The notes under the pieces: generated by a model
Database searches by the model: none
Told to the model about the DNA's origin: nothing
What the model saw: only the letters and a program-made list of their open reading frames with translations
Part shown: piece by piece, positions 1-64,000 of the stretch
Layout of the letters: every line of letters begins with the position of its first letter
Numbering within the stretch: position 1 is the first letter of the stretch
Translations under genes and position numbers: made by a program
Virus record (IMG/VR): IMGVR_UViG_3300038334_000112
DNA length: 64,000 bases
From: an uncultured virus (IMG/VR IMGVR_UViG_3300038334_000112)
Taxonomy: Duplodnaviria > Heunggongvirae > Uroviricota > Caudoviricetes
Direction: 5' to 3' (one strand)

Positions 1-543
1 TCACTTCAGCGGCAATACCAGGTTGTGGTCAGTTGCCCCTGGGATCACCTTATCCATGAATAGCTCCTGGCAAGACGCCTTCCAAATGGTAAGCGTGCTG
101 CCATCATCCGAGATGCACAGCCAGCAGTTGTGCCCCCATGACCGGTACTCAGCGGGGAAATGACCAGGCTCCTCCGTCACTTTGAATTTCAGCGCAGTCG
201 AGCACTCAGGAAACTGCTCGACGCCTTTGAATTCCAGAGAGGACCAGTATTTTGTCAGGCCTGGACATTGCGCAAGGATGCGCGGCCATGCGGCCTGAAT
301 GCGCGCCGAGTCCTGAGGTGTAACGTCTGACATTGCAGGCAGCGGTGGTGATTTCTTGCTCTGCCCGCCAGAGGTGTTCCAAGCCACTACCCCGGTGATG
401 AGCGCGAACAAAACAAAAAAGACCTTCAGGAATGCGAGATTCCTTCGGGTCAGTGTTGCTTTGTTCTGAGTGAGAAGCTCCGGCTTGGTCATCGCGATGA
501 CGAGGCCGAGAACTCCAAGGACAGGGAACAGCCAACTGGTCAT
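1..543 (-). CDS. Hypothetical membrane protein coupled to the repressor gene
   Basis: 180-aa ORF with two N-terminal hydrophobic segments and a Cys-containing soluble domain; start overlaps the repressor stop (ATGA at 540-543). Confidence 0.7.
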   Translation of the reverse strand: MTSWLFPVLGVLGLVIAMTKPELLTQNKATLTRRNLAFLKVFFVLFALITGVVAWNTSGGQSKKSPPLPAMSDVTPQDSARIQAAWPRILAQCPGLTKYWSSLEFKGVEQFPECSTALKFKVTEEPGHFPAEYRSWGHNCWLCISDDGSTLTIWKASCQELFMDKVIPGATDHNLVLPLK

Positions 544-1214
544 TTCGCTTCCCTACACCACCAGATTACCTTGCCCAGAATGGCCACGCCGTCGACCAGG
601 TCGCCGCGCAGATCCACCTTCATGGGCTCGTAGGCCGCGTTGATGCTCTTGAGCACCAGGCCCTCTGGCAGCGCATCGACCACCTTCAGGTAAATCAGCT
701 CACCGACGCGGACGGCGTACATAGTCCCAGGCCTCGGCTCACACTGGCTCTGGTCGATCAACACGGTGTCGCCGTGCTTGATCTCCGGCTCCATTGAGTC
801 CCCGGAGACATGCATGAGCACCATCTGCGCGGGGCTGCCCTTGCGGCTCAGGAAGTCCGAGCGGAAGGCGTACAGGCGCTCACTGCCCACCTCGGTCTGA
901 AAGCTGCCGGTCCCCGCAGAAATCCTTGCCTCCACCATGGGCACGAACATCAGGTCCACATCGCACACGGTCTGCTTTGCTGCGGCAGAGAGCTGGACAC
1001 ATGCGGATGCATGCATGGGGCCGACGCCACGCAGCACCCATTCGGGTGCAATACCAAGTTCAGAGACCAGCCGCTGGACAAAGTCCAGGTCCGGCGTCCG
1101 GTCTCCACTCTCCCAACGGGCGAGAGTGTTGCGGTGCACGCCAAATCTGGCCGCAAACGCCTCTTGTGACTCATCCTTGCGGATGGCTTTAAGCCGGTAT
1201 CCGATCTCTGACAT
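540..1214 (-). CDS. Phage repressor, XRE HTH plus S24 peptidase domain
   Basis: HTH 'SQEAFAARFGVHRNTLARWESG'; S24 motif 'VSGDSMEPEIKHGDTVLID'; likely start MSEIG at 1214. Confidence 0.92.
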   Translation of the reverse strand: MSEIGYRLKAIRKDESQEAFAARFGVHRNTLARWESGDRTPDLDFVQRLVSELGIAPEWVLRGVGPMHASACVQLSAAAKQTVCDVDLMFVPMVEARISAGTGSFQTEVGSERLYAFRSDFLSRKGSPAQMVLMHVSGDSMEPEIKHGDTVLIDQSQCEPRPGTMYAVRVGELIYLKVVDALPEGLVLKSINAAYEPMKVDLRGDLVDGVAILGKVIWWCREAK

Positions 1215-1320
1215 GGCGCCAAACTTCCAGGGTAGAACTTTCGCACGAACCTTTTCGCACCGGGCGAAGGGGGGAACACGTGCAACAACTTGAAAGCATT
1301 GAAAGTCTGCCCTGCATATT

Positions 1321-1354
1321 TTTGTGTGCATATTTTTCTAGTTTTGCACACAAA
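1321..1354. promoter_or_regulatory. Candidate operator (10-bp inverted repeat) in the divergent immunity region
   Basis: TTTGTGTGCA (1321-1330) and TGCACACAAA (1345-1354), followed by TTGACT at 1359. Confidence 0.5.
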
Positions 1355-1513
1355 CGAGTTGACTTTGCACCCTTACGGATGCAAATAAAGACCTGCGGGC
1401 AGTAGACAAGAAAACATTCCAAGTCGTCTCTACCAGCCCGCATAGCCAGGGTCAACGTCCGGCGAGATTTCGAGATTGGACGTTGGCCCCCAACCCGAGC
1501 GGACGGTAAGGCG

Positions 1514-1939
1514 ATGCAGCAACACTCCCTCTTCAAGGATGACCACGGAGCCCTGGCCGGGCTGGTGCCTGCAATGCGGGCGGCCATGAACCGCGCCGCC
1601 GGTGCGGACACAGCAGGCCGCGCGCTCCTGGTGGACCGCATCAACGACATCGCCCGGCAAGCGGGCCTGCGGCTCACCACGGGCAACGCCCAATCCATCA
1701 GCAAGGACACCCTGGACAAGTGGCTGGCCCCTTCGGACCGCGACCACACGCCCTCGCTCCTCGCCGTGGTGGTGTTCTGCGCCGCCACAGGCGATTCCGC
1801 CCCGCTCCAGATGATGCTCCGCGCCCTGGGCCTGGACGTGATGACCGCCGAGGACCGCATGCTCCGCGACTACGGCAAGGCCTGCAAAACCGTTCGTGAA
1901 GCAAGTCGGCGCAAGAAGATGCTGGAGGTGTCCATATGA
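1514..1939 (+). CDS. Phage early regulatory protein (CII-like)
   Basis: First early ORF; 'ISKDTLDKWLAPSDRDHTP' resembles regulatory proteins of Mu-like phages. Confidence 0.6.
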   Translation: MQQHSLFKDDHGALAGLVPAMRAAMNRAAGADTAGRALLVDRINDIARQAGLRLTTGNAQSISKDTLDKWLAPSDRDHTPSLLAVVVFCAATGDSAPLQMMLRALGLDVMTAEDRMLRDYGKACKTVREASRRKKMLEVSI

Positions 1940-2193
1940 CCTCGCGGCGTCTGGAGTGCGGTCTGGCGCGCAACCGCGTACGCCGCCGCATTCAGGAGCA
2001 TCTGGACCGCCTGGGCAAGAGCATGGCGGACGTGAGCCGGGAGATCGGCATCTCGCGCCAGCTGGTCGCGGCCACGGTCGCCGGGGAAAAGCACAACGGG
2101 CGCGTGCTGACCAAGCTCCGTGAGCTGGGCGTTCCCGAACGCTACCTGTTCGACCCGACCCTGTGCGAGCAGAAGCAGGAGGAGGCAGCATAA
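1936..2193 (+). CDS. Ner/Cro-like HTH regulator
   Basis: 85 aa with HTH 'SMADVSREIGISRQLVAATVAG', directly before the transposase. Confidence 0.75.
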   Translation: MTSRRLECGLARNRVRRRIQEHLDRLGKSMADVSREIGISRQLVAATVAGEKHNGRVLTKLRELGVPERYLFDPTLCEQKQEEAA

Positions 2194-4355
2194 TGAACGG
2201 CTGCACTGCTTCCCAGCTTGCGGACGCCCTTGGCTGCACCATCTCCACCCTGCACCGCAGGGCCAACGCGGAGAGCTGGCCCTTTGAGGCCAAGCCCGGA
2301 CGCGGCGGCGGCAAGCTCTTCCCCCTGACCACCTTGCCGGATGATATCCGCCTGGCCCTGGCCAGCACCGCCACCACCGCCACAAATCACGAGGCCGCCA
2401 CGCTGAAGCTGCGCCAGGAACTGGCCACGCGGGCCGCCGAGGGTTCGCGCCAAGGCGCGCTCTCCGCCTTCGCCGCCCTGCCCGAGCCGCGCAAGCGCCG
2501 GGCCGAGGCGCGGGCGCTCATCGCCAGGCTGTGCACAGATTTCCTGACCACTTCCGGCCTGCCGCGCCGCCGTGGCACAGAGCTGTTCGCCAGCGACTAC
2601 AACACCGGCCGCATCAGCACGCCGGACTGGACGCGCGAGCAGGTGCCCAGCCTCTGCGCGGGCAGCATCCACAACTGGCAGAAGGCCCTGGACCGCGAGG
2701 GTCTGGCCCGACTGGCCGGGAACCACGGCCTCCACCGCCTGGGCACCGGCAAGATCGACGGCAACCCGGAGCTGTCCGGGTTCTGCCTGGGCATGCTCAA
2801 GACCTACCCGCACAGCCACGCCACGCACCTGCTGGAGGCCATGCGCGCCCGCTTCGGCGAAGACAAGCTGCCCACCCTGCGCGCCGTGCAGCGCTGGCTG
2901 GCTGGATGGAAGTCCCGCAACGCCCAGCTGTTCACCGCCGTGAAGAACCCGGACGCCTGGCGCAGCAAGTACATGGCCGCCGGGGGCGACGCCCTGGGCG
3001 TCCTGCGCCTGAACCAGCGCTGGGAAATGGACTCCACCAAGGGGGACATGCTGCTTTCCGACGGCACGCGCCACGTCATCGTAGGCTGCATCGACGTGTA
3101 TTCCAGGCGGTTAACGCTGCATGTCTCGCGCTCCAGCTCGTCGGCCGCCGTGGCCGCCACCCTGCGCAAGTCGCTCCTGGCCTGGGGCGTGCCCGAGGAA
3201 GTGAAGACCGACAACGGCTCGGACTACGTGAGCCGCCATATGACCAGCCTGTTCCTGGGCCTGAACATCCGCCAAACCCTGTGCGCACCCTTCCAGCCGC
3301 AACAGAAACCCTACATCGAGCGCGTCTTCGGCACCTTCTGCCGCGACCTGGTGGAGCTGCTCGCGGGCTTTGTGGGCCACAGCGTGGCCGAGCGCAAGGA
3401 CATCGAGGCCCGCCGGAGCTTCTCCCAGCGGCTGATGAAGCAAGGCGAGGAAGCCCTGGAACTGCGCATGACGCCAGGCGAGCTGCAAGACTTCTGCGAC
3501 CGCTGGACCGAGGACGTGTATGCCCGCAAGCCTCATTCCAGCCTGTCCGGCAAGAGCCCCTGGCAGATGGCCGCCGAGTGGCCGCACCCGGTGCAGCGCA
3601 TTCAGGATGAACGCGCGCTCGACGTGCTGCTGTTGCCCGCTCCGGGTGAAGGCACCCGCCGCGTGACCAAGAAGGGCATCCGCCTGGACGGCGGCCTGTA
3701 TGACCACGCGGCCTTGGGCGGCATGGAAGGCCGCGACGTGCTGGTTCGGCTCGACGAGGGTGACGTGGGCGCCATCTACGTGTTCGACCTGGACGGCCCG
3801 TTCCTCTGCCGGGCGCTCTGCCCGGAGATCGCGGGCGTCTCCCGCCGCGACGTGGCCCTGGCCCGCAAGCGCAGGCAACAGGTCGTGATCAACGAGGGCA
3901 AGGCCATGCTGCGCCAGGCCGCACGCAAGGCCAACGTCAAGGACATCGCCCAGGAGATCCTGGCCGACGCGCGCGCCGAGGCCGCCAAGGTGCAGGCCCT
4001 GCCGCGCCAGGCCGAGGCCTGGGATACCCCGGCCCTGACCGAGGCTGGGATTGCCGCCCGCGTCACGGACGCCCCCGCCTCCCTGCCGCAGGAGCAGGAG
4101 GACCGCCTGAACGCGCAGACCGACGCCCTAGCGGCGGAAATGTCTGCCGTACGGCCCGTGCCGGAGACCATGGAGGTGCGCTACGCCCGCGCCCTGCGCC
4201 TGGAGAAGACCCTGGCCTGCGGGCTGGCCGTGGACCCCGACGCCCTGCGCTGGCTGCACGGCTACCAGAACACCCCGGAATACCTGGGCTGCCGCAATGT
4301 CTACGAGGAATTTGGCGACGAGTGGCTGCCGCAGGCGGCGGGCGCTGGTCTGTAA
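2193..4355 (+). CDS. Mu-type DDE transposase A
   Basis: N-terminal HTH, 'WEMDST', 'KTDNGSDY', 'KPYIERVF'; TAATG coupling at 2191-2195. Confidence 0.95.
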   Translation: MNGCTASQLADALGCTISTLHRRANAESWPFEAKPGRGGGKLFPLTTLPDDIRLALASTATTATNHEAATLKLRQELATRAAEGSRQGALSAFAALPEPRKRRAEARALIARLCTDFLTTSGLPRRRGTELFASDYNTGRISTPDWTREQVPSLCAGSIHNWQKALDREGLARLAGNHGLHRLGTGKIDGNPELSGFCLGMLKTYPHSHATHLLEAMRARFGEDKLPTLRAVQRWLAGWKSRNAQLFTAVKNPDAWRSKYMAAGGDALGVLRLNQRWEMDSTKGDMLLSDGTRHVIVGCIDVYSRRLTLHVSRSSSSAAVAATLRKSLLAWGVPEEVKTDNGSDYVSRHMTSLFLGLNIRQTLCAPFQPQQKPYIERVFGTFCRDLVELLAGFVGHSVAERKDIEARRSFSQRLMKQGEEALELRMTPGELQDFCDRWTEDVYARKPHSSLSGKSPWQMAAEWPHPVQRIQDERALDVLLLPAPGEGTRRVTKKGIRLDGGLYDHAALGGMEGRDVLVRLDEGDVGAIYVFDLDGPFLCRALCPEIAGVSRRDVALARKRRQQVVINEGKAMLRQAARKANVKDIAQEILADARAEAAKVQALPRQAEAWDTPALTEAGIAARVTDAPASLPQEQEDRLNAQTDALAAEMSAVRPVPETMEVRYARALRLEKTLACGLAVDPDALRWLHGYQNTPEYLGCRNVYEEFGDEWLPQAAGAGL

Positions 4356-4431
4356 ACGGCGCGGCTCCGCCCGGCGTTGGCGCGCCAGGCAGGGCCTTGG
4401 GACAAGGATGATGAATCAAACGGAGGGAACG

Positions 4432-5217
4432 ATGACGAAGCAGAGCGGACAAGCAGGCGGCCAGAACAACAGCCAGAGCTTTGGCGCGGGAGCATCAGGC
4501 ACCATCGCGCCCCTGCGCAACGTGGTGCTGTTCTCCGGCCTGGTGGAGCGCGTCATGGGGCGGCCCTACGGTCTGCCGGGCATGGCCACCTTCCATGGCC
4601 GCAGCGGCCTGGGCAAGACCTTTGCGGCCATCTTCGCAGCCAACAAGCACCGCGCCTACCACATCCAAATCAAGAGCGTGTGGACGCGCAAACACATGCT
4701 GGGCAGCATCCTGGCCGAAATGGGCATCCGCCCGGCGGGCACCATTCCGCAGATGATGGACCAAGTGGGCGAGCAGCTCTCGCTCTCCGGCCGCCCGCTG
4801 ATCGTTGACGAGGCCGACCACCTGCTAGCCAAGGGCATGATCGAGGTGGTGCGCGACATCTACGAATCCAGCCAGGCCGCCATCATCCTCATCGGCGAGG
4901 AGGGCCTGCCGCAGAACCTGGCCCGGTTCGAGCGCGTGCATGGCCGCATGCTCGACTGGCAGGCCGCCCAGCCCGCCTGCGAGTCCGACGCCCGCGTGCT
5001 GGCCCGGCTGTACTGCCCCACAGCCACCGTGGGGACGGACCTGCTGGCCCGGCTGCTGGAGGCAAGCGGCGGCAGCGTGCGGCGCATCTGCGTGAACCTG
5101 GACCGTGTGCGCGAGTTCGCGGCGGCGGGCGGCCTGGAGGAGATCGGCCTGGCCGAGTACCAGGGCGAGATCTTCACCGGCAGCCCGGCGGGGGTGCCCC
5201 TGCGGAGGTGCGCATGA
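4432..5217 (+). CDS. Transposition ATPase B (AAA)
   Basis: Walker A 'GRSGLGKT', Walker B 'LIVDEAD'; GGAGG RBS before 4432. Confidence 0.93.
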   Translation: MTKQSGQAGGQNNSQSFGAGASGTIAPLRNVVLFSGLVERVMGRPYGLPGMATFHGRSGLGKTFAAIFAANKHRAYHIQIKSVWTRKHMLGSILAEMGIRPAGTIPQMMDQVGEQLSLSGRPLIVDEADHLLAKGMIEVVRDIYESSQAAIILIGEEGLPQNLARFERVHGRMLDWQAAQPACESDARVLARLYCPTATVGTDLLARLLEASGGSVRRICVNLDRVREFAAAGGLEEIGLAEYQGEIFTGSPAGVPLRRCA

Positions 5218-5822
5218 GCCGCACGGGCCGCAAGGGCGTCATCGAACTGGCCGCCAAGGGCGGGGCCTATGGCCGCCAGGCCATGTGGGAGGCCATGCGA
5301 TCCTTACGCCGATTCACCCTGGCCGACCTGGACCACCTGAACGTGGAGCGCGACACCATCAAAACCTACGTCCGCAGCTTGGTGCAGGGCGGCTACCTGA
5401 ACACGGAGCGCCAGGCCAGCACCGGCGGGCGCTATGCCCCTGCCGCATACGAACTGGTGCGGGATGTCGGCCTGGAGGCTCCCAGGGTGCGCCGCAACGG
5501 CACCCCGGTCCTCCAAGGCCAGGCGCGCGAACAGATGTGGCGGGCCATGAAGATGCTGGGCCAGTTCACCCCGCGCGACCTGTCCGTCACCGCCAGCACC
5601 GAGGCTGTGGCCGTGAACGAGGAGGACGCCAAGAGCTACGTGAAGCACCTCTTCGCCGCCGGGTACCTGGCCGTGCTGCGGCCTGGCAAGCCGCCCCGCA
5701 CGCAAGGCCTGTACCGCCTGGCCAAGAACACCGGCCCCCTGCCGCCCATGGTGACGCGGGCCAAGGTGGTCTTTGACCCCAACCTGGGCCGTATCGCCTG
5801 GCACGCGGAGATCGACGCATGA
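5214..5822 (+). CDS. Mu-like early protein with tandem winged-HTH-like domains
   Basis: Internally repeated 'MW.AM+.L..FT..DL' motif; coupled to both neighbours. Confidence 0.7.
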   Translation: MSRTGRKGVIELAAKGGAYGRQAMWEAMRSLRRFTLADLDHLNVERDTIKTYVRSLVQGGYLNTERQASTGGRYAPAAYELVRDVGLEAPRVRRNGTPVLQGQAREQMWRAMKMLGQFTPRDLSVTASTEAVAVNEEDAKSYVKHLFAAGYLAVLRPGKPPRTQGLYRLAKNTGPLPPMVTRAKVVFDPNLGRIAWHAEIDA

Positions 5823-6229
5823 GCCCACACTCAAAGCGCAAAGCCGTTGATACCGCCCGCGCCGCCTGGGCCGATCTGGGCGGCTGCCCGGACTGGATCA
5901 TCGCTCTGGCCGAGGAATGCGACCGCACCAGCCAGCGCCAGGTGGCGGGCCGCATCGGCTACAGCGCGGGCGCGGTGAACCAGGTGCTGGCCAACAAGTA
6001 CAAGGCCCCCACCGACCGCATCGAGCAGGCCGTGCGCGGGGCGTACCTCTCCGCCGTGGTCAATTGCCCGGCCTCGGGTGAGATCGCGGCGGACCGCTGC
6101 CTGGAGATCCAGAGGCAGCCTTGGGCAGCCACCAACCCCCAGCGCGTGCGGCTGTTCACCGCCTGCCGCAGCGGCTGCCCCCACAGCAGAATCAACCCCA
6201 AGCCCGGAAATGAGGAGGACGCATGTTAG
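5819..6229 (+). CDS. HTH protein with C-terminal Cys cluster
   Basis: 'SQRQVAGRIGYSAGAVNQVL' HTH; 'CP..G.I....C' and 'CRSGCPH'. Confidence 0.75.
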   Translation: MSPHSKRKAVDTARAAWADLGGCPDWIIALAEECDRTSQRQVAGRIGYSAGAVNQVLANKYKAPTDRIEQAVRGAYLSAVVNCPASGEIAADRCLEIQRQPWAATNPQRVRLFTACRSGCPHSRINPKPGNEEDAC

Positions 6230-6411
6230 CCAACAAGATCGAGAGCTCTGTGAATCGCCTGCGCGAACTGGCTGGCTTCATCCCCGAGGAGCAATGGGAG
6301 ATCGCCAGCCGCGTTGTCGCCGTGCTCGACGAATGCGCGGCTATCGCCCGCAACCTGGAGGCGGCGGCCCTGCCCATCACCGCCCCTGTCACCGCAACCC
6401 TTGAGCAATAA
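6223..6411 (+). CDS. Small hypothetical phage protein
   Basis: 62 aa, GAGGAGG RBS, fills the operon gap. Confidence 0.6.
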   Translation: MLANKIESSVNRLRELAGFIPEEQWEIASRVVAVLDECAAIARNLEAAALPITAPVTATLEQ

Positions 6412-6422
6412 GGAGAACGCAC

Positions 6423-6938
6423 ATGGCACCGAGAACCAAGCCCCAGCCCCTCATCATCAATGACTTGGCCCAGGCCGACGAGGCCCTGCGCCAGCTGGCC
6501 GAGATCGCCCGCGAACAGGCTGCCATCGAGTCCGGCCTGAACGAGCAGATCGACTCCCTCAAGGCCGCCGCCAAGCTCCAGCAAGAGCCCCTTGTCGCCG
6601 CGCGCAAGCGCCTGGAGGACGCCCTGGGCACCTTCGGCCTGACCCGCAAGGACGAGCTGTTCAGCGAGCGCAAGCGCAGCGTGGAACTGAACTTCGGCGT
6701 CATCGGCTTCCGCAAGGCCACCAGCTTGCGCACCCTGGCAAAAACCACCTGGGCCATGGTGCTCAAACGCATCCAGGACCTGGGCTTTACGGAGGGCCTG
6801 CGCACCAAGGTGGAGGTGGACAAGGACGCCCTGCGCGGTTGGCCGGACAATCGGCTGGAAACCATCGGCGTGCGCCGCGAGGCAGCGGACGAGTTCTACC
6901 TGGAGCTGAAACAGGAGGAGATCAGCAAGGCCGCCTGA
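6423..6938 (+). CDS. gam: Host-nuclease inhibitor Gam family
   Basis: Coiled coil followed by 'FGVIGFRK' and 'RTKVEVDKDAL'; position in the early operon. Confidence 0.9.
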   Translation: MAPRTKPQPLIINDLAQADEALRQLAEIAREQAAIESGLNEQIDSLKAAAKLQQEPLVAARKRLEDALGTFGLTRKDELFSERKRSVELNFGVIGFRKATSLRTLAKTTWAMVLKRIQDLGFTEGLRTKVEVDKDALRGWPDNRLETIGVRREAADEFYLELKQEEISKAA

Positions 6939-7020
6939 CCCCACGCGAAACCGCCCCCGCCCTCTTCATAAGAAGGGCGGGGTGCGGTCGTCCAGGCGTG
7001 GCGGCCTGGGCCTGACGAGC
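6939..7020 (+). ncRNA. Type II hammerhead ribozyme
   Basis: GC-GAAA (6945-6950); stem III CCGC/GCGG; GUC triplet (6987-6989); stem I GUCCAGGC/GCCUGGGC; CUGACGA core (7012-7018) followed by GC; CCAC/GUGG pseudoknot. Confidence 0.88.
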
Positions 7021-7040
7021 AGCCGTTTAATGGAGACCAC

Positions 7041-7553
7041 ATGAGTTTCGACACCCGCAAGTCCCTGCTGGCCAAGGTGCACATTGCCAAGGCCCAGCTC
7101 CAGCTGACCGACGACGCCTACCGCGCCGTCCTGGCCCGTCACGGCGTGGAGTCCTCCAAGGAGCTGGACACGAAGGGCCTGGAGAAGCTGCTCGACCATT
7201 TCGCCAAGCTGGGCTGGCAGGCCAAGGCCGCCCGCACGCGCAAGGGCGACAAGCACGGCGCACCGGCCAATCTGGGCCGGGGGCTCGGCAAGGGCAACGC
7301 CAAACCCTATGACCGCTCGGCGCTCATGACCAAGATCGAGGCCCTGCTGGCCGAGAAAGGCACGGAACAGGGCAAGCACGTGCCCTGGGACTACGCCAAG
7401 GCCATCCTCAAGCGCATGTACAAGCTCGACCGCCTGGAGTGGGCCACGCCCGAGCAACTGCGCGGCGTCATGGTGGCGCTGATGCAGGGCGGCAGGCGCA
7501 AACGGCGGATCATGCCGCCCGTGCCGGAGGAAGCGAACCATGCCGCGCCCTGA
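7041..7553 (+). CDS. gemA: GemA-like protein (DUF1018, Mu gp16)
   Basis: 'LLAKVHIAKAQLQLTDDAYRAVL..HGVESSKEL' is characteristic of the family. Confidence 0.85.
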   Translation: MSFDTRKSLLAKVHIAKAQLQLTDDAYRAVLARHGVESSKELDTKGLEKLLDHFAKLGWQAKAARTRKGDKHGAPANLGRGLGKGNAKPYDRSALMTKIEALLAEKGTEQGKHVPWDYAKAILKRMYKLDRLEWATPEQLRGVMVALMQGGRRKRRIMPPVPEEANHAAP

Positions 7554-7989
7554 CCTACAGACAGACACGCCCGTGCACACAATCCCGGACTACGTGCTGG
7601 CCCAGCTGCCCGGCGTGCTGGCCCAGGTGGCCCAGGCCGCAGGGGTCAAGGCCGCGTGGCAGTTGGCCAAGGAACGCGGCGGCGGCCGGGCCTACATCCC
7701 CACGCCCGAGGCACTGCACGACAGGCACTGGCTGGTGCAGGCCTGCGGTCTGGAGGCGGCAAAGGCCATCGCGGGCGCCCTGGGCAGCGGCGAGGTGGAA
7801 GTGCCCCTTGGCCCCTTCACCGGCAACCGCGCCCAGGTCTGGGCGGCCATTGAACGCGGGTTGAACGCGGGCTTGTCCGTGGAGCAGGCCGCGCGCCAAG
7901 TGGGGGTGACGGCCAGGACGGTGCGGAGGCATAAAAGTGGGGTGACGGCGGGAGAAAATGGGGGGTGGTGTAAGCTGCCAGGTGTGTAA
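7540..7989 (+). CDS. Mor/C-family transcriptional activator
   Basis: 'GGGRAYIP' and C-terminal HTH 'SVEQAARQVGVTARTVRR'. Confidence 0.75.
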   Translation: MPRPDLQTDTPVHTIPDYVLAQLPGVLAQVAQAAGVKAAWQLAKERGGGRAYIPTPEALHDRHWLVQACGLEAAKAIAGALGSGEVEVPLGPFTGNRAQVWAAIERGLNAGLSVEQAARQVGVTARTVRRHKSGVTAGENGGWCKLPGV

Positions 7990-8065
7990 TATCACTTGTC
8001 TGACAAAGCCTTTTTGAGATACGGGGTGCATATTCCGGTGCCGATATTCAATCAGCGGGGGGGAT

Positions 8066-9034
8066 ATGCAACAGATCAATAACTTTGACGAACTCGTTTC
8101 ATTCATGTGGAAAGTTTCAAATGGTGAAGCAAGCTTTGACGGGGTAGTATTTTCAGACAACTGCGCGAGTATACCAATACGCGTTGAAGGCGTAACTTGG
8201 GACAAGCGGATTGATGTGAGAGGGGCAAAGTATGTTCAGGCCCTCCAAGAAGAGCTTAATGCATTCTGTAAAAAATACAAAGATATTATTGGTGAAGACG
8301 CCCCACTCATCAAGGTTGCTGTCCGTAAGGGTAGCGGAATACTCGATCCAGACTTTCTTCCATTCCTGAAGGAGGCGATAAAGAAAATGCCCCCAAAGCT
8401 GACCTTTACGCTACTCATGACATTTATGGCATGCTCTACAGGATATTTAATATACTCTCGTTATGAGTCGGCACAAGAACAGTCTCGAGAAAACAAAGTC
8501 GCAATTGAAGCGATCCGATCAATGAAAGAAGTTGCGTTACAGAATGGATTTGACACCTCGAAAGCCACAAGGCCAATTCGGTCGTTTGTAAAAACTCTCG
8601 ATCCAGAGGATCAGATTTCTGTCGCGGGGTTGGAAGAAATTAGCGGTGACAAAGCAAAACAACTAGTCGAAACTAAAAGATCCCGTTCGCATGAGGTAAC
8701 GATTCCGTGTGACGGGAAATATATCCTCGACAAACTGGATGTGAAACGACCTATCCCTGTTCTTGAACTTTCCCAGGGGGGCGTCCCCCTGAATGGATAT
8801 CTTGAACACTTAGCTCCTGAGGCTAAGCAAACTCTCCTCAAAGCTTTAGAGGAACGCATTGGGAGCAGGAAGGGCGCGATTGTTCTTGAACTTCAGATCG
8901 ACGTTCATGCGACTGCAAAAAAAGTTAAATATGGCAGTATTGTTGGTATCGGTATACCTAGAGAGGGGATGCCACATCGCAGGCTCACCGACTTACCGCT
9001 TAAGCCTATCCCACAGGCCAAGCTTAATCCTTAA
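8066..9034 (+). CDS. Cargo hypothetical protein with one TM segment
   Basis: 322-aa ORF, AT-richer than the phage core; no family recognised. Confidence 0.75.
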   Translation: MQQINNFDELVSFMWKVSNGEASFDGVVFSDNCASIPIRVEGVTWDKRIDVRGAKYVQALQEELNAFCKKYKDIIGEDAPLIKVAVRKGSGILDPDFLPFLKEAIKKMPPKLTFTLLMTFMACSTGYLIYSRYESAQEQSRENKVAIEAIRSMKEVALQNGFDTSKATRPIRSFVKTLDPEDQISVAGLEEISGDKAKQLVETKRSRSHEVTIPCDGKYILDKLDVKRPIPVLELSQGGVPLNGYLEHLAPEAKQTLLKALEERIGSRKGAIVLELQIDVHATAKKVKYGSIVGIGIPREGMPHRRLTDLPLKPIPQAKLNP

Positions 9035-9073
9035 TCCTTCTCGTACTATCGAACTTTCATCAGGAATACCTCC

Positions 9074-10540
9074 ATGAGTGAAGGACAAGACGCCCCCCCT
9101 GCAAAGTCCATCGGGATCGACCTCGCCACTCTTTCCGCCAACGTGGATATTGAGACAGAAGATGCGGGCATACTCCGGATCGGTCCCTTGAATGCCGGTG
9201 TCCTCATCGACGTGGCCCCCTTGCTCGAATCTACCTCCAACATACCTGAAGCTTCTTTGGCAAAATCGATGATGCTGAAGATGGTGAAAAACAAACCGAC
9301 CGACGAGGGCGCGGAATGTTCACCGCTTACGAGTGAACAAAGGGAGCGAATCACCGAGGAGGACGTTCGCCGTTTTGCTGAGGCGGTGCTCAAACGCGAA
9401 CGGGTGAAGGAAATATTGACCGACTCGGGGGAGCCGCTTTCCCCTGAACTTGCACTTGTTCGGTACGTCCGCGAATGGAACGAGAAGATTACTGAACCCA
9501 TGAAGCGCTGGAATACTGCTCTTGGCTCCGGGTTTCTTACGGCTTCCACACGTAACGCTTTGGGAGACTTCAAACTCCATAGAGCAATCGCTGACTCAAT
9601 GCGCACGCCCGCTTGGCTTTCCGAGACTGCTGTGGCCAAGAGCCTGATGGCGGATGCCGAGCGAGTCGCAAGGGCAACCGCCTATCCCGGCGGTGCTATT
9701 GGCAAGAAGCTAATGGAGGATGCCGAGCGACTTACAAGGGCTACCAATGGTCTTGGTGCCTCCGCCGTTAAGGGCGCTATCGCTGATGTAGAGCGTCTTA
9801 CGAAGGCGGCCTATATTCCTGACCTTGGCATCGCGAAGGGCGTGATTGCGGATGTCGAGCGTGCAGCTAGGGCTGCCGCCTTTCCCGACGCTGCCGCGTT
9901 CAAGGTCCCATTAGCAGAGACGGCAACGGGAAGGCTGGCTGCCGAATGGGAAAAAATGACTGCCGCAATTAAAAACCCGCTAGCAGGGACGGCAACGGGT
10001 AGACTGGCAGCCGAACTCGAAAAGACGGCGGCCGCATGGCCAAGCCAAGAGGCCCGCCCTCTTCTCGGTGCAGCGCAGTTGCAGGAAGCGATCATCGGGC
10101 AGAGCCCTACCGCGAGACTAAGCGAAAAGCTGGACGAACTGAAAGACGCGATTGGCAACGGGACCGAACTGACGGAAAGGCTTCTGTCTGACTCCGTTGC
10201 TGCAACTCGAAAGCATATTGAACAAGCGGAAGAGCAAGGGAAAACGGATGCGCGCGCCCAACGAATAGCCGTATGGTGTGCGGTCGGAGGTATTGCTGTC
10301 ACGGTCGTCCTTGGGCTGGCTTCGTTGGTAGTGTCCTGCCAAAGCTACAGCCACGATCTCGCGGTAGAAGCAAACGCTGCAAAAGAGCGTACCACGTCTG
10401 CCTCTAAGGAAGAGGAGAGGCTACAGATCCTACGGGAGCAGATTGCTACCCAACAGGAGCAAAACAGGCTTTTGCGTGAGCTTCTGACCCAATCCGCTCA
10501 GAAGGGCAAAACCCCCAGCCCCAAAGTAGCCCCGCGGTAA
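9074..10540 (+). CDS. Cargo membrane protein with internal helical repeats
   Basis: 488 aa; ~20-aa repeats 'K.++.D.ER..+A', a C-proximal TM helix and a coiled coil. Confidence 0.75.
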   Translation: MSEGQDAPPAKSIGIDLATLSANVDIETEDAGILRIGPLNAGVLIDVAPLLESTSNIPEASLAKSMMLKMVKNKPTDEGAECSPLTSEQRERITEEDVRRFAEAVLKRERVKEILTDSGEPLSPELALVRYVREWNEKITEPMKRWNTALGSGFLTASTRNALGDFKLHRAIADSMRTPAWLSETAVAKSLMADAERVARATAYPGGAIGKKLMEDAERLTRATNGLGASAVKGAIADVERLTKAAYIPDLGIAKGVIADVERAARAAAFPDAAAFKVPLAETATGRLAAEWEKMTAAIKNPLAGTATGRLAAELEKTAAAWPSQEARPLLGAAQLQEAIIGQSPTARLSEKLDELKDAIGNGTELTERLLSDSVAATRKHIEQAEEQGKTDARAQRIAVWCAVGGIAVTVVLGLASLVVSCQSYSHDLAVEANAAKERTTSASKEEERLQILREQIATQQEQNRLLRELLTQSAQKGKTPSPKVAPR

Positions 10541-10672
10541 AAATGAACGAGGATGAGGTGAAGGGTGGTGTCCGCTGCTTTCGTAGTATCATAGCCCATT
10601 TGCTGCGGAATAGCTCTGGATGATGTTTGGTGACGGCCATATAAGCGTCTACGCGCAAACTTAGGAGGACAC

Positions 10673-11077
10673 ATGAATTCAGAAAGATTTTATGCATCTA
10701 CACAGTATGGCGACATGAAAGGTACATCTTGTGCCGATAATCATGCCAGCAACTCAATGCGTGTGTATCTGGAAAAGAATGAACTGATCCACCCTGATGA
10801 ACTGCTTGTCGGTATTTCTATGTTCTCCGGGGAGGTGCACACGTCGACGCAGGACAACCCTGTCTATGTCCATGCATATGTCGTTAAGGCAACGGACTTT
10901 GAAGAGATGAAGAAACTTGTCGATTCAGAAATGCCGTTGCCGGTGCGCCGGATTTCCATTGAGATGCACCTTAACGAATTTTTCGGTCTGTTTAAAAGGT
11001 TTGAAATTTGTGTTTCTAATAACGGCTTGATCGATGGGAAAGAAATAGAGGTGTTAGAGTCCACGGACGTGGAGTAA
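10673..11077 (+). CDS. Cargo hypothetical protein
   Basis: 134 aa, strong AGGAGG RBS, AT-richer. Confidence 0.75.
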   Translation: MNSERFYASTQYGDMKGTSCADNHASNSMRVYLEKNELIHPDELLVGISMFSGEVHTSTQDNPVYVHAYVVKATDFEEMKKLVDSEMPLPVRRISIEMHLNEFFGLFKRFEICVSNNGLIDGKEIEVLESTDVE

Positions 11078-11170
11078 TAATTTGCGGGAGCCAGGGGGGG
11101 AGATATCCTCCCCCTTGACTCCCCCTCCCCGCACGTGCCATTTCCCCTGCATACTGCCCAATTCCCCTCG

Positions 11171-11218
11171 CCCCTGACACTTGTCCGCGTTAGAGCGCGG
11201 CCCCTGCCAACGTAGTCT
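11171..11218 (+). promoter_or_regulatory. Late (lysis) promoter with candidate activator site
   Basis: CCCCTGACACTTGTCCGCGTTA matches 22107-22128 at 20/22; TAGTCT -10-like hexamer lies 20 nt downstream. Confidence 0.6.
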
Positions 11219-11319
11219 CCACCACGGATGCGGCGCTTCGCCGCCATCAACCCCTCCCGCCTCCTCCCGGCTCGCGCCAAGCCGGGGGGAGGCAACGGAG
11301 GAGAACCGTGGAGGCCGAC

Positions 11320-11772
11320 ATGCAACGCACGAACCGCCAGGGTCTGGACCTGATCCTCGTCAGTGAGGAGCTGCGCCTGGAGGCCTATCGTTGCCCGGCT
11401 GGCGTTTGGACCATCGGCTGGGGCCATACCGGGCCTGACGTTTACCCCGGCATGGTCATCACCGAGGCCCTGGCGATTCTGTTTAAGCAGGCCGACCTTG
11501 AACGCTTCGAGTCCGCCGTTGAGGATGCGCTCGAAGTCCCTGTCACCGGCAATCAGTTCTCCGCGCTTGTCTCCTTCGCCTTCAACGTTGGGGATGAAGC
11601 CTTCCGTGGCTCGACCCTGCTCAACAAGCTGAATACCGGCGACATCAATGGTGCGGCGGCGGAGTTCAAGCGCTGGGTGCACTCAAAGGGCCGCCTCCAG
11701 CCTGGCCTGGTGACCCGCCGTGCAGCCGAGCGCGAGCTGTTCCTGACCCCTGGCGACGGAGATCCCGCATGA
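11320..11772 (+). CDS. Endolysin (GH24 lysozyme)
   Basis: 'EELRLEAYRCPAGVWTIGWGHT', 'LVSFAFNVG', 'GLVTRRAAE'. Confidence 0.95.
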   Translation: MQRTNRQGLDLILVSEELRLEAYRCPAGVWTIGWGHTGPDVYPGMVITEALAILFKQADLERFESAVEDALEVPVTGNQFSALVSFAFNVGDEAFRGSTLLNKLNTGDINGAAAEFKRWVHSKGRLQPGLVTRRAAERELFLTPGDGDPA

Positions 11773-12032
11773 TCTTCCCGCGCGCCTTCAATTCCAGCCC
11801 CGTGCCGACCGAGGCCCACACCGCGCTTGTCCTGGCTGCCTTCATCGCTCTCGTGACCTTCCAGACCGTTGCCTTGTGGAAAGGTCAGGAGTTCAGCGCA
11901 GCCGCCTTTGGTGAGGCGCTGGGCATCATCCTGGGCGGCGGGGGCGTGGCCGCGCTCGGCCAAAGCTACCTCACCCGCGCGCGCGGGCAGATCACCGGCG
12001 GCAACGTCCGCCCCGACAACCCGGACAAGTAG
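11769..12032 (+). CDS. Putative holin
   Basis: 87 aa, two TM segments, between the lysozyme and spanin genes. Confidence 0.6.
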   Translation: MIFPRAFNSSPVPTEAHTALVLAAFIALVTFQTVALWKGQEFSAAAFGEALGIILGGGGVAALGQSYLTRARGQITGGNVRPDNPDK

Positions 12033-12041
12033 GAGGCACCT

Positions 12042-12680
12042 GTGGACCTGACCACCCTCGCATCAAAATCCGGCGCGAAGCTGGCCCTGGGCCTTGGCGG
12101 CGCGCTGCTCGTGCTCATCCTCTGCCTGGCCTGCTCCTGGGGCGGCTACCGCCACGGGTTCGCCACGGCCAAGGACAAGGGCGATGCCAAGTACTCCAAG
12201 CTGGAGACGAGCATCGCCGAGGCCAACCGCCTGGCCAGCGACACCGCCCGGCGCATCGTGGACGCGGAGATCATCCGCCGCGACAAGCTGGCCGGGGAGC
12301 TGGCCGCCGCCCGCGCGACCATTTCGGAACAAGGCAAGAAAATCACCAACCGGAGGATAGCCGATGCGTCGCGCTCTGTTGCCGCTGTTGATGGCCGTTG
12401 CACTTTCGGCCCTGGCTGGGTGGGGCTGTACAACGAAGCTTGGGGCTTCGGCCACGGCGATCCAGCCGGTCCCGCCGCCACCCCCGGCCCTGATGGAGAA
12501 GCCGGAGCAATACCGACCGCTCAAGCCGGGGAGTTTCAACAAGGCGGAGTGACCCCGGAGGACATTCAGGTGGTCAACCGCGACAACGCCCGGATTTGCC
12601 GGGACACCACGACCAAGTACCTGGCGCTCATCAAGTGGGCGGAAGGAATCCCCAAGACCGTCACCATGGAGGCACGCTAA
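12042..12680 (+). CDS. Rz-like inner-membrane spanin
   Basis: N-terminal TM helix followed by a coiled coil, within the lysis cassette. Confidence 0.7.
   Translation: MDLTTLASKSGAKLALGLGGALLVLILCLACSWGGYRHGFATAKDKGDAKYSKLETSIAEANRLASDTARRIVDAEIIRRDKLAGELAAARATISEQGKKITNRRIADASRSVAAVDGRCTFGPGWVGLYNEAWGFGHGDPAGPAATPGPDGEAGAIPTAQAGEFQQGGVTPEDIQVVNRDNARICRDTTTKYLALIKWAEGIPKTVTMEAR
12364..12552 (+). CDS. Rz1-like outer-membrane lipoprotein spanin, embedded in Rz
   Basis: GGAGG RBS, signal peptide with Cys ('LAGWGC'), Pro-rich stretch; alternative frame inside Rz. Confidence 0.7.
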   Translation: MRRALLPLLMAVALSALAGWGCTTKLGASATAIQPVPPPPPALMEKPEQYRPLKPGSFNKAE

Positions 12681-12681
12681 A

Positions 12682-13044
12682 ATGGACTGGTGGGAAATCC
12701 TTGTCCGTCTCTCTTCCGCAATCCTGCTCATCGTCCAGGGATTGATCATGTGGGGGTTGTGGAGCTTGCGCAAACAGTTTGTGTCCCGCACGCATTGCGA
12801 TGCGCAGTGCCAAACCCAGACCAAAAAGCAAACGGAGCTCGAGCAGGCGCAGACCAAGCTGGAACAGGCGCAAAAGGCCTTGCCCAACGCGGACGAGGTG
12901 CAGGCCATGGCCGTGCAGCTGGCGGCCATTGAGGGCAGCATCAAAACCGTGGAGGCCACCGTGCGCGGCCAGTCGGAGGTCATGCAGCGCATTGAACGCC
13001 CCTTGAACCTGCTCTTGGAGCATCACCTGCGGAGCGAAAAATGA
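12682..13044 (+). CDS. DUF2730-like membrane protein (Mu gp25-like)
   Basis: TM helix plus coiled coil ending 'LLLEHHL'; conserved position. Confidence 0.7.
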   Translation: MDWWEILVRLSSAILLIVQGLIMWGLWSLRKQFVSRTHCDAQCQTQTKKQTELEQAQTKLEQAQKALPNADEVQAMAVQLAAIEGSIKTVEATVRGQSEVMQRIERPLNLLLEHHLRSEK

Positions 13045-13337
13045 ACCTTTCCCAATTGCTGAACGAGGACCGCCGCCTACTCATTCTGCGCCTGCTGGCC
13101 GAGGACCCCGGCTACCAGCTGAACGTCTACGTGCTGCGCCCGGCGCTTCAGTCCATGGGCCATACCGTGAGCCACGACAAGGTGGAGACGGACCTGGCCT
13201 GGCTGGCCGAGCAGGGCCTGGTCACCATAGGCCAGGCCTCCGGCGTCACCGTGGGCAAGCTCACCGCGCGCGGGGCGGACGTGGCCGCCGGACGCGCCAC
13301 GGTGCCCGGCGTGAAGCGCCCCGAACCTGGGGAATAG
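13041..13337 (+). CDS. Mu gp26-like wHTH protein
   Basis: 'EDRRLLILRLL..DLAWLAEQGLV..LTARGADVAAGRA.VPGVKRP'. Confidence 0.85.
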   Translation: MNLSQLLNEDRRLLILRLLAEDPGYQLNVYVLRPALQSMGHTVSHDKVETDLAWLAEQGLVTIGQASGVTVGKLTARGADVAAGRATVPGVKRPEPGE

Positions 13338-13340
13338 GCC

Positions 13341-13934
13341 ATGCCGCGCAAGTCCACCGTCCGCCGCCTGCCGCCCGAGCTGCGCGAACAGATCGGCAAG
13401 CTCATCGACGAGGGCCGCACGCTCGACGAGATCACCGCGCACCTGAACCAGCTGGGCGCGGAGGTCTCCCGCTCGGCCCTGGGCCGCTACAAGCAACACC
13501 TGGACAAGGTGGGCGAGAAGCTGCGCCGCAGCCGCGAGGTGGCCGAGGCGCTGATCCAGAAGCTGGGCAACGCGCCGGAGTCCAAGGCCCTGCGCCTCAA
13601 TGTGGAGCTGATGCATGGCGTGCTCATGGACCTGGCGCTGAACGCCAACGCCAACGACGAGGACGGAGGCGAGGGCAACGAAGCGGCCGAGGGCAAGGGC
13701 GTGACCCTGGAACCCATGGGCGCCATGCTGCTGGCCAAGGCTCTGGACCATCTTTCCCGCGCCAGCAAGAGCGACGCCGAGCTGGTGGGCAAGATCAAGG
13801 AACAGGCCCGCAAGGATGCGGAAGCCAAGCTGGACAAGGCCGTCACGGCCGCCACGGGCGAGGCCAGGCGCGACGCCCTCACGCCGGTGCAGGTGCTGGA
13901 GCGCGTCCGGGCCATCTACCGGGGCGAGGCCTAA
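13341..13934 (+). CDS. DUF3486 / Mu gp27-like putative small terminase
   Basis: 'MPRKSTVRRLPPELRE..VSRSALGRY'. Confidence 0.85.
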   Translation: MPRKSTVRRLPPELREQIGKLIDEGRTLDEITAHLNQLGAEVSRSALGRYKQHLDKVGEKLRRSREVAEALIQKLGNAPESKALRLNVELMHGVLMDLALNANANDEDGGEGNEAAEGKGVTLEPMGAMLLAKALDHLSRASKSDAELVGKIKEQARKDAEAKLDKAVTAATGEARRDALTPVQVLERVRAIYRGEA

Positions 13935-13937
13935 GCC

Positions 13938-15251
13938 GTGGGCGGCATCCTCTACCCGTTCCAGCGCCGCTGGATCGACGATCCCGCGCGATTCAAGGTG
14001 GGCATGTTCGCCCGCCAGACCGGCAAGACCTTCACCAACACCCTGGAGATCGCCGAGGATATCGTCGCGCACGATGTCGCCAGCACCCGCACGCGCTGGG
14101 TCATTCTCTCGCGCGGGGAGCGCCAGGCCAAGGAGGCCATGGACGAGGGCCTCAAGCTGCACCTGCGGGCCATGGGCGCGGCCTTCGACGCCGTGGAGGA
14201 GGACTCCGGCTACCGCTACGAGGACGGCTCCAGCATAAAGGCCCTGGAGGTCATCCTGCGCCACGGCTCGCGCGTCACGGCCCTGCCCGCCAACCCGGAC
14301 ACCGCACGCGGATTTTCCGCCAACGTGCTGCTGGACGAGTTCGCCTTCCACAAGGACAGCCGCGCCATCTGGAAGGCCCTGTTCCCGGTGATCTCCAAGC
14401 CTGGCCTGAAGCTGCGCGTGGTCAGCACGCCCAACGGCAAGGGCAACAAATTTTACGACCTGGTGACGGGCAAGAACGACCGCTGGAGCCGCCACGTGGT
14501 GGACATCCACCAGGCCGTGGCCGAGGGCCTGGAGCGCGACATAGCCGAACTGCGCGAGGGCTGCGACGACGAGGACGCCTGGCTGCAGGAGTTCGAGCTG
14601 CAATGGCTGGACGAGTCCTCAGCCTGGCTGCCGTACGAGCTCATCAACAGCTGCGAGCATGACCGTGCGGGCGCACCCGACGCGTACACCGGCGGGCCAT
14701 GCTTCGTGGGCGTGGACATCGGCGCGCGGCGCGACCTGTTCGTCATCTGGGTGCTGGAGGCCGTGGGCGATGTGCTCTGGACGCGGGAGATCATCGCCCG
14801 ACGCCGCATCACCTTTGCCGAGCAGGATGCCCTGCTGGACGCCGTGTTCGAGCGCTACCGCGTGATCCGGGCCTGCATGGACCAGACCGGCATGGGCGAG
14901 AAGCCCGTGGAGGACGCCAAGGGCCGCCACGGAAGTTTACGCGTGGAGGGCGTGCTGTTCACCGGCCCGAACAAGCTGACCCTGGCCACCGTGGGCAAGG
15001 AGTCCTTCGAGGACCGGCGCATCCGCATCCCCCTGGGCGACAAGGACGTCCGCGCGGACCTGCACAAGCTCCAGCGCGTGGTCGGCCCCACTGGCAGCCC
15101 GCGCTTCGTGGCCGAGAGCGACGCGGCAGGCCATGCGGACCGCGCCTGGGCCTGCTTCCTGGCGGTCAATGCCGCAGGGCGCCCGGCCATCCCCATCGAG
15201 TTCACGGCACTGGGCCAGGAGCGCTTCGTCACCCGCATGGACGACTACTAA
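13938..15251 (+). CDS. Terminase large subunit
   Basis: 'ARQTGKT', 'LLDEFAFH', 'STPNG', 'GVDIG', 'HADRAWA'. Confidence 0.95.
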   Translation: MGGILYPFQRRWIDDPARFKVGMFARQTGKTFTNTLEIAEDIVAHDVASTRTRWVILSRGERQAKEAMDEGLKLHLRAMGAAFDAVEEDSGYRYEDGSSIKALEVILRHGSRVTALPANPDTARGFSANVLLDEFAFHKDSRAIWKALFPVISKPGLKLRVVSTPNGKGNKFYDLVTGKNDRWSRHVVDIHQAVAEGLERDIAELREGCDDEDAWLQEFELQWLDESSAWLPYELINSCEHDRAGAPDAYTGGPCFVGVDIGARRDLFVIWVLEAVGDVLWTREIIARRRITFAEQDALLDAVFERYRVIRACMDQTGMGEKPVEDAKGRHGSLRVEGVLFTGPNKLTLATVGKESFEDRRIRIPLGDKDVRADLHKLQRVVGPTGSPRFVAESDAAGHADRAWACFLAVNAAGRPAIPIEFTALGQERFVTRMDDY

Positions 15252-15272
15252 GAACGACCCCCGGAGGGACTC

Positions 15273-16820
15273 ATGGCCAAAGCCACCACCCAGAAAGACT
15301 TGAAGCAGGAGATCGCCACCGTTGACCGGGACATCCTGTTCCCGGCCTTTGACGGCATCCTGCGCAACGCCGACGACACCCTGCTGACCCGTGGCGGCGC
15401 GGACGGGCTCAAGATCTACGACCAGTTGGAGCGCGACGGCTCGGTGTTCGGCTACCTGAACAAGCGCAAGCTGGCCGTCACCGCGCGCCCCTGGGAAGTG
15501 GTTCCGGGCGGTCCTGGGGCAAGGGAAAAGCAGGCCGCCGAGGTGGCCAAGGCCATGCTCGACGCCCTGGGCTTTGACAGGCTGACCACGAGCCTCATGG
15601 ACGCCCTGCTGAAAGGCTACGCCGTGGCCGAGGTCTTGTGGGACACGGACGGAGCCACCATCTACCCGCGCGAGATCAAGCCCAAGAACCAGCGCCGCTT
15701 CCACTTCGACGTGGACGGGGGCCTGCGCCTCTTGACCCCGCAGAACATGTACCACGGCGAGCCGGTGCCGAACCGCAAGTTCATCGTGCACACCTTCGGC
15801 GACAAGGACGGCACGCCCTACGGCCTGGGCCTGGGCACCAGGCTGTTCTGGTACGTGCTGTTCAAGCGCGAGGACTTCCGCTCCTGGCTGCTGTTCCTGG
15901 ACAAGTACGCCTCGCCCACGGCCGTGGGCAAATATCCGGCGGGCGCGGGCGAGCCCGAACAGCGCAAGCTCTTAAGCGCCCTGGGGGCCATCGCCCGCGA
16001 CGCCGGGGTGGTCATCCCCGAGGGCATGGCCATTGAACTGCTGGAGGCCAAACGCTCCAGCGCGGGCAGCCACGAAGCCTTCTGCCGCTATCTGGACGAA
16101 CAGATCGGCCTGATCATCCTGGGCGATGCTCCGGGGGCCAAGGACTCGGGCGATGCGCTGGCCAGCGCGGCGATTCTGCGCAACGAGGTGCGCCTGGAGC
16201 TGGTGGCGGCGGACGCGGACCTGCTTTCGGCCACGCTGAACCAGACCCTGCTCACGTGGATCACGGAGTTGAACGTGCCGGGGGCCATCCCTCCCAAGGT
16301 CTGGCGCGACGTGAAGCCCGCCGAGGACCAGACGGCGCGCAGCGAGCGCGACAAGAACCTGGGCACGCTGGGCTACCGGCCCACGCTCAAAAGCCTCACA
16401 GAGGCCTACGGCGGCGAATGGGAGGAGATGCCCGGACGCACGGCCACCGGCGGCGGGATGGACAAGAACCTGGACAAGGGCGCGGCCACTCCGAGCATAC
16501 CGGACGGCGCTGACGCCTCGGCCTTTACCGAAGGCGTGGACTTCTCGAACCAGGCCCTCTACCCGGACCAGGCCGCCCTGGACGCGGCGGCAGACGGCTT
16601 GCCCGCCGACGAGATGGACGCGGCCATGCGCGCCATGCTGAAACCCGTGGTGGACCTGCTGGCCAAGGGCGACAGCGCCGAGGACGCCATGACCAGGCTG
16701 GCGGAGATATATCCGGACCTGGACGCCACCGGCCTGGCCACCCAGCTGGCCCGCGCCATGTTCGTGGCCGAGGTCTGGGGCAGGCTGGCCGCGCAGGCAG
16801 AAGAGAAGACAGGAGGCTAG
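15273..16820 (+). CDS. Portal protein (DUF935, Mu gp29-like)
   Basis: 'DALLKGYAVAEVLW', 'PYGLGLG', 'FLDKYASP..VGKYP'. Confidence 0.92.
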   Translation: MAKATTQKDLKQEIATVDRDILFPAFDGILRNADDTLLTRGGADGLKIYDQLERDGSVFGYLNKRKLAVTARPWEVVPGGPGAREKQAAEVAKAMLDALGFDRLTTSLMDALLKGYAVAEVLWDTDGATIYPREIKPKNQRRFHFDVDGGLRLLTPQNMYHGEPVPNRKFIVHTFGDKDGTPYGLGLGTRLFWYVLFKREDFRSWLLFLDKYASPTAVGKYPAGAGEPEQRKLLSALGAIARDAGVVIPEGMAIELLEAKRSSAGSHEAFCRYLDEQIGLIILGDAPGAKDSGDALASAAILRNEVRLELVAADADLLSATLNQTLLTWITELNVPGAIPPKVWRDVKPAEDQTARSERDKNLGTLGYRPTLKSLTEAYGGEWEEMPGRTATGGGMDKNLDKGAATPSIPDGADASAFTEGVDFSNQALYPDQAALDAAADGLPADEMDAAMRAMLKPVVDLLAKGDSAEDAMTRLAEIYPDLDATGLATQLARAMFVAEVWGRLAAQAEEKTGG

Positions 16821-16823
16821 GCC

Positions 16824-17699
16824 ATGCCCGAAATGCCGGACCTCTCCTTTGCCCTGGGCCTGCCGCCCGAGCAGGCCATCGCCTACTTCGAGACCAAGGG
16901 CTACACACTCTCCTGGGCCTGGCGCGAGGTCTGGCAGGAGGCCCATGTGCGCGCCTTCACCGTGGCGGGCGTGCTGAAGCTGGATGTGCTCACGGACATC
17001 CGCACGGGCATTGAACAGGCGTTGAAGCAGGGCAAAACGCTCTCCCAATTCGAGCGCGAGCTGGAGCCGCTCTTGAAGCGGCGCGGCTGGCTGGGCAAGG
17101 GCGAGATCCGCGACGCGCTGACCGGCGAGGTGGCGGGCCGCCGCCTGGCCCCGCACCGCCTGGCCACCATCTACCGCACCAACATGCAGACCAGCTACAT
17201 GGCCGGGCGCTACAAGCGCTTTGCGGAGAACGCGGCGGCCCGGCCCTATTGGGAGTACGTGGCCGTCATGGACAGCCGCACCCGGCCGGAGCACGCGGCC
17301 CTGAATGGCCTGGTGTTCCCGGCGGGCGACAGCTTCTGGCAGTCGTACTGGCCGCCCAACGGCTGGCGTTGCCGTTGCCGCGTCTCAGCCCTCACGCACG
17401 GGGAGGCCCACGCCGGGGGGCGCACCGTGCAGGACTCCGCCGGGCGCATCACCGAGAAGGAAGTGCCCACGGGCCGCCCACGGCCAGGCCAGCCCATGCC
17501 CACGGCACCACCCATGGCTAAGGTGGCCCGGTTCGAGGCCCGGCCCGGCCTGTTCGTTTCGCCGGACGCTGGCTTTTCGTACAACCCCGGCCAGGCCGGG
17601 GCAGGCATGCAGGAAATGGTGGTGCGCAAGCTGGCCCAGGCCCCGCCGGACCTAGCTGCCCAGGCCGCGCGCGAGCTGCGCAAAGGCAAGGGCTCATGA
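16824..17699 (+). CDS. Head morphogenesis protein F (MuF/gp30)
   Basis: 'RLATIYRTNMQTSY.AGR', 'DSRTRPEH', 'PPNGWRCRC'; no toxin extension. Confidence 0.93.
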   Translation: MPEMPDLSFALGLPPEQAIAYFETKGYTLSWAWREVWQEAHVRAFTVAGVLKLDVLTDIRTGIEQALKQGKTLSQFERELEPLLKRRGWLGKGEIRDALTGEVAGRRLAPHRLATIYRTNMQTSYMAGRYKRFAENAAARPYWEYVAVMDSRTRPEHAALNGLVFPAGDSFWQSYWPPNGWRCRCRVSALTHGEAHAGGRTVQDSAGRITEKEVPTGRPRPGQPMPTAPPMAKVARFEARPGLFVSPDAGFSYNPGQAGAGMQEMVVRKLAQAPPDLAAQAARELRKGKGS

Positions 17700-18208
17700 T
17701 TGATCTGAAGATCGACGCCGAGCGCACCCTGCACGCAATGGAGATGCTGCGCGTGAGCTGCCTGGAGGCCTCCCCGGCCATGCGGGCCATAGCGGGAGAC
17801 ATGGAGCGTGCGGTGGAGCGGAACTTCCACAGCGAAGGCCGCCCGGCCTGGCTGGGGCTCGCTCCCGGCACCATTGCCTCGCGCATGCGCACCGGCACCT
17901 GGCCGGGCAAGATCCTTCAGCGCACCGGCCAGCTGGCGGCCAGCATCGAGAGCCGCGCGGACGCCACCAGCGCCACCGTGGGCACCAACCTGGTCTATGC
18001 CGCCATTCAGCAGCTGGGCGGCACCACCCGCGCGCACACCATCACCGCGCGCAAGGGCAAGGCCCTGGCCTTTGGTGGCATCTGCCGCCGCTCGGTCCAC
18101 CACCCTGGCTCCAAGATCCCGGCCCGGCCCTTCCTGGCCCTGGACGTGGACGACGAGCGGCAGATTATGGAGTCGGTGCTGCTATTCCTAACTGGCAGAC
18201 TGGGGTAA
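17696..18208 (+). CDS. Virion morphogenesis protein G (Mu gp31)
   Basis: 'VGTNLVYAAIQQLGG', 'IPARPFL'. Confidence 0.92.
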   Translation: MIDLKIDAERTLHAMEMLRVSCLEASPAMRAIAGDMERAVERNFHSEGRPAWLGLAPGTIASRMRTGTWPGKILQRTGQLAASIESRADATSATVGTNLVYAAIQQLGGTTRAHTITARKGKALAFGGICRRSVHHPGSKIPARPFLALDVDDERQIMESVLLFLTGRLG

Positions 18209-18314
18209 GCGCAGCATTTCACGCTTCTTGCCTTCCCCTCGGATTTCCCGCAAAGATACCTATACTTGCGTGGCGGTATTCCTTGCCCAGCACGTTGATA
18301 CGAATGAGGGGAAC

Positions 18315-20528
18315 ATGACCTGCTGCAAATGTGAAGAGTACAAATGGGGCGATCCTCAACCTGTCGAGTATGTGGACGATGAGGGCAAGGGTTATTGCCT
18401 GTTCCACGCCCCGGCAAACTACAAGATGATCGACGGATGCCCGTATCTCTCAGTTGCCGCGTTCAACACCTTCGTCTTTCATCGCATTGATCAGGTTATT
18501 GCCAAGAACAAGGCGGCTGGCGAAAGCAACCGCTGCAATATGGCAGGCGTCGTGTTCTTGGGTGAAATTTCCTTCAGTGCGTACGATAGCGATAACCCTC
18601 TTCCGCCTATTTTGTTCAGCCACGCAAAGTTTCAGGGAGAGACAAATTTCGGCAACACCACCTTCGGCGAAGAGGTGACATTCGACAAGGTCAAATTCGG
18701 CGAAGAGTCGAATTTCGACAATGCCAAATTCTGCGCTTGGACGAAATTCACCAATGCCACCTTCGGCAAAATGGCGGATTTCACCAATGCCACCTTCGGC
18801 AAAGGGGCGGATTTCGAAAATGCCAAATTAGGCGACGGTGCGCACTTCGACACTGCCACCTTTGACGCATACGCGACCTTTAACAATGCCACCTTTGGCG
18901 AATGGACAACCTTCGACAATGCCACCTTTGGCGAATGGGCAACCTTCGACAATGCCACCTTTGGCGATTGGGCGTCCTTCGAGAAGGCCAAATTCGGCAG
19001 TATGGCGAGATTTGACAAGGCCACCTTTGTTGAAAAGGTGAGATTTTCCAAAACCACCTTTGGGAACCAGACGCTATTCAGTAATGTGGCATTTAAAGGC
19101 CTGGCGACATTTGGCGATGCCATCTTCGGCGATGAGGTGAGTTTTTGCAGAACGAACTTCAGCGAAAGGGCGATCTTCGACAATGCCACCTTCGGCGAAA
19201 AGGTGATATTCGAAAAGGCCAAATTCGGCGAAGAATCGAGTTTTGACGATGCCAAATTCGGCGCACGTGCGAGATTCACCAATACCACCTTCGGCAACAT
19301 GGTGACATTTAACAAAGCCACTTTCGGCAACAAGGCGACATTCAACAAGGCCAAATTCGGCGAATGGGCGAAATTCCAGAAGGCCTCCTTCGGCAAAGAG
19401 GTGAGATTCGAAAATGCCGAATTCAGCGTAATGGCGAACTTCTGCTATGCCATTTGGGGCGAAGGGGCGAAATTCGACAATGCCATCTTTGGCGAAGGGT
19501 CGGAATTTTGCAACGCCACCTTCGGCGAGCGGTCGGCATTCTATAAAACCACCTTCGGCAAATGGGCGACCTTCGCCAATGCCATCTTCGGCGAAGGGAC
19601 GACATTCGACAATGCCCTCGTTGGTGCCGAAACGGATTTCAAGGCAGCTGAATTCAAGGGCCGAACAACCTTTCAACAGACCACATTTGGGCACGGAGTA
19701 GACTTCGGAACGGCCATCTTCAAGGGCGTGCCGGACTTTGGAGCGGCCAACTTCACCGGCAGCTCCTCTTTTCGCGAGGCCAGATTCGTACGCAACGCCA
19801 AATTCACTCGGACCCTCTTCGCTGGGGAAGCGGATTTCCAAGAGGTCAAGACAAAGGAGAAGGCCCTTCGGCTGCATGCGCTTCAAGCCGCGTCCTTAGC
19901 CAACCTTTCGTTCACCAGTCTGGAAACGGACCTCTTTTCGTTCAAAGGCTGCGACTGGCCTGAAAAGCTTTTGCCGGAAGCGGATGGACTCCAAAGCGGC
20001 CAGGACTGCAAGGGGCTTTACCGCGATGACAAGGCCTGCGAGGAACTGTACCGAAGCCTGAAGCAAAAGGCCGCTGCCGAACACGATCAGCCAATGACCT
20101 CCTGGTGGCACTACCGGGAAAAGCTGATGAAGTTGGCAGGGGTAAAAAGCAGATACCCATATATCTGGCATCTCCATTGGCTAGGCTTGTACTGGCGGCT
20201 TTGCGGGTTTGGGGAGCGCTGGGTGCCGCCGCTGAAGGCGTTTGGAGGAATGCTTCTGTTCTGTCTGTTGCTACTAGGAATGGGGGGGGTCCAGAGCGAA
20301 ACATACGCCATTCACGGACCTGCCTGGCCAACCTGGGAGAACATCCAGAACTTTGGCTCCGTCTGCCTGTCCCTGCTCAAGTACCTCCTGCTCATCAAGG
20401 AGGAGGCCATCACATTCAAGCCGATCTACGGAGCAGCGGAATTCTTCATCCTCCTCTTCACCCGCCTAGTCATCCCCATTCAGGCCGCGTTTTTCGCCAT
20501 CGCGCTGAGGAATGCGTACCGGAGGTAG
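18315..20528 (+). CDS. Pentapeptide-repeat membrane protein
   Basis: N-terminal Cys/His motif, long array of 11-aa 'F.NATFG..A.' repeats, C-terminal TM segments; RBS before 18315. Confidence 0.88.
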   Translation: MTCCKCEEYKWGDPQPVEYVDDEGKGYCLFHAPANYKMIDGCPYLSVAAFNTFVFHRIDQVIAKNKAAGESNRCNMAGVVFLGEISFSAYDSDNPLPPILFSHAKFQGETNFGNTTFGEEVTFDKVKFGEESNFDNAKFCAWTKFTNATFGKMADFTNATFGKGADFENAKLGDGAHFDTATFDAYATFNNATFGEWTTFDNATFGEWATFDNATFGDWASFEKAKFGSMARFDKATFVEKVRFSKTTFGNQTLFSNVAFKGLATFGDAIFGDEVSFCRTNFSERAIFDNATFGEKVIFEKAKFGEESSFDDAKFGARARFTNTTFGNMVTFNKATFGNKATFNKAKFGEWAKFQKASFGKEVRFENAEFSVMANFCYAIWGEGAKFDNAIFGEGSEFCNATFGERSAFYKTTFGKWATFANAIFGEGTTFDNALVGAETDFKAAEFKGRTTFQQTTFGHGVDFGTAIFKGVPDFGAANFTGSSSFREARFVRNAKFTRTLFAGEADFQEVKTKEKALRLHALQAASLANLSFTSLETDLFSFKGCDWPEKLLPEADGLQSGQDCKGLYRDDKACEELYRSLKQKAAAEHDQPMTSWWHYREKLMKLAGVKSRYPYIWHLHWLGLYWRLCGFGERWVPPLKAFGGMLLFCLLLLGMGGVQSETYAIHGPAWPTWENIQNFGSVCLSLLKYLLLIKEEAITFKPIYGAAEFFILLFTRLVIPIQAAFFAIALRNAYRR

Positions 20529-20529
20529 C

Positions 20530-20622
20530 ATTCCGGCCCGGCCGTACCTGGCCCTCGACGTGAGCGACGAGCGGCAGATCCAGGCTTCGGTGATTGCCTT
20601 CCTGACCGGGCGGATGGAGTAG
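20530..20622 (+). pseudogene. Orphan 3' fragment of gene G
   Basis: 30 codons, 22/30 aa identical to the gpG C-terminus, no start codon. Confidence 0.85.
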
Positions 20623-20817
20623 ACTCGGCCATTTTTGACTCTTGCCTTCCTCTCGAATTTACCGCAAGGATACGTATACTCACGTGGTGGTATTGGCTAT
20701 GGACAGAACGCCGACGCTTTGAGATGAACACTAGCTCTGTACAATTTCCTGGTAGGCGTTTACAATTGATTGCAAAAATATCAAGCAAGACAATAAAGAG
20801 CTGGCGGAGGAAACGTC

Positions 20818-21624
20818 ATGAAAAAGGTTGCTGCTATTATCGCGATGTTGACCATTGCAGTGTTGGTCAGCGGATGTGCCTCAACATACAATGAAGCAGG
20901 CAAAAAGATTGCCTATCTGCCAGGTAAAGTTGGCTTGGGAAGTACCAAGCTTGAGGTCTTCAATACTTACGGTCATCCTTCCGCTCAAAGGCAACTCGGC
21001 GAACTATATATTTATGACTACAATTACACAATTGGTCAGGCGAAGCATGATAGGCTAATCGCACAGGGGACCGCAGCATTATTTACCATGGGCATTTCAA
21101 ATCTTTTTGTTGACCATGGTGTTAATCAGAGTGATTTCAAGGAAGACTATCAGGAGCTTCAATTTATTTTTGACAACAACAGTAAAGTTGTAGATTTTCA
21201 CTATCACGATAGCCAGGGAAACGGCAATGATGAAAGCGAGACCATTTACCTAAAAGCAGTAGCCGCTGTAATAAGCGGCAACATGCAGGAAGGCATTATT
21301 CTTGCGAGACGTTCTGTTGAATCCAACCAGAACAATCATCGTTCTCTCAACTTTTTGGCCTGGTATCTGGTTGACATGGGAATTAATCCCAAGGAAGGTG
21401 TTAGCCTGGCTGAACGAGCAGTAAAACTTTGGTCTTATGAACCAAATTATTGGGACACTCTTGGTACTGCTCAAGCCAAAGTTGGTGATTTCGTCGGGGC
21501 TAAGGAAAGCCTGGAGCAAGCCATGAAACTTTATCCAGTTTACATGCCAGGCTACAACTATGCTCACACTAAAACTATATACGAGCAAGTGAGTCAGCAG
21601 TTGACTGCCAAGAAGAAAATGTAG
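20818..21624 (+). CDS. Lipoprotein with BamE/SmpA-like N-domain and C-terminal TPRs
   Basis: Lipobox 'LVSGC'; 'GSTKLEVFNTYGHPS'; TPR-like 'NYWDTLGTAQAKVGDFVGAKESLEQAMKL'; AT-rich. Confidence 0.8.
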   Translation: MKKVAAIIAMLTIAVLVSGCASTYNEAGKKIAYLPGKVGLGSTKLEVFNTYGHPSAQRQLGELYIYDYNYTIGQAKHDRLIAQGTAALFTMGISNLFVDHGVNQSDFKEDYQELQFIFDNNSKVVDFHYHDSQGNGNDESETIYLKAVAAVISGNMQEGIILARRSVESNQNNHRSLNFLAWYLVDMGINPKEGVSLAERAVKLWSYEPNYWDTLGTAQAKVGDFVGAKESLEQAMKLYPVYMPGYNYAHTKTIYEQVSQQLTAKKKM

Positions 21625-21769
21625 TCCTCAAGACAAAAAAGTCCGGATTATCCAATGACCAGTGGTTTCGGCGAAATGGAAAAGCGAAGAAGCTTGCCTT
21701 TTTGGTAATCTTGCCGCTGGGGCACAATATGATTCCCTCGCCTTTCGATGCCATTTCGCATAGCGAAGA

Positions 21770-21920
21770 GTTAATCAAGACGCTTGATTACATTCCGTTC
21801 ACAAATATTTTATCCAGCGGCACTGGCTGGCAGCGCCTTGGTCAAGGCGTGAGTCAGCTTTTGATTGCTCTTCAGGCAACCATCTTCGCCTTCGCCCTTC
21901 GCAACCGCTTCAGGCGCTAA
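21770..21920 (+). pseudogene. C-terminal remnant of a second pentapeptide-repeat membrane protein gene
   Basis: IALQATIFAFALRNRFRR* versus IPIQAAFFAIALRNAYRR* (11/18 identical); 5' boundary approximate. Confidence 0.7.
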
Positions 21921-22106
21921 CGGAAGGCTTCCGGGCATGAGGGCTAGCGAAATCCATTAAACACTAGATTAAACGCATCCTGGCGCGCGTGGGGGGCAAG
22001 TCTACCGCGCGACACCACCCCGCCGGGAGGGGGATTGCCAACGCCGCCGGTTTCGGCATACCCTCGATGCACCACCTAACCACCACCTCCCCCCGCAGAA
22101 CCTAGC

Positions 22107-22154
22107 CCCCGGACACCTGTCCGCGTTATGTCTCGCCCTCGCTTCGGCGAGGAT
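22107..22154 (+). promoter_or_regulatory. Late (head) promoter with candidate activator site
   Basis: CCCCGGACACCTGTCCGCGTTA, containing the dyad GGACA-CC-TGTCC; matches 11171-11192. Confidence 0.6.
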
Positions 22155-22160
22155 GCGGGC

Positions 22161-23306
22161 ATGAAGACACCCGCCCCCATCCACATCTTCCGGCCCGGCA
22201 CGCAGACGGACGTGAGCGGCACCACGCTGGCGTTCACCGAGGCCATGCTGGAAGCATCGGCAAAGGCCTACGACCCGGCCCTGCACGAAGCGCCCCTCGT
22301 GGTGGGCCACCCCCAAACCGACGCCCCGGCCTATGGCTGGGTGCAAGCCCTCGCCTTTTCCCAATCCGGCCTGGCCGCCAGCCCCCACCAGGTGGACCCC
22401 GAGTTCGCCGAGCTGGTGCGCGCGGGCCGCTTCAAGAAGATCTCCGCCTCGTTCTACACCCCCGACTCCCCGCAGAACCCCGTTCCCGGCGTGTTCTACC
22501 TGCGCCATGTGGGCTTTCTCGGCGCGGCCGCCCCGGCAGTGAAGGGTCTCAAGCCCGTGGCCTTCGCCGCTGGCGAGGAGGGCGTGGTGGAGTTCGCCAC
22601 CTTTGGCGAGGGCGACGCCTGGGCCGAACGGCAGAACGCCAATCTGTGGCGCAGTTTCCGCGAGTGGCTCGCCAGCCAGTTCGGCCAGGACGCAGCCGAC
22701 CAGGCGTTGCCCCAGAACCATCTTGCACAACCCGCGTTCGCCGAGGGCGCGGCCAAACCAAAGTCCAAGGAGGACGACGTGGATCAGAAGGAACTTGATG
22801 CCGCGAGGGCCAAGCTCGTGGAAGAGCGGGCCGCACTGGACAAGGACAAGGCGGACTTCGCCGAAACCAAGGCCAAGGCCGACCAGGCTGTTCTGCTCGT
22901 GACCCACGAGCAGCACCTGGCCTTTGCCGAGGGTCTGGTCAAGGAGGGCAAGCTGCTGCCCGCCAACAAGCTGGCCACCGTGGCCCTGCTGGACAACCTG
23001 GCCGCCACCGGCGCGAGCCTGGAGTTTGCCGAGGAAGGCGGCACCAAGACCAGCAAGCCCGCGCTCCAGAGCATGAAGGACATGCTGCAAAGCGCGCCCA
23101 AGCTGGTGGACTTCACCGAGCGCGCCACCGGCGACCCGAACGCTCTTGCGTCCGGTGGGGGCAGCGTCAGCTTCGCCGCGCCCCAGGGCTTCACCGTGGA
23201 CGCGACCGGGCTGGAGCTGCACACCAAGGCCCTGGCCTACCAGGCCGCGCACCAGGGCGTGGACTACATCACGGCTGTGACGGCCGTCAGCGCAGGAGGC
23301 AAGTAA
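22161..23306 (+). CDS. Prohead protease / scaffold protein
   Basis: 'APLVVGHP..DAPAYGWV', 'FKKISASFY', 'YLRHVGFLGAAAPAVKGL'. Confidence 0.9.
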   Translation: MKTPAPIHIFRPGTQTDVSGTTLAFTEAMLEASAKAYDPALHEAPLVVGHPQTDAPAYGWVQALAFSQSGLAASPHQVDPEFAELVRAGRFKKISASFYTPDSPQNPVPGVFYLRHVGFLGAAAPAVKGLKPVAFAAGEEGVVEFATFGEGDAWAERQNANLWRSFREWLASQFGQDAADQALPQNHLAQPAFAEGAAKPKSKEDDVDQKELDAARAKLVEERAALDKDKADFAETKAKADQAVLLVTHEQHLAFAEGLVKEGKLLPANKLATVALLDNLAATGASLEFAEEGGTKTSKPALQSMKDMLQSAPKLVDFTERATGDPNALASGGGSVSFAAPQGFTVDATGLELHTKALAYQAAHQGVDYITAVTAVSAGGK

Positions 23307-23307
23307 C

Positions 23308-23646
23308 ATGGGCCAGCTGAACATCCCCATTCTCACCCTGTCTGTGCTGGCCACCGGCACCATCACCGCGCGGCGCTTCACCACCGCAGCCGGTGCCCAG
23401 GCCGGGGCCGGGGCCAACGCCCTGGGCGTGAGCGAGTATTCCGGCGTGACGGGCGACATGATCCCCGTCACCGCGCTGGGTACCTCCATCGTGGAGGCCG
23501 GGGCCGCCTTTGACGCCGGGGTCGAACTGGAGGCCGACGCCACCGGCCGCGCCATCCTCAAGACCACCGGCAAGACCCTGGCCCGCGCCCTCCAGGCCGC
23601 CACCCAGGCCGGAGACTTCGTCGAAGTCTTCCACATCCCCAACTAG
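23308..23646 (+). CDS. Capsid decoration/cement protein (DUF2190-like)
   Basis: 112 aa, Ala/Gly-rich, between the scaffold and capsid genes. Confidence 0.75.
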   Translation: MGQLNIPILTLSVLATGTITARRFTTAAGAQAGAGANALGVSEYSGVTGDMIPVTALGTSIVEAGAAFDAGVELEADATGRAILKTTGKTLARALQAATQAGDFVEVFHIPN

Positions 23647-23673
23647 CCAGGCCCGCAAGGAGGCTCAATACAC

Positions 23674-24600
23674 ATGAACATGAATCCCACCCAGGTGCGG
23701 GTCGTCGATCCCATCCTGACCACCGTGGTCCAGGGCTACAAAAACCAGGAGTTCGTGGGCAGCACCCTGTTTCCGTCCGTGCCGGTGACTGTCTCCGGCG
23801 GCAAGATCATCGAGTTCGGCAAGGAGCACTTCCTGGCCTACAACACCCGCCGCGCGCCCGGCGGCGACGTCAAGCGCATCACCTTCGGCTACGCAGGCAA
23901 GCCCTACTCGCTGGAGAACCACGCCCTGGACGCCTCCGTGCCGCGTGAGCACATGCGCGACGCCAGCAAAATTCCGGGCATCAACCTGGGCACGCGGGCC
24001 GTGAACCTGACCATGCGCGTGCTGACCCTGTCGCTGGAGCTGGAGCAGGCGGAGCTGGCCACCAACGCCGCGCTGTACGGCGTGAACAACAAGATCACCC
24101 TGTCCGGCACGGACAAGTTCAGCGACGACACCTCCGACATCTTCGGCACCTTCGACGACGCCAAGGAGGCCGTGCGTTCGGCCTGCGGCATGTACCCCAA
24201 CGTGGCGATCTTCGGTCCCAAGGCCTTCAAGGCGGCCAAGCGCCACGCCAAGGTGGTGGACCGCTTCAAGTACACCAGCAAGGAATCCATCACCGCCGAC
24301 ATGCTGGCCGGTCAGCTCGACCTGGAGAAGGTCGTGGTGGGCAAGGCCGTGAAGGCCTCGGACGCCGGGGTCATGAGCGACGTGTGGGGCAACTACATCG
24401 TTCTGGGCTACGTGCCGAGCCAGGCCTCGCAGATGGAGGAGCCCTCCTACGGCTACACCTACACCCTGGAAGGCCACCCCATGGTGGAGACGCCCCGCTA
24501 CAACGACACGGCCCGGAGCTGGCTCTACGGCATGAGCTACGAGCGCGCCCCGGTGCTCTCGGGCATCGCCTCCGGCTTCCTCATCATCAACCCCGACTAG
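23674..24600 (+). CDS. Major capsid protein
   Basis: 'RVVDPILTTVVQGYKN', 'EPSYGYTY'; size and position. Confidence 0.88.
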   Translation: MNMNPTQVRVVDPILTTVVQGYKNQEFVGSTLFPSVPVTVSGGKIIEFGKEHFLAYNTRRAPGGDVKRITFGYAGKPYSLENHALDASVPREHMRDASKIPGINLGTRAVNLTMRVLTLSLELEQAELATNAALYGVNNKITLSGTDKFSDDTSDIFGTFDDAKEAVRSACGMYPNVAIFGPKAFKAAKRHAKVVDRFKYTSKESITADMLAGQLDLEKVVVGKAVKASDAGVMSDVWGNYIVLGYVPSQASQMEEPSYGYTYTLEGHPMVETPRYNDTARSWLYGMSYERAPVLSGIASGFLIINPD

Positions 24601-24633
24601 GCCCGGCCTGGCCGAGAACGCGAGGAACACAAC

Positions 24634-24933
24634 ATGCCGCAATACCTTGTGACCGAGCCCCTGAAGCACAACGGCCAGAGCTACGGCCCCGGCAGCGACC
24701 AGGACACCGTGGAGATGGAGGCCAAGGCAGCCCGCGAGCTGCTCAAGCTGGGCGTGCTGGTCCTGGCCCCCAAGACCGCCGCCGCACAGCCCAAGAGTCA
24801 GGGCAAGCCGAAGCCCGAAGAAAAACCGAAGGACGAGGCCAAGTCCGCCGAGAAGGGCGGCGACGGCAAGGACGAGGCCAAGTCCGCCGAGAAGGGCGGC
24901 GACGGCAACGAGACTGACGGGGGAGGCGAGTAG
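24634..24933 (+). CDS. Small head-associated protein with charged tail
   Basis: 'YLVTEPLKHNGQSYGPG'; follows the capsid gene. Confidence 0.7.
   Translation: MPQYLVTEPLKHNGQSYGPGSDQDTVEMEAKAARELLKLGVLVLAPKTAAAQPKSQGKPKPEEKPKDEAKSAEKGGDGKDEAKSAEKGGDGNETDGGGE
24829..24906 (+). repeat. Perfect 39-bp tandem duplication
   Basis: AAGGACGAGGCCAAGTCCGCCGAGAAGGGCGGCGACGGC x2 (KDEAKSAEKGGDG). Confidence 0.95.
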
Positions 24934-24936
24934 GCC

Positions 24937-25362
24937 ATGGCCTACGCCACCACGCAAGACATGGTGGCCCGGTTTGGTGAGGGCGAAGTTCGTGCCCTCA
25001 CCGACCGGGAGCACACCGGGAGCATCGACGAAGCCGTGTTGGCTCCGATCCTGGACGAGGCCACGGCGGAGATCGAGGGCCACCTGGCCGGGCGCTACGC
25101 CCTGCCTCTGGTGAATGTGCCGAGGCTTGTCACGGGCATCTGCTGCGACATCGCCCGCTACCGGCTCTCCGGCGCGGAGGTCCTGGAGACCGACCCCACG
25201 CGCAACCGCTACCGCGACGCCGTGCGCCTGTTGGAGCAGATCGGCGCGGGCAAGGTGGGCCTGGGACTGGACCAGGCTGGCCAGGCTGCGCCCACGTCCA
25301 CGAGCGTGCTGATCCAGCCCGGCGAACGCAGCTTCCCGCAGGGCAGCCTGGAGGACTACTAG
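24937..25362 (+). CDS. Head-tail adaptor (Mu gp36 / DUF1320)
   Basis: 'MAYAT..DM..RFG', 'GRYALPL', 'CCDIARYRL'. Confidence 0.9.
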   Translation: MAYATTQDMVARFGEGEVRALTDREHTGSIDEAVLAPILDEATAEIEGHLAGRYALPLVNVPRLVTGICCDIARYRLSGAEVLETDPTRNRYRDAVRLLEQIGAGKVGLGLDQAGQAAPTSTSVLIQPGERSFPQGSLEDY

Positions 25363-25363
25363 C

Positions 25364-26002
25364 GTGGCCGACTTCACCTCCGAGATCACCATCGCTGCCA
25401 TCGAGGACGCCCTCAAGGCGCGCATCGAGCAGGCCAGCGCCTCGGGCGAGCTGGGCTACAAGCTGGCCGCCATCGGCACCTACGGCGGCGAGTTCGACGA
25501 CCTGGACAGCCTGGGCAAGGCCATGCGCGCCCTGCCCGCCGTGTGGGTGGTCCTGGCCGACTCCGGCAAGCCGGAACGCAAGGGGCCGGACAAGTGGCTG
25601 GTCCCGGCCACCTTCGCCATCATGGTGGGGGCGCGCAGCGTGCGCAACACGGAGGCCGCACGGCACGGGACACAGACGGCCAAGGGCGTGGAGCCCGGCA
25701 CCTACCGCCTGCGCGAGGACATGTGGAATCTCCTCGTGGGGCAGGACCTGGGCCTGGCCATCGACAACTTCAAGCCTGGCAAGACGCTGACCATCTTTCA
25801 GACCCGCGTCCAGAGCCAGGGAATTTCCGTGCTCGGCCTGGAGCTTCACACGGCGTTCGTCCGCACCGGCCAGGCCACCCTCCTGCTCGGCAAGGCCCCG
25901 GAGCTGGAACAGATCGGCATCAACTACGACCTCACCCCGCCGGGTGACGGCGAACCGGACGCAGTGGACCTCATCACCCTGCAACAGGGGGAGAGCGAAT
26001 GA
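25364..26002 (+). CDS. Tail completion protein (Mu gp37 / DUF1834)
   Basis: 'IEDAL..RI', 'TYGGEFD', 'PAVWV'. Confidence 0.85.
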   Translation: MADFTSEITIAAIEDALKARIEQASASGELGYKLAAIGTYGGEFDDLDSLGKAMRALPAVWVVLADSGKPERKGPDKWLVPATFAIMVGARSVRNTEAARHGTQTAKGVEPGTYRLREDMWNLLVGQDLGLAIDNFKPGKTLTIFQTRVQSQGISVLGLELHTAFVRTGQATLLLGKAPELEQIGINYDLTPPGDGEPDAVDLITLQQGESE

Positions 26003-26007
26003 ATGCG

Positions 26008-26670
26008 TTAGCTGGATTTCTTGGCGCGACGCTCTGCCAACAGGCCGGGGAGAGTGAAGGCGTAAAGCAAGAACAACTCGGTGAACGACTTAAGCGCCTC
26101 GCAAGTTACCTTATCAAAGGCATCTTCTTCATGTGTGGCATCGTTACCGTCAAGTCGAATAGCATGAGCCCATTCTTTCATTGCTGGAGTAATCTCATGC
26201 TTCTCTGCGAGTTCGTTAATTCTAGCGTGAAGTTTCCCACTCGTCGAGCCAAGCTCCTTTGTCGCAATATCAAGTGTCTTGCGAAACATTGCACCAGATG
26301 CATCAAAGTTGCTTCGCTGAAAGCTGTCAACAGCCTGCATGTATATTCTAGAAATATTATTCGAAACATGATCTGGAGGCTCATTAACATGGCACTTTGG
26401 GTAGCACGCATAAACCTCATAGTATTTTTCAAATTCAGTCCCATTAGGTATGTTGTGAGGTGAAGATGGACATTGCTTCTTCATTTTAACAAGAAGAACA
26501 CAACCTCCAAGACAATTGTTACAATGTATAAATAGGTTATAAGTCGAAGATGCGATTGACCCATCAAAATTTTTATAAAAATCAAATTGCTGAATCACTG
26601 AGTCAGCAACAGATGTAAACAAAACTTTATCAGTATTGCAGTGTGGGCATCTCATTGAATAGACAGCCAT
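26008..26670 (-). CDS. DUF4145-domain cargo protein
   Basis: CPHC and CNNC zinc motifs; 'GAMFRKTLD', 'IRLDGNDATH'; AT-rich and antisense to the tail operon. Confidence 0.85.
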   Translation of the reverse strand: MAVYSMRCPHCNTDKVLFTSVADSVIQQFDFYKNFDGSIASSTYNLFIHCNNCLGGCVLLVKMKKQCPSSPHNIPNGTEFEKYYEVYACYPKCHVNEPPDHVSNNISRIYMQAVDSFQRSNFDASGAMFRKTLDIATKELGSTSGKLHARINELAEKHEITPAMKEWAHAIRLDGNDATHEEDAFDKVTCEALKSFTELFLLYAFTLPGLLAERRAKKSS

Positions 26671-26753
26671 GGCGCACCTCTTGGTCAACGATTCAACACG
26701 TAATCAACGAATATTCGACATACCCAATACCGTCAACAGCATAAGGAGTCCCC

Positions 26754-26933
26754 ATGATCGTCAAAGCCGCCTTTGGCCTGAAAGTGCCCAAGGAAGACAA
26801 ACCCCGCGAGTACATCACCGAGGATGTGGCCGTGGATGTGCCCGAAACCGCGTACTACCTGCGCCGCCTGGCCGAGGGCGACCTGCTGCCCGCGAAAAAG
26901 GCCGGCGCGAAGTCGACCACCGGAGGAGAGTAA
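26754..26933 (+). CDS. Mu gp38-like small tail protein (DUF2635)
   Basis: 59 aa, below the ORF-track cutoff: MIVKAAFGLKVPKED...YYLRRLAEGDLL; AAGGAG RBS. Confidence 0.85.
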   Translation: MIVKAAFGLKVPKEDKPREYITEDVAVDVPETAYYLRRLAEGDLLPAKKAGAKSTTGGE

Positions 26934-26936
26934 GCC

Positions 26937-28358
26937 ATGACCAGCCCGAACATCAGCTTCGACAAGATTCCGGCCAGCATCCGCAAGCCGGGCAAGTATT
27001 TCGAGTTCAACACCAAACTGGCGGTGCGCACCCTGCCCGCCAACGCGCAGCGCGTGCTCATTTTGGGCCAGCGCCTGGCCGAGGGCAGCGTGGCCGCCCT
27101 TGTGCCCACGCAGGTCTTCAGCGACGCCGAGGCCGCCGAGTGCTTCGGCCAGGGCAGCATGGCCCACCGCATGGTGCGCGCGGCCATCAAGGCCTTTGCG
27201 TACATCGACCTGACCTGCATGGCCCTGGACGATGCGGGCGCGGGCGTGGCCGCCACCGGCACCGCGACCCTGGCTGGAGCCGCCACCGGCTCCGGCGTGG
27301 CCACCGTGCAGGTGGGCATGGACCTGGTGCAGGTGGCCGTGGCCAGCGGCGACACCGCTGCGGATGTCTCCGCAGCGCTCAAGACCCAGGCCGACCAGCA
27401 GCCGGACCTGCCCGTGGCCTTTGCAGCGGCCGCCGGGGTGCTCACCCTCACGGCCTTGCACAAGGGCACCCTGGGCAACAGCATCAAGATCGCGGCCATC
27501 TGCACCGCCACCGGGCTCACCGCGAGCGTGACGGCCATGACGGGCGGCGCGACCGATCCGAGCCTGACCGAGGCCCTGGCCGCCATTGCCGGGGCCGGGC
27601 ACCACATCATCATCACCCCCTTTGCCGACCAGGCCAGCCTGACCGCCCTGCGCGACCATCTGGAGCTTGTGGGCGGCCCGCTGGAGCAACGCGGGGCCAT
27701 CGGCGCGTACGCCCTGGCCGGAACCCTGGCCACGGCAACCACCCTGGCCGGACAGGTCGACCATGGGCGCATCAGCGGCGCGCTCTTGCGCGGAGCCAGG
27801 CGTCTGCCCTGGGAGATCGCCGCCGCTTACGGCGCGGTCATCGCCAGCGAGGAAGACCCTGCCCGGCCGCTGAACACCCTGGAGCTGCTGGGCATCGACG
27901 CGCCGGACATTGGCCAGCGCCTCACGCGCACCGAGCAGGAGGTGCTGCTCAAGAACGGCGTCACCCCGCTGGAGGTCGGCCCCGGCGACCGCGTGCAGAT
28001 CGTGCGGGCCATCACCACCTACACCAAGGACGCGCAGGGCATCGATGACGTGAGCCTGCTCGACCTGACTTCCATCCGCACGCTGGACTACGTGCGCAAG
28101 GCCGTGCGCGAGCGCATCTCCTTACGCTTCCCGCGCGAGAAGCTGTCCGAGCGCACCGGCCCCAAGGTGCGCAGCGAGATCCTGGACGTGCTCGTCAAGC
28201 TGGAGGAGCTGGAGATAGTGGAAGCGGTGGAGGCCAACAAGGACGGGGTGATCTGCGAGCGCGACAGCCAGGACCCGAACCGGCTGAACGCCAAGATCCC
28301 CGTGGACATCGTCAACGGCCTGCACGTGTTCGCTGGCCGCATTGATCTGCTGCTGTAG
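26937..28358 (+). CDS. Tail sheath protein
   Basis: 'ISFDKIPASIRKPGKYFEFN', 'GVTPL', 'RAITTY', 'VNGLHVFA'. Confidence 0.95.
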   Translation: MTSPNISFDKIPASIRKPGKYFEFNTKLAVRTLPANAQRVLILGQRLAEGSVAALVPTQVFSDAEAAECFGQGSMAHRMVRAAIKAFAYIDLTCMALDDAGAGVAATGTATLAGAATGSGVATVQVGMDLVQVAVASGDTAADVSAALKTQADQQPDLPVAFAAAAGVLTLTALHKGTLGNSIKIAAICTATGLTASVTAMTGGATDPSLTEALAAIAGAGHHIIITPFADQASLTALRDHLELVGGPLEQRGAIGAYALAGTLATATTLAGQVDHGRISGALLRGARRLPWEIAAAYGAVIASEEDPARPLNTLELLGIDAPDIGQRLTRTEQEVLLKNGVTPLEVGPGDRVQIVRAITTYTKDAQGIDDVSLLDLTSIRTLDYVRKAVRERISLRFPREKLSERTGPKVRSEILDVLVKLEELEIVEAVEANKDGVICERDSQDPNRLNAKIPVDIVNGLHVFAGRIDLLL

Positions 28359-28392
28359 CCGCCCGTGAATGGGCGTTTAAGAGAGGTTCAAC

Positions 28393-28761
28393 ATGACCAT
28401 CGAATATACGGGCGCCATCGTCCTGTCCGTGGACGGCAAGGACTTTGATGTCGAATCCTGCGACGTGACGCGCAAGACTGGCCGCAAGGCCGTGAAGACC
28501 ATGAACCGCACCGGCAAGCCCAAGGGCTTTGCCAAAGGCGTGGCCGAGTTCAGTCTCAAGATCACCCTGCCGGTGACGCCGGGCGACCCGGAATGGGCCG
28601 ATGTCGAGAACGCCAAGATCACCCTTGAGCCGCTAAACACCGGGGACAAGCGCGTGAGCTACACCGGCTGCTTCACCACCGACGTGGGCGAAAAGTACCA
28701 GGTCGACGGCGAGGCCAAGCGCGACATCACCGTGGAAGCCCTGGACCGGAAGGTGGAATAA
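28393..28761 (+). CDS. Tail tube protein
   Basis: 122 aa directly after the sheath gene. Confidence 0.85.
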   Translation: MTIEYTGAIVLSVDGKDFDVESCDVTRKTGRKAVKTMNRTGKPKGFAKGVAEFSLKITLPVTPGDPEWADVENAKITLEPLNTGDKRVSYTGCFTTDVGEKYQVDGEAKRDITVEALDRKVE

Positions 28762-28764
28762 GCC

Positions 28765-29271
28765 ATGAGCGATCTTCTCACCAAATTGAAGGCCGGGCGC
28801 GCAGCGCAGCGCCGCGTGACCCTGCCCAGCAAGGACGGCCAGGGCGTGGAGCTGGGCCTGCGCGTGCTCACCGAGGCCGACTACATGGAGGCGGGCCTGG
28901 CCGCCATCGAGACCCTGCGCGCGGCCGGGCACGAGGACGTGAACGTGGCCAACGCCGACCTGTACGAGCAGGCCAAGGTAACGGAGCTGCTTGCCCGCGC
29001 CCTGGTGGACCCGGCCACGGGCAAGCCCCTGGTGGAGAGCGCGGCGGAGCTGCGCGGCGCTCTCGCCCGCGCGGACAAGATGTTCCTCATCGACCAGTAC
29101 CTGGACCACGAGCGCGAGTATTCGCCCAGCGAGGTGAACATGAGCGCCGAGGACTTCGCCCAGCTGCTGGAGGACGTAAAAAAAAATCCCGCCACGCCTC
29201 GTTTGAGCGATTCCAGTACCGCCACGCTGAAAAGGCTCGTGCAGTCTTTGGCCGAGCCGGAAGCGAGCTGA
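28765..29271 (+). CDS. Tail assembly chaperone, with a probable -1 frameshift extension to 29414
   Basis: Lies between tube and tape measure; A9 run at 29178-29186. Confidence 0.8.
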   Translation: MSDLLTKLKAGRAAQRRVTLPSKDGQGVELGLRVLTEADYMEAGLAAIETLRAAGHEDVNVANADLYEQAKVTELLARALVDPATGKPLVESAAELRGALARADKMFLIDQYLDHEREYSPSEVNMSAEDFAQLLEDVKKNPATPRLSDSSTATLKRLVQSLAEPEAS

Positions 29272-29410
29272 CGCGGGGGCAGTGGCTGTATCTCCTGGCC
29301 ATGGCCCTGGCCGAGGCGGAGGACCTGAAGGAAGCCGCAGGCGGCAAGGGCACTAAGCGTTTCGTCGCCACCCGGCGCAAGAATAAACCGAACACCAAGA
29401 GGCCCCGACC

Positions 29411-31219
29411 GTGAGCAACAACCTGGCTGTGTTTCTGCGCTTGAATTGGGACGGTGGCCGCGTGGCCGCCGGGCTCGGCCAGGCCGAGGCCCAGCTGCGC
29501 AAGTTCAGCTCCGGGGCCTCGAAGCAGTTCCTGGGCCTGCGCAAGCACGCGCATGAGCTGTCCACGGCCATGGGCGGCTTCTCCAACATCTCGCGGCTGG
29601 CGGGCGGGTACCTGGGCCTCCAGGGCGCGCGCGCGGCCATCACCAGCAACCTGAACTTCGAGAAGACCCTGCTGGAGGCAAAGCAACTGGCGGAGATGAA
29701 CGCTGGCCAGGCCGCCCGTATGCGCGACATGGCCATCAACCTGTCCAGGAGCGGTCTGGCCAGCCCGCAGGAGAACGCCGAGGCCATCCAGACCCTGGCC
29801 AACGCGGGCATGCGGTTCGAGGCCATCGAGGGCACCATTGCCGAGGCCAACCGCTCGGCTGTGGCCTTCCGCAGCACGGTGAAGGACATCGCCAACATGG
29901 ACTTCGACCTACAGGAGAAGTTCAAGATCACCCCCGAGCAGCTCAAGGCCGTGCACAACATGCTCTACTACCACTCCAAGGCGGGCCGGTTCGAGGCCCA
30001 GAGCTTGAGCATGTTCGCGCCCAAGTTCCTGACCAAGCTGGCCCAGGTGGGCATCGGCGGCGTGCAGGGCGTCAACCTCACCGGCGCGATCCTCCAGGCC
30101 GTGCAAAAGGCCGCCCCGGCCACGGACCCGAGCACCACCGTGACCATGCTGGAGCACGGCATGGGGCACCTGTTCAACGCCCACGACAAGAAGAACATGC
30201 GGAAGTTCGCCAAGATCGACGTCCAGAAGTACACGCCCGGCGGCAAGTTCTACGGCGAGGGCGGCGTGCAGGGCATGCTCGACATGGCCCAGGCCATGAA
30301 GGGCGCGGGCCTCATGGACATGCACAAGCTGGGGCGCATCTTCCGCGAGCAGTACACGCAAACGTTCTGGTACCAGATCATGCAGAACCTGGACGAGGTG
30401 CGCGAGGCCATGCGCAAGGGCGACCAGGCCATGAACGCGGACACCATCGAGAAGGACTACAAGGAGGTCATGGGCTCCAACTTCGGCAAGGTGAAGCGCG
30501 CGCAGAACACCGTGGACCGGGCGGAGCTGGGCGGCGCGGCCACCGCTGGCACATCGGCCTGGGCGCGGATTGTGGAATACGCCTCGGAGAACCCCTTGCA
30601 GGCGGGAATGGGCGGCCTCGGCCTCTTGATGGCCGGACGCATGGGCTACAACCGGATGGTGAAGGGCAAGGGCGGCGGCGCGGGCGGCATCGCCGACGCG
30701 GCCATGGGCATGGCCGGGGTGCAGCGCGTCTTTGTCGTCAACATGCCCGGCGCGGCAGGCGTGGGCGGCGGCCAGCTGGCCCTGCCGCCCGGCGCTGGCT
30801 GGAGCCCGGAAGGGGCGGCCAAGGCCTCGCGCTGGGCCGGTTCGCTTGGCGCGGCCAAGGGCGCGCTCAAGCTCGGCGTGCCCCTGGCGCTGCTCTCCGC
30901 CGGGTTCGATGCCTACAACGTGCACAACAATGACCAGCTCAACGCCCAGGCCAAGAAGCTCGAATACGGCCGCATTGCGGGCGGCGCGGCGGGCGGCCTG
31001 GGCGGCGCGGCCATCGGCGCGGGCATCGGCGCGTTGTTCGGCGGCGTGGGGGCCATCCCCGGCGCGCTCATCGGCGCCTGGCTGGGGCAAATGGCGGGCG
31101 AGAAGGCGGGCAGGGCCGCCACCGAGAAGATCATCCTGAACAACACCATCATCCTGGACGGGCGCGTGGTGGCGGAAAGCGTTCAGGAACACATGCGCGA
31201 CGCGGCGAACAGGGACTAG
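29411..31219 (+). CDS. Tail tape measure protein
   Basis: 602 aa, Ala/Gly-rich and helical, 'QRVFVVNMP', ends 'ILDGRVVAESV'. Confidence 0.9.
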   Translation: MSNNLAVFLRLNWDGGRVAAGLGQAEAQLRKFSSGASKQFLGLRKHAHELSTAMGGFSNISRLAGGYLGLQGARAAITSNLNFEKTLLEAKQLAEMNAGQAARMRDMAINLSRSGLASPQENAEAIQTLANAGMRFEAIEGTIAEANRSAVAFRSTVKDIANMDFDLQEKFKITPEQLKAVHNMLYYHSKAGRFEAQSLSMFAPKFLTKLAQVGIGGVQGVNLTGAILQAVQKAAPATDPSTTVTMLEHGMGHLFNAHDKKNMRKFAKIDVQKYTPGGKFYGEGGVQGMLDMAQAMKGAGLMDMHKLGRIFREQYTQTFWYQIMQNLDEVREAMRKGDQAMNADTIEKDYKEVMGSNFGKVKRAQNTVDRAELGGAATAGTSAWARIVEYASENPLQAGMGGLGLLMAGRMGYNRMVKGKGGGAGGIADAAMGMAGVQRVFVVNMPGAAGVGGGQLALPPGAGWSPEGAAKASRWAGSLGAAKGALKLGVPLALLSAGFDAYNVHNNDQLNAQAKKLEYGRIAGGAAGGLGGAAIGAGIGALFGGVGAIPGALIGAWLGQMAGEKAGRAATEKIILNNTIILDGRVVAESVQEHMRDAANRD

Positions 31220-31228
31220 GGGGCGGCC

Positions 31229-32488
31229 ATGGCCTGGAAGGACACCCTGCTCGACGCCAAATTCCGGGGCATCGTTTTCGACTGCCAGTTGGTGGACGAC
31301 GACACCGAGCGCCACGCCGTGGAGCACGCCCGGCCCTTTGTGGACGGCGCGCAAATGGAGGACATGGGCCGGGGCGCACGCCGCCTGAAGCTCAAGGCCA
31401 TCTTTTTCGGCGATGACTACGAGGCGCGGCTCCAGGCCTTCCTGAAAGCCCTGGACGAACCGGGCGCGGGCGAGCTGGTGCATCCGGTGTTCGGCCCCAT
31501 GAAGGGCCAGCTACTCACCACCCACATTCACCACGAGGCCGACCATGTGGACGCGGCCGAGGTGGAGCTGGCCTTTGCCGAGTCCAACCTGGCCAAGCCC
31601 CTGTTCGAGCGCAGCCTGCCCGGCCAGAAGGCCGCCAACATCGCCGACATGGCCGGGGCCGCGCGCACCGGCGCTGGCGGCGTGCTGGGCGGCGCGGCGG
31701 CGGGGAGCAAGAACCCCCTGGCCCTGGCCAAGGCCTCGCTGGAGGCCGTGCGCCAGCTCAAGGCCCAGAGCCGCGACTACATCACCTCCGGCGTGGACGC
31801 GGTTTCCGCGCCGGGCGGCTTCGTGCGCGACGTGGCCGGGCTGGTCTCGGGCATCGTGGATCTGCGCGGCTTCGACGCGGCCTCGCTCATGAGCGACTAC
31901 ACGAGCATTTCCAAGCTGCTCACCTCAAGCATACTGCTGCCCGGCTTCAACTATTCCAGTACCTCGGGCGGCAATTTCTCGGTCGGCAGTACCTCGGGCG
32001 GAACCGTCGCAGGGGCCGACCTGGCCACAGCCGTCACCCCCAGCCGCGAGGCGGACGTGGTGCTGGCCCACGTGGAGCTGGAGGCCGCCCTGGGCAAGGC
32101 CGAGACCGCGCAGACCGTGCTGGAGAGCGAGGCCGAGACGCCCACGCTCTCCCCGCCGGAGATCGAGGCTGTGGCGGCGGACACGCGCACCAGCATCGAG
32201 GGCTCCATCATCACCTACCGCAGGCTGTACCCTATCGAGCAGTCGCGCCGGGTGACGGAGCCGCTCAAGGACGTGGCCCTGGCCGTACAGGACGCAGCCA
32301 AGGCCATCATCGAGGCCCGGCCCCCGCTGGTGGACCGCCAGGTGGACAACCCGGCCTGCCTGCGCCTTTTGGCGCACCGCTGGTACGGCGACCACACCCG
32401 CGCGCCGGAGCTGCTGCGCCTGAACCAGCCCTTGCGCGACCCCAACTTTCTGACCGCCGGGGAGGTGCTGCGTGGCTACGCCAAATAG
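31229..32488 (+). CDS. DNA circularisation / tail protein (Mu gp43-like)
   Basis: 'MAWKDTLLDAKFRG', 'EDMGR', 'GELVHPVFG', 'LAHRWYGD'. Confidence 0.9.
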   Translation: MAWKDTLLDAKFRGIVFDCQLVDDDTERHAVEHARPFVDGAQMEDMGRGARRLKLKAIFFGDDYEARLQAFLKALDEPGAGELVHPVFGPMKGQLLTTHIHHEADHVDAAEVELAFAESNLAKPLFERSLPGQKAANIADMAGAARTGAGGVLGGAAAGSKNPLALAKASLEAVRQLKAQSRDYITSGVDAVSAPGGFVRDVAGLVSGIVDLRGFDAASLMSDYTSISKLLTSSILLPGFNYSSTSGGNFSVGSTSGGTVAGADLATAVTPSREADVVLAHVELEAALGKAETAQTVLESEAETPTLSPPEIEAVAADTRTSIEGSIITYRRLYPIEQSRRVTEPLKDVALAVQDAAKAIIEARPPLVDRQVDNPACLRLLAHRWYGDHTRAPELLRLNQPLRDPNFLTAGEVLRGYAK

Positions 32489-33680
32489 CGTGACTGATGT
32501 GCGGGACACAGCCGACAAGGTGGCCCTGCTCGTCGGCGGCAAGGCCCACGACGAGTGGGAGAGCTACGAGATCGACTCGGACCTGCTGACCCCGGCGGAC
32601 GCCTGGCGCGTGCGCCTGGGCTTGTCCGAGGACAGCCTGTTGCCTGCGAACGTAACTCCCGGCGCGCCTGTACAGGTGCGCATCGGCGCGGACCTGGTCA
32701 TGACCGGGCGCATTGACGACGTGCGCGTGCGCCTGGACAAGCGCTCCCACAGCCTGGAGATCCTGGGCCGCGACAATGCTGCCACGCTGCTCGACTGCTC
32801 GGCTCCGCTCACGGGCGGGCGCAAGCTGGACCTGGCGGAGATCATCGCCAAGGTGGTGCGGCCGCTCTATCCGACAGGGGGCCTGACGAAGATCCGCATC
32901 GATGCGGACAAGGCCGTCACCCGCCAACGCGAGAAGATCAACGTGGAGCCCGGCGACACCGCCTGGGACACCCTGGCCCACATTGCCGAAGCCAACGGCC
33001 TGTGGCCCTGGTTCGAGCCGGACGGCACGCTGGTCATCGGCGGCCCGGACTATTCCGACGCCACCAACCCGCCCGTGGCCGTGCTGGTGCTGAACCCGCG
33101 CAAGGTGGGCGAGCCAAACGGGACAGGCGAGACCAACGTGGAGAGCATGGAGCGCCGGGAGAGCGTGGCCGAGCGGTACAGCACCATCACCGTGCTGGGC
33201 CAGACCCACGGCACCGAGGAGGAGGACGGCAAGAACGGCCTGAAGTCCTCGGCCGTGGACGCGGACCTGGAGGCGCGCTGGCCCCGGCGCAAGATCGTCA
33301 CCGACTACGAGGCCGACAGCGTGGCCGTGTGCCGCTCGCGCTCGCAGAAGCTCCTGGCGGACAGCCGCCTGAAGGGCTTCGAGCTGCGCGTGGAGGTGCA
33401 GGGCCATCACATCAACGCGCCCACCATGCCCGGCCACGGCAAGCTCTGGACGCCTGGCCAGCGGGTTTTGGTCTACGCCCCGCCCGTGGGCGTTGTGGGC
33501 ACGCTTTTCCTCATGGCCCGCACCTTCTGCCTGTCGCGCGGCGGCGGCACCACCACGCGCCTTTCCCTGCGCGAGGACAAGGTTTGGATTCTGGAGGCCC
33601 ACCCGCACAAGCGCAAGCACCGCAAGGGCAAGAACTACACCCCGGACGTGACGGATGAAACAGGAGGCGCTGACGAATGA
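32472..33680 (+). CDS. Baseplate hub (Mu gp44/P-like)
   Basis: 'WESYEIDSDLLTPADAW', 'GRD..ATLLDCSAP'; start could instead be 32490. Confidence 0.88.
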   Translation: MATPNSVTDVRDTADKVALLVGGKAHDEWESYEIDSDLLTPADAWRVRLGLSEDSLLPANVTPGAPVQVRIGADLVMTGRIDDVRVRLDKRSHSLEILGRDNAATLLDCSAPLTGGRKLDLAEIIAKVVRPLYPTGGLTKIRIDADKAVTRQREKINVEPGDTAWDTLAHIAEANGLWPWFEPDGTLVIGGPDYSDATNPPVAVLVLNPRKVGEPNGTGETNVESMERRESVAERYSTITVLGQTHGTEEEDGKNGLKSSAVDADLEARWPRRKIVTDYEADSVAVCRSRSQKLLADSRLKGFELRVEVQGHHINAPTMPGHGKLWTPGQRVLVYAPPVGVVGTLFLMARTFCLSRGGGTTTRLSLREDKVWILEAHPHKRKHRKGKNYTPDVTDETGGADE

Positions 33681-34261
33681 AGAAGCTCATCGCCGAGGCC
33701 ATCAAGCGCCACCTGGCTGGCATCCGGCTGCCGTTTCGCGCCCAGCTCACGGGACACGATACCGCGCCCGGCGTGGGCCTGGTCCAGGCCAAGGCCCTGG
33801 CCGGGGAAAAGCTGCAAGCCGCCGAACTGTTCCAGCACTACGGCCTGACCAGCGCCCCGCCCGCCGGAACCATGCTCCTGGTGGTGCCCGTAGGCGGCTT
33901 TACTGCCCACGGCATCGTGGTGGGCGAGGAGAACTCAGGCTTCCGCTTGAGGGGCCTCAAGTCCGGCGAGGTGGCCCTGTACACCGACGAGGGCGACCAC
34001 ATCATCCTCAAGCGTGGCCGAATCATGGAAATTGAAACGGAGACGCTACGCGTCAAGGCCGCCACCCAGGTCGTTTTCGAGACCCCGGCCTTCAGCATGA
34101 CGAACAGCGGCGGGGCGACCACGGCCACCATCCAGGGCAGCCTGCACACCACGGGGGGCATCACGTCGGACGGCGACCACGTGGCGGGCGACGTCTCGCT
34201 TGAGCACCACACCCACCCCGGAGACAGCGGCGGCGTAACCGGCCCGCCCATAGGGAGCTAG
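33677..34261 (+). CDS. Baseplate spike (Mu gp45)
   Basis: 'QHYGLTSAPP', 'GEVALY', C-terminal 'HHTH' metal motif. Confidence 0.9.
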   Translation: MKKLIAEAIKRHLAGIRLPFRAQLTGHDTAPGVGLVQAKALAGEKLQAAELFQHYGLTSAPPAGTMLLVVPVGGFTAHGIVVGEENSGFRLRGLKSGEVALYTDEGDHIILKRGRIMEIETETLRVKAATQVVFETPAFSMTNSGGATTATIQGSLHTTGGITSDGDHVAGDVSLEHHTHPGDSGGVTGPPIGS

Positions 34262-34633
34262 ATGGACACGCTCATCGACCCCACCACCGGCGACTACGGC
34301 CTGGAGAACGGCCAGCTGCTGCGCGATCAGGCGCGCGGCCTGGGCAATGCCGTGTACCTGCGGCTCATGACCCCGCTGGGCAGTTGGTGGGCGGACGCAA
34401 CCTTGGGCTCGCGTCTGCATGAGCTGGCGCGGGAAAAGGACGTGGCCCGCGTGGCCGTGCTGGCCAAGAAATATTGCGAGGACGCCCTGGCCCCGCTCAT
34501 CACGGACGGGCGCGCGGCCTCCATCGAGGTGGCCACCGAACGCCTGCATGACGGCAGGCTGCGCCTGGCTGTCGCCGTCACGGACGCGGGCGGACGCGAG
34601 CACCTCTTCAACCATCACGTGCAGGTGGGCTGA
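34262..34633 (+). CDS. Baseplate protein (Mu gp46)
   Basis: 'GSWWAD.TLGSRLHEL.REK'. Confidence 0.9.
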   Translation: MDTLIDPTTGDYGLENGQLLRDQARGLGNAVYLRLMTPLGSWWADATLGSRLHELAREKDVARVAVLAKKYCEDALAPLITDGRAASIEVATERLHDGRLRLAVAVTDAGGREHLFNHHVQVG

Positions 34634-34634
34634 C

Positions 34635-35693
34635 ATGGCGTACACACCCCCGGACCTTTTCGAGATCGTAGCGGGCATCCTGCGCGACGTGCAGAACAAG
34701 CTGCCCGAGGCCGCCACGGGCGTGGACTCGGACTTCGGCGTGCGCGCCAATGCCACGGGCGGCGCTGTTGAAGGCCTGTACCAGCACCAAGTGTGGATTG
34801 CGCGCCAGACATTCCCGGACACAGCGGACACGGACATGCTGGAGAAGCACGCCAGCCTGCGCGGGCTGACCCGCAAGCGGGCCACCACGGCCACGGGCGC
34901 GGCCACCTTCAGCGGCACGCCCGGCGCAGCCATCCCCCTGGGAACCGAGGCAAAGACGTTGGCCGGGCTGGTGCTCATCACCAACGAGGCGTCCATCATA
35001 GGGGCGGGCGGCACGGCCATTGTGCCGGTCCAAGGCGGCGCGGCCGGGGCGGTTTACAACTTGGCCGCAGGCACCAGCCTCACCCTCACGAACGCACCCG
35101 CTGGCGTGCAGGGAGCGGCCAGCCTGGCCACGGCCACCACGGGCGGCACAGACGCAGAGACGAACGCCGGGCTGTTGGCCCGGTTGCTCGACGTGCTGCA
35201 AAACCCGCCCGCTGGCGGCAACAAGGCCGACTGGCGGCGCTGGGCCATGGATGTGGATGGCGTGACTGCCGCCTATGTGTTCCCGCTGCGCCGGGGCATC
35301 GGCACCGTGGACGTGTGCGTCACCTCCGGCGGCGGCCTGCCCTCGGAGGAGATCCTCGCCGCCGTGCGCCTGCACCTGGACGAGGAACGGCCCACCGCCG
35401 TGCGCAATTTCGCGGTCTTCGGCCCGGAGCTGCTGCCCGTGCCCGTGCAGGCGCTGGTGCGGCTTTCCGGCCTGACCTTGGACCAGGCGCAACCCCTCGT
35501 TGAAGCGGCGTTGAACGCCTATTTTGCGACCCTGGAACCGGGCGACCTGGTCTACCTTTCGCGCATCGAGACGGCCATCTCCGGCGTGTCCGGCGTGGTG
35601 GACCGGCAGGTGACAGCCCCGGCGGCCAACGTGGCCGTCACGGCCACACAGTGGGCGCGCCTGGGCGTCGTGACCCTGGAGGTTATGCCGTGA
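34635..35693 (+). CDS. Baseplate J-like wedge protein (Mu gp47)
   Basis: 'GGTDAET', 'PPAGGN.ADW.RWA', 'RRGIGTVDV'. Confidence 0.92.
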   Translation: MAYTPPDLFEIVAGILRDVQNKLPEAATGVDSDFGVRANATGGAVEGLYQHQVWIARQTFPDTADTDMLEKHASLRGLTRKRATTATGAATFSGTPGAAIPLGTEAKTLAGLVLITNEASIIGAGGTAIVPVQGGAAGAVYNLAAGTSLTLTNAPAGVQGAASLATATTGGTDAETNAGLLARLLDVLQNPPAGGNKADWRRWAMDVDGVTAAYVFPLRRGIGTVDVCVTSGGGLPSEEILAAVRLHLDEERPTAVRNFAVFGPELLPVPVQALVRLSGLTLDQAQPLVEAALNAYFATLEPGDLVYLSRIETAISGVSGVVDRQVTAPAANVAVTATQWARLGVVTLEVMP

Positions 35694-36262
35694 ACCACGC
35701 GGACCTGCTGAAGCTGCTGCTACCGCCCGTGTCCTATGACCCTTCGGGGGCTGTGCTCACGGCCAGCATTGAGGCCGAGGGCGCGGCCCTGGATCGGGCG
35801 CACACGCTTGCCAGCTACGTGCTGGAGGCCATCAGCCCGGCTGGGGCGGGCGGCCTGTGGCTGGCGGATTGGGAGCGCGTGCTGGGCCTGCCGGACGGAT
35901 GCGCGGGGGGCTTAAGCCAGACCATGGCCGAGCGCATCGCCGCCGCCATGTCCAAAATGCGCGAGCGCGGCGGCCAGAGCCGGGCCTACTTCATCGGCGT
36001 TGCCGCTGCCCTGGGCTACGCCATCACCATTGAGGAGCACGACGCCTTCACCTGCGAGACCGCCTGCGACCAGCCCATCTACGACGAGGATTGGCGCTAC
36101 GCCTGGACGGTGCGCGCGCCCGAAACGACGGTGCGCGAGTTCACCTGCGGTTCCGGCTGTTCCGACCCCCTGGCCAGCTGGGGCAATGCGCTTTTGGAGT
36201 GCGTGCTTTCGCGCCTCAAGCCCGCGCATACGCACCTCACCTTCACCTACGGCCACAACTAA
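35690..36262 (+). CDS. Baseplate protein (Mu gp48 / DUF2313)
   Basis: 'LADWERVLGLP', 'GGQSRAYF', 'LKPAHT'. Confidence 0.9.
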   Translation: MNHADLLKLLLPPVSYDPSGAVLTASIEAEGAALDRAHTLASYVLEAISPAGAGGLWLADWERVLGLPDGCAGGLSQTMAERIAAAMSKMRERGGQSRAYFIGVAAALGYAITIEEHDAFTCETACDQPIYDEDWRYAWTVRAPETTVREFTCGSGCSDPLASWGNALLECVLSRLKPAHTHLTFTYGHN

Positions 36263-36274
36263 CCGGAGGACAGC

Positions 36275-37024
36275 ATGCAACGTGTCAGCACCGCCACCGC
36301 AGTGGCGCAGAAGCCCGCCTACGCGACAGGCGGCGAGCCCGGCTTTTTCACCCAGGGCGACCCGGTCCAGGGCCTCCCGGCCACCGTGCCCGGCCAGGAC
36401 TTCCTGAACCGCGTTCAGGAGGAACTCTGCAACGTCATCCTGGCCAGCGGCCGTACGCTCGACGGCGCGGACGACACCCAGCTGATCAGCTCCATCATGG
36501 ACATCATCGCCGCCCATGCGCCCACCATCGGCCCGGCCAGCACCACCGAGGCGGGCATCGTGGAACGGGCCACCGCCGAGGAAGTCATCGCCGGGGAGGA
36601 CGCCGCGCGTTACGTCTGCCCGGCGGACCTCATGGCCGCTCTGGTGGCCGGACTTGCAGGCGTGGCCCGTGTGGGTGCGGTGAACGCCTACACCCGCCAG
36701 CAGTATGCCGAGCTGGTCTCGCGCGTTGGGGCCAGCGGAGCCCAGGCCGTGGACCTGGACCTGCACCAGGCCCTGTTCATCACCGCCACCGGGGCGCTCA
36801 CCATGGCCGACCCCGAGCACATGGCGCATGGCAAAACCTGTCAGCTCTACCTGTATGCGGCCAGCGCGCAGACCATCAGCTGGGGCACGGCCTGGCACGC
36901 CGCGTCCGTCGCGGCTCTGCCCACCGCGCTCATTGCTGGCAAGCTGCTGCTGATCAGCGCCGTGTGTGTCACCACCCCGGCGGGCACTTACATGGTGCCC
37001 GTGGGCATGGCCCAGGAGGCCTAG
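36275..37024 (+). CDS. Short tail fibre protein
   Basis: Mu-type fibre N-terminus 'GFFTQGDP..G.PAT.....FLN.VQEEL'. Confidence 0.8.
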   Translation: MQRVSTATAVAQKPAYATGGEPGFFTQGDPVQGLPATVPGQDFLNRVQEELCNVILASGRTLDGADDTQLISSIMDIIAAHAPTIGPASTTEAGIVERATAEEVIAGEDAARYVCPADLMAALVAGLAGVARVGAVNAYTRQQYAELVSRVGASGAQAVDLDLHQALFITATGALTMADPEHMAHGKTCQLYLYAASAQTISWGTAWHAASVAALPTALIAGKLLLISAVCVTTPAGTYMVPVGMAQEA

Positions 37025-37025
37025 C

Positions 37026-37535
37026 ATGCACATCACGCCGCTTTGCGGCCTGCCTCCGGTGTTGAAGCTTATCCCGACCACAAGGGGCGTCATCGGCGGC
37101 GACATGACCACCAGCGGGGGGCTGGCCGCTGCCTTTGACGGGGGCATCTCCGCGAGTGCAGTAGTCCCTGGATTACCTGGCGTTGCCTACATCGGAAAAA
37201 TCTGGCCAGGCCGGACCACCGTCCGGCGCATGCGGGCGTTCTCAAACTACTTTTTTGCCGCCGCCTCGCAGTACACAGTGATTGAGTTCACGCTCCAAGG
37301 CTCGAACGACACCACCAATATCCTCAACGGCACCTGGGGCACTCTCGTCCAGACTACGCTGGCCAATACCTATGGTGCGAACCAGATACTCGACGTGGCA
37401 AGCGGCATCGACGTGAGCGCCGCGTATTCCGCCCATCGGCTCAAGATGCGGACCACAAATTTCGACGGGGCCAGCACGGGCCAGCTCTCGCTCCACATCG
37501 CGGAACTTGAATTGTACGAATACTCTTACATTTAG
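37026..37535 (+). CDS. Putative tail-tip beta-sandwich (discoidin-like) protein
   Basis: 'AAFDG', 'FTLQGSND', 'IAELELY' resemble F5/8-type folds. Confidence 0.55.
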   Translation: MHITPLCGLPPVLKLIPTTRGVIGGDMTTSGGLAAAFDGGISASAVVPGLPGVAYIGKIWPGRTTVRRMRAFSNYFFAAASQYTVIEFTLQGSNDTTNILNGTWGTLVQTTLANTYGANQILDVASGIDVSAAYSAHRLKMRTTNFDGASTGQLSLHIAELELYEYSYI

Positions 37536-37543
37536 GAGGTCCA

Positions 37544-38044
37544 ATGGCTCGCTTCAGATACCCCGCAAACGCGATCATCGACGGCCAGGCCCTGGTCGAG
37601 CCCACCGTTCTGGCCCCGTGCCGCGTCACCATCGACGGCATCACGCACGGCCCGGAGATTTGCGAGCTGTGGACGCCGGAGGCACTGGCGGCCCTGGGCA
37701 TCAAGCGCGTGGTGGAGGACGCCCTGCCCGTGGACGAGCATGGCTGGCCGTACCTGCCGGGCGAGCCCGTGGATGACGAGAGAGCCACGGAGATCCTGCG
37801 CAGCTTCCCCAACGCCACGCCGGACACGGAGGGAAGCGCGGCCAACCTGGCGAACCTGGCCGCCGCCGTGCGGGCCGAACGTGGCGTGCGCATCGCCGCC
37901 TGCGACTGGACCCAGCTGCCGGATGCGCCGCTCACCACCGAAGCCAAGGCGGCCTGGGTTGCCTACCGCCAGCAGCTGCGGGACATCACCGAGCAGGCGG
38001 ACTTCCCGCAGGTGGTGGAATGGCCGGTGGAGCCGAGGGCGTAG
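37544..38044 (+). CDS. Tail fibre assembly chaperone
   Basis: 'DWTQLPDAPL..W.AYRQQLRDIT.Q.DFP..VEWP'. Confidence 0.88.
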   Translation: MARFRYPANAIIDGQALVEPTVLAPCRVTIDGITHGPEICELWTPEALAALGIKRVVEDALPVDEHGWPYLPGEPVDDERATEILRSFPNATPDTEGSAANLANLAAAVRAERGVRIAACDWTQLPDAPLTTEAKAAWVAYRQQLRDITEQADFPQVVEWPVEPRA

Positions 38045-38096
38045 GGAAGGACTTTGAAAGCAGCGGAGGGGCCTTTGCAGGCCCCTCCGGCATTTG

Positions 38097-38379
38097 GATG
38101 GGAGAGGCAGGGGCGGTTAGACCTTCCGCCATTGTTCAATGGGCGGGACAGCTCTATTGCCTGGCTCATCCCATCCGGGGTGCCCGGTCTTCCCCCAGGA
38201 CATGAAGCCTATCAGCTGTTTTGGAGATGAGGAGGTGAGCACGTTCTCACCGTCGATGAAGAGAGTAGAGAGGGCTCCCTCTTCTATCCGGCAATCGAAT
38301 CCATAACCCTCAAGAATGTACGTCGACATATTGTTCCTCCAATTCGTTGGGGAAACTGATGGGAGAGGCAGGGGCGGTT
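38097..38379 (+). repeat. Perfect 22-bp direct repeat (38097-38118 and 38358-38379)
   Basis: GATGGGAGAGGCAGGGGCGGTT twice, flanking a small antisense ORF. Confidence 0.95.
38117..38329 (-). CDS. Small hypothetical protein (70 aa)
   Basis: GGAGG RBS before MSTYILEG; lies between the 22-bp repeats. Confidence 0.6.
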   Translation of the reverse strand: MSTYILEGYGFDCRIEEGALSTLFIDGENVLTSSSPKQLIGFMSWGKTGHPGWDEPGNRAVPPIEQWRKV

Positions 38380-38460
38380 GCAACGCCCCCACTGGCCGGA
38401 TGCGCTAACATCCGACCACGGCCAAAGCCGCTCTCCGGCCCGTGCACGGGTTGCCGGAGA
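38362..38460 (+). ncRNA. Candidate cloverleaf-like structured leader upstream of com
   Basis: Outer stem GGAGAG/CUCUCC enclosing three hairpins; competing downstream hairpin at 38432-38460. Confidence 0.5.
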
Positions 38461-38494
38461 AGTAGCAGGCAGAGGCGCAACCGTCAAAGGTGTC

Positions 38495-38683
38495 ATGGAA
38501 AAGGAGATTCGTTGCGGCAACTGTAATCGGCTTCTGGCCAGGGGCGAGGCCCTGGCGCTAACCATCAAATGCCCGCGCTGCGGGTGCATGAACCACGTGA
38601 GGGCCACGAGCCCCGACCAAGAGCTGCATGGACAGCCGAAGCACTCGGAGGCTCAATGTGGCTCTACCTTCCCAAAGACTTGA
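38495..38683 (+). CDS. com: Com-family zinc-ribbon translational regulator
   Basis: 'EIRCGNCNRLLA....IKCPRCG.MN' immediately before the methylase. Confidence 0.92.
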   Translation: MEKEIRCGNCNRLLARGEALALTIKCPRCGCMNHVRATSPDQELHGQPKHSEAQCGSTFPKT

Positions 38684-39537
38684 CGGAATCGCCCTCTGCG
38701 CCGGAGCGGGCGGCCTGGAGCTCGGGCTCCATGTCGCCCTGCCCGGATACCGAACTGTTTGTTTCGTCGAGCGGGACGCACATGCTGCGTCCGCTCTCGT
38801 GGCCAGGATGGAAGACAAGGCCCTGGATTCAGCGCCTCTCTGGTCTGACCTGCGATCCTTCGACGGCAGAGCGTGGCGTGGCAGCGTGGATATCCTCACT
38901 GCGGGCTACCCGTGCCAGCCGTTCAGCTCGGCAGGCAAAAAGCTCGGCGCAGCAGACCCGCGCCATCTTTGGCCGGATGTCGCCCGGATCATCGGAGAAG
39001 TCGGCCCGGAGTGGGTCTTCTGTGAGAACGTCGTCGGGCACCTTCATCTGGGATTCCCGGATGTCGCCCGAGACCTTGAAGGCCTGGGCTACCGGGTTGC
39101 TGCGGGCGTGTTTTCAGCGCGAGAAGTTGGCGCTGGCCACTTCCGGCGCCGACTCTTCATCCTGGCCCACGCCCACTGTGGCCTGGTTCAAGTACGACAT
39201 CGGGGTGACGGTGGGGGCAGGCAGGCTGAAGTTCGAGGCCAAGCACCAGCTGAGTCTGGCCGGGGCGGCGGTGTCCTGGACGCTATTCTGGGAACTCATG
39301 CACTCGACGCTGGGGCCGGAGCTTGTGCGGAGCCTGGCAATCTGCCGCTCTTCGCCCCCGGTCCAGGTGACATTGCGGCTTGGTCCGACATCCTCCTGCG
39401 CAGCCCTGACCTCAAACCCGCTGTTCCTGGAGATGCTGATGGGGTGGCCACTCGGCTGGACCGACAGCGCCTCGCCGGTAACGGGGTTTGCCCCTTGGCT
39501 GCGGCGCTCGCGTTCCGAACTCTCTCGGCTGTGCTGA
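38656..39537 (+). CDS. Overlapping alternative-frame methyltransferase subunit (beta-like; TRD and motif IX)
   Basis: 293 codons open, GGAGG RBS; 'WPTP' and motif IX-like 'NPLFLEMLMGWPLGWT'. Confidence 0.7.
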   Translation: MWLYLPKDLTESPSAPERAAWSSGSMSPCPDTELFVSSSGTHMLRPLSWPGWKTRPWIQRLSGLTCDPSTAERGVAAWISSLRATRASRSARQAKSSAQQTRAIFGRMSPGSSEKSARSGSSVRTSSGTFIWDSRMSPETLKAWATGLLRACFQREKLALATSGADSSSWPTPTVAWFKYDIGVTVGAGRLKFEAKHQLSLAGAAVSWTLFWELMHSTLGPELVRSLAICRSSPPVQVTLRLGPTSSCAALTSNPLFLEMLMGWPLGWTDSASPVTGFAPWLRRSRSELSRLC

Positions 39538-39569
39538 GGCAGGCCCCGGATTCCCGCACGCGCGCGTAG
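38658..39569 (+). CDS. C5-cytosine DNA methyltransferase, catalytic (alpha-like) frame
   Basis: Motif I 'LCAGAGG', IV 'GYPCQPFS', VI 'ENV', VIII 'HFRRRLFI', X 'LAGNGVCP'; no motif IX; GTG start at 38658 (ATG at 38628 also possible). Confidence 0.9.
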   Translation: MALPSQRLDGIALCAGAGGLELGLHVALPGYRTVCFVERDAHAASALVARMEDKALDSAPLWSDLRSFDGRAWRGSVDILTAGYPCQPFSSAGKKLGAADPRHLWPDVARIIGEVGPEWVFCENVVGHLHLGFPDVARDLEGLGYRVAAGVFSAREVGAGHFRRRLFILAHAHCGLVQVRHRGDGGGRQAEVRGQAPAESGRGGGVLDAILGTHALDAGAGACAEPGNLPLFAPGPGDIAAWSDILLRSPDLKPAVPGDADGVATRLDRQRLAGNGVCPLAAALAFRTLSAVLRQAPDSRTRA

Positions 39570-39610
39570 CAAAGTCCACGCCTGAAGATGAGAGCCCCCG
39601 GTGACGCCGA

Positions 39611-39655
39611 GCAAAACTAAGCGTCGCCGGGGGCAAAAGTAAGCGTCGCGCTACA
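39611..39655 (+). repeat. Mu-like right end: two transposase-binding repeats and terminal CA
   Basis: GCAAAACTAAGCGTCGC (39611-39627) and GCAAAAGTAAGCGTCGC (39633-39649), then GCTACA. Confidence 0.8.
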
Positions 39656-39660
39656 GCAGC

Positions 39661-39695
39661 AAAAAAAGAACCCCCGGTGGTCAGACCGAGGGTTC
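39661..39695 (-). terminator. Intrinsic terminator downstream of the tRNA-Glu fragment
   Basis: Minus-strand hairpin GAACCCTCGGT..ACCGGGGGTTC followed by a T run. Confidence 0.7.
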
Positions 39696-39742
39696 GAACA
39701 TCAGAGCAAGCGGCACATGGCTGTTGCCCACTGGCTTGAAAG

Positions 39743-39789
39743 CTGGCGTCCCCAAGGGGATTTGAACCCCTGTTAACGGCGTGAAAGGC
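39743..39789 (-). repeat. att site: tRNA-Glu(TTC) 3' half, copy 1 (not an intact tRNA)
   Basis: Reverse complement GCCTTTCACGCCGTTAACAGGGGTTCAAATCCCCTTGGGGACGCCA; no D arm or 5' acceptor strand; identical to 53143-53189. Confidence 0.92.
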
Positions 39790-40112
39790 TGTTCCCCCAC
39801 CCACCGCTTTCAATGATTTCAGGGCCATGGCCGCCACTTTGTAGGCATCCTTAGACGTCTTTAGACAGGGTTTCTGCTTCACAATCTGCTTCACCCCCCT
39901 GCCCCCTGTGAGCCCTTCTTTCCCGGCGTTCATTCGGGGCGCTCACATTCAGCCCCACCTGGGGGACGAAGCCTCGTTGCCGGTCTGCACCGCCAGCGGC
40001 TGTATCTGGCGCCAATCTTCGACTTTGACCTGCCCTGGTTCCAGGCCACCCGTGCGTGAATGTCCACACTTGAGGCTTCGGAGTCGGCGCTGGCGTCCAA
40101 CTCGCTCCAGCA

Positions 40113-43100
40113 CTACTCGGCCTTGCGCTCCACGCCGCCCACCGCATCGATGTTCTCCCCGCCCTGGGCCTTGATATTGGTCTTGGTCAGGGTGGTCTTG
40201 CCGCCGGAGGTGATGTTGAGCTTACCACCGGTGTTGATGGCCGCGCCGTCGCTTTTGGTGCCGCCGCTGACGCTGACGCCCACGCCAACGAAGGTTTTGG
40301 ACGTATTGTCCGGGTCCTTGGCCGTGGACGTAGACACGCTGGCTGCGCCGCCGAAGGTGTTCGGATCCTTGGCCGCCGCAGCTGCCGGGGCCGTGAGCAG
40401 GATGCCTGTGCCAGCCGCAACTCCCGCTGCGCCCGCGCCAGCCGTGTTGGTCAGGTCAAGCTTCGAGGTGGCGCCGGGCAGGGCTGGCGGCGGCGTGGTC
40501 GGCAGGGCCGGCTTGATGCCGGTGGCCGTCCGTATGCTGCTTGCGCCTGCGCCAGCCGTGTTGGTCAGGTCCAGTTTCGGGGTGGCGTCGGGCAGGGCCG
40601 GCGGCGGCGTGGTCGGCAGGGCCGGCTTGATGCCGGTGGCCGTCCGTATGCCGCTTGCGCCTGCGCCAGCCGTGTTCGACAGGTCAAGCTTCGGGGTCGC
40701 GCCAGGAAGAGCCGGTGGCGGCGAGGTCGGCAGGGCCGGCTTGATGCCGGTGGGCGTAGTGCCTGAGGCCCCCTGCTTGTCCTTGAGCTGCTGCGTCACA
40801 GAACCCTGCTGGCCCTGCCACTTGGCCAGGTCGGCTTTGCTCTGCGCGCTGCCATCCGCACCCTGGGTGCCGCCGGTGACCGGCTTGCCTTCAACGGGTG
40901 CTGCGGCTGCGGGCGCCTTGACCGGCGCTGCCGGGGTCTGGCTCTGCCTGTCCATGGTGGCGCTCACGGAAACGCCAATGCTCGAGTCCGTGTTCTTGGT
41001 GGCGCTGATGTTCACATCACGAGCGGCGGAGATGTTCGCGTCCCCAGTGGTGTTGATCTTCGTGCCCACCAGATTCACATCGCCACCGCCGGACACGATC
41101 TCCACGCCGCCCGCCCCAGCGGTGATGCTGCCCGCAGTTTGGGTGGTCTTGTTCTTGGACTGGACGTTCACGCTTGCGGAAACGCTGATCTGCTTCCCTG
41201 TGGTCTGGCCGGAAGCCGCAGCTGCCGCAGCCGAGCCGGGCAGGGCCGGCGGCGGCGTGGTCGGCAGGGCTGGCTTGATGCCGGTGGCCGTCCGTATGCC
41301 GCTTGCGCCTGCGCCAGCCGTGTTCGACAGGTCAAGCTTCGGGGTCGCGCCGGGAAGGGCCGGCGGCAACGTGGTCGGCAGGGCCGGCTTGATGCCGGTG
41401 GGCGTAGTGCCTGAGGCCCCCTGCTTGTCCTTGAGCTGCTGCGTCACAGAACCCTGCTGGCCCTGCCACTTGGCCAGGTCGGCTTTGCTCTGCGCGCTGC
41501 CATCCGCACCCTGGGTGCCGCCGGTGACCGGCTTGCCTTCAACGGGTGCTGCGGGCGCCTTGACCGGCGCTGCCGGGGTCTGGGTGGTCTTTTGCCCAGA
41601 GCCGGAGAGCGAGACGCCCACGCCCACGGACTCCGAGGTGCTCTCGGCAGCCTTGAAGTTGACGTTGCCGCCCGCCAGCACGCTGGCCTTGCCAGCGGCG
41701 GAGAGGTTGGTGCCCTCCAGGGTCACGTCCTTGTTGCTCACGATCTTGAGGTTGCCGCCGGAGCTGATGCTGCCCGCCTCGGCAATGGAGTCCTTGGAAC
41801 TGCTGTAATTCCCTGCCACGGCAGCGTTGCCGGACTTGCTGCTGGTGCTGCCCTGGGCGTTGGTCGAGGAGCCTGTGCCGCCTCCGACGCTCGCGCTTCC
41901 ACCATAGGATTCGCTTGACGCGGTGCTGCGGGCGGCGCTGAAGTTCACGCCATCCGTTGCACTGATGGTGGTGTCGCCGCCGGAGCCGATGTTTGTTCCC
42001 TCAAGGGTGGCTGCCTTGCCCGCCGAGAGAGACACCGTGCCGCCGCTGCTGATGCTGCCTGCTGTGGCGGTGCTGGATTCGGACTTGCTGTTGCTGAAGC
42101 CGCCAGAGGCCTGCACCCCGCCCTTGGACGAGGAGCCGCCAGCTGTGCTGGACTTGCCCACGGAGAGGCTGGCGCTGGCGTCGTAGGAACTGGCGCTGGC
42201 GCTTGTGGTGTCCCTGGCCGCGTCGAGGATCAGGTTGCCCCCGGCGGCCACGCTGGTATCGCCCGTGGCGGAGAGGTTCGTGCCTTGCAGGCGTGTGTCG
42301 TCCTTGGTCTTGATGCTGATGCCGTCGCCGGAGCTGATGCTGCCTGCGATTGCGGTGGAGGTGTCGGACTGCGCCTTGCCGCCGCTGGCGCCCGCCGCGA
42401 GGTCCACATCCACGCCCTTGCCCGTGCCGCGGCTGAGGCCCACGCTGGCCTGGGCGTTGACGTTGCTGGTGGAGGAGGAACTGGCTGTGGTGTTCTTGGC
42501 CGCCGAGAAGTCCAGGGACCCGGCTTCGATCTCCACGCCCTTGCCCGCGCTGATCTGTGTACCCTCGAAGCTGGTCTTTTCGGCGCTGACGCTCGTCACC
42601 TTGCCGCCAGACTTGATGGTGGAGACCACCGCGTTGCTGGCGGAGGAGGAGGAATCATTGGCGTCCCTGGCGTAGGAGGCGGACACGCCCGCGCCCACGG
42701 AGCCCGTGGCCTTGGCATCGGCCCCGGCCTGGGCGCCGTCCAGGCCCGCGGTGGCCCCGGCAGTGGCGGTGGCCCCGGCCTGGGCCTTGGCGTACACGCC
42801 GACCTTGCCGACGTTCGTGGTGTCGGAATGGGTTTTGGAGGCGGTGTTCTCCGCCGCGCGGCTTTCGATGGTCGCGGCCGACTGGCGGAAGTCGCCTGCG
42901 GCGTCGATGGCCGTGCCCACGTCAGTGATCTTGTTCTCGGCCGTGCGGGTGATGCTGCCCGAGCCGGAGGTGATGGTGGACACGCGCGCCGTGGAGGTGT
43001 TCTCCGTGTCCGTGGTGCCAGCGGTCTTCACCTGCACGCCCACGGAGAGCTTGGCATCGGCGCTGGCCTCGGCCTTGGCCCCGGCGTTGGCGCCGATGCT

Positions 43101-46100
43101 CGCCTTGGCGCCTGCGGTGGTGCCCGCGCCAGCGTTGCTCGCGCCGTCGACATACAGCCCCGTGCTGGTGCTGGACGTGCTGGTGGTGGAGGAATGGGTG
43201 TCCTGGGCGGCCAAGAACTGCATGTCCTTGGCCTTGACGTCCACGCCCTGCTCGCCGCTCACGTCCGAGCCCTGCACGGTGAGGGCCTTGGCGCTGTTGA
43301 TGCGCAGGGTGCCGCCGGAGGCCAGGCTGGTGCCGGTGTTGGTGACGTCCTGGGTGGCCGTGTCGGTGGTCTTGGTGCGCATGACGTCGATGCTGTTGTT
43401 CGAGGCGGCCTTGGCGTTGGCGTTGGTGTCCGCGCTGGTGCCGACGCTGCCCGGCGCGGCTCCGGCCGTGGTCCCGGCGTCGGCGTTGGCGCCGGCGTTG
43501 TTGCTGGAGTTGAGGTACAGGCCGGTCTTGGTGGTGGTCGACGTGCTGGTGCTGGTGTGGATGTCCTGGGCGGCCATGATGTTCACGTTCTGGCCGGTCA
43601 AGTCTACTTCGCCCTGGGCCTTCACGTCGGCCCCCTGCAGGGTGATGTCCTTCTTGGAGGTGATGGTCAGGCCCTTGCCTGCGGCCAGGGTGGAGCCCAC
43701 GCTGTGGATGTTTTCGTCGAAAGTCTTGGTGGTGGTGGTCTTGGAGAAGTCCACGCCGCCCAAATCCTTGCTGTAGTTTGTGGCCGCGCCGGCTGAGGCC
43801 AGGGAGTCGGCCTTGGCCCCGCCCACGGCGGAACTGCCGGAGGTGGCCCCGGAGGCGGTGGTTCCGCCGGACTTGGCGCTGTCACCCTTGGAGACGGCGA
43901 GGTAGCTCGTGGTCTCCTTGGTGGTGGTGGTGCGGTCCACGTCCTTGGCCGTCAGCACCTGCACATCTTCGGCGGCGATCTTGATGTCGCCGGTGGCGTT
44001 CACCTTTGCGCCTTCCAGGATCACGGTCTTGCCCGCGGAGAGGGAGAGATTGCCCTCGCTGCCGGTGGTGATGCTGCCGGCGGCGACATTGCTGACAACG
44101 GCCCGGCTGGTGAACGCGTCCGTGGTGCTCTTTTCCTTGCCCAAGAGGCCATCGCCCACGCCGACGCCCGAGCCGCTGCTCTGGGTCAGGCTCTGCAAGG
44201 AGTTGCTGCGCGCCAGGATGTTCAGGTCGCCGCCCGCGTCGACGCTGGCGTCCTTGCCGGCGCTCAAGTTGGCCGAGGCCAGGGTGACGTCATTCTTGGC
44301 CGTGATGGCCAGGTTGCCCCCGGTGGTCAGGCCGCCCTGCACCTGGGTGATGCTGGTGGTGGTGGTGCTGGAGTCGGAGTTCTTGACGAAGCTGTGATCG
44401 GACGTGGTGGTGGTGTCGCGGTTGGCCAGGGACACGGTGTCGAAGGTCACGTCGCGTCCGGCGGTGATGCTGGCGTCCTTGCCCGCGCTCAGCTGCGCGC
44501 CCAGGTTCTGTACGTCCCGGCCCGCGTTGATGTCCAGGTTGTTGGTGGCGCTGATGGAGCCGGTGTCCGCCGTGGTCTGGCGCAGGGAGGTGCCGCCGAC
44601 GTTGGTGAGCACCAGGGTCTTGTTGACCACGTCGCCCCCGGCCTTGATGCTGACGTCGCCACCCTGGATGGTGCTGCTCAGGTTCTCCACGTTCTTGGCG
44701 GCGCTCAGGCTCACATTGCCGGTGCCCGTGATGGTGCCACCCTTGCCCGCAGTTGTCTGGACGTCGACATAGCCGCCGCGGTTGATGACCGTCTCATTCA
44801 CAGCCGCTTCGTTGATGACGCTGCCGCCGGTGCTGGAGAGGGAGACGTCGCCGCCCTTGATGGTGCCGCCGGTGTTGCGCACGTCGCCCGTGGAGGTGAC
44901 GTTGATGGTGTTGCCCTTGATGGTGCCCGCGTTGTTCAGGCTGGCCACGTTCATATTAATGGTATCGGCGGCGACCGTGGGCGCGCCGTCGAACATCTGG
45001 CGCGTGGAGGCCGCCAGGTAGACCACCGGGGCCAGCACCTTCTGGCCGCTCACCGTGGTCTCCACCATCCAGATCATGTCTTCCTTCAGGTTCGCCTGCT
45101 GGGTGCTGGAAAGGGCCGTGCCGTAGGTCAGGCCCAGGGTCTTGGCCTGGCTGCCCGCGTGGTCCATGAGGCCCTGCATCTGGGCCTTCTCGCTGGCGTA
45201 GCCGGTCAGCAAGTTGGTGCCGGCCAGGCCGATGAGCTGCTGCTGCACCAGGTAGGTCTCATACCCGGCGTCGCCCAGGCGCTTGATCACCTCGTCGGAC
45301 TTGAAGTTGTACTTCTCCGCCAGGTAGTCGCTGCCCAGGTAGTTGTCGACGTTGGTGTACAGCGGGTTACTCTCCACCAGGTAGTGGGAGCCCGGGCTCG
45401 CGGCCGGGATGAAGACCCCGTTGGGGGTGGTGGGGATGGTGATGACAACGCCGCCGAAGCTGACGCCGCCGGGGGTGGACACGGGCGTCGGGCTGGTGCC
45501 GGTGGCCGCGCCGGTGGACGAGGTGCCGCCGGCCGCGTTCCGGAAGTTGGCTATCGTAATGTTCACGGAGGTGCCGCGGATGGTGTCCGCGTTAGAGAAA
45601 ATGCCAGCTCCGCTCATGTTCACCGTGGGCGCAGAGATGATGCCGGCATTCTGCCCATAGTCGTTGCTGCCCTTCGCAATGGTGATGGTGCGTCCAGCGA
45701 TGATCTGTGCGCGGTAGGCCGTGCTGCTCACAAGGGAGTCGGTGCCCATGTCGTAGTACCGGAACCCCCAGCGTGAGGCATCGCCGATGGCGTTAGTGAA
45801 CAGGTCGCTGGCGTTGATGGTGATGTCGCGCGCGGCGTTCATGACGGACCAGTTGCGGACCCTGGCGCCAGTGATGCTGATGTCGTTGCCTGCGCTCAGC
45901 ATGGCGTTGGGCGAGCCGTCGCCGGAGTTGGGGAGCAGGTTGACCTGCCCGTAGTCGCTGCCGATGGTCAGGTCGTTCCCGGCGATGTAGTTGCCGTACA
46001 TGGCGTCAAAGCCTGCCAGGGACATGTTGCGAACCGCGGACACTGTTCCGGCGCCATAGTCTTCACTGCCCACGCCGAGATTGATTGACGCGATGTCCTG

Positions 46101-47996
46101 GCCGGAATGGATGAGTCCGTTGTTGCGTATCCCCTGCCATCCGGATGCGATGTTGGTCTGCAGGGTCAGGGTGCCCGTGCCGCTGGTGGCGGCCAGGATT
46201 TTGGCCCCGGCATCGATAACTCCAGAGCCGGTCGACGCCAGGTAAAGGCGCATGTTCCCGGGGCTGGTCAGTACCGCGGTGTCGGTCATGTCTAACCTAC
46301 TTGCGGAAATATCGACCGTGTTGCCGCCCATTTTGCTCGTCCCCGAGAGCAGGACGTTTTGGGTAGAGAGCCCGTCCCTGTCGGCGATGTTCAACTGGCC
46401 GCCCGCCCAGATGGAGCCCGCGCCCTGGTTGACGAGCCGGGTATCGCTGGAAACACCGGAACCGGAACGGATGACGATGTTGCCTGTGTTGGTGGTCAGG
46501 ACGCCGGAGTTTAGCAGTTGGTACCAGGCGTTCAGATTCATGTTGCCGGTGGTGCTCTTGGCCTGCGCCGCGCTGCCTATGGTGAGGATGCCGGTGGAGG
46601 TGGCGGAGCTTGCGGATAGCGTCATGTCGTTCACGGACTGGAGGCCCACGTTGCCCAGGGTGAAGGCGCCGCTGGTGGCGGTGAGGCCAAGCGTGCTGCC
46701 GGAGTAGAGCGTGGTCGGGCTGGTGTCGCCGATGGACAGGCTGCCCGTGGTGGCCGAGAAGGCCCCGGCCGAGCCGTAGTTCACGCCATCCATGGTCCAG
46801 GCGCCGGTGCCGTTCAGGGCGGCCGTGGCGCCGTAGCGCTTGTTGTTGTCCGTGAGGACCGTGCCCGTGGCGATGTCGGTCAGGGTGCCGAGGGTGTATT
46901 TCAGGTCATTGGTGGCCACGAGCACGCCGCCGCTCAAGGTGGCGCCGCCGCTGCTGGCGGTCAGGGCCAGGTTGCGCCCGGCCGAAAGGTTGGCATCCGT
47001 GGCCTTGATGGCGTCCGCGCCCGCACTGGTGCTGGTGATGGTCAGGTCGCGGGCGGCGGAGAGCTTGCTCGCGATCTCGATCTTGCCAACGGAGTTGATG
47101 ATGAAGTCGTCGGTGCTGGCGGCGGCGTTGCCCAGCACGCGCACGCCCACTCCGGCCTCGGTGGCCTTGAGGTTGATGCGGCCGGCGTACATGCCGCCCA
47201 GGGCGCTGGAGTCGATGGCGTAGTCCGGGAGCGGGTCGCCGCCAGCGGCGGCCAGGGCGCTGGTGGCGCCGCTGTTATAGTCCCAGGTGTTGGTGCCAGC
47301 GGTGACGTTCAGGGTCTGGGCGTTGACCTGGCCCTGGAACACAATCTTGCGGGACACCAGGTCCAGGGTCTGCTGGGCGCTGGCGTTGATGCCCGTGCCG
47401 GTGACGAGGATGTCGCCGCCGTTGACGCCAAATCCCGTGAGCGCCCCGGCGGTGAGGTTCGGCGTTCCGGTGACCAGGCTGGCGCGGTCGGTGTTGATGA
47501 AGCCGCAACCATTGCAGGTGATGCCAAAGGGGTTGGCCACGATGACGGCGGCTTTGCCGCCCAGCACCTCGGTGAAGCCGGCCAGTATACTGCGGTTGTT
47601 GGAGGTGACCTCGTTCAGGATGATTGAGGCCTGGTTGCCAGCGGCCAGGTTGGGGTTGGCGGCCACCACGCCCGCCAGCTGCGACTGGCGGAAGGTCTGG
47701 CTTTTGTCGCCGTTGTTCAGCACCAGGCCCTGGGCGTCGACGTTGTAGGAGGTGTACGTGTTGTGCGAGAGGCCCGCTGCGCTTGGCGCGGCGATATTGA
47801 CCACGGGCACGCCGTTGCCGGCGGGGGTCACGGTCGTGTTCGTGGCGCCGGAGGCCACGGGAGAGGCGGCAAAGACCAGCTGCGGAGGAAAGAGCAGCAA
47901 GGAACACAGGAGCAGGGCCTGGACTTTGAGGCCGAAGTTCAGAAATTTCGTGGCCGTCACCCGCAGTGTCAACCTCTTCGTCAGCACGATTTTCAT
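40113..47996 (-). CDS. TpsA filamentous haemagglutinin/haemolysin-like exoprotein
   Basis: Signal peptide; TPS domain 'NPNL..ILNEV..NPFGITCNGCGFIN'; beta-helix repeats; 'YLGSDYL..KRLGDAGYE'; Pro-rich C-terminal repeats. Confidence 0.93.
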   Translation of the reverse strand: MKIVLTKRLTLRVTATKFLNFGLKVQALLLCSLLLFPPQLVFAASPVASGATNTTVTPAGNGVPVVNIAAPSAAGLSHNTYTSYNVDAQGLVLNNGDKSQTFRQSQLAGVVAANPNLAAGNQASIILNEVTSNNRSILAGFTEVLGGKAAVIVANPFGITCNGCGFINTDRASLVTGTPNLTAGALTGFGVNGGDILVTGTGINASAQQTLDLVSRKIVFQGQVNAQTLNVTAGTNTWDYNSGATSALAAAGGDPLPDYAIDSSALGGMYAGRINLKATEAGVGVRVLGNAAASTDDFIINSVGKIEIASKLSAARDLTITSTSAGADAIKATDANLSAGRNLALTASSGGATLSGGVLVATNDLKYTLGTLTDIATGTVLTDNNKRYGATAALNGTGAWTMDGVNYGSAGAFSATTGSLSIGDTSPTTLYSGSTLGLTATSGAFTLGNVGLQSVNDMTLSASSATSTGILTIGSAAQAKSTTGNMNLNAWYQLLNSGVLTTNTGNIVIRSGSGVSSDTRLVNQGAGSIWAGGQLNIADRDGLSTQNVLLSGTSKMGGNTVDISASRLDMTDTAVLTSPGNMRLYLASTGSGVIDAGAKILAATSGTGTLTLQTNIASGWQGIRNNGLIHSGQDIASINLGVGSEDYGAGTVSAVRNMSLAGFDAMYGNYIAGNDLTIGSDYGQVNLLPNSGDGSPNAMLSAGNDISITGARVRNWSVMNAARDITINASDLFTNAIGDASRWGFRYYDMGTDSLVSSTAYRAQIIAGRTITIAKGSNDYGQNAGIISAPTVNMSGAGIFSNADTIRGTSVNITIANFRNAAGGTSSTGAATGTSPTPVSTPGGVSFGGVVITIPTTPNGVFIPAASPGSHYLVESNPLYTNVDNYLGSDYLAEKYNFKSDEVIKRLGDAGYETYLVQQQLIGLAGTNLLTGYASEKAQMQGLMDHAGSQAKTLGLTYGTALSSTQQANLKEDMIWMVETTVSGQKVLAPVVYLAASTRQMFDGAPTVAADTINMNVASLNNAGTIKGNTINVTSTGDVRNTGGTIKGGDVSLSSTGGSVINEAAVNETVINRGGYVDVQTTAGKGGTITGTGNVSLSAAKNVENLSSTIQGGDVSIKAGGDVVNKTLVLTNVGGTSLRQTTADTGSISATNNLDINAGRDVQNLGAQLSAGKDASITAGRDVTFDTVSLANRDTTTTSDHSFVKNSDSSTTTTSITQVQGGLTTGGNLAITAKNDVTLASANLSAGKDASVDAGGDLNILARSNSLQSLTQSSGSGVGVGDGLLGKEKSTTDAFTSRAVVSNVAAGSITTGSEGNLSLSAGKTVILEGAKVNATGDIKIAAEDVQVLTAKDVDRTTTTKETTSYLAVSKGDSAKSGGTTASGATSGSSAVGGAKADSLASAGAATNYSKDLGGVDFSKTTTTKTFDENIHSVGSTLAAGKGLTITSKKDITLQGADVKAQGEVDLTGQNVNIMAAQDIHTSTSTSTTTKTGLYLNSSNNAGANADAGTTAGAAPGSVGTSADTNANAKAASNNSIDVMRTKTTDTATQDVTNTGTSLASGGTLRINSAKALTVQGSDVSGEQGVDVKAKDMQFLAAQDTHSSTTSTSSTSTGLYVDGASNAGAGTTAGAKASIGANAGAKAEASADAKLSVGVQVKTAGTTDTENTSTARVSTITSGSGSITRTAENKITDVGTAIDAAGDFRQSAATIESRAAENTASKTHSDTTNVGKVGVYAKAQAGATATAGATAGLDGAQAGADAKATGSVGAGVSASYARDANDSSSSASNAVVSTIKSGGKVTSVSAEKTSFEGTQISAGKGVEIEAGSLDFSAAKNTTASSSSTSNVNAQASVGLSRGTGKGVDVDLAAGASGGKAQSDTSTAIAGSISSGDGISIKTKDDTRLQGTNLSATGDTSVAAGGNLILDAARDTTSASASSYDASASLSVGKSSTAGGSSSKGGVQASGGFSNSKSESSTATAGSISSGGTVSLSAGKAATLEGTNIGSGGDTTISATDGVNFSAARSTASSESYGGSASVGGGTGSSTNAQGSTSSKSGNAAVAGNYSSSKDSIAEAGSISSGGNLKIVSNKDVTLEGTNLSAAGKASVLAGGNVNFKAAESTSESVGVGVSLSGSGQKTTQTPAAPVKAPAAPVEGKPVTGGTQGADGSAQSKADLAKWQGQQGSVTQQLKDKQGASGTTPTGIKPALPTTLPPALPGATPKLDLSNTAGAGASGIRTATGIKPALPTTPPPALPGSAAAAAASGQTTGKQISVSASVNVQSKNKTTQTAGSITAGAGGVEIVSGGGDVNLVGTKINTTGDANISAARDVNISATKNTDSSIGVSVSATMDRQSQTPAAPVKAPAAAAPVEGKPVTGGTQGADGSAQSKADLAKWQGQQGSVTQQLKDKQGASGTTPTGIKPALPTSPPPALPGATPKLDLSNTAGAGASGIRTATGIKPALPTTPPPALPDATPKLDLTNTAGAGASSIRTATGIKPALPTTPPPALPGATSKLDLTNTAGAGAAGVAAGTGILLTAPAAAAAKDPNTFGGAASVSTSTAKDPDNTSKTFVGVGVSVSGGTKSDGAAINTGGKLNITSGGKTTLTKTNIKAQGGENIDAVGGVERKAE
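40430..41582 (-). repeat. Near-identical internal repeats in the tpsA 3' region (114-bp units plus a ~350-bp duplicated block)
   Basis: GGCAGGGCCGGCTTGATGCCGGTGG at 40501, 40615 and 40729 (114-bp period); block ~40600-40940 recurs at ~41240-41580. Confidence 0.9.
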
Positions 47997-48006
47997 TGGA
48001 TGCTCC

Positions 48007-49758
48007 TTAGAAGCTTACGGTCAGGGTCGCAGCGAACTGGACGGGCTCCCGCTTGATGGCGAGAGGGACGGAGAGGGATTTTGCAGCGGAAAGCTCGGCC
48101 GTCAGGTGCTTGGCGGCCAGCCGGACACCCACGGCCGCACCGGTGAAGTTGGCGTCCCGGGTGGTCTTGAAGCCCTCGATGCGGCCGCCGTCAAAGGCGA
48201 TGAACGGCCTGGGCGTGAGGCCCGTGTAGGGGATGACCGGCAGGGACACGGAAAGCTCGTTGCGCACGTACCAGCCGCGGTCGCCGGAGAGGCTGTTGCG
48301 GTTGAACCCGCGCACCGTGTAATGGCTGCCCAGGCTGATCTGCTCCGAGCCGTAGAGCGGCTCCAGGGCAAACTGGCCGGTGACCTGGCTGCTGAAGGTG
48401 GCTGGCAGGGCCGCGATGGCAAAGGGCAGGACCACCCCGCCGGTATAGCGGATCTTCGCGCCCTGGGCGTGGGGCGAGGTCACGCCCGTGCCGTCCTGGT
48501 CCACCTTGGCGTCGAGCTGCCGCAGGCCCTTGCTGAAGCCCAGGCCCAGGTTGGCCAGAAAGCTTTTGAGGCGGCCGCTCCAGTTCACGTCGGCGTCGGC
48601 AACGGCCAGGTTGCGGCTGGACACGGCCAAAAACTCATCCGCAAGATAGTTCTTGCTGGCCTTGTTGTTCAGGGCAATGAGCGCCGTGATCTTCTGGTCC
48701 TGGTCGCGGTAGGCCACCCAGTTCACCTCGCCGCGCCAGGTCTCGGAGGTGCCGCGCGAGATGATGTCGCCGAGCGAGGTGGTCACCGGGCTGTGGTAGC
48801 TGGAGCGGCTGTAGGAGGTCTGGAAGGTCAGGTAGCCAAGCGGGATGGAGTAGAAGAAGCTGTCGGAGGTGGAGTCGCGGCGCTCGGCATGGTCGAACAG
48901 GGTGTTGCGGTGGGTGTAGGTGATGAAGTCATTGAGCTGAAGCGGATTGTCCAGGTTGATGGTGTAGGCACCCTGCTGCCGGCCCGTGGACAGGCCGCCG
49001 AGGTTGTCCATGGTGGCGGAGGCGCTCAAGGGGCAGGACGGGGTGTTGGTGATGGTGACGACGCTCAAGCCCGGCTCAGCCCCCGGGCTGACCTCCATGG
49101 TGGCGTTGTTGGAGGCCAGGCGGTTGATCTGGTCCAGGCCCTGCTCGATGTCCCGCAGGTTGAGCGGCTTGCCCGGCACAAAGGGGAAGGCCGTGGTCAG
49201 GTTGGCGCTGGGGAGAAAGGTCCTGCTGTCCTTCAGGATGAGGCCCTCGACCCGACCCTCCACGATGAGGATCTCCAGGCGGCCGGTGGTCAGGTCCTGA
49301 GCCTGGACGTAGGGCCGCACGGCGACGTAGCCCCGGTCGATGTAGGCCTTGAGCACGTCGGCCAGAAGCTTTTCGATGTCTTCGGCGTAGAGGCACCGGC
49401 CCAGATAGGGCGCCGTCAGTTCCTGCCTGAGGCTCTCGGGCAGCAGCGTAACGCCAGTGAGCACGATCTCCTTGATCTCACGGCAGACGGTGCTCTTGGG
49501 CAGGGACGGGGCCTTGGCCTCCGGCACTTGCTGGGGCGGGGTCTCCTTTCGCCGCAGGGCGTCCTCGCGCAACTGCTGCTGCAGCCGCTCCTGCTGCTCG
49601 TTCTGGATGCGCTGGGCTGCGCGGTTGCCCGCGTCGATCTCGGCCGGGGTCAGGGCCTGGGCCGGGGCGCAAGGCAGCAGCACGAGCATCAGAGCCAATG
49701 CCAAGGCAAAGGCGAGGCTGCGGGAGATGAAATGGATTCCGTTGCGGGGCATGGACAT
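48007..49758 (-). CDS. TpsB (ShlB/FhaC/HecB) outer-membrane transporter
   Basis: POTRA 'YIDRGYV', 'LNLRDIEQGLDQINRL', 'TVRGF' motif, terminal F. Confidence 0.95.
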   Translation of the reverse strand: MSMPRNGIHFISRSLAFALALALMLVLLPCAPAQALTPAEIDAGNRAAQRIQNEQQERLQQQLREDALRRKETPPQQVPEAKAPSLPKSTVCREIKEIVLTGVTLLPESLRQELTAPYLGRCLYAEDIEKLLADVLKAYIDRGYVAVRPYVQAQDLTTGRLEILIVEGRVEGLILKDSRTFLPSANLTTAFPFVPGKPLNLRDIEQGLDQINRLASNNATMEVSPGAEPGLSVVTITNTPSCPLSASATMDNLGGLSTGRQQGAYTINLDNPLQLNDFITYTHRNTLFDHAERRDSTSDSFFYSIPLGYLTFQTSYSRSSYHSPVTTSLGDIISRGTSETWRGEVNWVAYRDQDQKITALIALNNKASKNYLADEFLAVSSRNLAVADADVNWSGRLKSFLANLGLGFSKGLRQLDAKVDQDGTGVTSPHAQGAKIRYTGGVVLPFAIAALPATFSSQVTGQFALEPLYGSEQISLGSHYTVRGFNRNSLSGDRGWYVRNELSVSLPVIPYTGLTPRPFIAFDGGRIEGFKTTRDANFTGAAVGVRLAAKHLTAELSAAKSLSVPLAIKREPVQFAATLTVSF

Positions 49759-50145
49759 AAAGGACACCTGTGTTGCGTCTGAGCGCAGAATTATGTTGCG
49801 GAGCGGCCGTGTAGCGCTGTGAGCACTCGTAGTGAACAAGTTCAATTTTATTAATCATTAGAGCATCCCCTGTCTGTCCGGGAAAACCCCTACAGCATGC
49901 ATTTTGTACGGTAATACATTGCGCGACAATTCTGATGGCACTGCATTTTTGTAACCTCAAAAGTCCTGCAACGTAGTGCTGCGGCAAAAACGGCATTTTG
50001 CGTATTTCATGATGCAGAAATAGATCATGGTGATAGGCGAAGACGGCTGCGCAGGAGCGCTGTCCTGCTTGCTTTAACAAGACAAGAACGCTATTGTTTT
50101 TTTCAATAATGTGCGGGCTGGCGTTGGCCGCTCCTTCTGGGGAGC

Positions 50146-52194
50146 GTGTTTGGATGGGTTCGGCTGTGCAAGACAAGACCTTATGAAGAGACCGATCTGT
50201 CTGGACACGCGCGCGTGAGGCGAGCGCTGTGCCTCCTTCTGGCGTTGCTGGCCGTGGCCTTGTGCGGCTGTCGGGAAGAGTCCCTCATGCCCACGGCCCA
50301 GCGGGGCGTGCTGGATCTTTCCGGATGGGACCTGGAGCGTGATGGCCCCGTGCGCCTAGACGGCGAATGGGAAGTGCACTGGAACCGTCTGCTTGATCCA
50401 GCCGGATTCTCCGCCATCAGCTCGCCCGTGCCGGAGCATCTCACGGTCCCTGGCTCCTGGAGCCAGGCCAAGCCTTCCTCCGGTCTCATGCCCTTCACGG
50501 GACAAGCCACCTTGCGTCTTGTGGTGCGCCTGGGCACGGCCCCGAGACTGACCGCCCTGCGCTTGGCGAACATCAACTCCGCATACATTGTCTGGGTCAA
50601 CGGACGGCTTGTCGCCCAGAGCGGCTCGCCAGGCGTAGACGCAGCCTCCGAGGCTCCTCGCCCTTCAGCGCTGGTTGTTCCCCTGCATCAAGGAAATCTG
50701 ACCCAGAACCGGGCAGAGACGCTGGAACTGGTGCTGCAGATCTCCAACCACAACTACCGCGACGGAGGTGTGCTCACCTCACTGCTCTACGGCCAGGAGG
50801 ACACCCTGCTGGCCCGGGAGCAGGTCAACGCAGGCATCTCCATGTTTCTGGCCGGGGCGCTCTTGTGCTTAGGGGTGTACCACCTGGGGCTTTATTTCTT
50901 CCGACGCTCCGACAACTCTCCCATGCTTTTCGGCGTGTATTGCCTGCTGAGTTTTTGCTTCTATGTCTGCACAATTTCCAGCGACTGGGCCGTACGGATC
51001 CTGCTGAAGGATAGCTCGGCCACGGGTCTGGAGCGCTTCGGACTGGCCTGTTTCTTTCTTTCCGTGCCCGTAGGCTTCACTTTTTTCCGCTCGCTCTACC
51101 CGCGTGAGTTCTCCCGCAGCGTTCAAATCTACGCCTTGCTTGCGGGCGCAACTTTTACCCTCGTGGCCGCCTTTGCCTCACCCCTGGCGCTCGATATGGC
51201 GCTGCCGCTGTATTATCTCTCTTCCATTGCAATGATCCTGTATGCCTCCGTCCAGTTGCTCCGGGCCTGGCTAATCGGCCGCACAGGCGCACCGTTCATC
51301 TTTGCGGGTTTCCTTGTGCTGGGGCTGACCGGCATAAACGACATGCTTCTCGACCTCAGGCTGATCCGTTCCACACCCTTGCTCGCGCCGGGCCTGCTTG
51401 TGTTCATCCTGAGCCAGTCTTTCGCCCTTTCGCAGCGACTTTCACGCGCCTTTACCGCAGTGGAGCACCTTTCTGCTCAGCTCGAGCACAAGAACCTGAG
51501 CCTGGAGGCGGAGATGATCGAACGCAACCGCCTGGAGCGGGAGGTCATCAGCATCAGCGAGGGTGAGCGGCGGCGCATGAGCCAGGACCTGCACGACGGC
51601 CTGTGCCAGCTTTTGACCGCAGCTCGGCTGCGTTGCGCAGCCATTGCGCACATCAGGAAGGGCAAGGCGGGGGCCATGGAGCTGGAGCCGCTGTCCAATA
51701 TCCTGGATGAACTGGTGGACCAAGCCTACGACCTCTCGCACGGCCTCTGGCCCCTGGAGCATGCCAGCGCCTTTGCCGGGCCGTCCCTGCACAACATGAT
51801 CCGGCGCTTTTCACGTTCCAGCGGTGTCCCCATCGAGTTCCGGCAGGAAATAGCCTGCGAGACCTGTCTCAACGCGGATGTCACACAGCTGTACCGCATC
51901 GCCCAGGAGGCGCTGGCCAATGCAGTCAAGCACGCCAAGCCCACGCGCATCTTCGTCACCCTGCTGTGCCGGGCAGACGCCACGGTGCTGCTTGAGGTCC
52001 GCGACAACGGCATCGGCAGGGCCAAGGCTGCGGCCTCCGCCAGCGGCCTGGGCACGGGCATCATGGCCCACCGCGCGCGCATGATCGGCGGCGAGCTGAA
52101 CATTGCGGACGCCGAGGGGGGTGGGACCACGGTCGCCTGCATCATCCCCTGCGAAAGGCACCAGCCGGCCGCGGCCGCGAGGCGCAGCCAATGA
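50146..52194 (+). CDS. Sensor histidine kinase (7TMR-DISM-type input, HisKA_3)
   Basis: 'GVLDLSGWD..LDGEWE.HW', multiple TM helices, 'ERRRMSQDLHDGLCQ', 'QEALANAVKH', 'DNGIG'; start uncertain. Confidence 0.9.
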   Translation: MFGWVRLCKTRPYEETDLSGHARVRRALCLLLALLAVALCGCREESLMPTAQRGVLDLSGWDLERDGPVRLDGEWEVHWNRLLDPAGFSAISSPVPEHLTVPGSWSQAKPSSGLMPFTGQATLRLVVRLGTAPRLTALRLANINSAYIVWVNGRLVAQSGSPGVDAASEAPRPSALVVPLHQGNLTQNRAETLELVLQISNHNYRDGGVLTSLLYGQEDTLLAREQVNAGISMFLAGALLCLGVYHLGLYFFRRSDNSPMLFGVYCLLSFCFYVCTISSDWAVRILLKDSSATGLERFGLACFFLSVPVGFTFFRSLYPREFSRSVQIYALLAGATFTLVAAFASPLALDMALPLYYLSSIAMILYASVQLLRAWLIGRTGAPFIFAGFLVLGLTGINDMLLDLRLIRSTPLLAPGLLVFILSQSFALSQRLSRAFTAVEHLSAQLEHKNLSLEAEMIERNRLEREVISISEGERRRMSQDLHDGLCQLLTAARLRCAAIAHIRKGKAGAMELEPLSNILDELVDQAYDLSHGLWPLEHASAFAGPSLHNMIRRFSRSSGVPIEFRQEIACETCLNADVTQLYRIAQEALANAVKHAKPTRIFVTLLCRADATVLLEVRDNGIGRAKAAASASGLGTGIMAHRARMIGGELNIADAEGGGTTVACIIPCERHQPAAAARRSQ

Positions 52195-52829
52195 CCCGGA
52201 ACCACGCCATCGCCGCCCGCATCTTTCTCGCCGATGATCACCCCGCAGTGCTCGACGGCCTGGCGCTGCTGTTCGCCCAGGCCCGGCACACCATCTGCGG
52301 CGCGGCGCGAAGCCGCGAAGAGATGCTCGAACGGATCGACGCCAGCGAGCCGGACATCGCCCTCGTGGATCTGACCCTGTGCGGCGAAAGCGGCCTGGAT
52401 TTGATCCCGGAGATCCTGGCGCGAAGCATTCCCGTGCTCGTCTACTCCATGCACGAGGACACGGCCACGGTGAAGCGGGCGCTCGATCACGGCGTGCATG
52501 GCTATGTCACCAAACGGGAGGCCTCGTCCGTGCTTCTGGAGGCCGTGCAAAGGATTCTGGACGGCGGCCGCTTCATCAGTCCGCGAGCCACCGCCAGCCA
52601 AGAAGCGCCGGGCCAAACGCACGAGCAAGGCTCCTCGAGCGAGCCGCTGAGCAATCGTGAGCGGCAGACATTGACCCTCCTAGCCAATGGCGAGTCAAAC
52701 GCCGAGATTGCGGCCTTGCTGCAGGTCAGCATACGGACCGTGGAAACCTATTTCTCGCGAATCTCGACCAAGCTTTCCCTGGAGGGCATGAAGGAGCTGC
52801 GAAGGTACGCCTTCAAAATGTACCGGTAG
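52191..52829 (+). CDS. NarL/LuxR-family response regulator
   Basis: 'LADDHP', receiver Asp in 'LVDL', LuxR HTH 'LSNRERQTL..SNAEIA'. Confidence 0.93.
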   Translation: MTRNHAIAARIFLADDHPAVLDGLALLFAQARHTICGAARSREEMLERIDASEPDIALVDLTLCGESGLDLIPEILARSIPVLVYSMHEDTATVKRALDHGVHGYVTKREASSVLLEAVQRILDGGRFISPRATASQEAPGQTHEQGSSSEPLSNRERQTLTLLANGESNAEIAALLQVSIRTVETYFSRISTKLSLEGMKELRRYAFKMYR

Positions 52830-53097
52830 GTCTGTGGCACGTCCGTGCCTGCTCACTTGACGGCTCGCGCAGCGGCGAGTTGCAATGTCCCGGTGTGCCG
52901 GGACCATTGGGAATAGGGATCTCTGCTCCAGGCAGGGAGCAGGAGTGCCGTCGCGTAGGGCCAGAGCGGCTGTGTTTCATATCGTCAAGATCTTGAAGGC
53001 CGTCTCGAGCGGCCGGGTGGCTTCCGGTTCATGCGGCTGTCAGAGCCAGGGGATGATCCACCCGTATGTATAAAAAACGTTGGGAAGATTCGGTCAC

Positions 53098-53133
53098 AAA
53101 GAAAAAGCGGTTAGGTCTGGCACCTAACCGCTT
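53098..53133 (-). terminator. Intrinsic terminator downstream of the second tRNA-Glu fragment
   Basis: 12-bp perfect stem AAGCGGTTAGGT/ACCTAACCGCTT with a T run on the minus strand. Confidence 0.8.
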
Positions 53134-53142
53134 GATTTTATT

Positions 53143-53189
53143 CTGGCGTCCCCAAGGGGATTTGAACCCCTGTTAACGGCGTGAAAGGC
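53143..53189 (-). repeat. att site: tRNA-Glu(TTC) 3' half, copy 2 (not an intact tRNA)
   Basis: Identical to 39743-39789; tRNA-like sequence stops a few bases further on. Confidence 0.92.
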
Positions 53190-53391
53190 CGTGCCCCTCA
53201 ACAGGTAAATCAAGCATTTCCGCAACATAGGCCACGCAACTACCCGCCATTCCCTAGCACTTCCCAGGGGTCTTTAGCACCCAAATTGGCACCCTGCCCT
53301 GTTGCACCTTTTCAAGAAAAAGGGGCGGGACAACCCCACCCCTCAGTGACCCGGGCAAACAGTGAAAGCCAGGTCGCGCCTGACCCTCTTC

Positions 53392-53628
53392 CTACGCTCT
53401 CTCGAACTGACTCCGCAAGTCCACTTCTCCTTGGCACGCCACACACCGGCTACAGCCGGGCTTGGCCTTGATCCTGGCCGACAGGATCGGCTCCTCGCAG
53501 CTCCGGCAGCATGCGACCCCATCGATGAACAGCGGTCCCGGCTCCGGGGGGCGCGCGCGCATGCGGTCCAGGGCTTCCGCGCGGATGCGCATCTCCTCTT
53601 CCTGAGCGCGGTCGATGATGTCGCTCAT
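53392..53628 (-). CDS. TraR/DksA C4 zinc-finger protein
   Basis: 'DIIDRAQ', 'CRSCEEPILSARIKAKPGCSRCVACQ'. Confidence 0.9.
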   Translation of the reverse strand: MSDIIDRAQEEEMRIRAEALDRMRARPPEPGPLFIDGVACCRSCEEPILSARIKAKPGCSRCVACQGEVDLRSQFERA

Positions 53629-53891
53629 TGGCAGGCCCTCACCGCCGCCTCAAGCTCGCTTTCGTACCCCTGGCGCTGCAGGCGCTCTGCACGCAGGGCC
53701 TGCATCTGCTGCCAGATAGTCGACCCGAGCGGCAGCGCGTCCACGGCCCAGGATGGGGCATCAGGCATCGTCACCTTGCAGGGCACCGGAACCGGCACGA
53801 GCACGCGCTGGACGGCCGGGGCAGAGCCGGACCCACCGGCACAAGCGGCCAGGGCCAGCACCATGATCACGAGGGCGATCAGCTTTTTCAT
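53625..53891 (-). CDS. Outer-membrane spanin lipoprotein
   Basis: Lipobox 'LAAC', 'VPVPVPC', terminal 'ACQ'. Confidence 0.75.
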   Translation of the reverse strand: MKKLIALVIMVLALAACAGGSGSAPAVQRVLVPVPVPCKVTMPDAPSWAVDALPLGSTIWQQMQALRAERLQRQGYESELEAAVRACQ

Positions 53892-54295
53892 TTGGCACCT
53901 CTCTCTTCCGCCAGCTCAGCGTCAAAGGCATCGCTGGCAGCCCGGCAAAGTTCCGCGCCGGACGGTGGCTGTGTCTGGACGATGCGCTGGGCCTGGGCGT
54001 TCTTCCCCTGGGCGCCAACACGAGCCGCCTTGATGGCCTCGGCTGCCTGGGCCTCGCGTTTCGTGGCCCTGTCTGCCAGGTCCTTGACCGCCGCGTTCTG
54101 CACGTCGGTGCTTGCGGACAGATCCTTGAACGACGCCTGCCATTGGGCGCGCTCCGTGGTCGCGTTGTCGAGCTTCGGCTGCAGGTCGGCATGGCAGACC
54201 TTCCAGCCGGTCACGGAACCAGTACCAAAAACGATCAAGGCCACGATGGCGATGATGAGGATTTTGTAGGGTGTTGGGATCAGATCGGTGAGCAT
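53888..54295 (-). CDS. Inner-membrane spanin
   Basis: N-terminal TM helix and coiled coil 'QNAAV..L'. Confidence 0.72.
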   Translation of the reverse strand: MLTDLIPTPYKILIIAIVALIVFGTGSVTGWKVCHADLQPKLDNATTERAQWQASFKDLSASTDVQNAAVKDLADRATKREAQAAEAIKAARVGAQGKNAQAQRIVQTQPPSGAELCRAASDAFDAELAEERGAK

Positions 54296-54297
54296 GG

Positions 54298-54948
54298 CTA
54301 TTTCACTCCTTTGCCCCACCCGGCCTTGACGTAGACAGGCAGAAGCAACAGCAGGATGCGCCGGGGATAGCCCCGGTTTTCGTTCCAGAACTGCGGGGCG
54401 CGGCCCGCGTTGACGACCTCGACGTTGTCCCACCAGAACGCAGGATTAAGCCCCTGCGCCCTGGCCTTGGCGCGGTCGCGTGTCACCCAGCCGGGGCCGC
54501 CGTTGTAGCCGCTGAGCACGAATGCCCAGCGGTCCAGGTCGGTGGCCGCATAGCTGACTGCCGTGTACAGCTGCAGGTCGTACCGACAGAGCGCCAGAAG
54601 CGCCCAGGCCGGATTGGTCGGCGCAGCATCGCGCAGCTCGGCCGGGTACAGCCTCGCCATGTCCTTCGCGGTCGCCGGGGTGAACTGCGCCAAGCCGCTG
54701 GCGTAAGCGCTCTTGGCGTCGGTTTTCCACCCGCTTTCCTGGTGCACCTGGGCCGCCAAGATGGCGACAGGAGCGCCGAGGCCCCAGACGTTCTGCGCTG
54801 TGCGGACAAGGTCGCGCTGGTACTGCTGGGCTGCCCTGGGGACGCCCCCGGCGTGGGCGAAAGGCGCACACACGGCCAGCAAGGTCACGATCGTGCCAAT
54901 GGCTAGCAGCAGCGCCTTGAGGGTGTCCGAGGGCTGCCGCATGGTCAC
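54298..54948 (-). CDS. Lytic transglycosylase endolysin with N-terminal signal/anchor
   Basis: 'AQVHQESGW', 'GLAQFTPATA', 'YNGGPGW', 'ENRGYPRRI'. Confidence 0.9.
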   Translation of the reverse strand: MTMRQPSDTLKALLLAIGTIVTLLAVCAPFAHAGGVPRAAQQYQRDLVRTAQNVWGLGAPVAILAAQVHQESGWKTDAKSAYASGLAQFTPATAKDMARLYPAELRDAAPTNPAWALLALCRYDLQLYTAVSYAATDLDRWAFVLSGYNGGPGWVTRDRAKARAQGLNPAFWWDNVEVVNAGRAPQFWNENRGYPRRILLLLLPVYVKAGWGKGVK

Positions 54949-55301
54949 AGTGCGAGCCCCATGGCGATCATGCCAGCGATGACCAACAGCGCCTGGCGCA
55001 GGCAGGCCCCGAGGAATAGCAACGCGCAGCCCGGTGCGACCTCAAAGTCGGCAGCTCCGGGGACGAAGCCGGGGGAGTCCTGCCAGGGCTTGGCCAGGTA
55101 GCCGCTGGGCTGCGCCATGGGCCACACCTCACGGTCCAGCCAGTAGCAGGCGAACCCGGCAAGGGGGATGAAGGCCAGCTTGTAGAGCACCAGGGGAACC
55201 TGCTGCGGGGCCATGATCCAGAGGATGCCCAGGGCCAGCAGGGACGCGAGGGCGCAGTAGGTCAGACGGGGAACGCGCTTGAGAGAAAGGATATTGGGCA
55301 T
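54945..55301 (-). CDS. Putative 3-TM holin
   Basis: 'APQQVPLVLYKL....YWLDR..WP'; adjacent to the endolysin. Confidence 0.8.
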   Translation of the reverse strand: MPNILSLKRVPRLTYCALASLLALGILWIMAPQQVPLVLYKLAFIPLAGFACYWLDREVWPMAQPSGYLAKPWQDSPGFVPGAADFEVAPGCALLFLGACLRQALLVIAGMIAMGLAL

Positions 55302-55302
55302 C

Positions 55303-55794
55303 TTAGCCTCCGTGGTGGATTATTTCGGTTTTGGTGAATTGGTAGCCCTCAAGGCCGTAGCGCTGCGCGACCCAGAGCGGGAAAGGCAACGTGTGCACGC
55401 CTTCATCGGGGCCCGTATGATGATCCTTGCAGAGCAACATGCCGTTGACGGTCATGTCGTCGACGAAGGCCAGCGGACCCACCGTGTCGAGCTTCTTCCA
55501 GTCGAAAGCTCGGGCGAATGGGCCCCAGACTCCGGCCACGCAGTCACGCCGGAAGCGCGGCCAATCGATCATGTTGGCGAGGCTGCGTTCGATGGGATGG
55601 TGGTGAGCCTCCAGGGGATGCCCGGCCTCTACCGCCGTGCGGCCACAGATGTAGCAGCGGCCACCATCTCGCTTGATGAGCTCTTCGCGGGTGCGGGAGA
55701 ACAGCGCCGTGGTGGTCCTCTCCTCATGGCCCGGCAGGAGCACGTCAACGACGAGCGTTTCCCTTTCCTCGTGGATTTCTGTCACGCCGCTCAT
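55303..55794 (-). CDS. HNH-like zinc-binding protein
   Basis: 'CYICG..LEAHH' and 'NGMLLCKDHH'. Confidence 0.65.
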   Translation of the reverse strand: MSGVTEIHEERETLVVDVLLPGHEERTTTALFSRTREELIKRDGGRCYICGRTAVEAGHPLEAHHHPIERSLANMIDWPRFRRDCVAGVWGPFARAFDWKKLDTVGPLAFVDDMTVNGMLLCKDHHTGPDEGVHTLPFPLWVAQRYGLEGYQFTKTEIIHHGG

Positions 55795-56123
55795 GGCTTA
55801 CCCAGGACGCCCTTGATTTGAGCAATGTCCTTGCTGTTCTCGTCCACGCTCACCCAGATGTGCGCGACGTCCTCTTTCGTGGCGAAGCTCTTGGCGTTGT
55901 CGAGCTGGCAGGCGTGCTGCGCGGACTCGAAGCAGTCCATGCGGCTGTCCATCTTCCCCAACACGACACCCTGAGCGTCCATCTTTGTGTGAAGAGCGGC
56001 GTTCGCAGCCTGGCGCAGCGCATCGGAGCGCTTGATGTCCCGCTTGATGAGCCAGACCAGGAGGCCGACGAGCAACGTGGGGGCCAGCGGCACCCCGAAT
56101 TTCAACAGCAGTTCTTCCAGCAT
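55791..56123 (-). CDS. Small membrane/coiled-coil phage protein
   Basis: One TM helix and a coiled coil; RBS before 56123. Confidence 0.65.
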   Translation of the reverse strand: MLEELLLKFGVPLAPTLLVGLLVWLIKRDIKRSDALRQAANAALHTKMDAQGVVLGKMDSRMDCFESAQHACQLDNAKSFATKEDVAHIWVSVDENSKDIAQIKGVLGKP

Positions 56124-56211
56124 GTTGCTTCCTTCATGGTAGGCGCGAGTAGAGGCCCGCCCCGGCGAAGCGCCAGGGCCGGGACGGGCCATGCGAGGGG
56201 GAGGAAGGGCT

Positions 56212-56565
56212 CTAGGTGTTGGCTTCCGGCCCCGTGGGCAGGCCGTCCACCAGGCGCGTGCCCTGGGGCCAGCCGTACTCGGCCTCCAGCAGATCGACCA
56301 CCTCGGCGGCCAGGATCTCGGTGCCGCCGGGGGGCAGCGTCACGCCGTCGGCGAACACGGCCAGGCAGCGGGACTTATCCGGGCGCTCCAGAATCAGGGC
56401 CGCGCCCTCCGGGTGTCCTGTGACCCCCAGGTGCCAGAAGCGCTGGTCATCCTCAAACCCGTCTTCGTCAACGACGCGATTGTCCAGGCCAAAGATTTCG
56501 CCAGGGCCGTCCAGGGCGGCAAGATGGTATCCGAGGTCAGTCAACGAGTATTCTGCGTATTTCAT
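56212..56565 (-). CDS. Hypothetical tail-associated protein
   Basis: Acidic 117-aa ORF in the fibre module. Confidence 0.6.
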   Translation of the reverse strand: MKYAEYSLTDLGYHLAALDGPGEIFGLDNRVVDEDGFEDDQRFWHLGVTGHPEGAALILERPDKSRCLAVFADGVTLPPGGTEILAAEVVDLLEAEYGWPQGTRLVDGLPTGPEANT

Positions 56566-56576
56566 GCTGACCCCCC

Positions 56577-57395
56577 TTACACCGGCACAACGCACGGGTA
56601 TTTGGCGAATGAAAGGGACTTAATCTTCATGCCCGCGACATACGAAGTTCCTCTGTGAATGCCCACGATGGCATCACAGCTGTTAGAGAACGTGGACATG
56701 GCGTCGGGAATGGCGAACGCGATGCCGCTGCTGCTCACAGTGGATATTTTGCAGGCACCAAAGGAGAGAGGCTGTCCGTCCATATTCGCAACACCGTAGG
56801 CGAAGGTCGAAGTCGCATAGTCCACGGACGTGAATATCGAGATAGGACCATTGGTCGGCAGGTGTGAGGAGAAGTCCGCCGAGCCACAAGTCCCGCCAAG
56901 ACTTTTGCTCGCGGAGTTGGACACATTGGTGGTGATCCAGCCGCCTTGTCCGGGGTAGGAAAACAAGCCGGAGAAGGTAATGCCACCGGCGTTTGGGATA
57001 ACCTCAAAGAACCTGTTGGGGTTCGTGAGCACCCCCATGTCGTAATCCTTCATCAACCACAAAGCGGAGAACCCGGCGGCGCTGCGCGCGAAGTTGTTGA
57101 TTAACCCCGCCGTGACGCCAAACCCCTGAATGGTGTCCTTGGTGATGGGGCGGTAGCCGCCAACGGATGCCCCGACACCATTGATCTGGCTCAACACCAA
57201 ATCAGACCCAGTGAGGCCACCGCCTACTCCGGTTTCGTTTGCCGACGCCCCGCCGGTGAACTCGCAGACGAACACATTGGCATCCGCCGATGCCTCGGTG
57301 AGAGGGAGCGACCGAAAACGGAACAGACCGTCCAGGCTACGGTCCGGATACGAGCGTCCCCAGTTGGGGAGTGCCATGTTGGGTGCATTGCGCAT
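56577..57395 (-). CDS. Putative receptor-binding/tail-tip protein
   Basis: 272 aa, beta-rich and Gly/Ser-rich, downstream of the fibre gene. Confidence 0.55.
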   Translation of the reverse strand: MRNAPNMALPNWGRSYPDRSLDGLFRFRSLPLTEASADANVFVCEFTGGASANETGVGGGLTGSDLVLSQINGVGASVGGYRPITKDTIQGFGVTAGLINNFARSAAGFSALWLMKDYDMGVLTNPNRFFEVIPNAGGITFSGLFSYPGQGGWITTNVSNSASKSLGGTCGSADFSSHLPTNGPISIFTSVDYATSTFAYGVANMDGQPLSFGACKISTVSSSGIAFAIPDAMSTFSNSCDAIVGIHRGTSYVAGMKIKSLSFAKYPCVVPV

Positions 57396-57398
57396 GGG

Positions 57399-57722
57399 CT
57401 AGTCCTCCGTGCCGTCAGCCTGGAAGCTCACGTTCGCCTGCGCGCTGTTGACGCGGATCTTGTTGGTGGAAGGGATCGTCTTGAGGCAGTTCTTCGAACA
57501 CACTTCCACCGTGTCGCCGCTCTTCACCGTGTTGTTGAAGAGGTAGGACTGCAAGGCGTTGCCGCTGGTGGTGTGCATGACCTTCACCACGGCGTCGCTG
57601 CCGCTGTAGTTGGTCACGGTGAGGCCAAGCACAGAGGCGCGCTTGCCGGAGGTGACGGCCCACAGGTCGGTATCCGTGGAAGCGGTGACAGAAGCCAGGG
57701 TCTTGGGGTCGATCATGGGCAT
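57399..57722 (-). CDS. Small tail-fibre-associated protein
   Basis: 107-aa beta-rich ORF with RBS. Confidence 0.6.
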   Translation of the reverse strand: MPMIDPKTLASVTASTDTDLWAVTSGKRASVLGLTVTNYSGSDAVVKVMHTTSGNALQSYLFNNTVKSGDTVEVCSKNCLKTIPSTNKIRVNSAQANVSFQADGTED

Positions 57723-57734
57723 GGTGGCATCCTC

Positions 57735-58853
57735 CTAGGAGTACATCAGGATCTGTTCGAGGGTGAGGGTCGACTGCTGAGCAGCGGGATTCAGAAGCAC
57801 CCAGGCTCCGGCCCCGGAGTTGTAGGCGGCGTTGTACTGGAAGATGCAAGGCGCTCCGGCTCCGGGGATGTCGCCAACCGCGATCGCCTGCAGGTTCTTC
57901 TTGAGTACGATCTTCGCGCCGGTCGCCGTGGTCCCCAGGGTCAGATTGAACGTCGACGCGGTGGTCGCGTTGGCGGCCGATGCCCGGACCAGGACCAGCA
58001 TGCCGTCCGACGGTGCAGTAAGGTTCGACGCGATGGTGCCCGTCAGGGCATCAGCGGTGCCACCAGCCACGCAGAAGTTCGCCGCCCCCAAAAGGAGCCG
58101 GTTCACGAAGTCGGTGGTGGCCAGTTTCGTGCTGGCGTCCGAGGTCGCCGGGGTCGGGGCTGTCGGCGTTCCGGTGAAGGCGGGCGACAGCAGCGGGGCC
58201 AACAGGGTCAGCGTGTTCGTGATGAACGGAGCGCCGGAAACCTGGGCGATGTTGCCCGCGATGATCTGCGTCTGTCCGTAGGCCACGGTCACAACCCACA
58301 GGCCCACGTTGCCTGCGTCCGCGCTGGGCGTGGTCTGCGATCCGGTAGCCGCCGCCACGCCAGCCTTGGCCGTCAGGACGATGGTGTCCTTGCGCGTGGT
58401 GTTCTGAGCCGTTCCGGAGTTGTTGGGGCCGCTGTACGGCTGCGCCGGGTTGCTGGCGTTGTAGTAGGGCAGCGCGACCGGGTTCGCATCCACTTCGGAG
58501 AACGCGGCCTGGATCAAGTAGTTGACCGAGTAGCCGACGGTCCCAGGGGCGGCACAAGCCAGCGTGGTGGTGTCCAGGCTGATGCCCTGCTTGATCAGGC
58601 TGTGCACCAGGTCGGCGGCCAGAGAGGAATAGGCCGTGGCATCCATGTTCTGGACGCTGTAGATGCGCCCAGGGGCCACAAGCACGTTCAGGGCAGCCGG
58701 GCTGTTCGGGGTGCAGGCAAGCCCGCTGACGAGCGTGTTGATCCCCAGGATGTCCTGGGCCAGGAAGCCCAGCGCGACCATCATATTCTTGTTGGTGTTC
58801 AGCAGGTCAGTTTCAAGCGGGATCTGGCCGGGGTAAACAGTTTGACGATCCAA
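57735..58853 (-). CDS. Tail fibre protein
   Basis: 'MDRQTVYPGQIPLETDLL', 'SPAFTGTPTAPT..STKLATTDFV'. Confidence 0.85.
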   Translation of the reverse strand: MDRQTVYPGQIPLETDLLNTNKNMMVALGFLAQDILGINTLVSGLACTPNSPAALNVLVAPGRIYSVQNMDATAYSSLAADLVHSLIKQGISLDTTTLACAAPGTVGYSVNYLIQAAFSEVDANPVALPYYNASNPAQPYSGPNNSGTAQNTTRKDTIVLTAKAGVAAATGSQTTPSADAGNVGLWVVTVAYGQTQIIAGNIAQVSGAPFITNTLTLLAPLLSPAFTGTPTAPTPATSDASTKLATTDFVNRLLLGAANFCVAGGTADALTGTIASNLTAPSDGMLVLVRASAANATTASTFNLTLGTTATGAKIVLKKNLQAIAVGDIPGAGAPCIFQYNAAYNSGAGAWVLLNPAAQQSTLTLEQILMYS

Positions 58854-58870
58854 GGTTGCCTCCTGGGGAA

Positions 58871-58897
58871 ATAAAAAACCCCGCTGGAGGCGGGGTC
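58871..58897 (-). terminator. Terminator-like hairpin inside the tail operon
   Basis: Minus strand ACCCCGC-CTCCA-GCGGGGT followed by TTTTT. Confidence 0.6.
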
Positions 58898-58936
58898 TGT
58901 TGGTGCGCCTATGCGCGCTGGCCTATGCCAAGTGGA

Positions 58937-59611
58937 CTAGCTGCTGATCCTGGCCCAGATCGTGTACCCCGCGGGGCGCACGCTCTCGATCGCGTTGAAA
59001 ATGTCCGCGTCCGTCACCTGGCCCTGCATGCTGGCCAAGGGGACTTGCTCCATGCTGCCGACACCGTAACCGCCGCCCACGCTGCCCCCAGGCACGCCGT
59101 AGGGCGCGACATTGGCAACGCCGCCCCCTGATGGCCGGAAGGCTGTCACGAAGGCCTGGAAGGGCAGCAGCAGCGTTCCGTAGCCTCCACCAGAGCCGTA
59201 GCCGTAGGCCAGCCCATAGGCCCCAGTGTCTTTTGGCCGCAAGGGCTCAAAGACAACCGGTGCACGGCCGGTGAGCTGCGTCAAGACGGCGATGATCGCC
59301 TTGCGCGTGCCACGCTCCCGAAAGATTGCGGCGATGATGCGTGCTCGGTAGCTTGCGTCGGTCTGGTTGGCCTTCCTGGGCAAGCCGTCGCCGAGGAAGT
59401 CCCCGGCGATCATGTCCAGGAACCCGTCCGTGGCAGTGCTGATTCTTGTTTGCAGCCGCACATAGGCCAGCAGCGAGTAGATGAACGAAAGGCCGTTCGC
59501 CACTCCGGCCAGAAGCGCGTCTCGAATGGTGGCATAGCCAGCCTCGAACCAGCCGACCGGGCTCAGCTGCTGCAACCGGGAGACAATATCCGCCTGATCT
59601 CCGATCGCCAT
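58937..59611 (-). CDS. Baseplate wedge/tail protein
   Basis: 'QTRISTATDGFLDMIA.DF', 'DASYRARI'; follows baseplate J. Confidence 0.75.
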   Translation of the reverse strand: MAIGDQADIVSRLQQLSPVGWFEAGYATIRDALLAGVANGLSFIYSLLAYVRLQTRISTATDGFLDMIAGDFLGDGLPRKANQTDASYRARIIAAIFRERGTRKAIIAVLTQLTGRAPVVFEPLRPKDTGAYGLAYGYGSGGGYGTLLLPFQAFVTAFRPSGGGVANVAPYGVPGGSVGGGYGVGSMEQVPLASMQGQVTDADIFNAIESVRPAGYTIWARISS

Positions 59612-59623
59612 GATGCCCCTCCC

Positions 59624-60748
59624 CTATGTGATGTTGAGCGTGCCGACCTTGATGACCTGCTGCGAAGTCGCCGTGAGGTCCGCGGTTCCACTGTTGAGGG
59701 TGACTCCTGTGGCGCTGAGCACCCCAGGAGAGGCATCGTGGGCGACCTGGGCCAGCCTGCTGTATGCCAGGGTGGTCCCGATGGTGAGCGAGTTGATGTA
59801 AGCGGTCAGAGCGGCCACAACCAGCGCCACGGTGGCCGTGTGGTCGTAGCCGCTGGCCGTACTGAGCACCATGGCCACGTTGGCCGAGACAACCACCGGG
59901 GCGTGCACGTCGAAGGTCGATCCGACCGGCCGCACGGCGTCGACTGCATTCGATGCCGATGACAAGAATGTGCTGCCCGGTGTGCCGGTGCCATCGTCGA
60001 CGACCACGTAGAAGTGCCCCTGGCTGGGAGTGCCGTTGTAGAGGTAGTTCTCCGTGATCGAGTAGCTGACGCCCTGCTGCAAGCTCAGGAGCGCGTTGCC
60101 GATGGCCCCCCTGGTCGCCTTGGACAAGCTGGCCACCCAGGCCACAAAGCGAGTCCGAAAGGCCGCGTCCGACTCAGCGTCCGCGCCGTTGGTGTAGCCC
60201 AGGGCGTTGGTCACCGTGTCAACGTAGGGAATCGCGCCGCTCAGGGTGTTGACCATGCCCGCACTGGCGTTCGAGGCCGCGGCCGCATTCACGGCCACCA
60301 CCGACGCGGTACAGCTCGCAGCGCCTGCGGCGATGACGTAGGCCTGCAATGCCGGGCTATAGGACGGCGGGGTGGTGTCGGCCACCACCTGGTACTGCTG
60401 AGAGCCGTCAGCGGTCTGCACCAGCGTGCCAACCGGGATCATGGCCTGCATGGTCGGGGTGAAGCGCGCAAAGGTCACGGCCCCCGTTGCGGCCTGGGCC
60501 GGGAGCCGCGTGAAGCCGTAGTCGGCCGCCCAGCTGTCGGCGTCTGCTCCGCTGCTCGACGCAAAGCGCGTCAGGGCCGCGATCTGCAAGGCGATGCCCT
60601 GGAGCCACAGCACGATGGCTGCCGTGGCCTCCACGAACGCGCGCAGGATGGAGCCGACCGTCAGGTCGACCAGCTGCGCCGCGCCGCCCTGAATGGCCGT
60701 GACGGCGTTCTGCACGATCTGCGTGAAGGTCTGGGTCTGAATGCTCAT
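59624..60748 (-). CDS. Baseplate J-like protein
   Basis: 'GSILRAFVEA', 'NGADAESDAAFRTRF'. Confidence 0.9.
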   Translation of the reverse strand: MSIQTQTFTQIVQNAVTAIQGGAAQLVDLTVGSILRAFVEATAAIVLWLQGIALQIAALTRFASSSGADADSWAADYGFTRLPAQAATGAVTFARFTPTMQAMIPVGTLVQTADGSQQYQVVADTTPPSYSPALQAYVIAAGAASCTASVVAVNAAAASNASAGMVNTLSGAIPYVDTVTNALGYTNGADAESDAAFRTRFVAWVASLSKATRGAIGNALLSLQQGVSYSITENYLYNGTPSQGHFYVVVDDGTGTPGSTFLSSASNAVDAVRPVGSTFDVHAPVVVSANVAMVLSTASGYDHTATVALVVAALTAYINSLTIGTTLAYSRLAQVAHDASPGVLSATGVTLNSGTADLTATSQQVIKVGTLNIT

Positions 60749-60755
60749 GCGCGGC

Positions 60756-61130
60756 CTACCTCGTGACGTTGAAGGACAGGATCTGCGGGGTGTTCGTCAC
60801 CGCGTCGTTGTATGCGATGGTCACGGTGAAGCCGCTCAGCTCCGTGGGCAGCTGCTTGATGGTGATCTCCGGCGCCGGGCTCTGCGCCACGCAGTCTTCA
60901 AGGCTGATCTGCGACCGGATGAGCGAGAGCACCTTGCCCATGTCCATGGTCTGGCCGATGTAGGCCGGGAGGCCTGCGCCATAGTCGGGCTGGAAGATGT
61001 AGTCGCCCGGGTTGGTCAGCAGCCTGCGGATGATGCGCTGCTGGCCGCGCACGGTGTCGCTCACCGGCATCAGGTCGCCAGTGTTCCCGCGTTGCAGGTC
61101 GTTGCCCCAGTAGTGGTAGAGGTCTTTCAT
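60756..61130 (-). CDS. Baseplate W/gp25-like protein
   Basis: 'QQRIIRRLLTNPGDYIFQPDYGAGL'. Confidence 0.82.
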   Translation of the reverse strand: MKDLYHYWGNDLQRGNTGDLMPVSDTVRGQQRIIRRLLTNPGDYIFQPDYGAGLPAYIGQTMDMGKVLSLIRSQISLEDCVAQSPAPEITIKQLPTELSGFTVTIAYNDAVTNTPQILSFNVTR

Positions 61131-61753
61131 CAGGTCGGGCCTCCGGTGTTGCCGCCCTGCGGGTCGGTGTGGGTGTGGTGGTCCAGGCTGATGGAGCCGC
61201 CCACCACGTCGCCCGTGGCGTTTATGGAGCCGGAAACCTGGACCGAGGCCCCGGAGCCGCCCGACATGGCCAGGCCTCCGTCACCCGTCACATGCCCGTG
61301 GATCATCATGTCCCCGGTGTGCGTCCAGAGCGGCGCACTGCTGTTGATGGCCGTAGCTGCGTGGAGCTCCACCGTGCCGTCGTTGTGAAACTTGAGCAGG
61401 CTGCCCGACTTGTGCACCAGCCAGAATTCGCCGGAAGGGCAAGGCAGTGGGCGGTCCGAGTCGTTGTAAAATCGCATGTCGGCGTGGCCGGCCTGCGGGC
61501 TGCCCTCTTGGAACTCGACCTCGATCATGTCGCCGATGGAGGGCGGGCAGAAGAGGCCCCAGCCGTTGCCGATCCAGGGGCAGGCCAGGGGAAGCCACCC
61601 GGTCTCCGCGCCCTCGGGCATGATCTGCACCTTCACGGCGTAGGCGTCGGGGTCGTAGCTGGTCACGAGGCCCATGCGAGAGTCCGCGCGGGTGTTCCCG
61701 TGCGCCGAGGCCTGTCTGCGCCAAGCGTCTTGGAGTCTTGCGCCGCCTCTCAT
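61130..61753 (-). CDS. Baseplate spike (gpV-like)
   Basis: OB-fold 'GLVTSYDP..VKV..ETGWLP', terminal 'HHTH'. Confidence 0.88.
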   Translation of the reverse strand: MRGGARLQDAWRRQASAHGNTRADSRMGLVTSYDPDAYAVKVQIMPEGAETGWLPLACPWIGNGWGLFCPPSIGDMIEVEFQEGSPQAGHADMRFYNDSDRPLPCPSGEFWLVHKSGSLLKFHNDGTVELHAATAINSSAPLWTHTGDMMIHGHVTGDGGLAMSGGSGASVQVSGSINATGDVVGGSISLDHHTHTDPQGGNTGGPT

Positions 61754-62880
61754 ATGGTCACCGTCGTTTCCGGGCTGTGGTTCTTGGCGCGCAGCTCCAT
61801 TTTGTAGCCCTCATGCAGGGACAGCGACCGGATCACGCTCTCCGGGTAGTACACCTGATCGAAGGCCGTCTCGGTCCCGACCACCTGCACCAGCGTCTGC
61901 GTGCTCAGGATGCCGTCACCGGGAAGCGTGGAGTCCATGCGCATCTCGTGCTTGCTGATGTCGGCCAGGATGTTCTGCGCCTTTTCCAGGGCCGCCTGGT
62001 GCGTCAGGCCGGGGATCGTGTAGCTGTAGGTCTGCGGCTGCCCATAGGGCACCTTGGAATTGCGCGTCACCTTGTTCTTGCTTTTCGTCGCCCTGGCGGT
62101 GACCGAGAACGCCTTCTTCTGCTTGGCGTTCCAGCTTTTCACGATGACGATCACGTCCTTCGCGATGGTCAGGTTCCGCGAAAAGCGGATGCGCTCCACG
62201 TTGGCCGTGGGCGATGCGCACTCTGGGGTCGGGGCCTGCCACTTGATGATGTATTTGTCGCCCTTTTCGGGGTCGAGCTGAGGGACGAAGTTGAGCACGG
62301 TGCCTGTGACGAACACGCTGTACTGGCACATCCGCGCCAGCCAGACGAGCAGATCCCACTCGGTCCGCTCGTCGGCCATCGTGGCGTGGTCGATTTGGTA
62401 GTACGTGCCCGCCAGGGCCTTGGTGGGCACCGTGTTGCAGGTCATGTTGTGCCGGGCAGCCAGTATCTGCGCGATCTGAGAGGCCGTCTTGTTGGCGAAC
62501 TTCTCCGTGGTCTTCGCGTCGATGAACTGGCTCGTGTAGTCGCGTCCGGAGAGCTCTATCACGTTCTTGGCCGGGTCGAAGGTCATGTCGTCGGCGCGCC
62601 CGATGATGAAGCTCGTCAGTTCGCTCGCGTCATAGGCCCTCGGGTCGGCCGGAAACCCGGCCAGCAGCTCCACGGTCAAGTCGGCCTGCGCGGTCAGCCA
62701 TGCCGCGTTTTTGGCGATGGGCAGCGCAGCCGCGGCGAAGGTCACGCGCCAGGTGTCGGCCTGATAGTGGGCGTTGTTGTCGACTTCCCACTCCACCCAC
62801 CCGGTGATGGGCTGGCCGTTGAGCTTGACCATGCCCCGGGGGAGCCGGACGGCGGAAAGTGCCGGGACGTGATTCAGCAT
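61750..62880 (-). CDS. Baseplate hub (gpD/late control D-like)
   Basis: 'IELSGRDYTS.FID', 'TEWDLL..LA'. Confidence 0.8.
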   Translation of the reverse strand: MLNHVPALSAVRLPRGMVKLNGQPITGWVEWEVDNNAHYQADTWRVTFAAAALPIAKNAAWLTAQADLTVELLAGFPADPRAYDASELTSFIIGRADDMTFDPAKNVIELSGRDYTSQFIDAKTTEKFANKTASQIAQILAARHNMTCNTVPTKALAGTYYQIDHATMADERTEWDLLVWLARMCQYSVFVTGTVLNFVPQLDPEKGDKYIIKWQAPTPECASPTANVERIRFSRNLTIAKDVIVIVKSWNAKQKKAFSVTARATKSKNKVTRNSKVPYGQPQTYSYTIPGLTHQAALEKAQNILADISKHEMRMDSTLPGDGILSTQTLVQVVGTETAFDQVYYPESVIRSLSLHEGYKMELRAKNHSPETTVTI

Positions 62881-62888
62881 GGGGGCCC

Positions 62889-63860
62889 CTACTGCGGAAC
62901 GCCGCCAGTCGTGTCAGGCTGGGGCGGGATAGTGAGTGTCTTGGTGCCCTGAATAAAAGGGTCCGTCGTGTTGTTGGCCTTGGCGATGCCGGTCCAGCCG
63001 TTCTGATCGCCGTATTGCTTCTGCGCGATGCTGAACATGTTCCCCCCGGCCACGGTCTGCGTGTTGCCGGGGGTGTTGATGGCGCCGATGTTCCCGTTCA
63101 TGCGGCCGGTCACGGCGAGCAGGTTCTGCAGCGCGCCGAGCTTGGCGGTCCCCGTGATCTGGCTGCTCAGCTTGGACGCTGCGACCGACACCTTGTTTCC
63201 GGGGAGCACCCCGCCGAAGGTCGTCACGTTGCCCATGGCATTCGTCGTGGATGCAATCAGGAGCTTCACCCTGGCCTGCACAGCGGCGATGGGCTGTAAG
63301 ACACTCTGAATCGTGCTCTGCGCTGCCCGGGCGAAGGTGCTCACGTTCTTGATGGCCGAGTCGAGCGTGTTCAGGAGCCCCGAAAGCGTGCAGTCTGCGA
63401 TGGTGTCGCCGCTGGCCTGGGCCGCGGCGAGGTCGTCTGCGATGGCCTGGTCGATGGGCGGCATCGCGATCCGCCGCAACGGCTGCACCAGGTCCTCCAC
63501 CACCTCGCAAGAGATGTGGTACGGCACCTGGTAGAACCGCTCGTAGGTGGCCGAGAATTCCTTGATGACAACCGTGTAGCGGAACTCTCCCCAGGTAAGC
63601 AGCAGGTCGTTGCCAGCCACCCGCAGGCCGTCAAGATAGCGGGCGCGCTGCACCGCCGTGGGGCCCTGGAAGAGCCCGGACCACTCCAAGGGCTTCTCGG
63701 ACCGGCCCAGGCAGTCGATGACGCGCGTTCCGCCGATCATCTCGTGCTTGGCCATGTGCTGGGAGCCCCCGAACTGAATGCTCGGCGGGATCTCCATGCC
63801 CGAGAACTCGAAGCGGCCGAACTCGAATTGACCGATCGAGAGGATGGTGTCTCGTTTCAT
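62889..63860 (-). CDS. Tail tube initiator-like protein with C-terminal LysM-like motif
   Basis: 'FGGSQ..AKH..IGG.R'; 'FSIAQKQYGDQNGWTGIAKAN..LTIP'. Confidence 0.72.
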   Translation of the reverse strand: MKRDTILSIGQFEFGRFEFSGMEIPPSIQFGGSQHMAKHEMIGGTRVIDCLGRSEKPLEWSGLFQGPTAVQRARYLDGLRVAGNDLLLTWGEFRYTVVIKEFSATYERFYQVPYHISCEVVEDLVQPLRRIAMPPIDQAIADDLAAAQASGDTIADCTLSGLLNTLDSAIKNVSTFARAAQSTIQSVLQPIAAVQARVKLLIASTTNAMGNVTTFGGVLPGNKVSVAASKLSSQITGTAKLGALQNLLAVTGRMNGNIGAINTPGNTQTVAGGNMFSIAQKQYGDQNGWTGIAKANNTTDPFIQGTKTLTIPPQPDTTGGVPQ

Positions 63861-63872
63861 GACCGCACGCTC

Positions 63873-64000
63873 CTAGTCGGCATAGGCAAGCCCGACAGTC
63901 GGGAGCCCCATGGTGGTGTCGACGGCAGATCCGCCGTAGGGCTTGTGGGCCGCACGTACTTGATGATTCGTAACCGCCTCGGCCACCCTGCGTCCGTCCA
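63873..64000 (-). CDS. Probable tape measure protein, C-terminal fragment (truncated by the window)
   Basis: Translates DGRRVAEAVTNHQVRAAH...AYAD*. Confidence 0.55.
   Translation of the reverse strand, partial: DGRRVAEAVTNHQVRAAHKPYGGSAVDTTMGLPTVGLAYAD

Follow-up and report, generated by a model that had tools for sequence, protein, structure and literature searches.

In bacteriophage Mu, com controls translation of the DNA-modification gene mom. M.AquI is a C5 methyltransferase made from two consecutive gene products, and the enzyme is divided between motifs VIII and IX. M.EcoHK31I was reportedly described by Lee, Kam and Shaw in 1995 as an alpha/beta C5 methyltransferase. M.EcoHK31I (E. 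coli HK31; YGGCCR) requires two chains, and the beta chain is encoded in an alternative frame inside the alpha gene (PMC2836561). In a literature search that covered sources other than subscription journals, this was the single precedent found, and a widespread layout of this kind was not found.

We compared these systems to the last gene of a Mu-like prophage in a window of 64,000 nucleotides (the whole stretch of DNA that was analysed). Like M.EcoHK31I, this gene appears to specify a second polypeptide (frame B) from another frame inside the gene for the first (frame A). In M.EcoHK31I, the beta chain comes from a short internal ORF, whereas frame B spans the whole gene (293 codons against 303) and starts 2 nt from the frame A start. 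Also, the alpha chain of M.EcoHK31I retains the recognition domain, whereas here the recognition-like region is in frame B and its counterpart in frame A is an unconstrained linker. As in M.AquI, the chain break appears to lie between motif VIII and motif IX, but the genes of M.AquI are consecutive and here the frames are superimposed. As in Mu com-mom, a gene for a Com zinc ribbon is directly 5' of, and overlaps, a modification gene, and the pair is at the right end of a transposable prophage. In contrast to Mu, it is an apparent cytosine methyltransferase, instead of Mom, that is downstream of com. We think it probable (roughly 65%) that this gene encodes a two-chain C5 methyltransferase akin to M.EcoHK31I, in which the two frames overlap completely and have paired starts, and that is putatively controlled by Com and anti-restriction in function.

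Layout of the locus at the prophage end

The prophage has genes for transposase A (2163-4355) and transposition protein B (4297-5217), and a body containing terminase, portal, Mu F-like head protein, protease, major head protein, tape measure, baseplate, tail fibre and tail-fibre assembly (37544-38044). The coordinates in the original prediction were all verified when we re-read the sequence. The features are as follows.

2163..38044, + strand: Mu-like prophage body (PHROGs scan of 19 ORFs)
38495..38683, + strand: com gene, 62 aa, a zinc ribbon from the Mu Com family of translational activators (Pfam PF10122 Zn_ribbon_Com, E 2.1e-21)
38618..38620, strand not given: module junction (blastn and pairwise alignment vs G001, the nearest genome)
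38647..38651, + strand: Shine-Dalgarno GGAGG, 4 nt 5' of the ATG of frame B and 6 nt 5' of the GTG of frame A
38656..38660, + strand: ATGTG, in which the ATG start of frame B and the GTG start of frame A overlap
38656..38683, + strand: bases without a stop in any of the three frames, namely the end of com, frame A and frame B (ORF list)
38658..39569, + strand: frame A, putative catalytic chain, 303 aa (PF00145 and phrog_363 matches)
38656..39537, + strand: frame B, candidate second chain, 293 aa, +1 relative to frame A (relatives, selection test)
39163..39174, + strand: WPTP block of frame B, whose bases also encode ILAHA of frame A at the end of presumed motif VIII
39174..39353, + strand: region constrained in frame B only, the linker of frame A (A residues 173-232) and the recognition-like core of frame B (selection test)
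39415..39462, + strand: NPLFLEMLMGWPLGWT of frame B, a motif IX-like block that shares its bases with KPAVPGDADGVATRLDR of frame A
39477..39494, + strand: GNGVCP of frame A, taken as motif X (G284 N285 G286 V287 invariant in alignment A1)
39496..39534, + strand: predicted C-terminal helix WLRRSRSELSRLC of frame B, overlapping the helix after motif X of frame A

The com ORF is in the third frame and ends at 38683, and so positions 38656-38683 are open in three frames. That is, the final 9 codons of com overlap both methylase frames, an overlap of 28 nt, in line with the claim that this stretch is triple-coding. GTG 38658 is the start of frame A that is conserved in relatives. Two upstream ATGs, at 38628 in frame A and at 38569 in frame B, were also considered as starts and rejected; neither is conserved in relatives and both are inside com.

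Overlapping starts behind one GGAGG, as predicted, were found in the window, and paired starts proved to be general: 79 of 82 loci have them, at a spacing of 2-5 nt, with the layouts NTGTGG (43), ATGnnGTGG-type (19) and ATGnATG-type (17). Many relatives have SD-like words 5' of the paired starts, and in the low-GC phages a stop codon is immediately 5' of the frame B ATG. The com stop is downstream of the methylase start in 19 of the 35 com-linked loci.

The nearest genome among those searched (G001) has the same prophage, with com and then Mom (PF25680, E 3.9e-82). The DNA upstream of ~38618 is collinear with the com-mom prophage of G001 and about 92% identical to it. Identity stops near 38618, inside the 3' part of com, and blastn covers query positions 1-218 only. 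Neither frame A nor frame B had a Pfam match to Mom (PF25680). The methylase had been proposed to stand in place of mom, and the sister prophage agrees with this. That mom occupies the same slot in G001 indicates a cassette exchange behind com. Among candidate loci tested by Pfam, com was upstream in 31 of 34.

We looked for a Com-responsive RNA structure at the start region. The minimum-energy fold pairs 38620-38629 with 38656-38665, burying the starts, but its z was only -1.54 vs shuffles. No consensus pairs came out of RNAalifold when it was given the start regions of 35 com-linked loci, and the pairing probability of the start region was 0.547 vs 0.538 in dinucleotide shuffles of the upstream part (P 0.29). 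Judged by eye, a conserved GAGCC block did not co-vary with changes of TGGCTC to TGGACC or TGGATC. The fold, RNAalifold and pairing tests were all null.

A methyltransferase chain and its candidate partner

Frame A is open from 38628 and ends with a TAG stop at 39567-39569. It contains LCAGAGG (38694-38714), GYPCQPFS (38904-38927), ENV (39024-39032) and FRRRLFILA (39141-39167), each read from the sequence, which together with GNGVCP we take to be C5-methyltransferase motifs I, IV, VI, VIII and X. Like the GNGV residues, P95 C96 Q97 and E133 N134 V135 are invariant in alignment A1. A profile search had been suggested for both frames. Frame A matched DNA_methylase (PF00145) in its N-terminal part, at residues 21-181 and profile positions 4-161 of 324 only (E 9.7e-31; 107.8 bits vs a gathering cut-off of 22), whereas frame B matched no Pfam family at E<=1. 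In addition, phrog_363 matched frame A at residues 21-306 (E 1.1e-54), and 2285 relatives were found among 8000 scored candidates. By its motifs and profile matches, frame A is a short phage C5 methyltransferase. Its order is motifs I-VIII, an unconstrained linker, a conserved LFAPGPGD..W..PDLKPA block and motif X.

We measured selection in 24 independent pairs, using a uniform mutation model without multiple-hit correction. For frame A, dNN/dSN was 0.23 in the N-terminal region, 0.91 (0.76-1.07) in the middle region (residues 173-232) and 0.47 in the C-terminal region (block 233-275). Between motifs VIII and X, frame A was not found to have an in-chain recognition domain and motif IX: residues 173-232 are neutral, with pLDDT <50. 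Foldseek matches of frame A to M.HhaI and M.HaeIII span just 170-180 alignment columns. The prediction that frame A is without a constrained recognition region was therefore correct, based on the neutrality of 173-232.

Frame B runs from ATG 38656 to the TGA at 39535-39537, a total of 293 codons with zero internal stops. Its WPTP block was located where predicted, and W170 and T172 of this block are invariant in alignment A2. In the terminal helix, W281 and R286 are almost invariant in the same alignment. We found 486 relatives of frame B among 6284 candidates, and the family has 29,865 cluster representatives at E<=0.001. These clusters had no annotation in the databases searched. A PDB sequence search with the C-terminal part gave a lone match to NLRP5 (E 1.5), taken as chance, and a PDB search with the frame B profile gave MS2 coat protein only, via one short stretch, which was judged spurious. 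It had been said that standard annotation would miss frame B. This was right in that gene callers choose one frame, but not in that frame-B products already fill the 29,865 clusters.

A single-chain relative has counterparts of parts of both frames. In gp80 of Mycobacterium phage A1SD1 (PQ130132, L087), FYEWLMGLPRGWVTD is followed in the same frame by GNGVVP, and 6 stops interrupt the +1 frame. The profile of frame A matches the N-terminal half of this methylase (hhalign E 4.5e-33), and the profile of frame B matches its in-frame FYEWLMGLPRGWVTD (hhalign 79% probability, E 1.6e-5, 24 columns). Like the frame A/B pair, gp80 has an N-terminal half homologous to chain A and both LMGxPxGW and GNGVVP; unlike the pair, it keeps all parts in one frame. 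Its C-terminal 74 residues matched nothing in the PDB at E<=10. We regard the block in frame B as motif IX-like, on the basis of its position, its pattern and the 24-column match. As to the claim of a motif IX-like block in frame B, NPLFLEMLMGWPLGWT aligns to the motif preceding motif X in the single-chain relative, and Pfam and PDB sequence searches matched no canonical motif IX.

Chains A and B are predicted to bind each other. The complex model of A and B had ipSAE of 0.91, 0.87 and 0.91 in three runs, compared to 0.00 for the best of 3 controls. Of 157 solved complexes, 116 attain this ipSAE mark, as do 2 of 215 mismatched pairs; these counts are only rough for this case because our own alignments were fed to the complex model. 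The runs had at least 88% of contacts in common, and partner pLDDT was at least 69. With the same predictor, the pLDDT of frame B dropped to 42 when chain 1 was replaced by an unrelated protein, and that of frame A dropped to 59-60 with an unrelated partner. Modeled alone by AlphaFold2, frame B had a pLDDT of 43.6 and frame A 53.6, with residues 184-286 <50. In the complex model, B 168-175 touch A 182-188, B 282-289 touch A 36-37 and 289-294, and the motif IX-like block of frame B is closest to A 242-243 and 262-265. The WPTP of B adjoins the end of motif VIII of A, and the LMGWP of B adjoins motif X of A. The two-subunit reading in the original prediction is backed by this model (0.91 vs 0.00 for the control). 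The score may also stem from the model's memory of how single-chain C5 methyltransferases such as M.HhaI pack.

It is possible that frame B is real and has a function other than that of a methylase subunit, such as a regulator of A, an anti-defense factor or a DNA-binding accessory that happens to share the DNA. The large and unannotated family, the lack of a Pfam family or solved relative in the searches described above, and an N-terminal half in which no known motif was seen would all fit this explanation. So would the B frame of Edwardsiella phage eiAU, which continues into the next gene, an N6-adenine methylase. Nonetheless, we consider it unlikely. Frame A is without a constrained recognition region or motif IX, and the conserved blocks of B begin and end where the structured parts of A end and begin. 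The complex model puts WPTP and LMGWP of B by the end of motif VIII and by motif X, respectively, and the single-chain relative has the B motif within the methylase chain.

Conservation of the overlapping frame

We found that the +1 frame is kept open in relatives. We chose 80 genome loci solely by similarity to frame A (46-70% identity) and scored the +1 frame as open if its ends lay no more than 10 codons from the frame A start and no more than 25 codons from the frame A stop. It was essentially open end to end in 75 of the 80 loci. That is, the layout with a second chain in another frame of the first chain's gene was kept, and frame B is not generally interrupted by stops in homologous loci, the comparison that had been suggested as a check. 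The +2 frame of the genome loci mostly had 5-20 stops, and flanking control genes of the same loci had 2.55 stops per 100 codons in +1. The exceptions were four loci with internal stops in frame B (L039, L049, L076 and L080) and one with a shortened frame A (L020).

Phage records gave a similar picture, with a full-length +1 ORF in 9 of 11. Low-GC phages of Acinetobacter (GC 0.44), Vibrio (0.42) and Microcystis (0.40) have the full-length +1 ORF, and the Acinetobacter phage has 29 stops in +2. In Lacticaseibacillus phage R23.9 the frame B ORF is just 203 codons and starts inside frame A, indicating that the N-terminal half of frame B is not universally needed.

When the window's gene was reshuffled synonymously with the frame A protein fixed, 1.5-3.7% of 20,000 sequences kept +1 stop-free (P 0.015-0.037). 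By itself, the open +1 frame in the window makes a moderate case for something beyond chance. The relatives turn this into a strong case, and chance does not account for frame B.

Frame B is also under purifying selection. Its overall dNN/dNS was 0.57 (0.50-0.63), and was <1 in 24 of 24 pairs. By region, the values were 0.64 in the N-terminal region (<1 in 20 of 24 pairs), 0.44 (0.32-0.57) in the middle and 0.56 in the C-terminal region. As a control, 9 flanking ORF pairs were tested in their phantom +1 frame and gave 1.11. These values support the earlier view that frame B is conserved and selected. Codon usage was similarly informative. GC3 was 0.647 in frame A, 0.778 in frame B and 0.867 in 37 reference ORFs. 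In the middle region, G+C at third positions was 0.87 in frame B and 0.50 in frame A, codon usage in frame B is genome-like, and substitutions and G+C both have a three-base periodicity that tracks frame B rather than A. That is, frame B is the constrained reading between motifs VIII and X, and the first chain does not keep the recognition domain as in the M.EcoHK31I type.

An ordinary methyltransferase could in principle be made here as a single polypeptide, by programmed frameshifts of +1 after motif VIII and -1 after GWT. The conserved blocks do run from A (I-VIII) to B (WPTP to GWT) and back to A (GNGV), and the single-chain relative has the same block order in one frame. This explanation seems quite improbable to us. 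For the 170 codons ahead of the point where the ribosome would shift, frame B is open and selected (the N-terminal value above), and there it has a conserved start and N-terminus of its own. The terminal helix of frame B, which comes after the presumed shift back, is conserved too. Frame A stays open across its neutral linker, low-GC phages included, and its block 233-275, which the fusion would skip, is selected (0.47). Positions 39451-39490, read in frame B, contain no X XXY YYZ heptamer, and both frames reach the end of the gene. Moreover, the gap between GWT and GNG would be ~5 codons, vs ~15 in the single-chain relative. The two-product reading is therefore preferred over the frameshift or hop that the original prediction had named as an alternative. 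The notion that frame B is untranslated, and open through constraints on DNA or RNA or through the amino-acid and codon composition of frame A, can draw on the few reshuffles that also stay open and on the long shadow ORFs that are frequent in high-GC genes, but is very hard to sustain given a +1 frame open in 75 of 80 loci and at 40-44% GC in phages, a middle region whose periodicity of substitutions and G+C follows frame B, and 1.11 in the control phantom frame.

To our knowledge, same-strand overlaps of ~300 codons with both frames selected are very rare in bacteria and phages.

A two-chain model and what it would mean

In the two-chain model, a ribosome at GGAGG would begin either at ATG 38656, making chain B, or at GTG 38658, making chain A. 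Motifs I-VIII of chain A would give the AdoMet-binding and catalytic fold, and a freely drifting linker would join this fold to the motif X helix of the same chain. Chain B would provide a recognition-like core that starts at WPTP, where motif VIII of A ends, then the motif IX-like NPxFxExLMGWPxGWT, ending just 5' of motif X of A, and its terminal helix and N-terminal half would wrap chain A. Together A (I-VIII), B (recognition, IX) and A (X) would rebuild the path of a single-chain enzyme. A and B probably make one active enzyme, in which chain B would set the target. The gene is behind com, in the slot that mom occupies in the sister prophage. From this position, the gene is likely to be translated late, with Com in control, and to protect phage DNA. 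Control by Com is suggested by this position, with the RNA-structure tests null, and the role would be anti-restriction, shielding phage DNA from the host.

More tentatively, and with doubts that outweigh our confidence, we suggest that the pair arose by a frame split. An ancestral methyltransferase of one chain would have been divided into two interlocked chains when its segment with recognition and motif IX moved to +1, with both frames kept full-length since then in phages of many bacterial phyla. In Mu-like phages the methylase unit would form, along with the 3' end of com and the region of the starts, a portable, Com-responsive cassette able to replace mom. The single ribosome-binding site would set the A:B stoichiometry. 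Exchange of the recognition cassette in B would be free of cost to chain A, for which those bases specify an unconstrained linker. If the frame split is true, then ~30,000 unannotated protein clusters would be methylase specificity subunits.

The overlap is conserved from alphaproteobacterial prophages to phages of Acinetobacter, Vibrio and cyanobacteria, and to this the window adds a sister prophage with mom in the same slot and a start region read in three frames. The two-chain reading would account for the cluster representatives of frame B that have no Pfam family. It is also possible that the annotated frame alone yields an inactive or unspecific enzyme, and so annotation, cloning and assay of short phage "DNA cytosine methyltransferases" would change. 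The layout gives a route to ask how target specificity may be swapped with the catalytic chain untouched.

Overlapping frames of the methylase gene

The window contains a Mu-like prophage, as judged by gene content. The original prediction described two frames starting at ATGTG behind a GGAGG, with com ending at 38683 in the third frame, and direct reading of the sequence confirmed this layout. Features of the window:

2163-4355, transposase A, Mu-like prophage
4297-5217, transposition protein B, followed in order by terminase, portal, Mu F-like head protein, protease, major head protein, tape measure, baseplate and tail fibre
37544-38044, tail-fibre assembly, last prophage gene upstream of com
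38495-38683, com, 62-aa Com zinc ribbon (PF10122, E 2.1e-21), third frame relative to A and B
38647-38651, GGAGG, upstream of the overlapping starts ATGTG
38656-39537, frame B, ATG to TGA
38658-39569, frame A, GTG to TAG
39668-39695, minus strand, strong terminator-like hairpin (11 pairs, then a T run) ~100 nt past the methylase stop, between the prophage end and a convergent large gene
40113-47996, minus strand, 2627-aa ORF with long Ser/Thr/Gly-rich repeats, directly beyond the prophage end; by eye, its N-terminus resembles a filamentous-haemagglutinin-type secreted protein

By its sequence, frame A is a complete representative of a known group of short C5 methyltransferases from phages. Residues 21-181 matched positions 4-161 of the 324 in PF00145 (Pfam), and residues 21-306 matched phrog_363 (PHROGs, E 1.1e-54). 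Relatives made up 2285 of 8000 scored candidates, each of ~300 aa and covering 81-97% of frame A. Their alignment was conserved in the N-terminal half and in a C-terminal block, LFAPGPGD..W..PDLxPA..DG[VML]A.R.DR.R.AGNGVC, and unconserved over the 60 residues past motif VIII. The structural model of frame A had pLDDT <50 at residues 184-286, and Foldseek matched it to M.HhaI and M.HaeIII over only ~170-180 alignment columns.

Frame B across relatives

We found that frame B is a gene and not a shadow of frame A. Conservation of the open +1 frame in homologous loci was the check proposed with the original prediction. Among 80 genome loci chosen with frame-A peptides only (46-70% identity, mostly Alphaproteobacteria), 75 had an intact frame A and a +1 frame open from within 10 codons of the A start to within 25 codons of the A stop. 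The +2 frame of the 80 loci mostly had 5-20 stops, and in +1 of control genes from the flanks, stops numbered 2.55 per 100 codons. Four of the five exceptions (L039, L049, L076 and L080) had stops inside B. In the fifth, L020 (Hoeflea sp. MAG, 1501-2423), frame A closed after ~117 codons and B was open for >300; the copy may be decaying, misassembled or a variant with B only. The case draws its strength from comparison across relatives; for the window by itself, +1 also stayed open in 1.5-3.7% of synonymous reshuffles.

Nine of 11 phage records drawn from the frame-A tblastn list had a full-length +1 ORF: phages of Acidovorax, Acinetobacter (GC 0.44), Klebsiella, Vibrio (0.42), Synechococcus, Salmonella, Pseudomonas, Edwardsiella and Microcystis (0.40). 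For Acidovorax and Synechococcus, the CDS annotated in the record is the B frame. In Lacticaseibacillus phage R23.9 (a Firmicutes phage; L086, 420-1028, locus GC 0.47), the +1 ORF has only 203 codons and starts ~78 codons after the beginning of frame A's open stretch, a little ahead of motif IV, indicating that some lineages can do without chain B's N-terminal half. Mycobacterium phage A1SD1 has a single chain and a closed +1.

Gene callers had already predicted frame-B proteins many times: they account for 486 of the 6284 candidates from one database. In another, cluster representatives numbered 29,865 at E<=0.001, 13,063 at 1e-10 and 3,011 at 1e-30. Most have no source name, the others only "hypothetical protein", and no Pfam family was found for them. 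PHROGs assigned B to phrog_1008, "DNA methyltransferase" (E 4.7e-17).

Two extensions of frame B were seen. In Edwardsiella phage eiAU (L090, KF772233, 300-1559), the ORF has no stop at the methylase gene end and continues in frame into the downstream gene, annotated as an N6-adenine methyltransferase, a possible B-Dam fusion. In the window, frame B is open for 29 codons further upstream (38569-38655, from ATG 38569), inside com. G001, the nearest genome in the comparison, shows the same shadow ORF over com though it carries mom, and we read this extension as a by-product of com, not chain B.

In 24 independent sequence pairs, we sorted differences according to what they change in each of the two frames; these counts are crude (uniform mutation model, no multiple-hit correction).

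Selection in the two frames, by region (A residues)
Region; B dNN/dNS; A dNN/dSN
Whole gene; 0.57 [0.50-0.63]; 0.35 [0.30-0.38]
N-terminal, 1-172; 0.64 [0.58-0.73]; 0.23
Middle, 173-232; 0.44 [0.32-0.57]; 0.91 [0.76-1.07]
C-terminal, 233-292; 0.56; 0.47

The whole-gene B ratio was below 1 in 24/24 pairs, and the same count in the unread +1 frame of 9 flanking ORF pairs (1433 codons) gave 1.11. Based on these ratios, the middle is coding in frame B only, and both frames code at the ends. Codon usage fits this pattern: GC3 was 0.647 in A and 0.778 in B, compared to 0.867 in 37 reference ORFs of the window, and third positions in the middle region had a GC of 0.87 in B and only 0.50 in A.

Starts for the two frames were 2-5 nt apart in 79 of 82 loci. 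Forty-three had NTGTGG (TTG/GTG in 23, ATG/GTG in 10 including the window, GTG/GTG in 10). In 19, B's ATG is two codons before Trp and the A start is 5 nt downstream; in 17, the A start (ATG in 14) is 4 nt upstream of B's ATG. The conserved N-terminus of B is M-W-L-Y-[ILV]-P, and in phages of low GC, B's ATG is immediately preceded by a stop codon.

Predicted fit of the two chains

WPTP (39163-39174) begins B's conserved core, on bases that in frame A code for the last part of motif VIII. NPLFLEMLMGWPLGWT of B (39415-39462) ends ~five codons upstream of A's GNGVCP (39477-39494). In the mycobacteriophage single-chain enzyme, FYEWLMGLPRGWVTD is followed by GNGVVP within one frame. A B profile matched its FYEWLMGLPRGWVTD motif (probability 79%, E 1.6e-5), and an A profile matched its N-terminal half (E 4.5e-33).

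This block order is also compatible with one chain made by a +1 and then a -1 shift. We consider that unlikely: the parts that a fusion would skip (the first 170 codons of B, block 233-275 of A and the terminal helix of B) stay open and under selection, B has its own conserved start, the neutral linker of A is open even at 44% GC, and there is no slippery heptamer between 39451 and 39490.

Modeling of two separate chains as a complex gave ipSAE values of 0.91, 0.87 and 0.91 (best of 3 controls, 0.00). This ipSAE level was attained in 116 of 157 solved complexes and in 2 of 215 mismatched pairs, a rough guide only, since our own alignments were used. At least 88% of contacts were common to the runs, with partner pLDDT of at least 69. 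With an unrelated partner in the same predictor, confidence fell to 42 for B and 59-60 for A. Predicted contacts join B 168-175 to A 182-188, B 254-263 to A 242-243 and 262-265, and B 282-289 to A 36-37 and 289-294; A 89-122, including motif IV, is absent from the listed interface. The model supports A-B binding, a pass being a sign of likeness rather than of binding, and it may partly reflect the predictor's knowledge of domain packing in single-chain enzymes.

A Com-linked cassette in the mom slot

The original prediction placed the methylase where mom would be, and comparison with G001 (96% of sampled words), a genome with a sister Mu-like prophage, bore this out. G001 matches the window only up to ~38618, and then has a com tail unlike that of the window and, in the same slot, a genuine Mom protein (PF25680, E 3.9e-82). 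Thus, mom is replaced by the methylase cassette, which has a com tail, SD and starts of its own.

Directly upstream, 35 of 82 loci have a CxxC...CxxC ORF; 31 of the 34 outside the window match Pfam Com (E<=1e-5), and in 19 of 35 com terminates downstream of the methylase start. Com of Mu is an activator of translation, and by analogy Com would activate translation at the methylase gene. Three RNA tests gave no signal for Com control.

The DNA common with the com-mom sister prophage ends in GTGAGGGCCACGAGCCCC (window 38596-38620; L092, the G001 locus, 1380-1680, minus strand), which adjoins the cassette junction upstream. Most of the 35 com-linked loci contain this block in the form TGAGGCC...GAGCCC, and in most its AGG is the Arg codon of Com's conserved LRP. 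Use of AGG may hint at a constraint on the RNA, and the block is a candidate Com target.

As described in part of the account of M.EcoHK31I (PMC2836561), alpha has motifs I-VIII plus motif X, as well as the recognition domain, beta has motif IX and is encoded wholly inside alpha in another frame, and both are required. Relative to that part of the account, the gene in the window differs in its complete overlap, paired starts, predicted recognition part in the second chain and wide conservation. A search of literature outside subscription journals turned up no publication that describes a widespread layout with full overlap. The original observation is confirmed, and its two-chain interpretation is supported by the open +1 frame, selection, starts and complex model. 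We read the gene as a variant of the EcoHK31I kind, in a Com-linked cassette that occupies the slot in which the sister prophage has mom.
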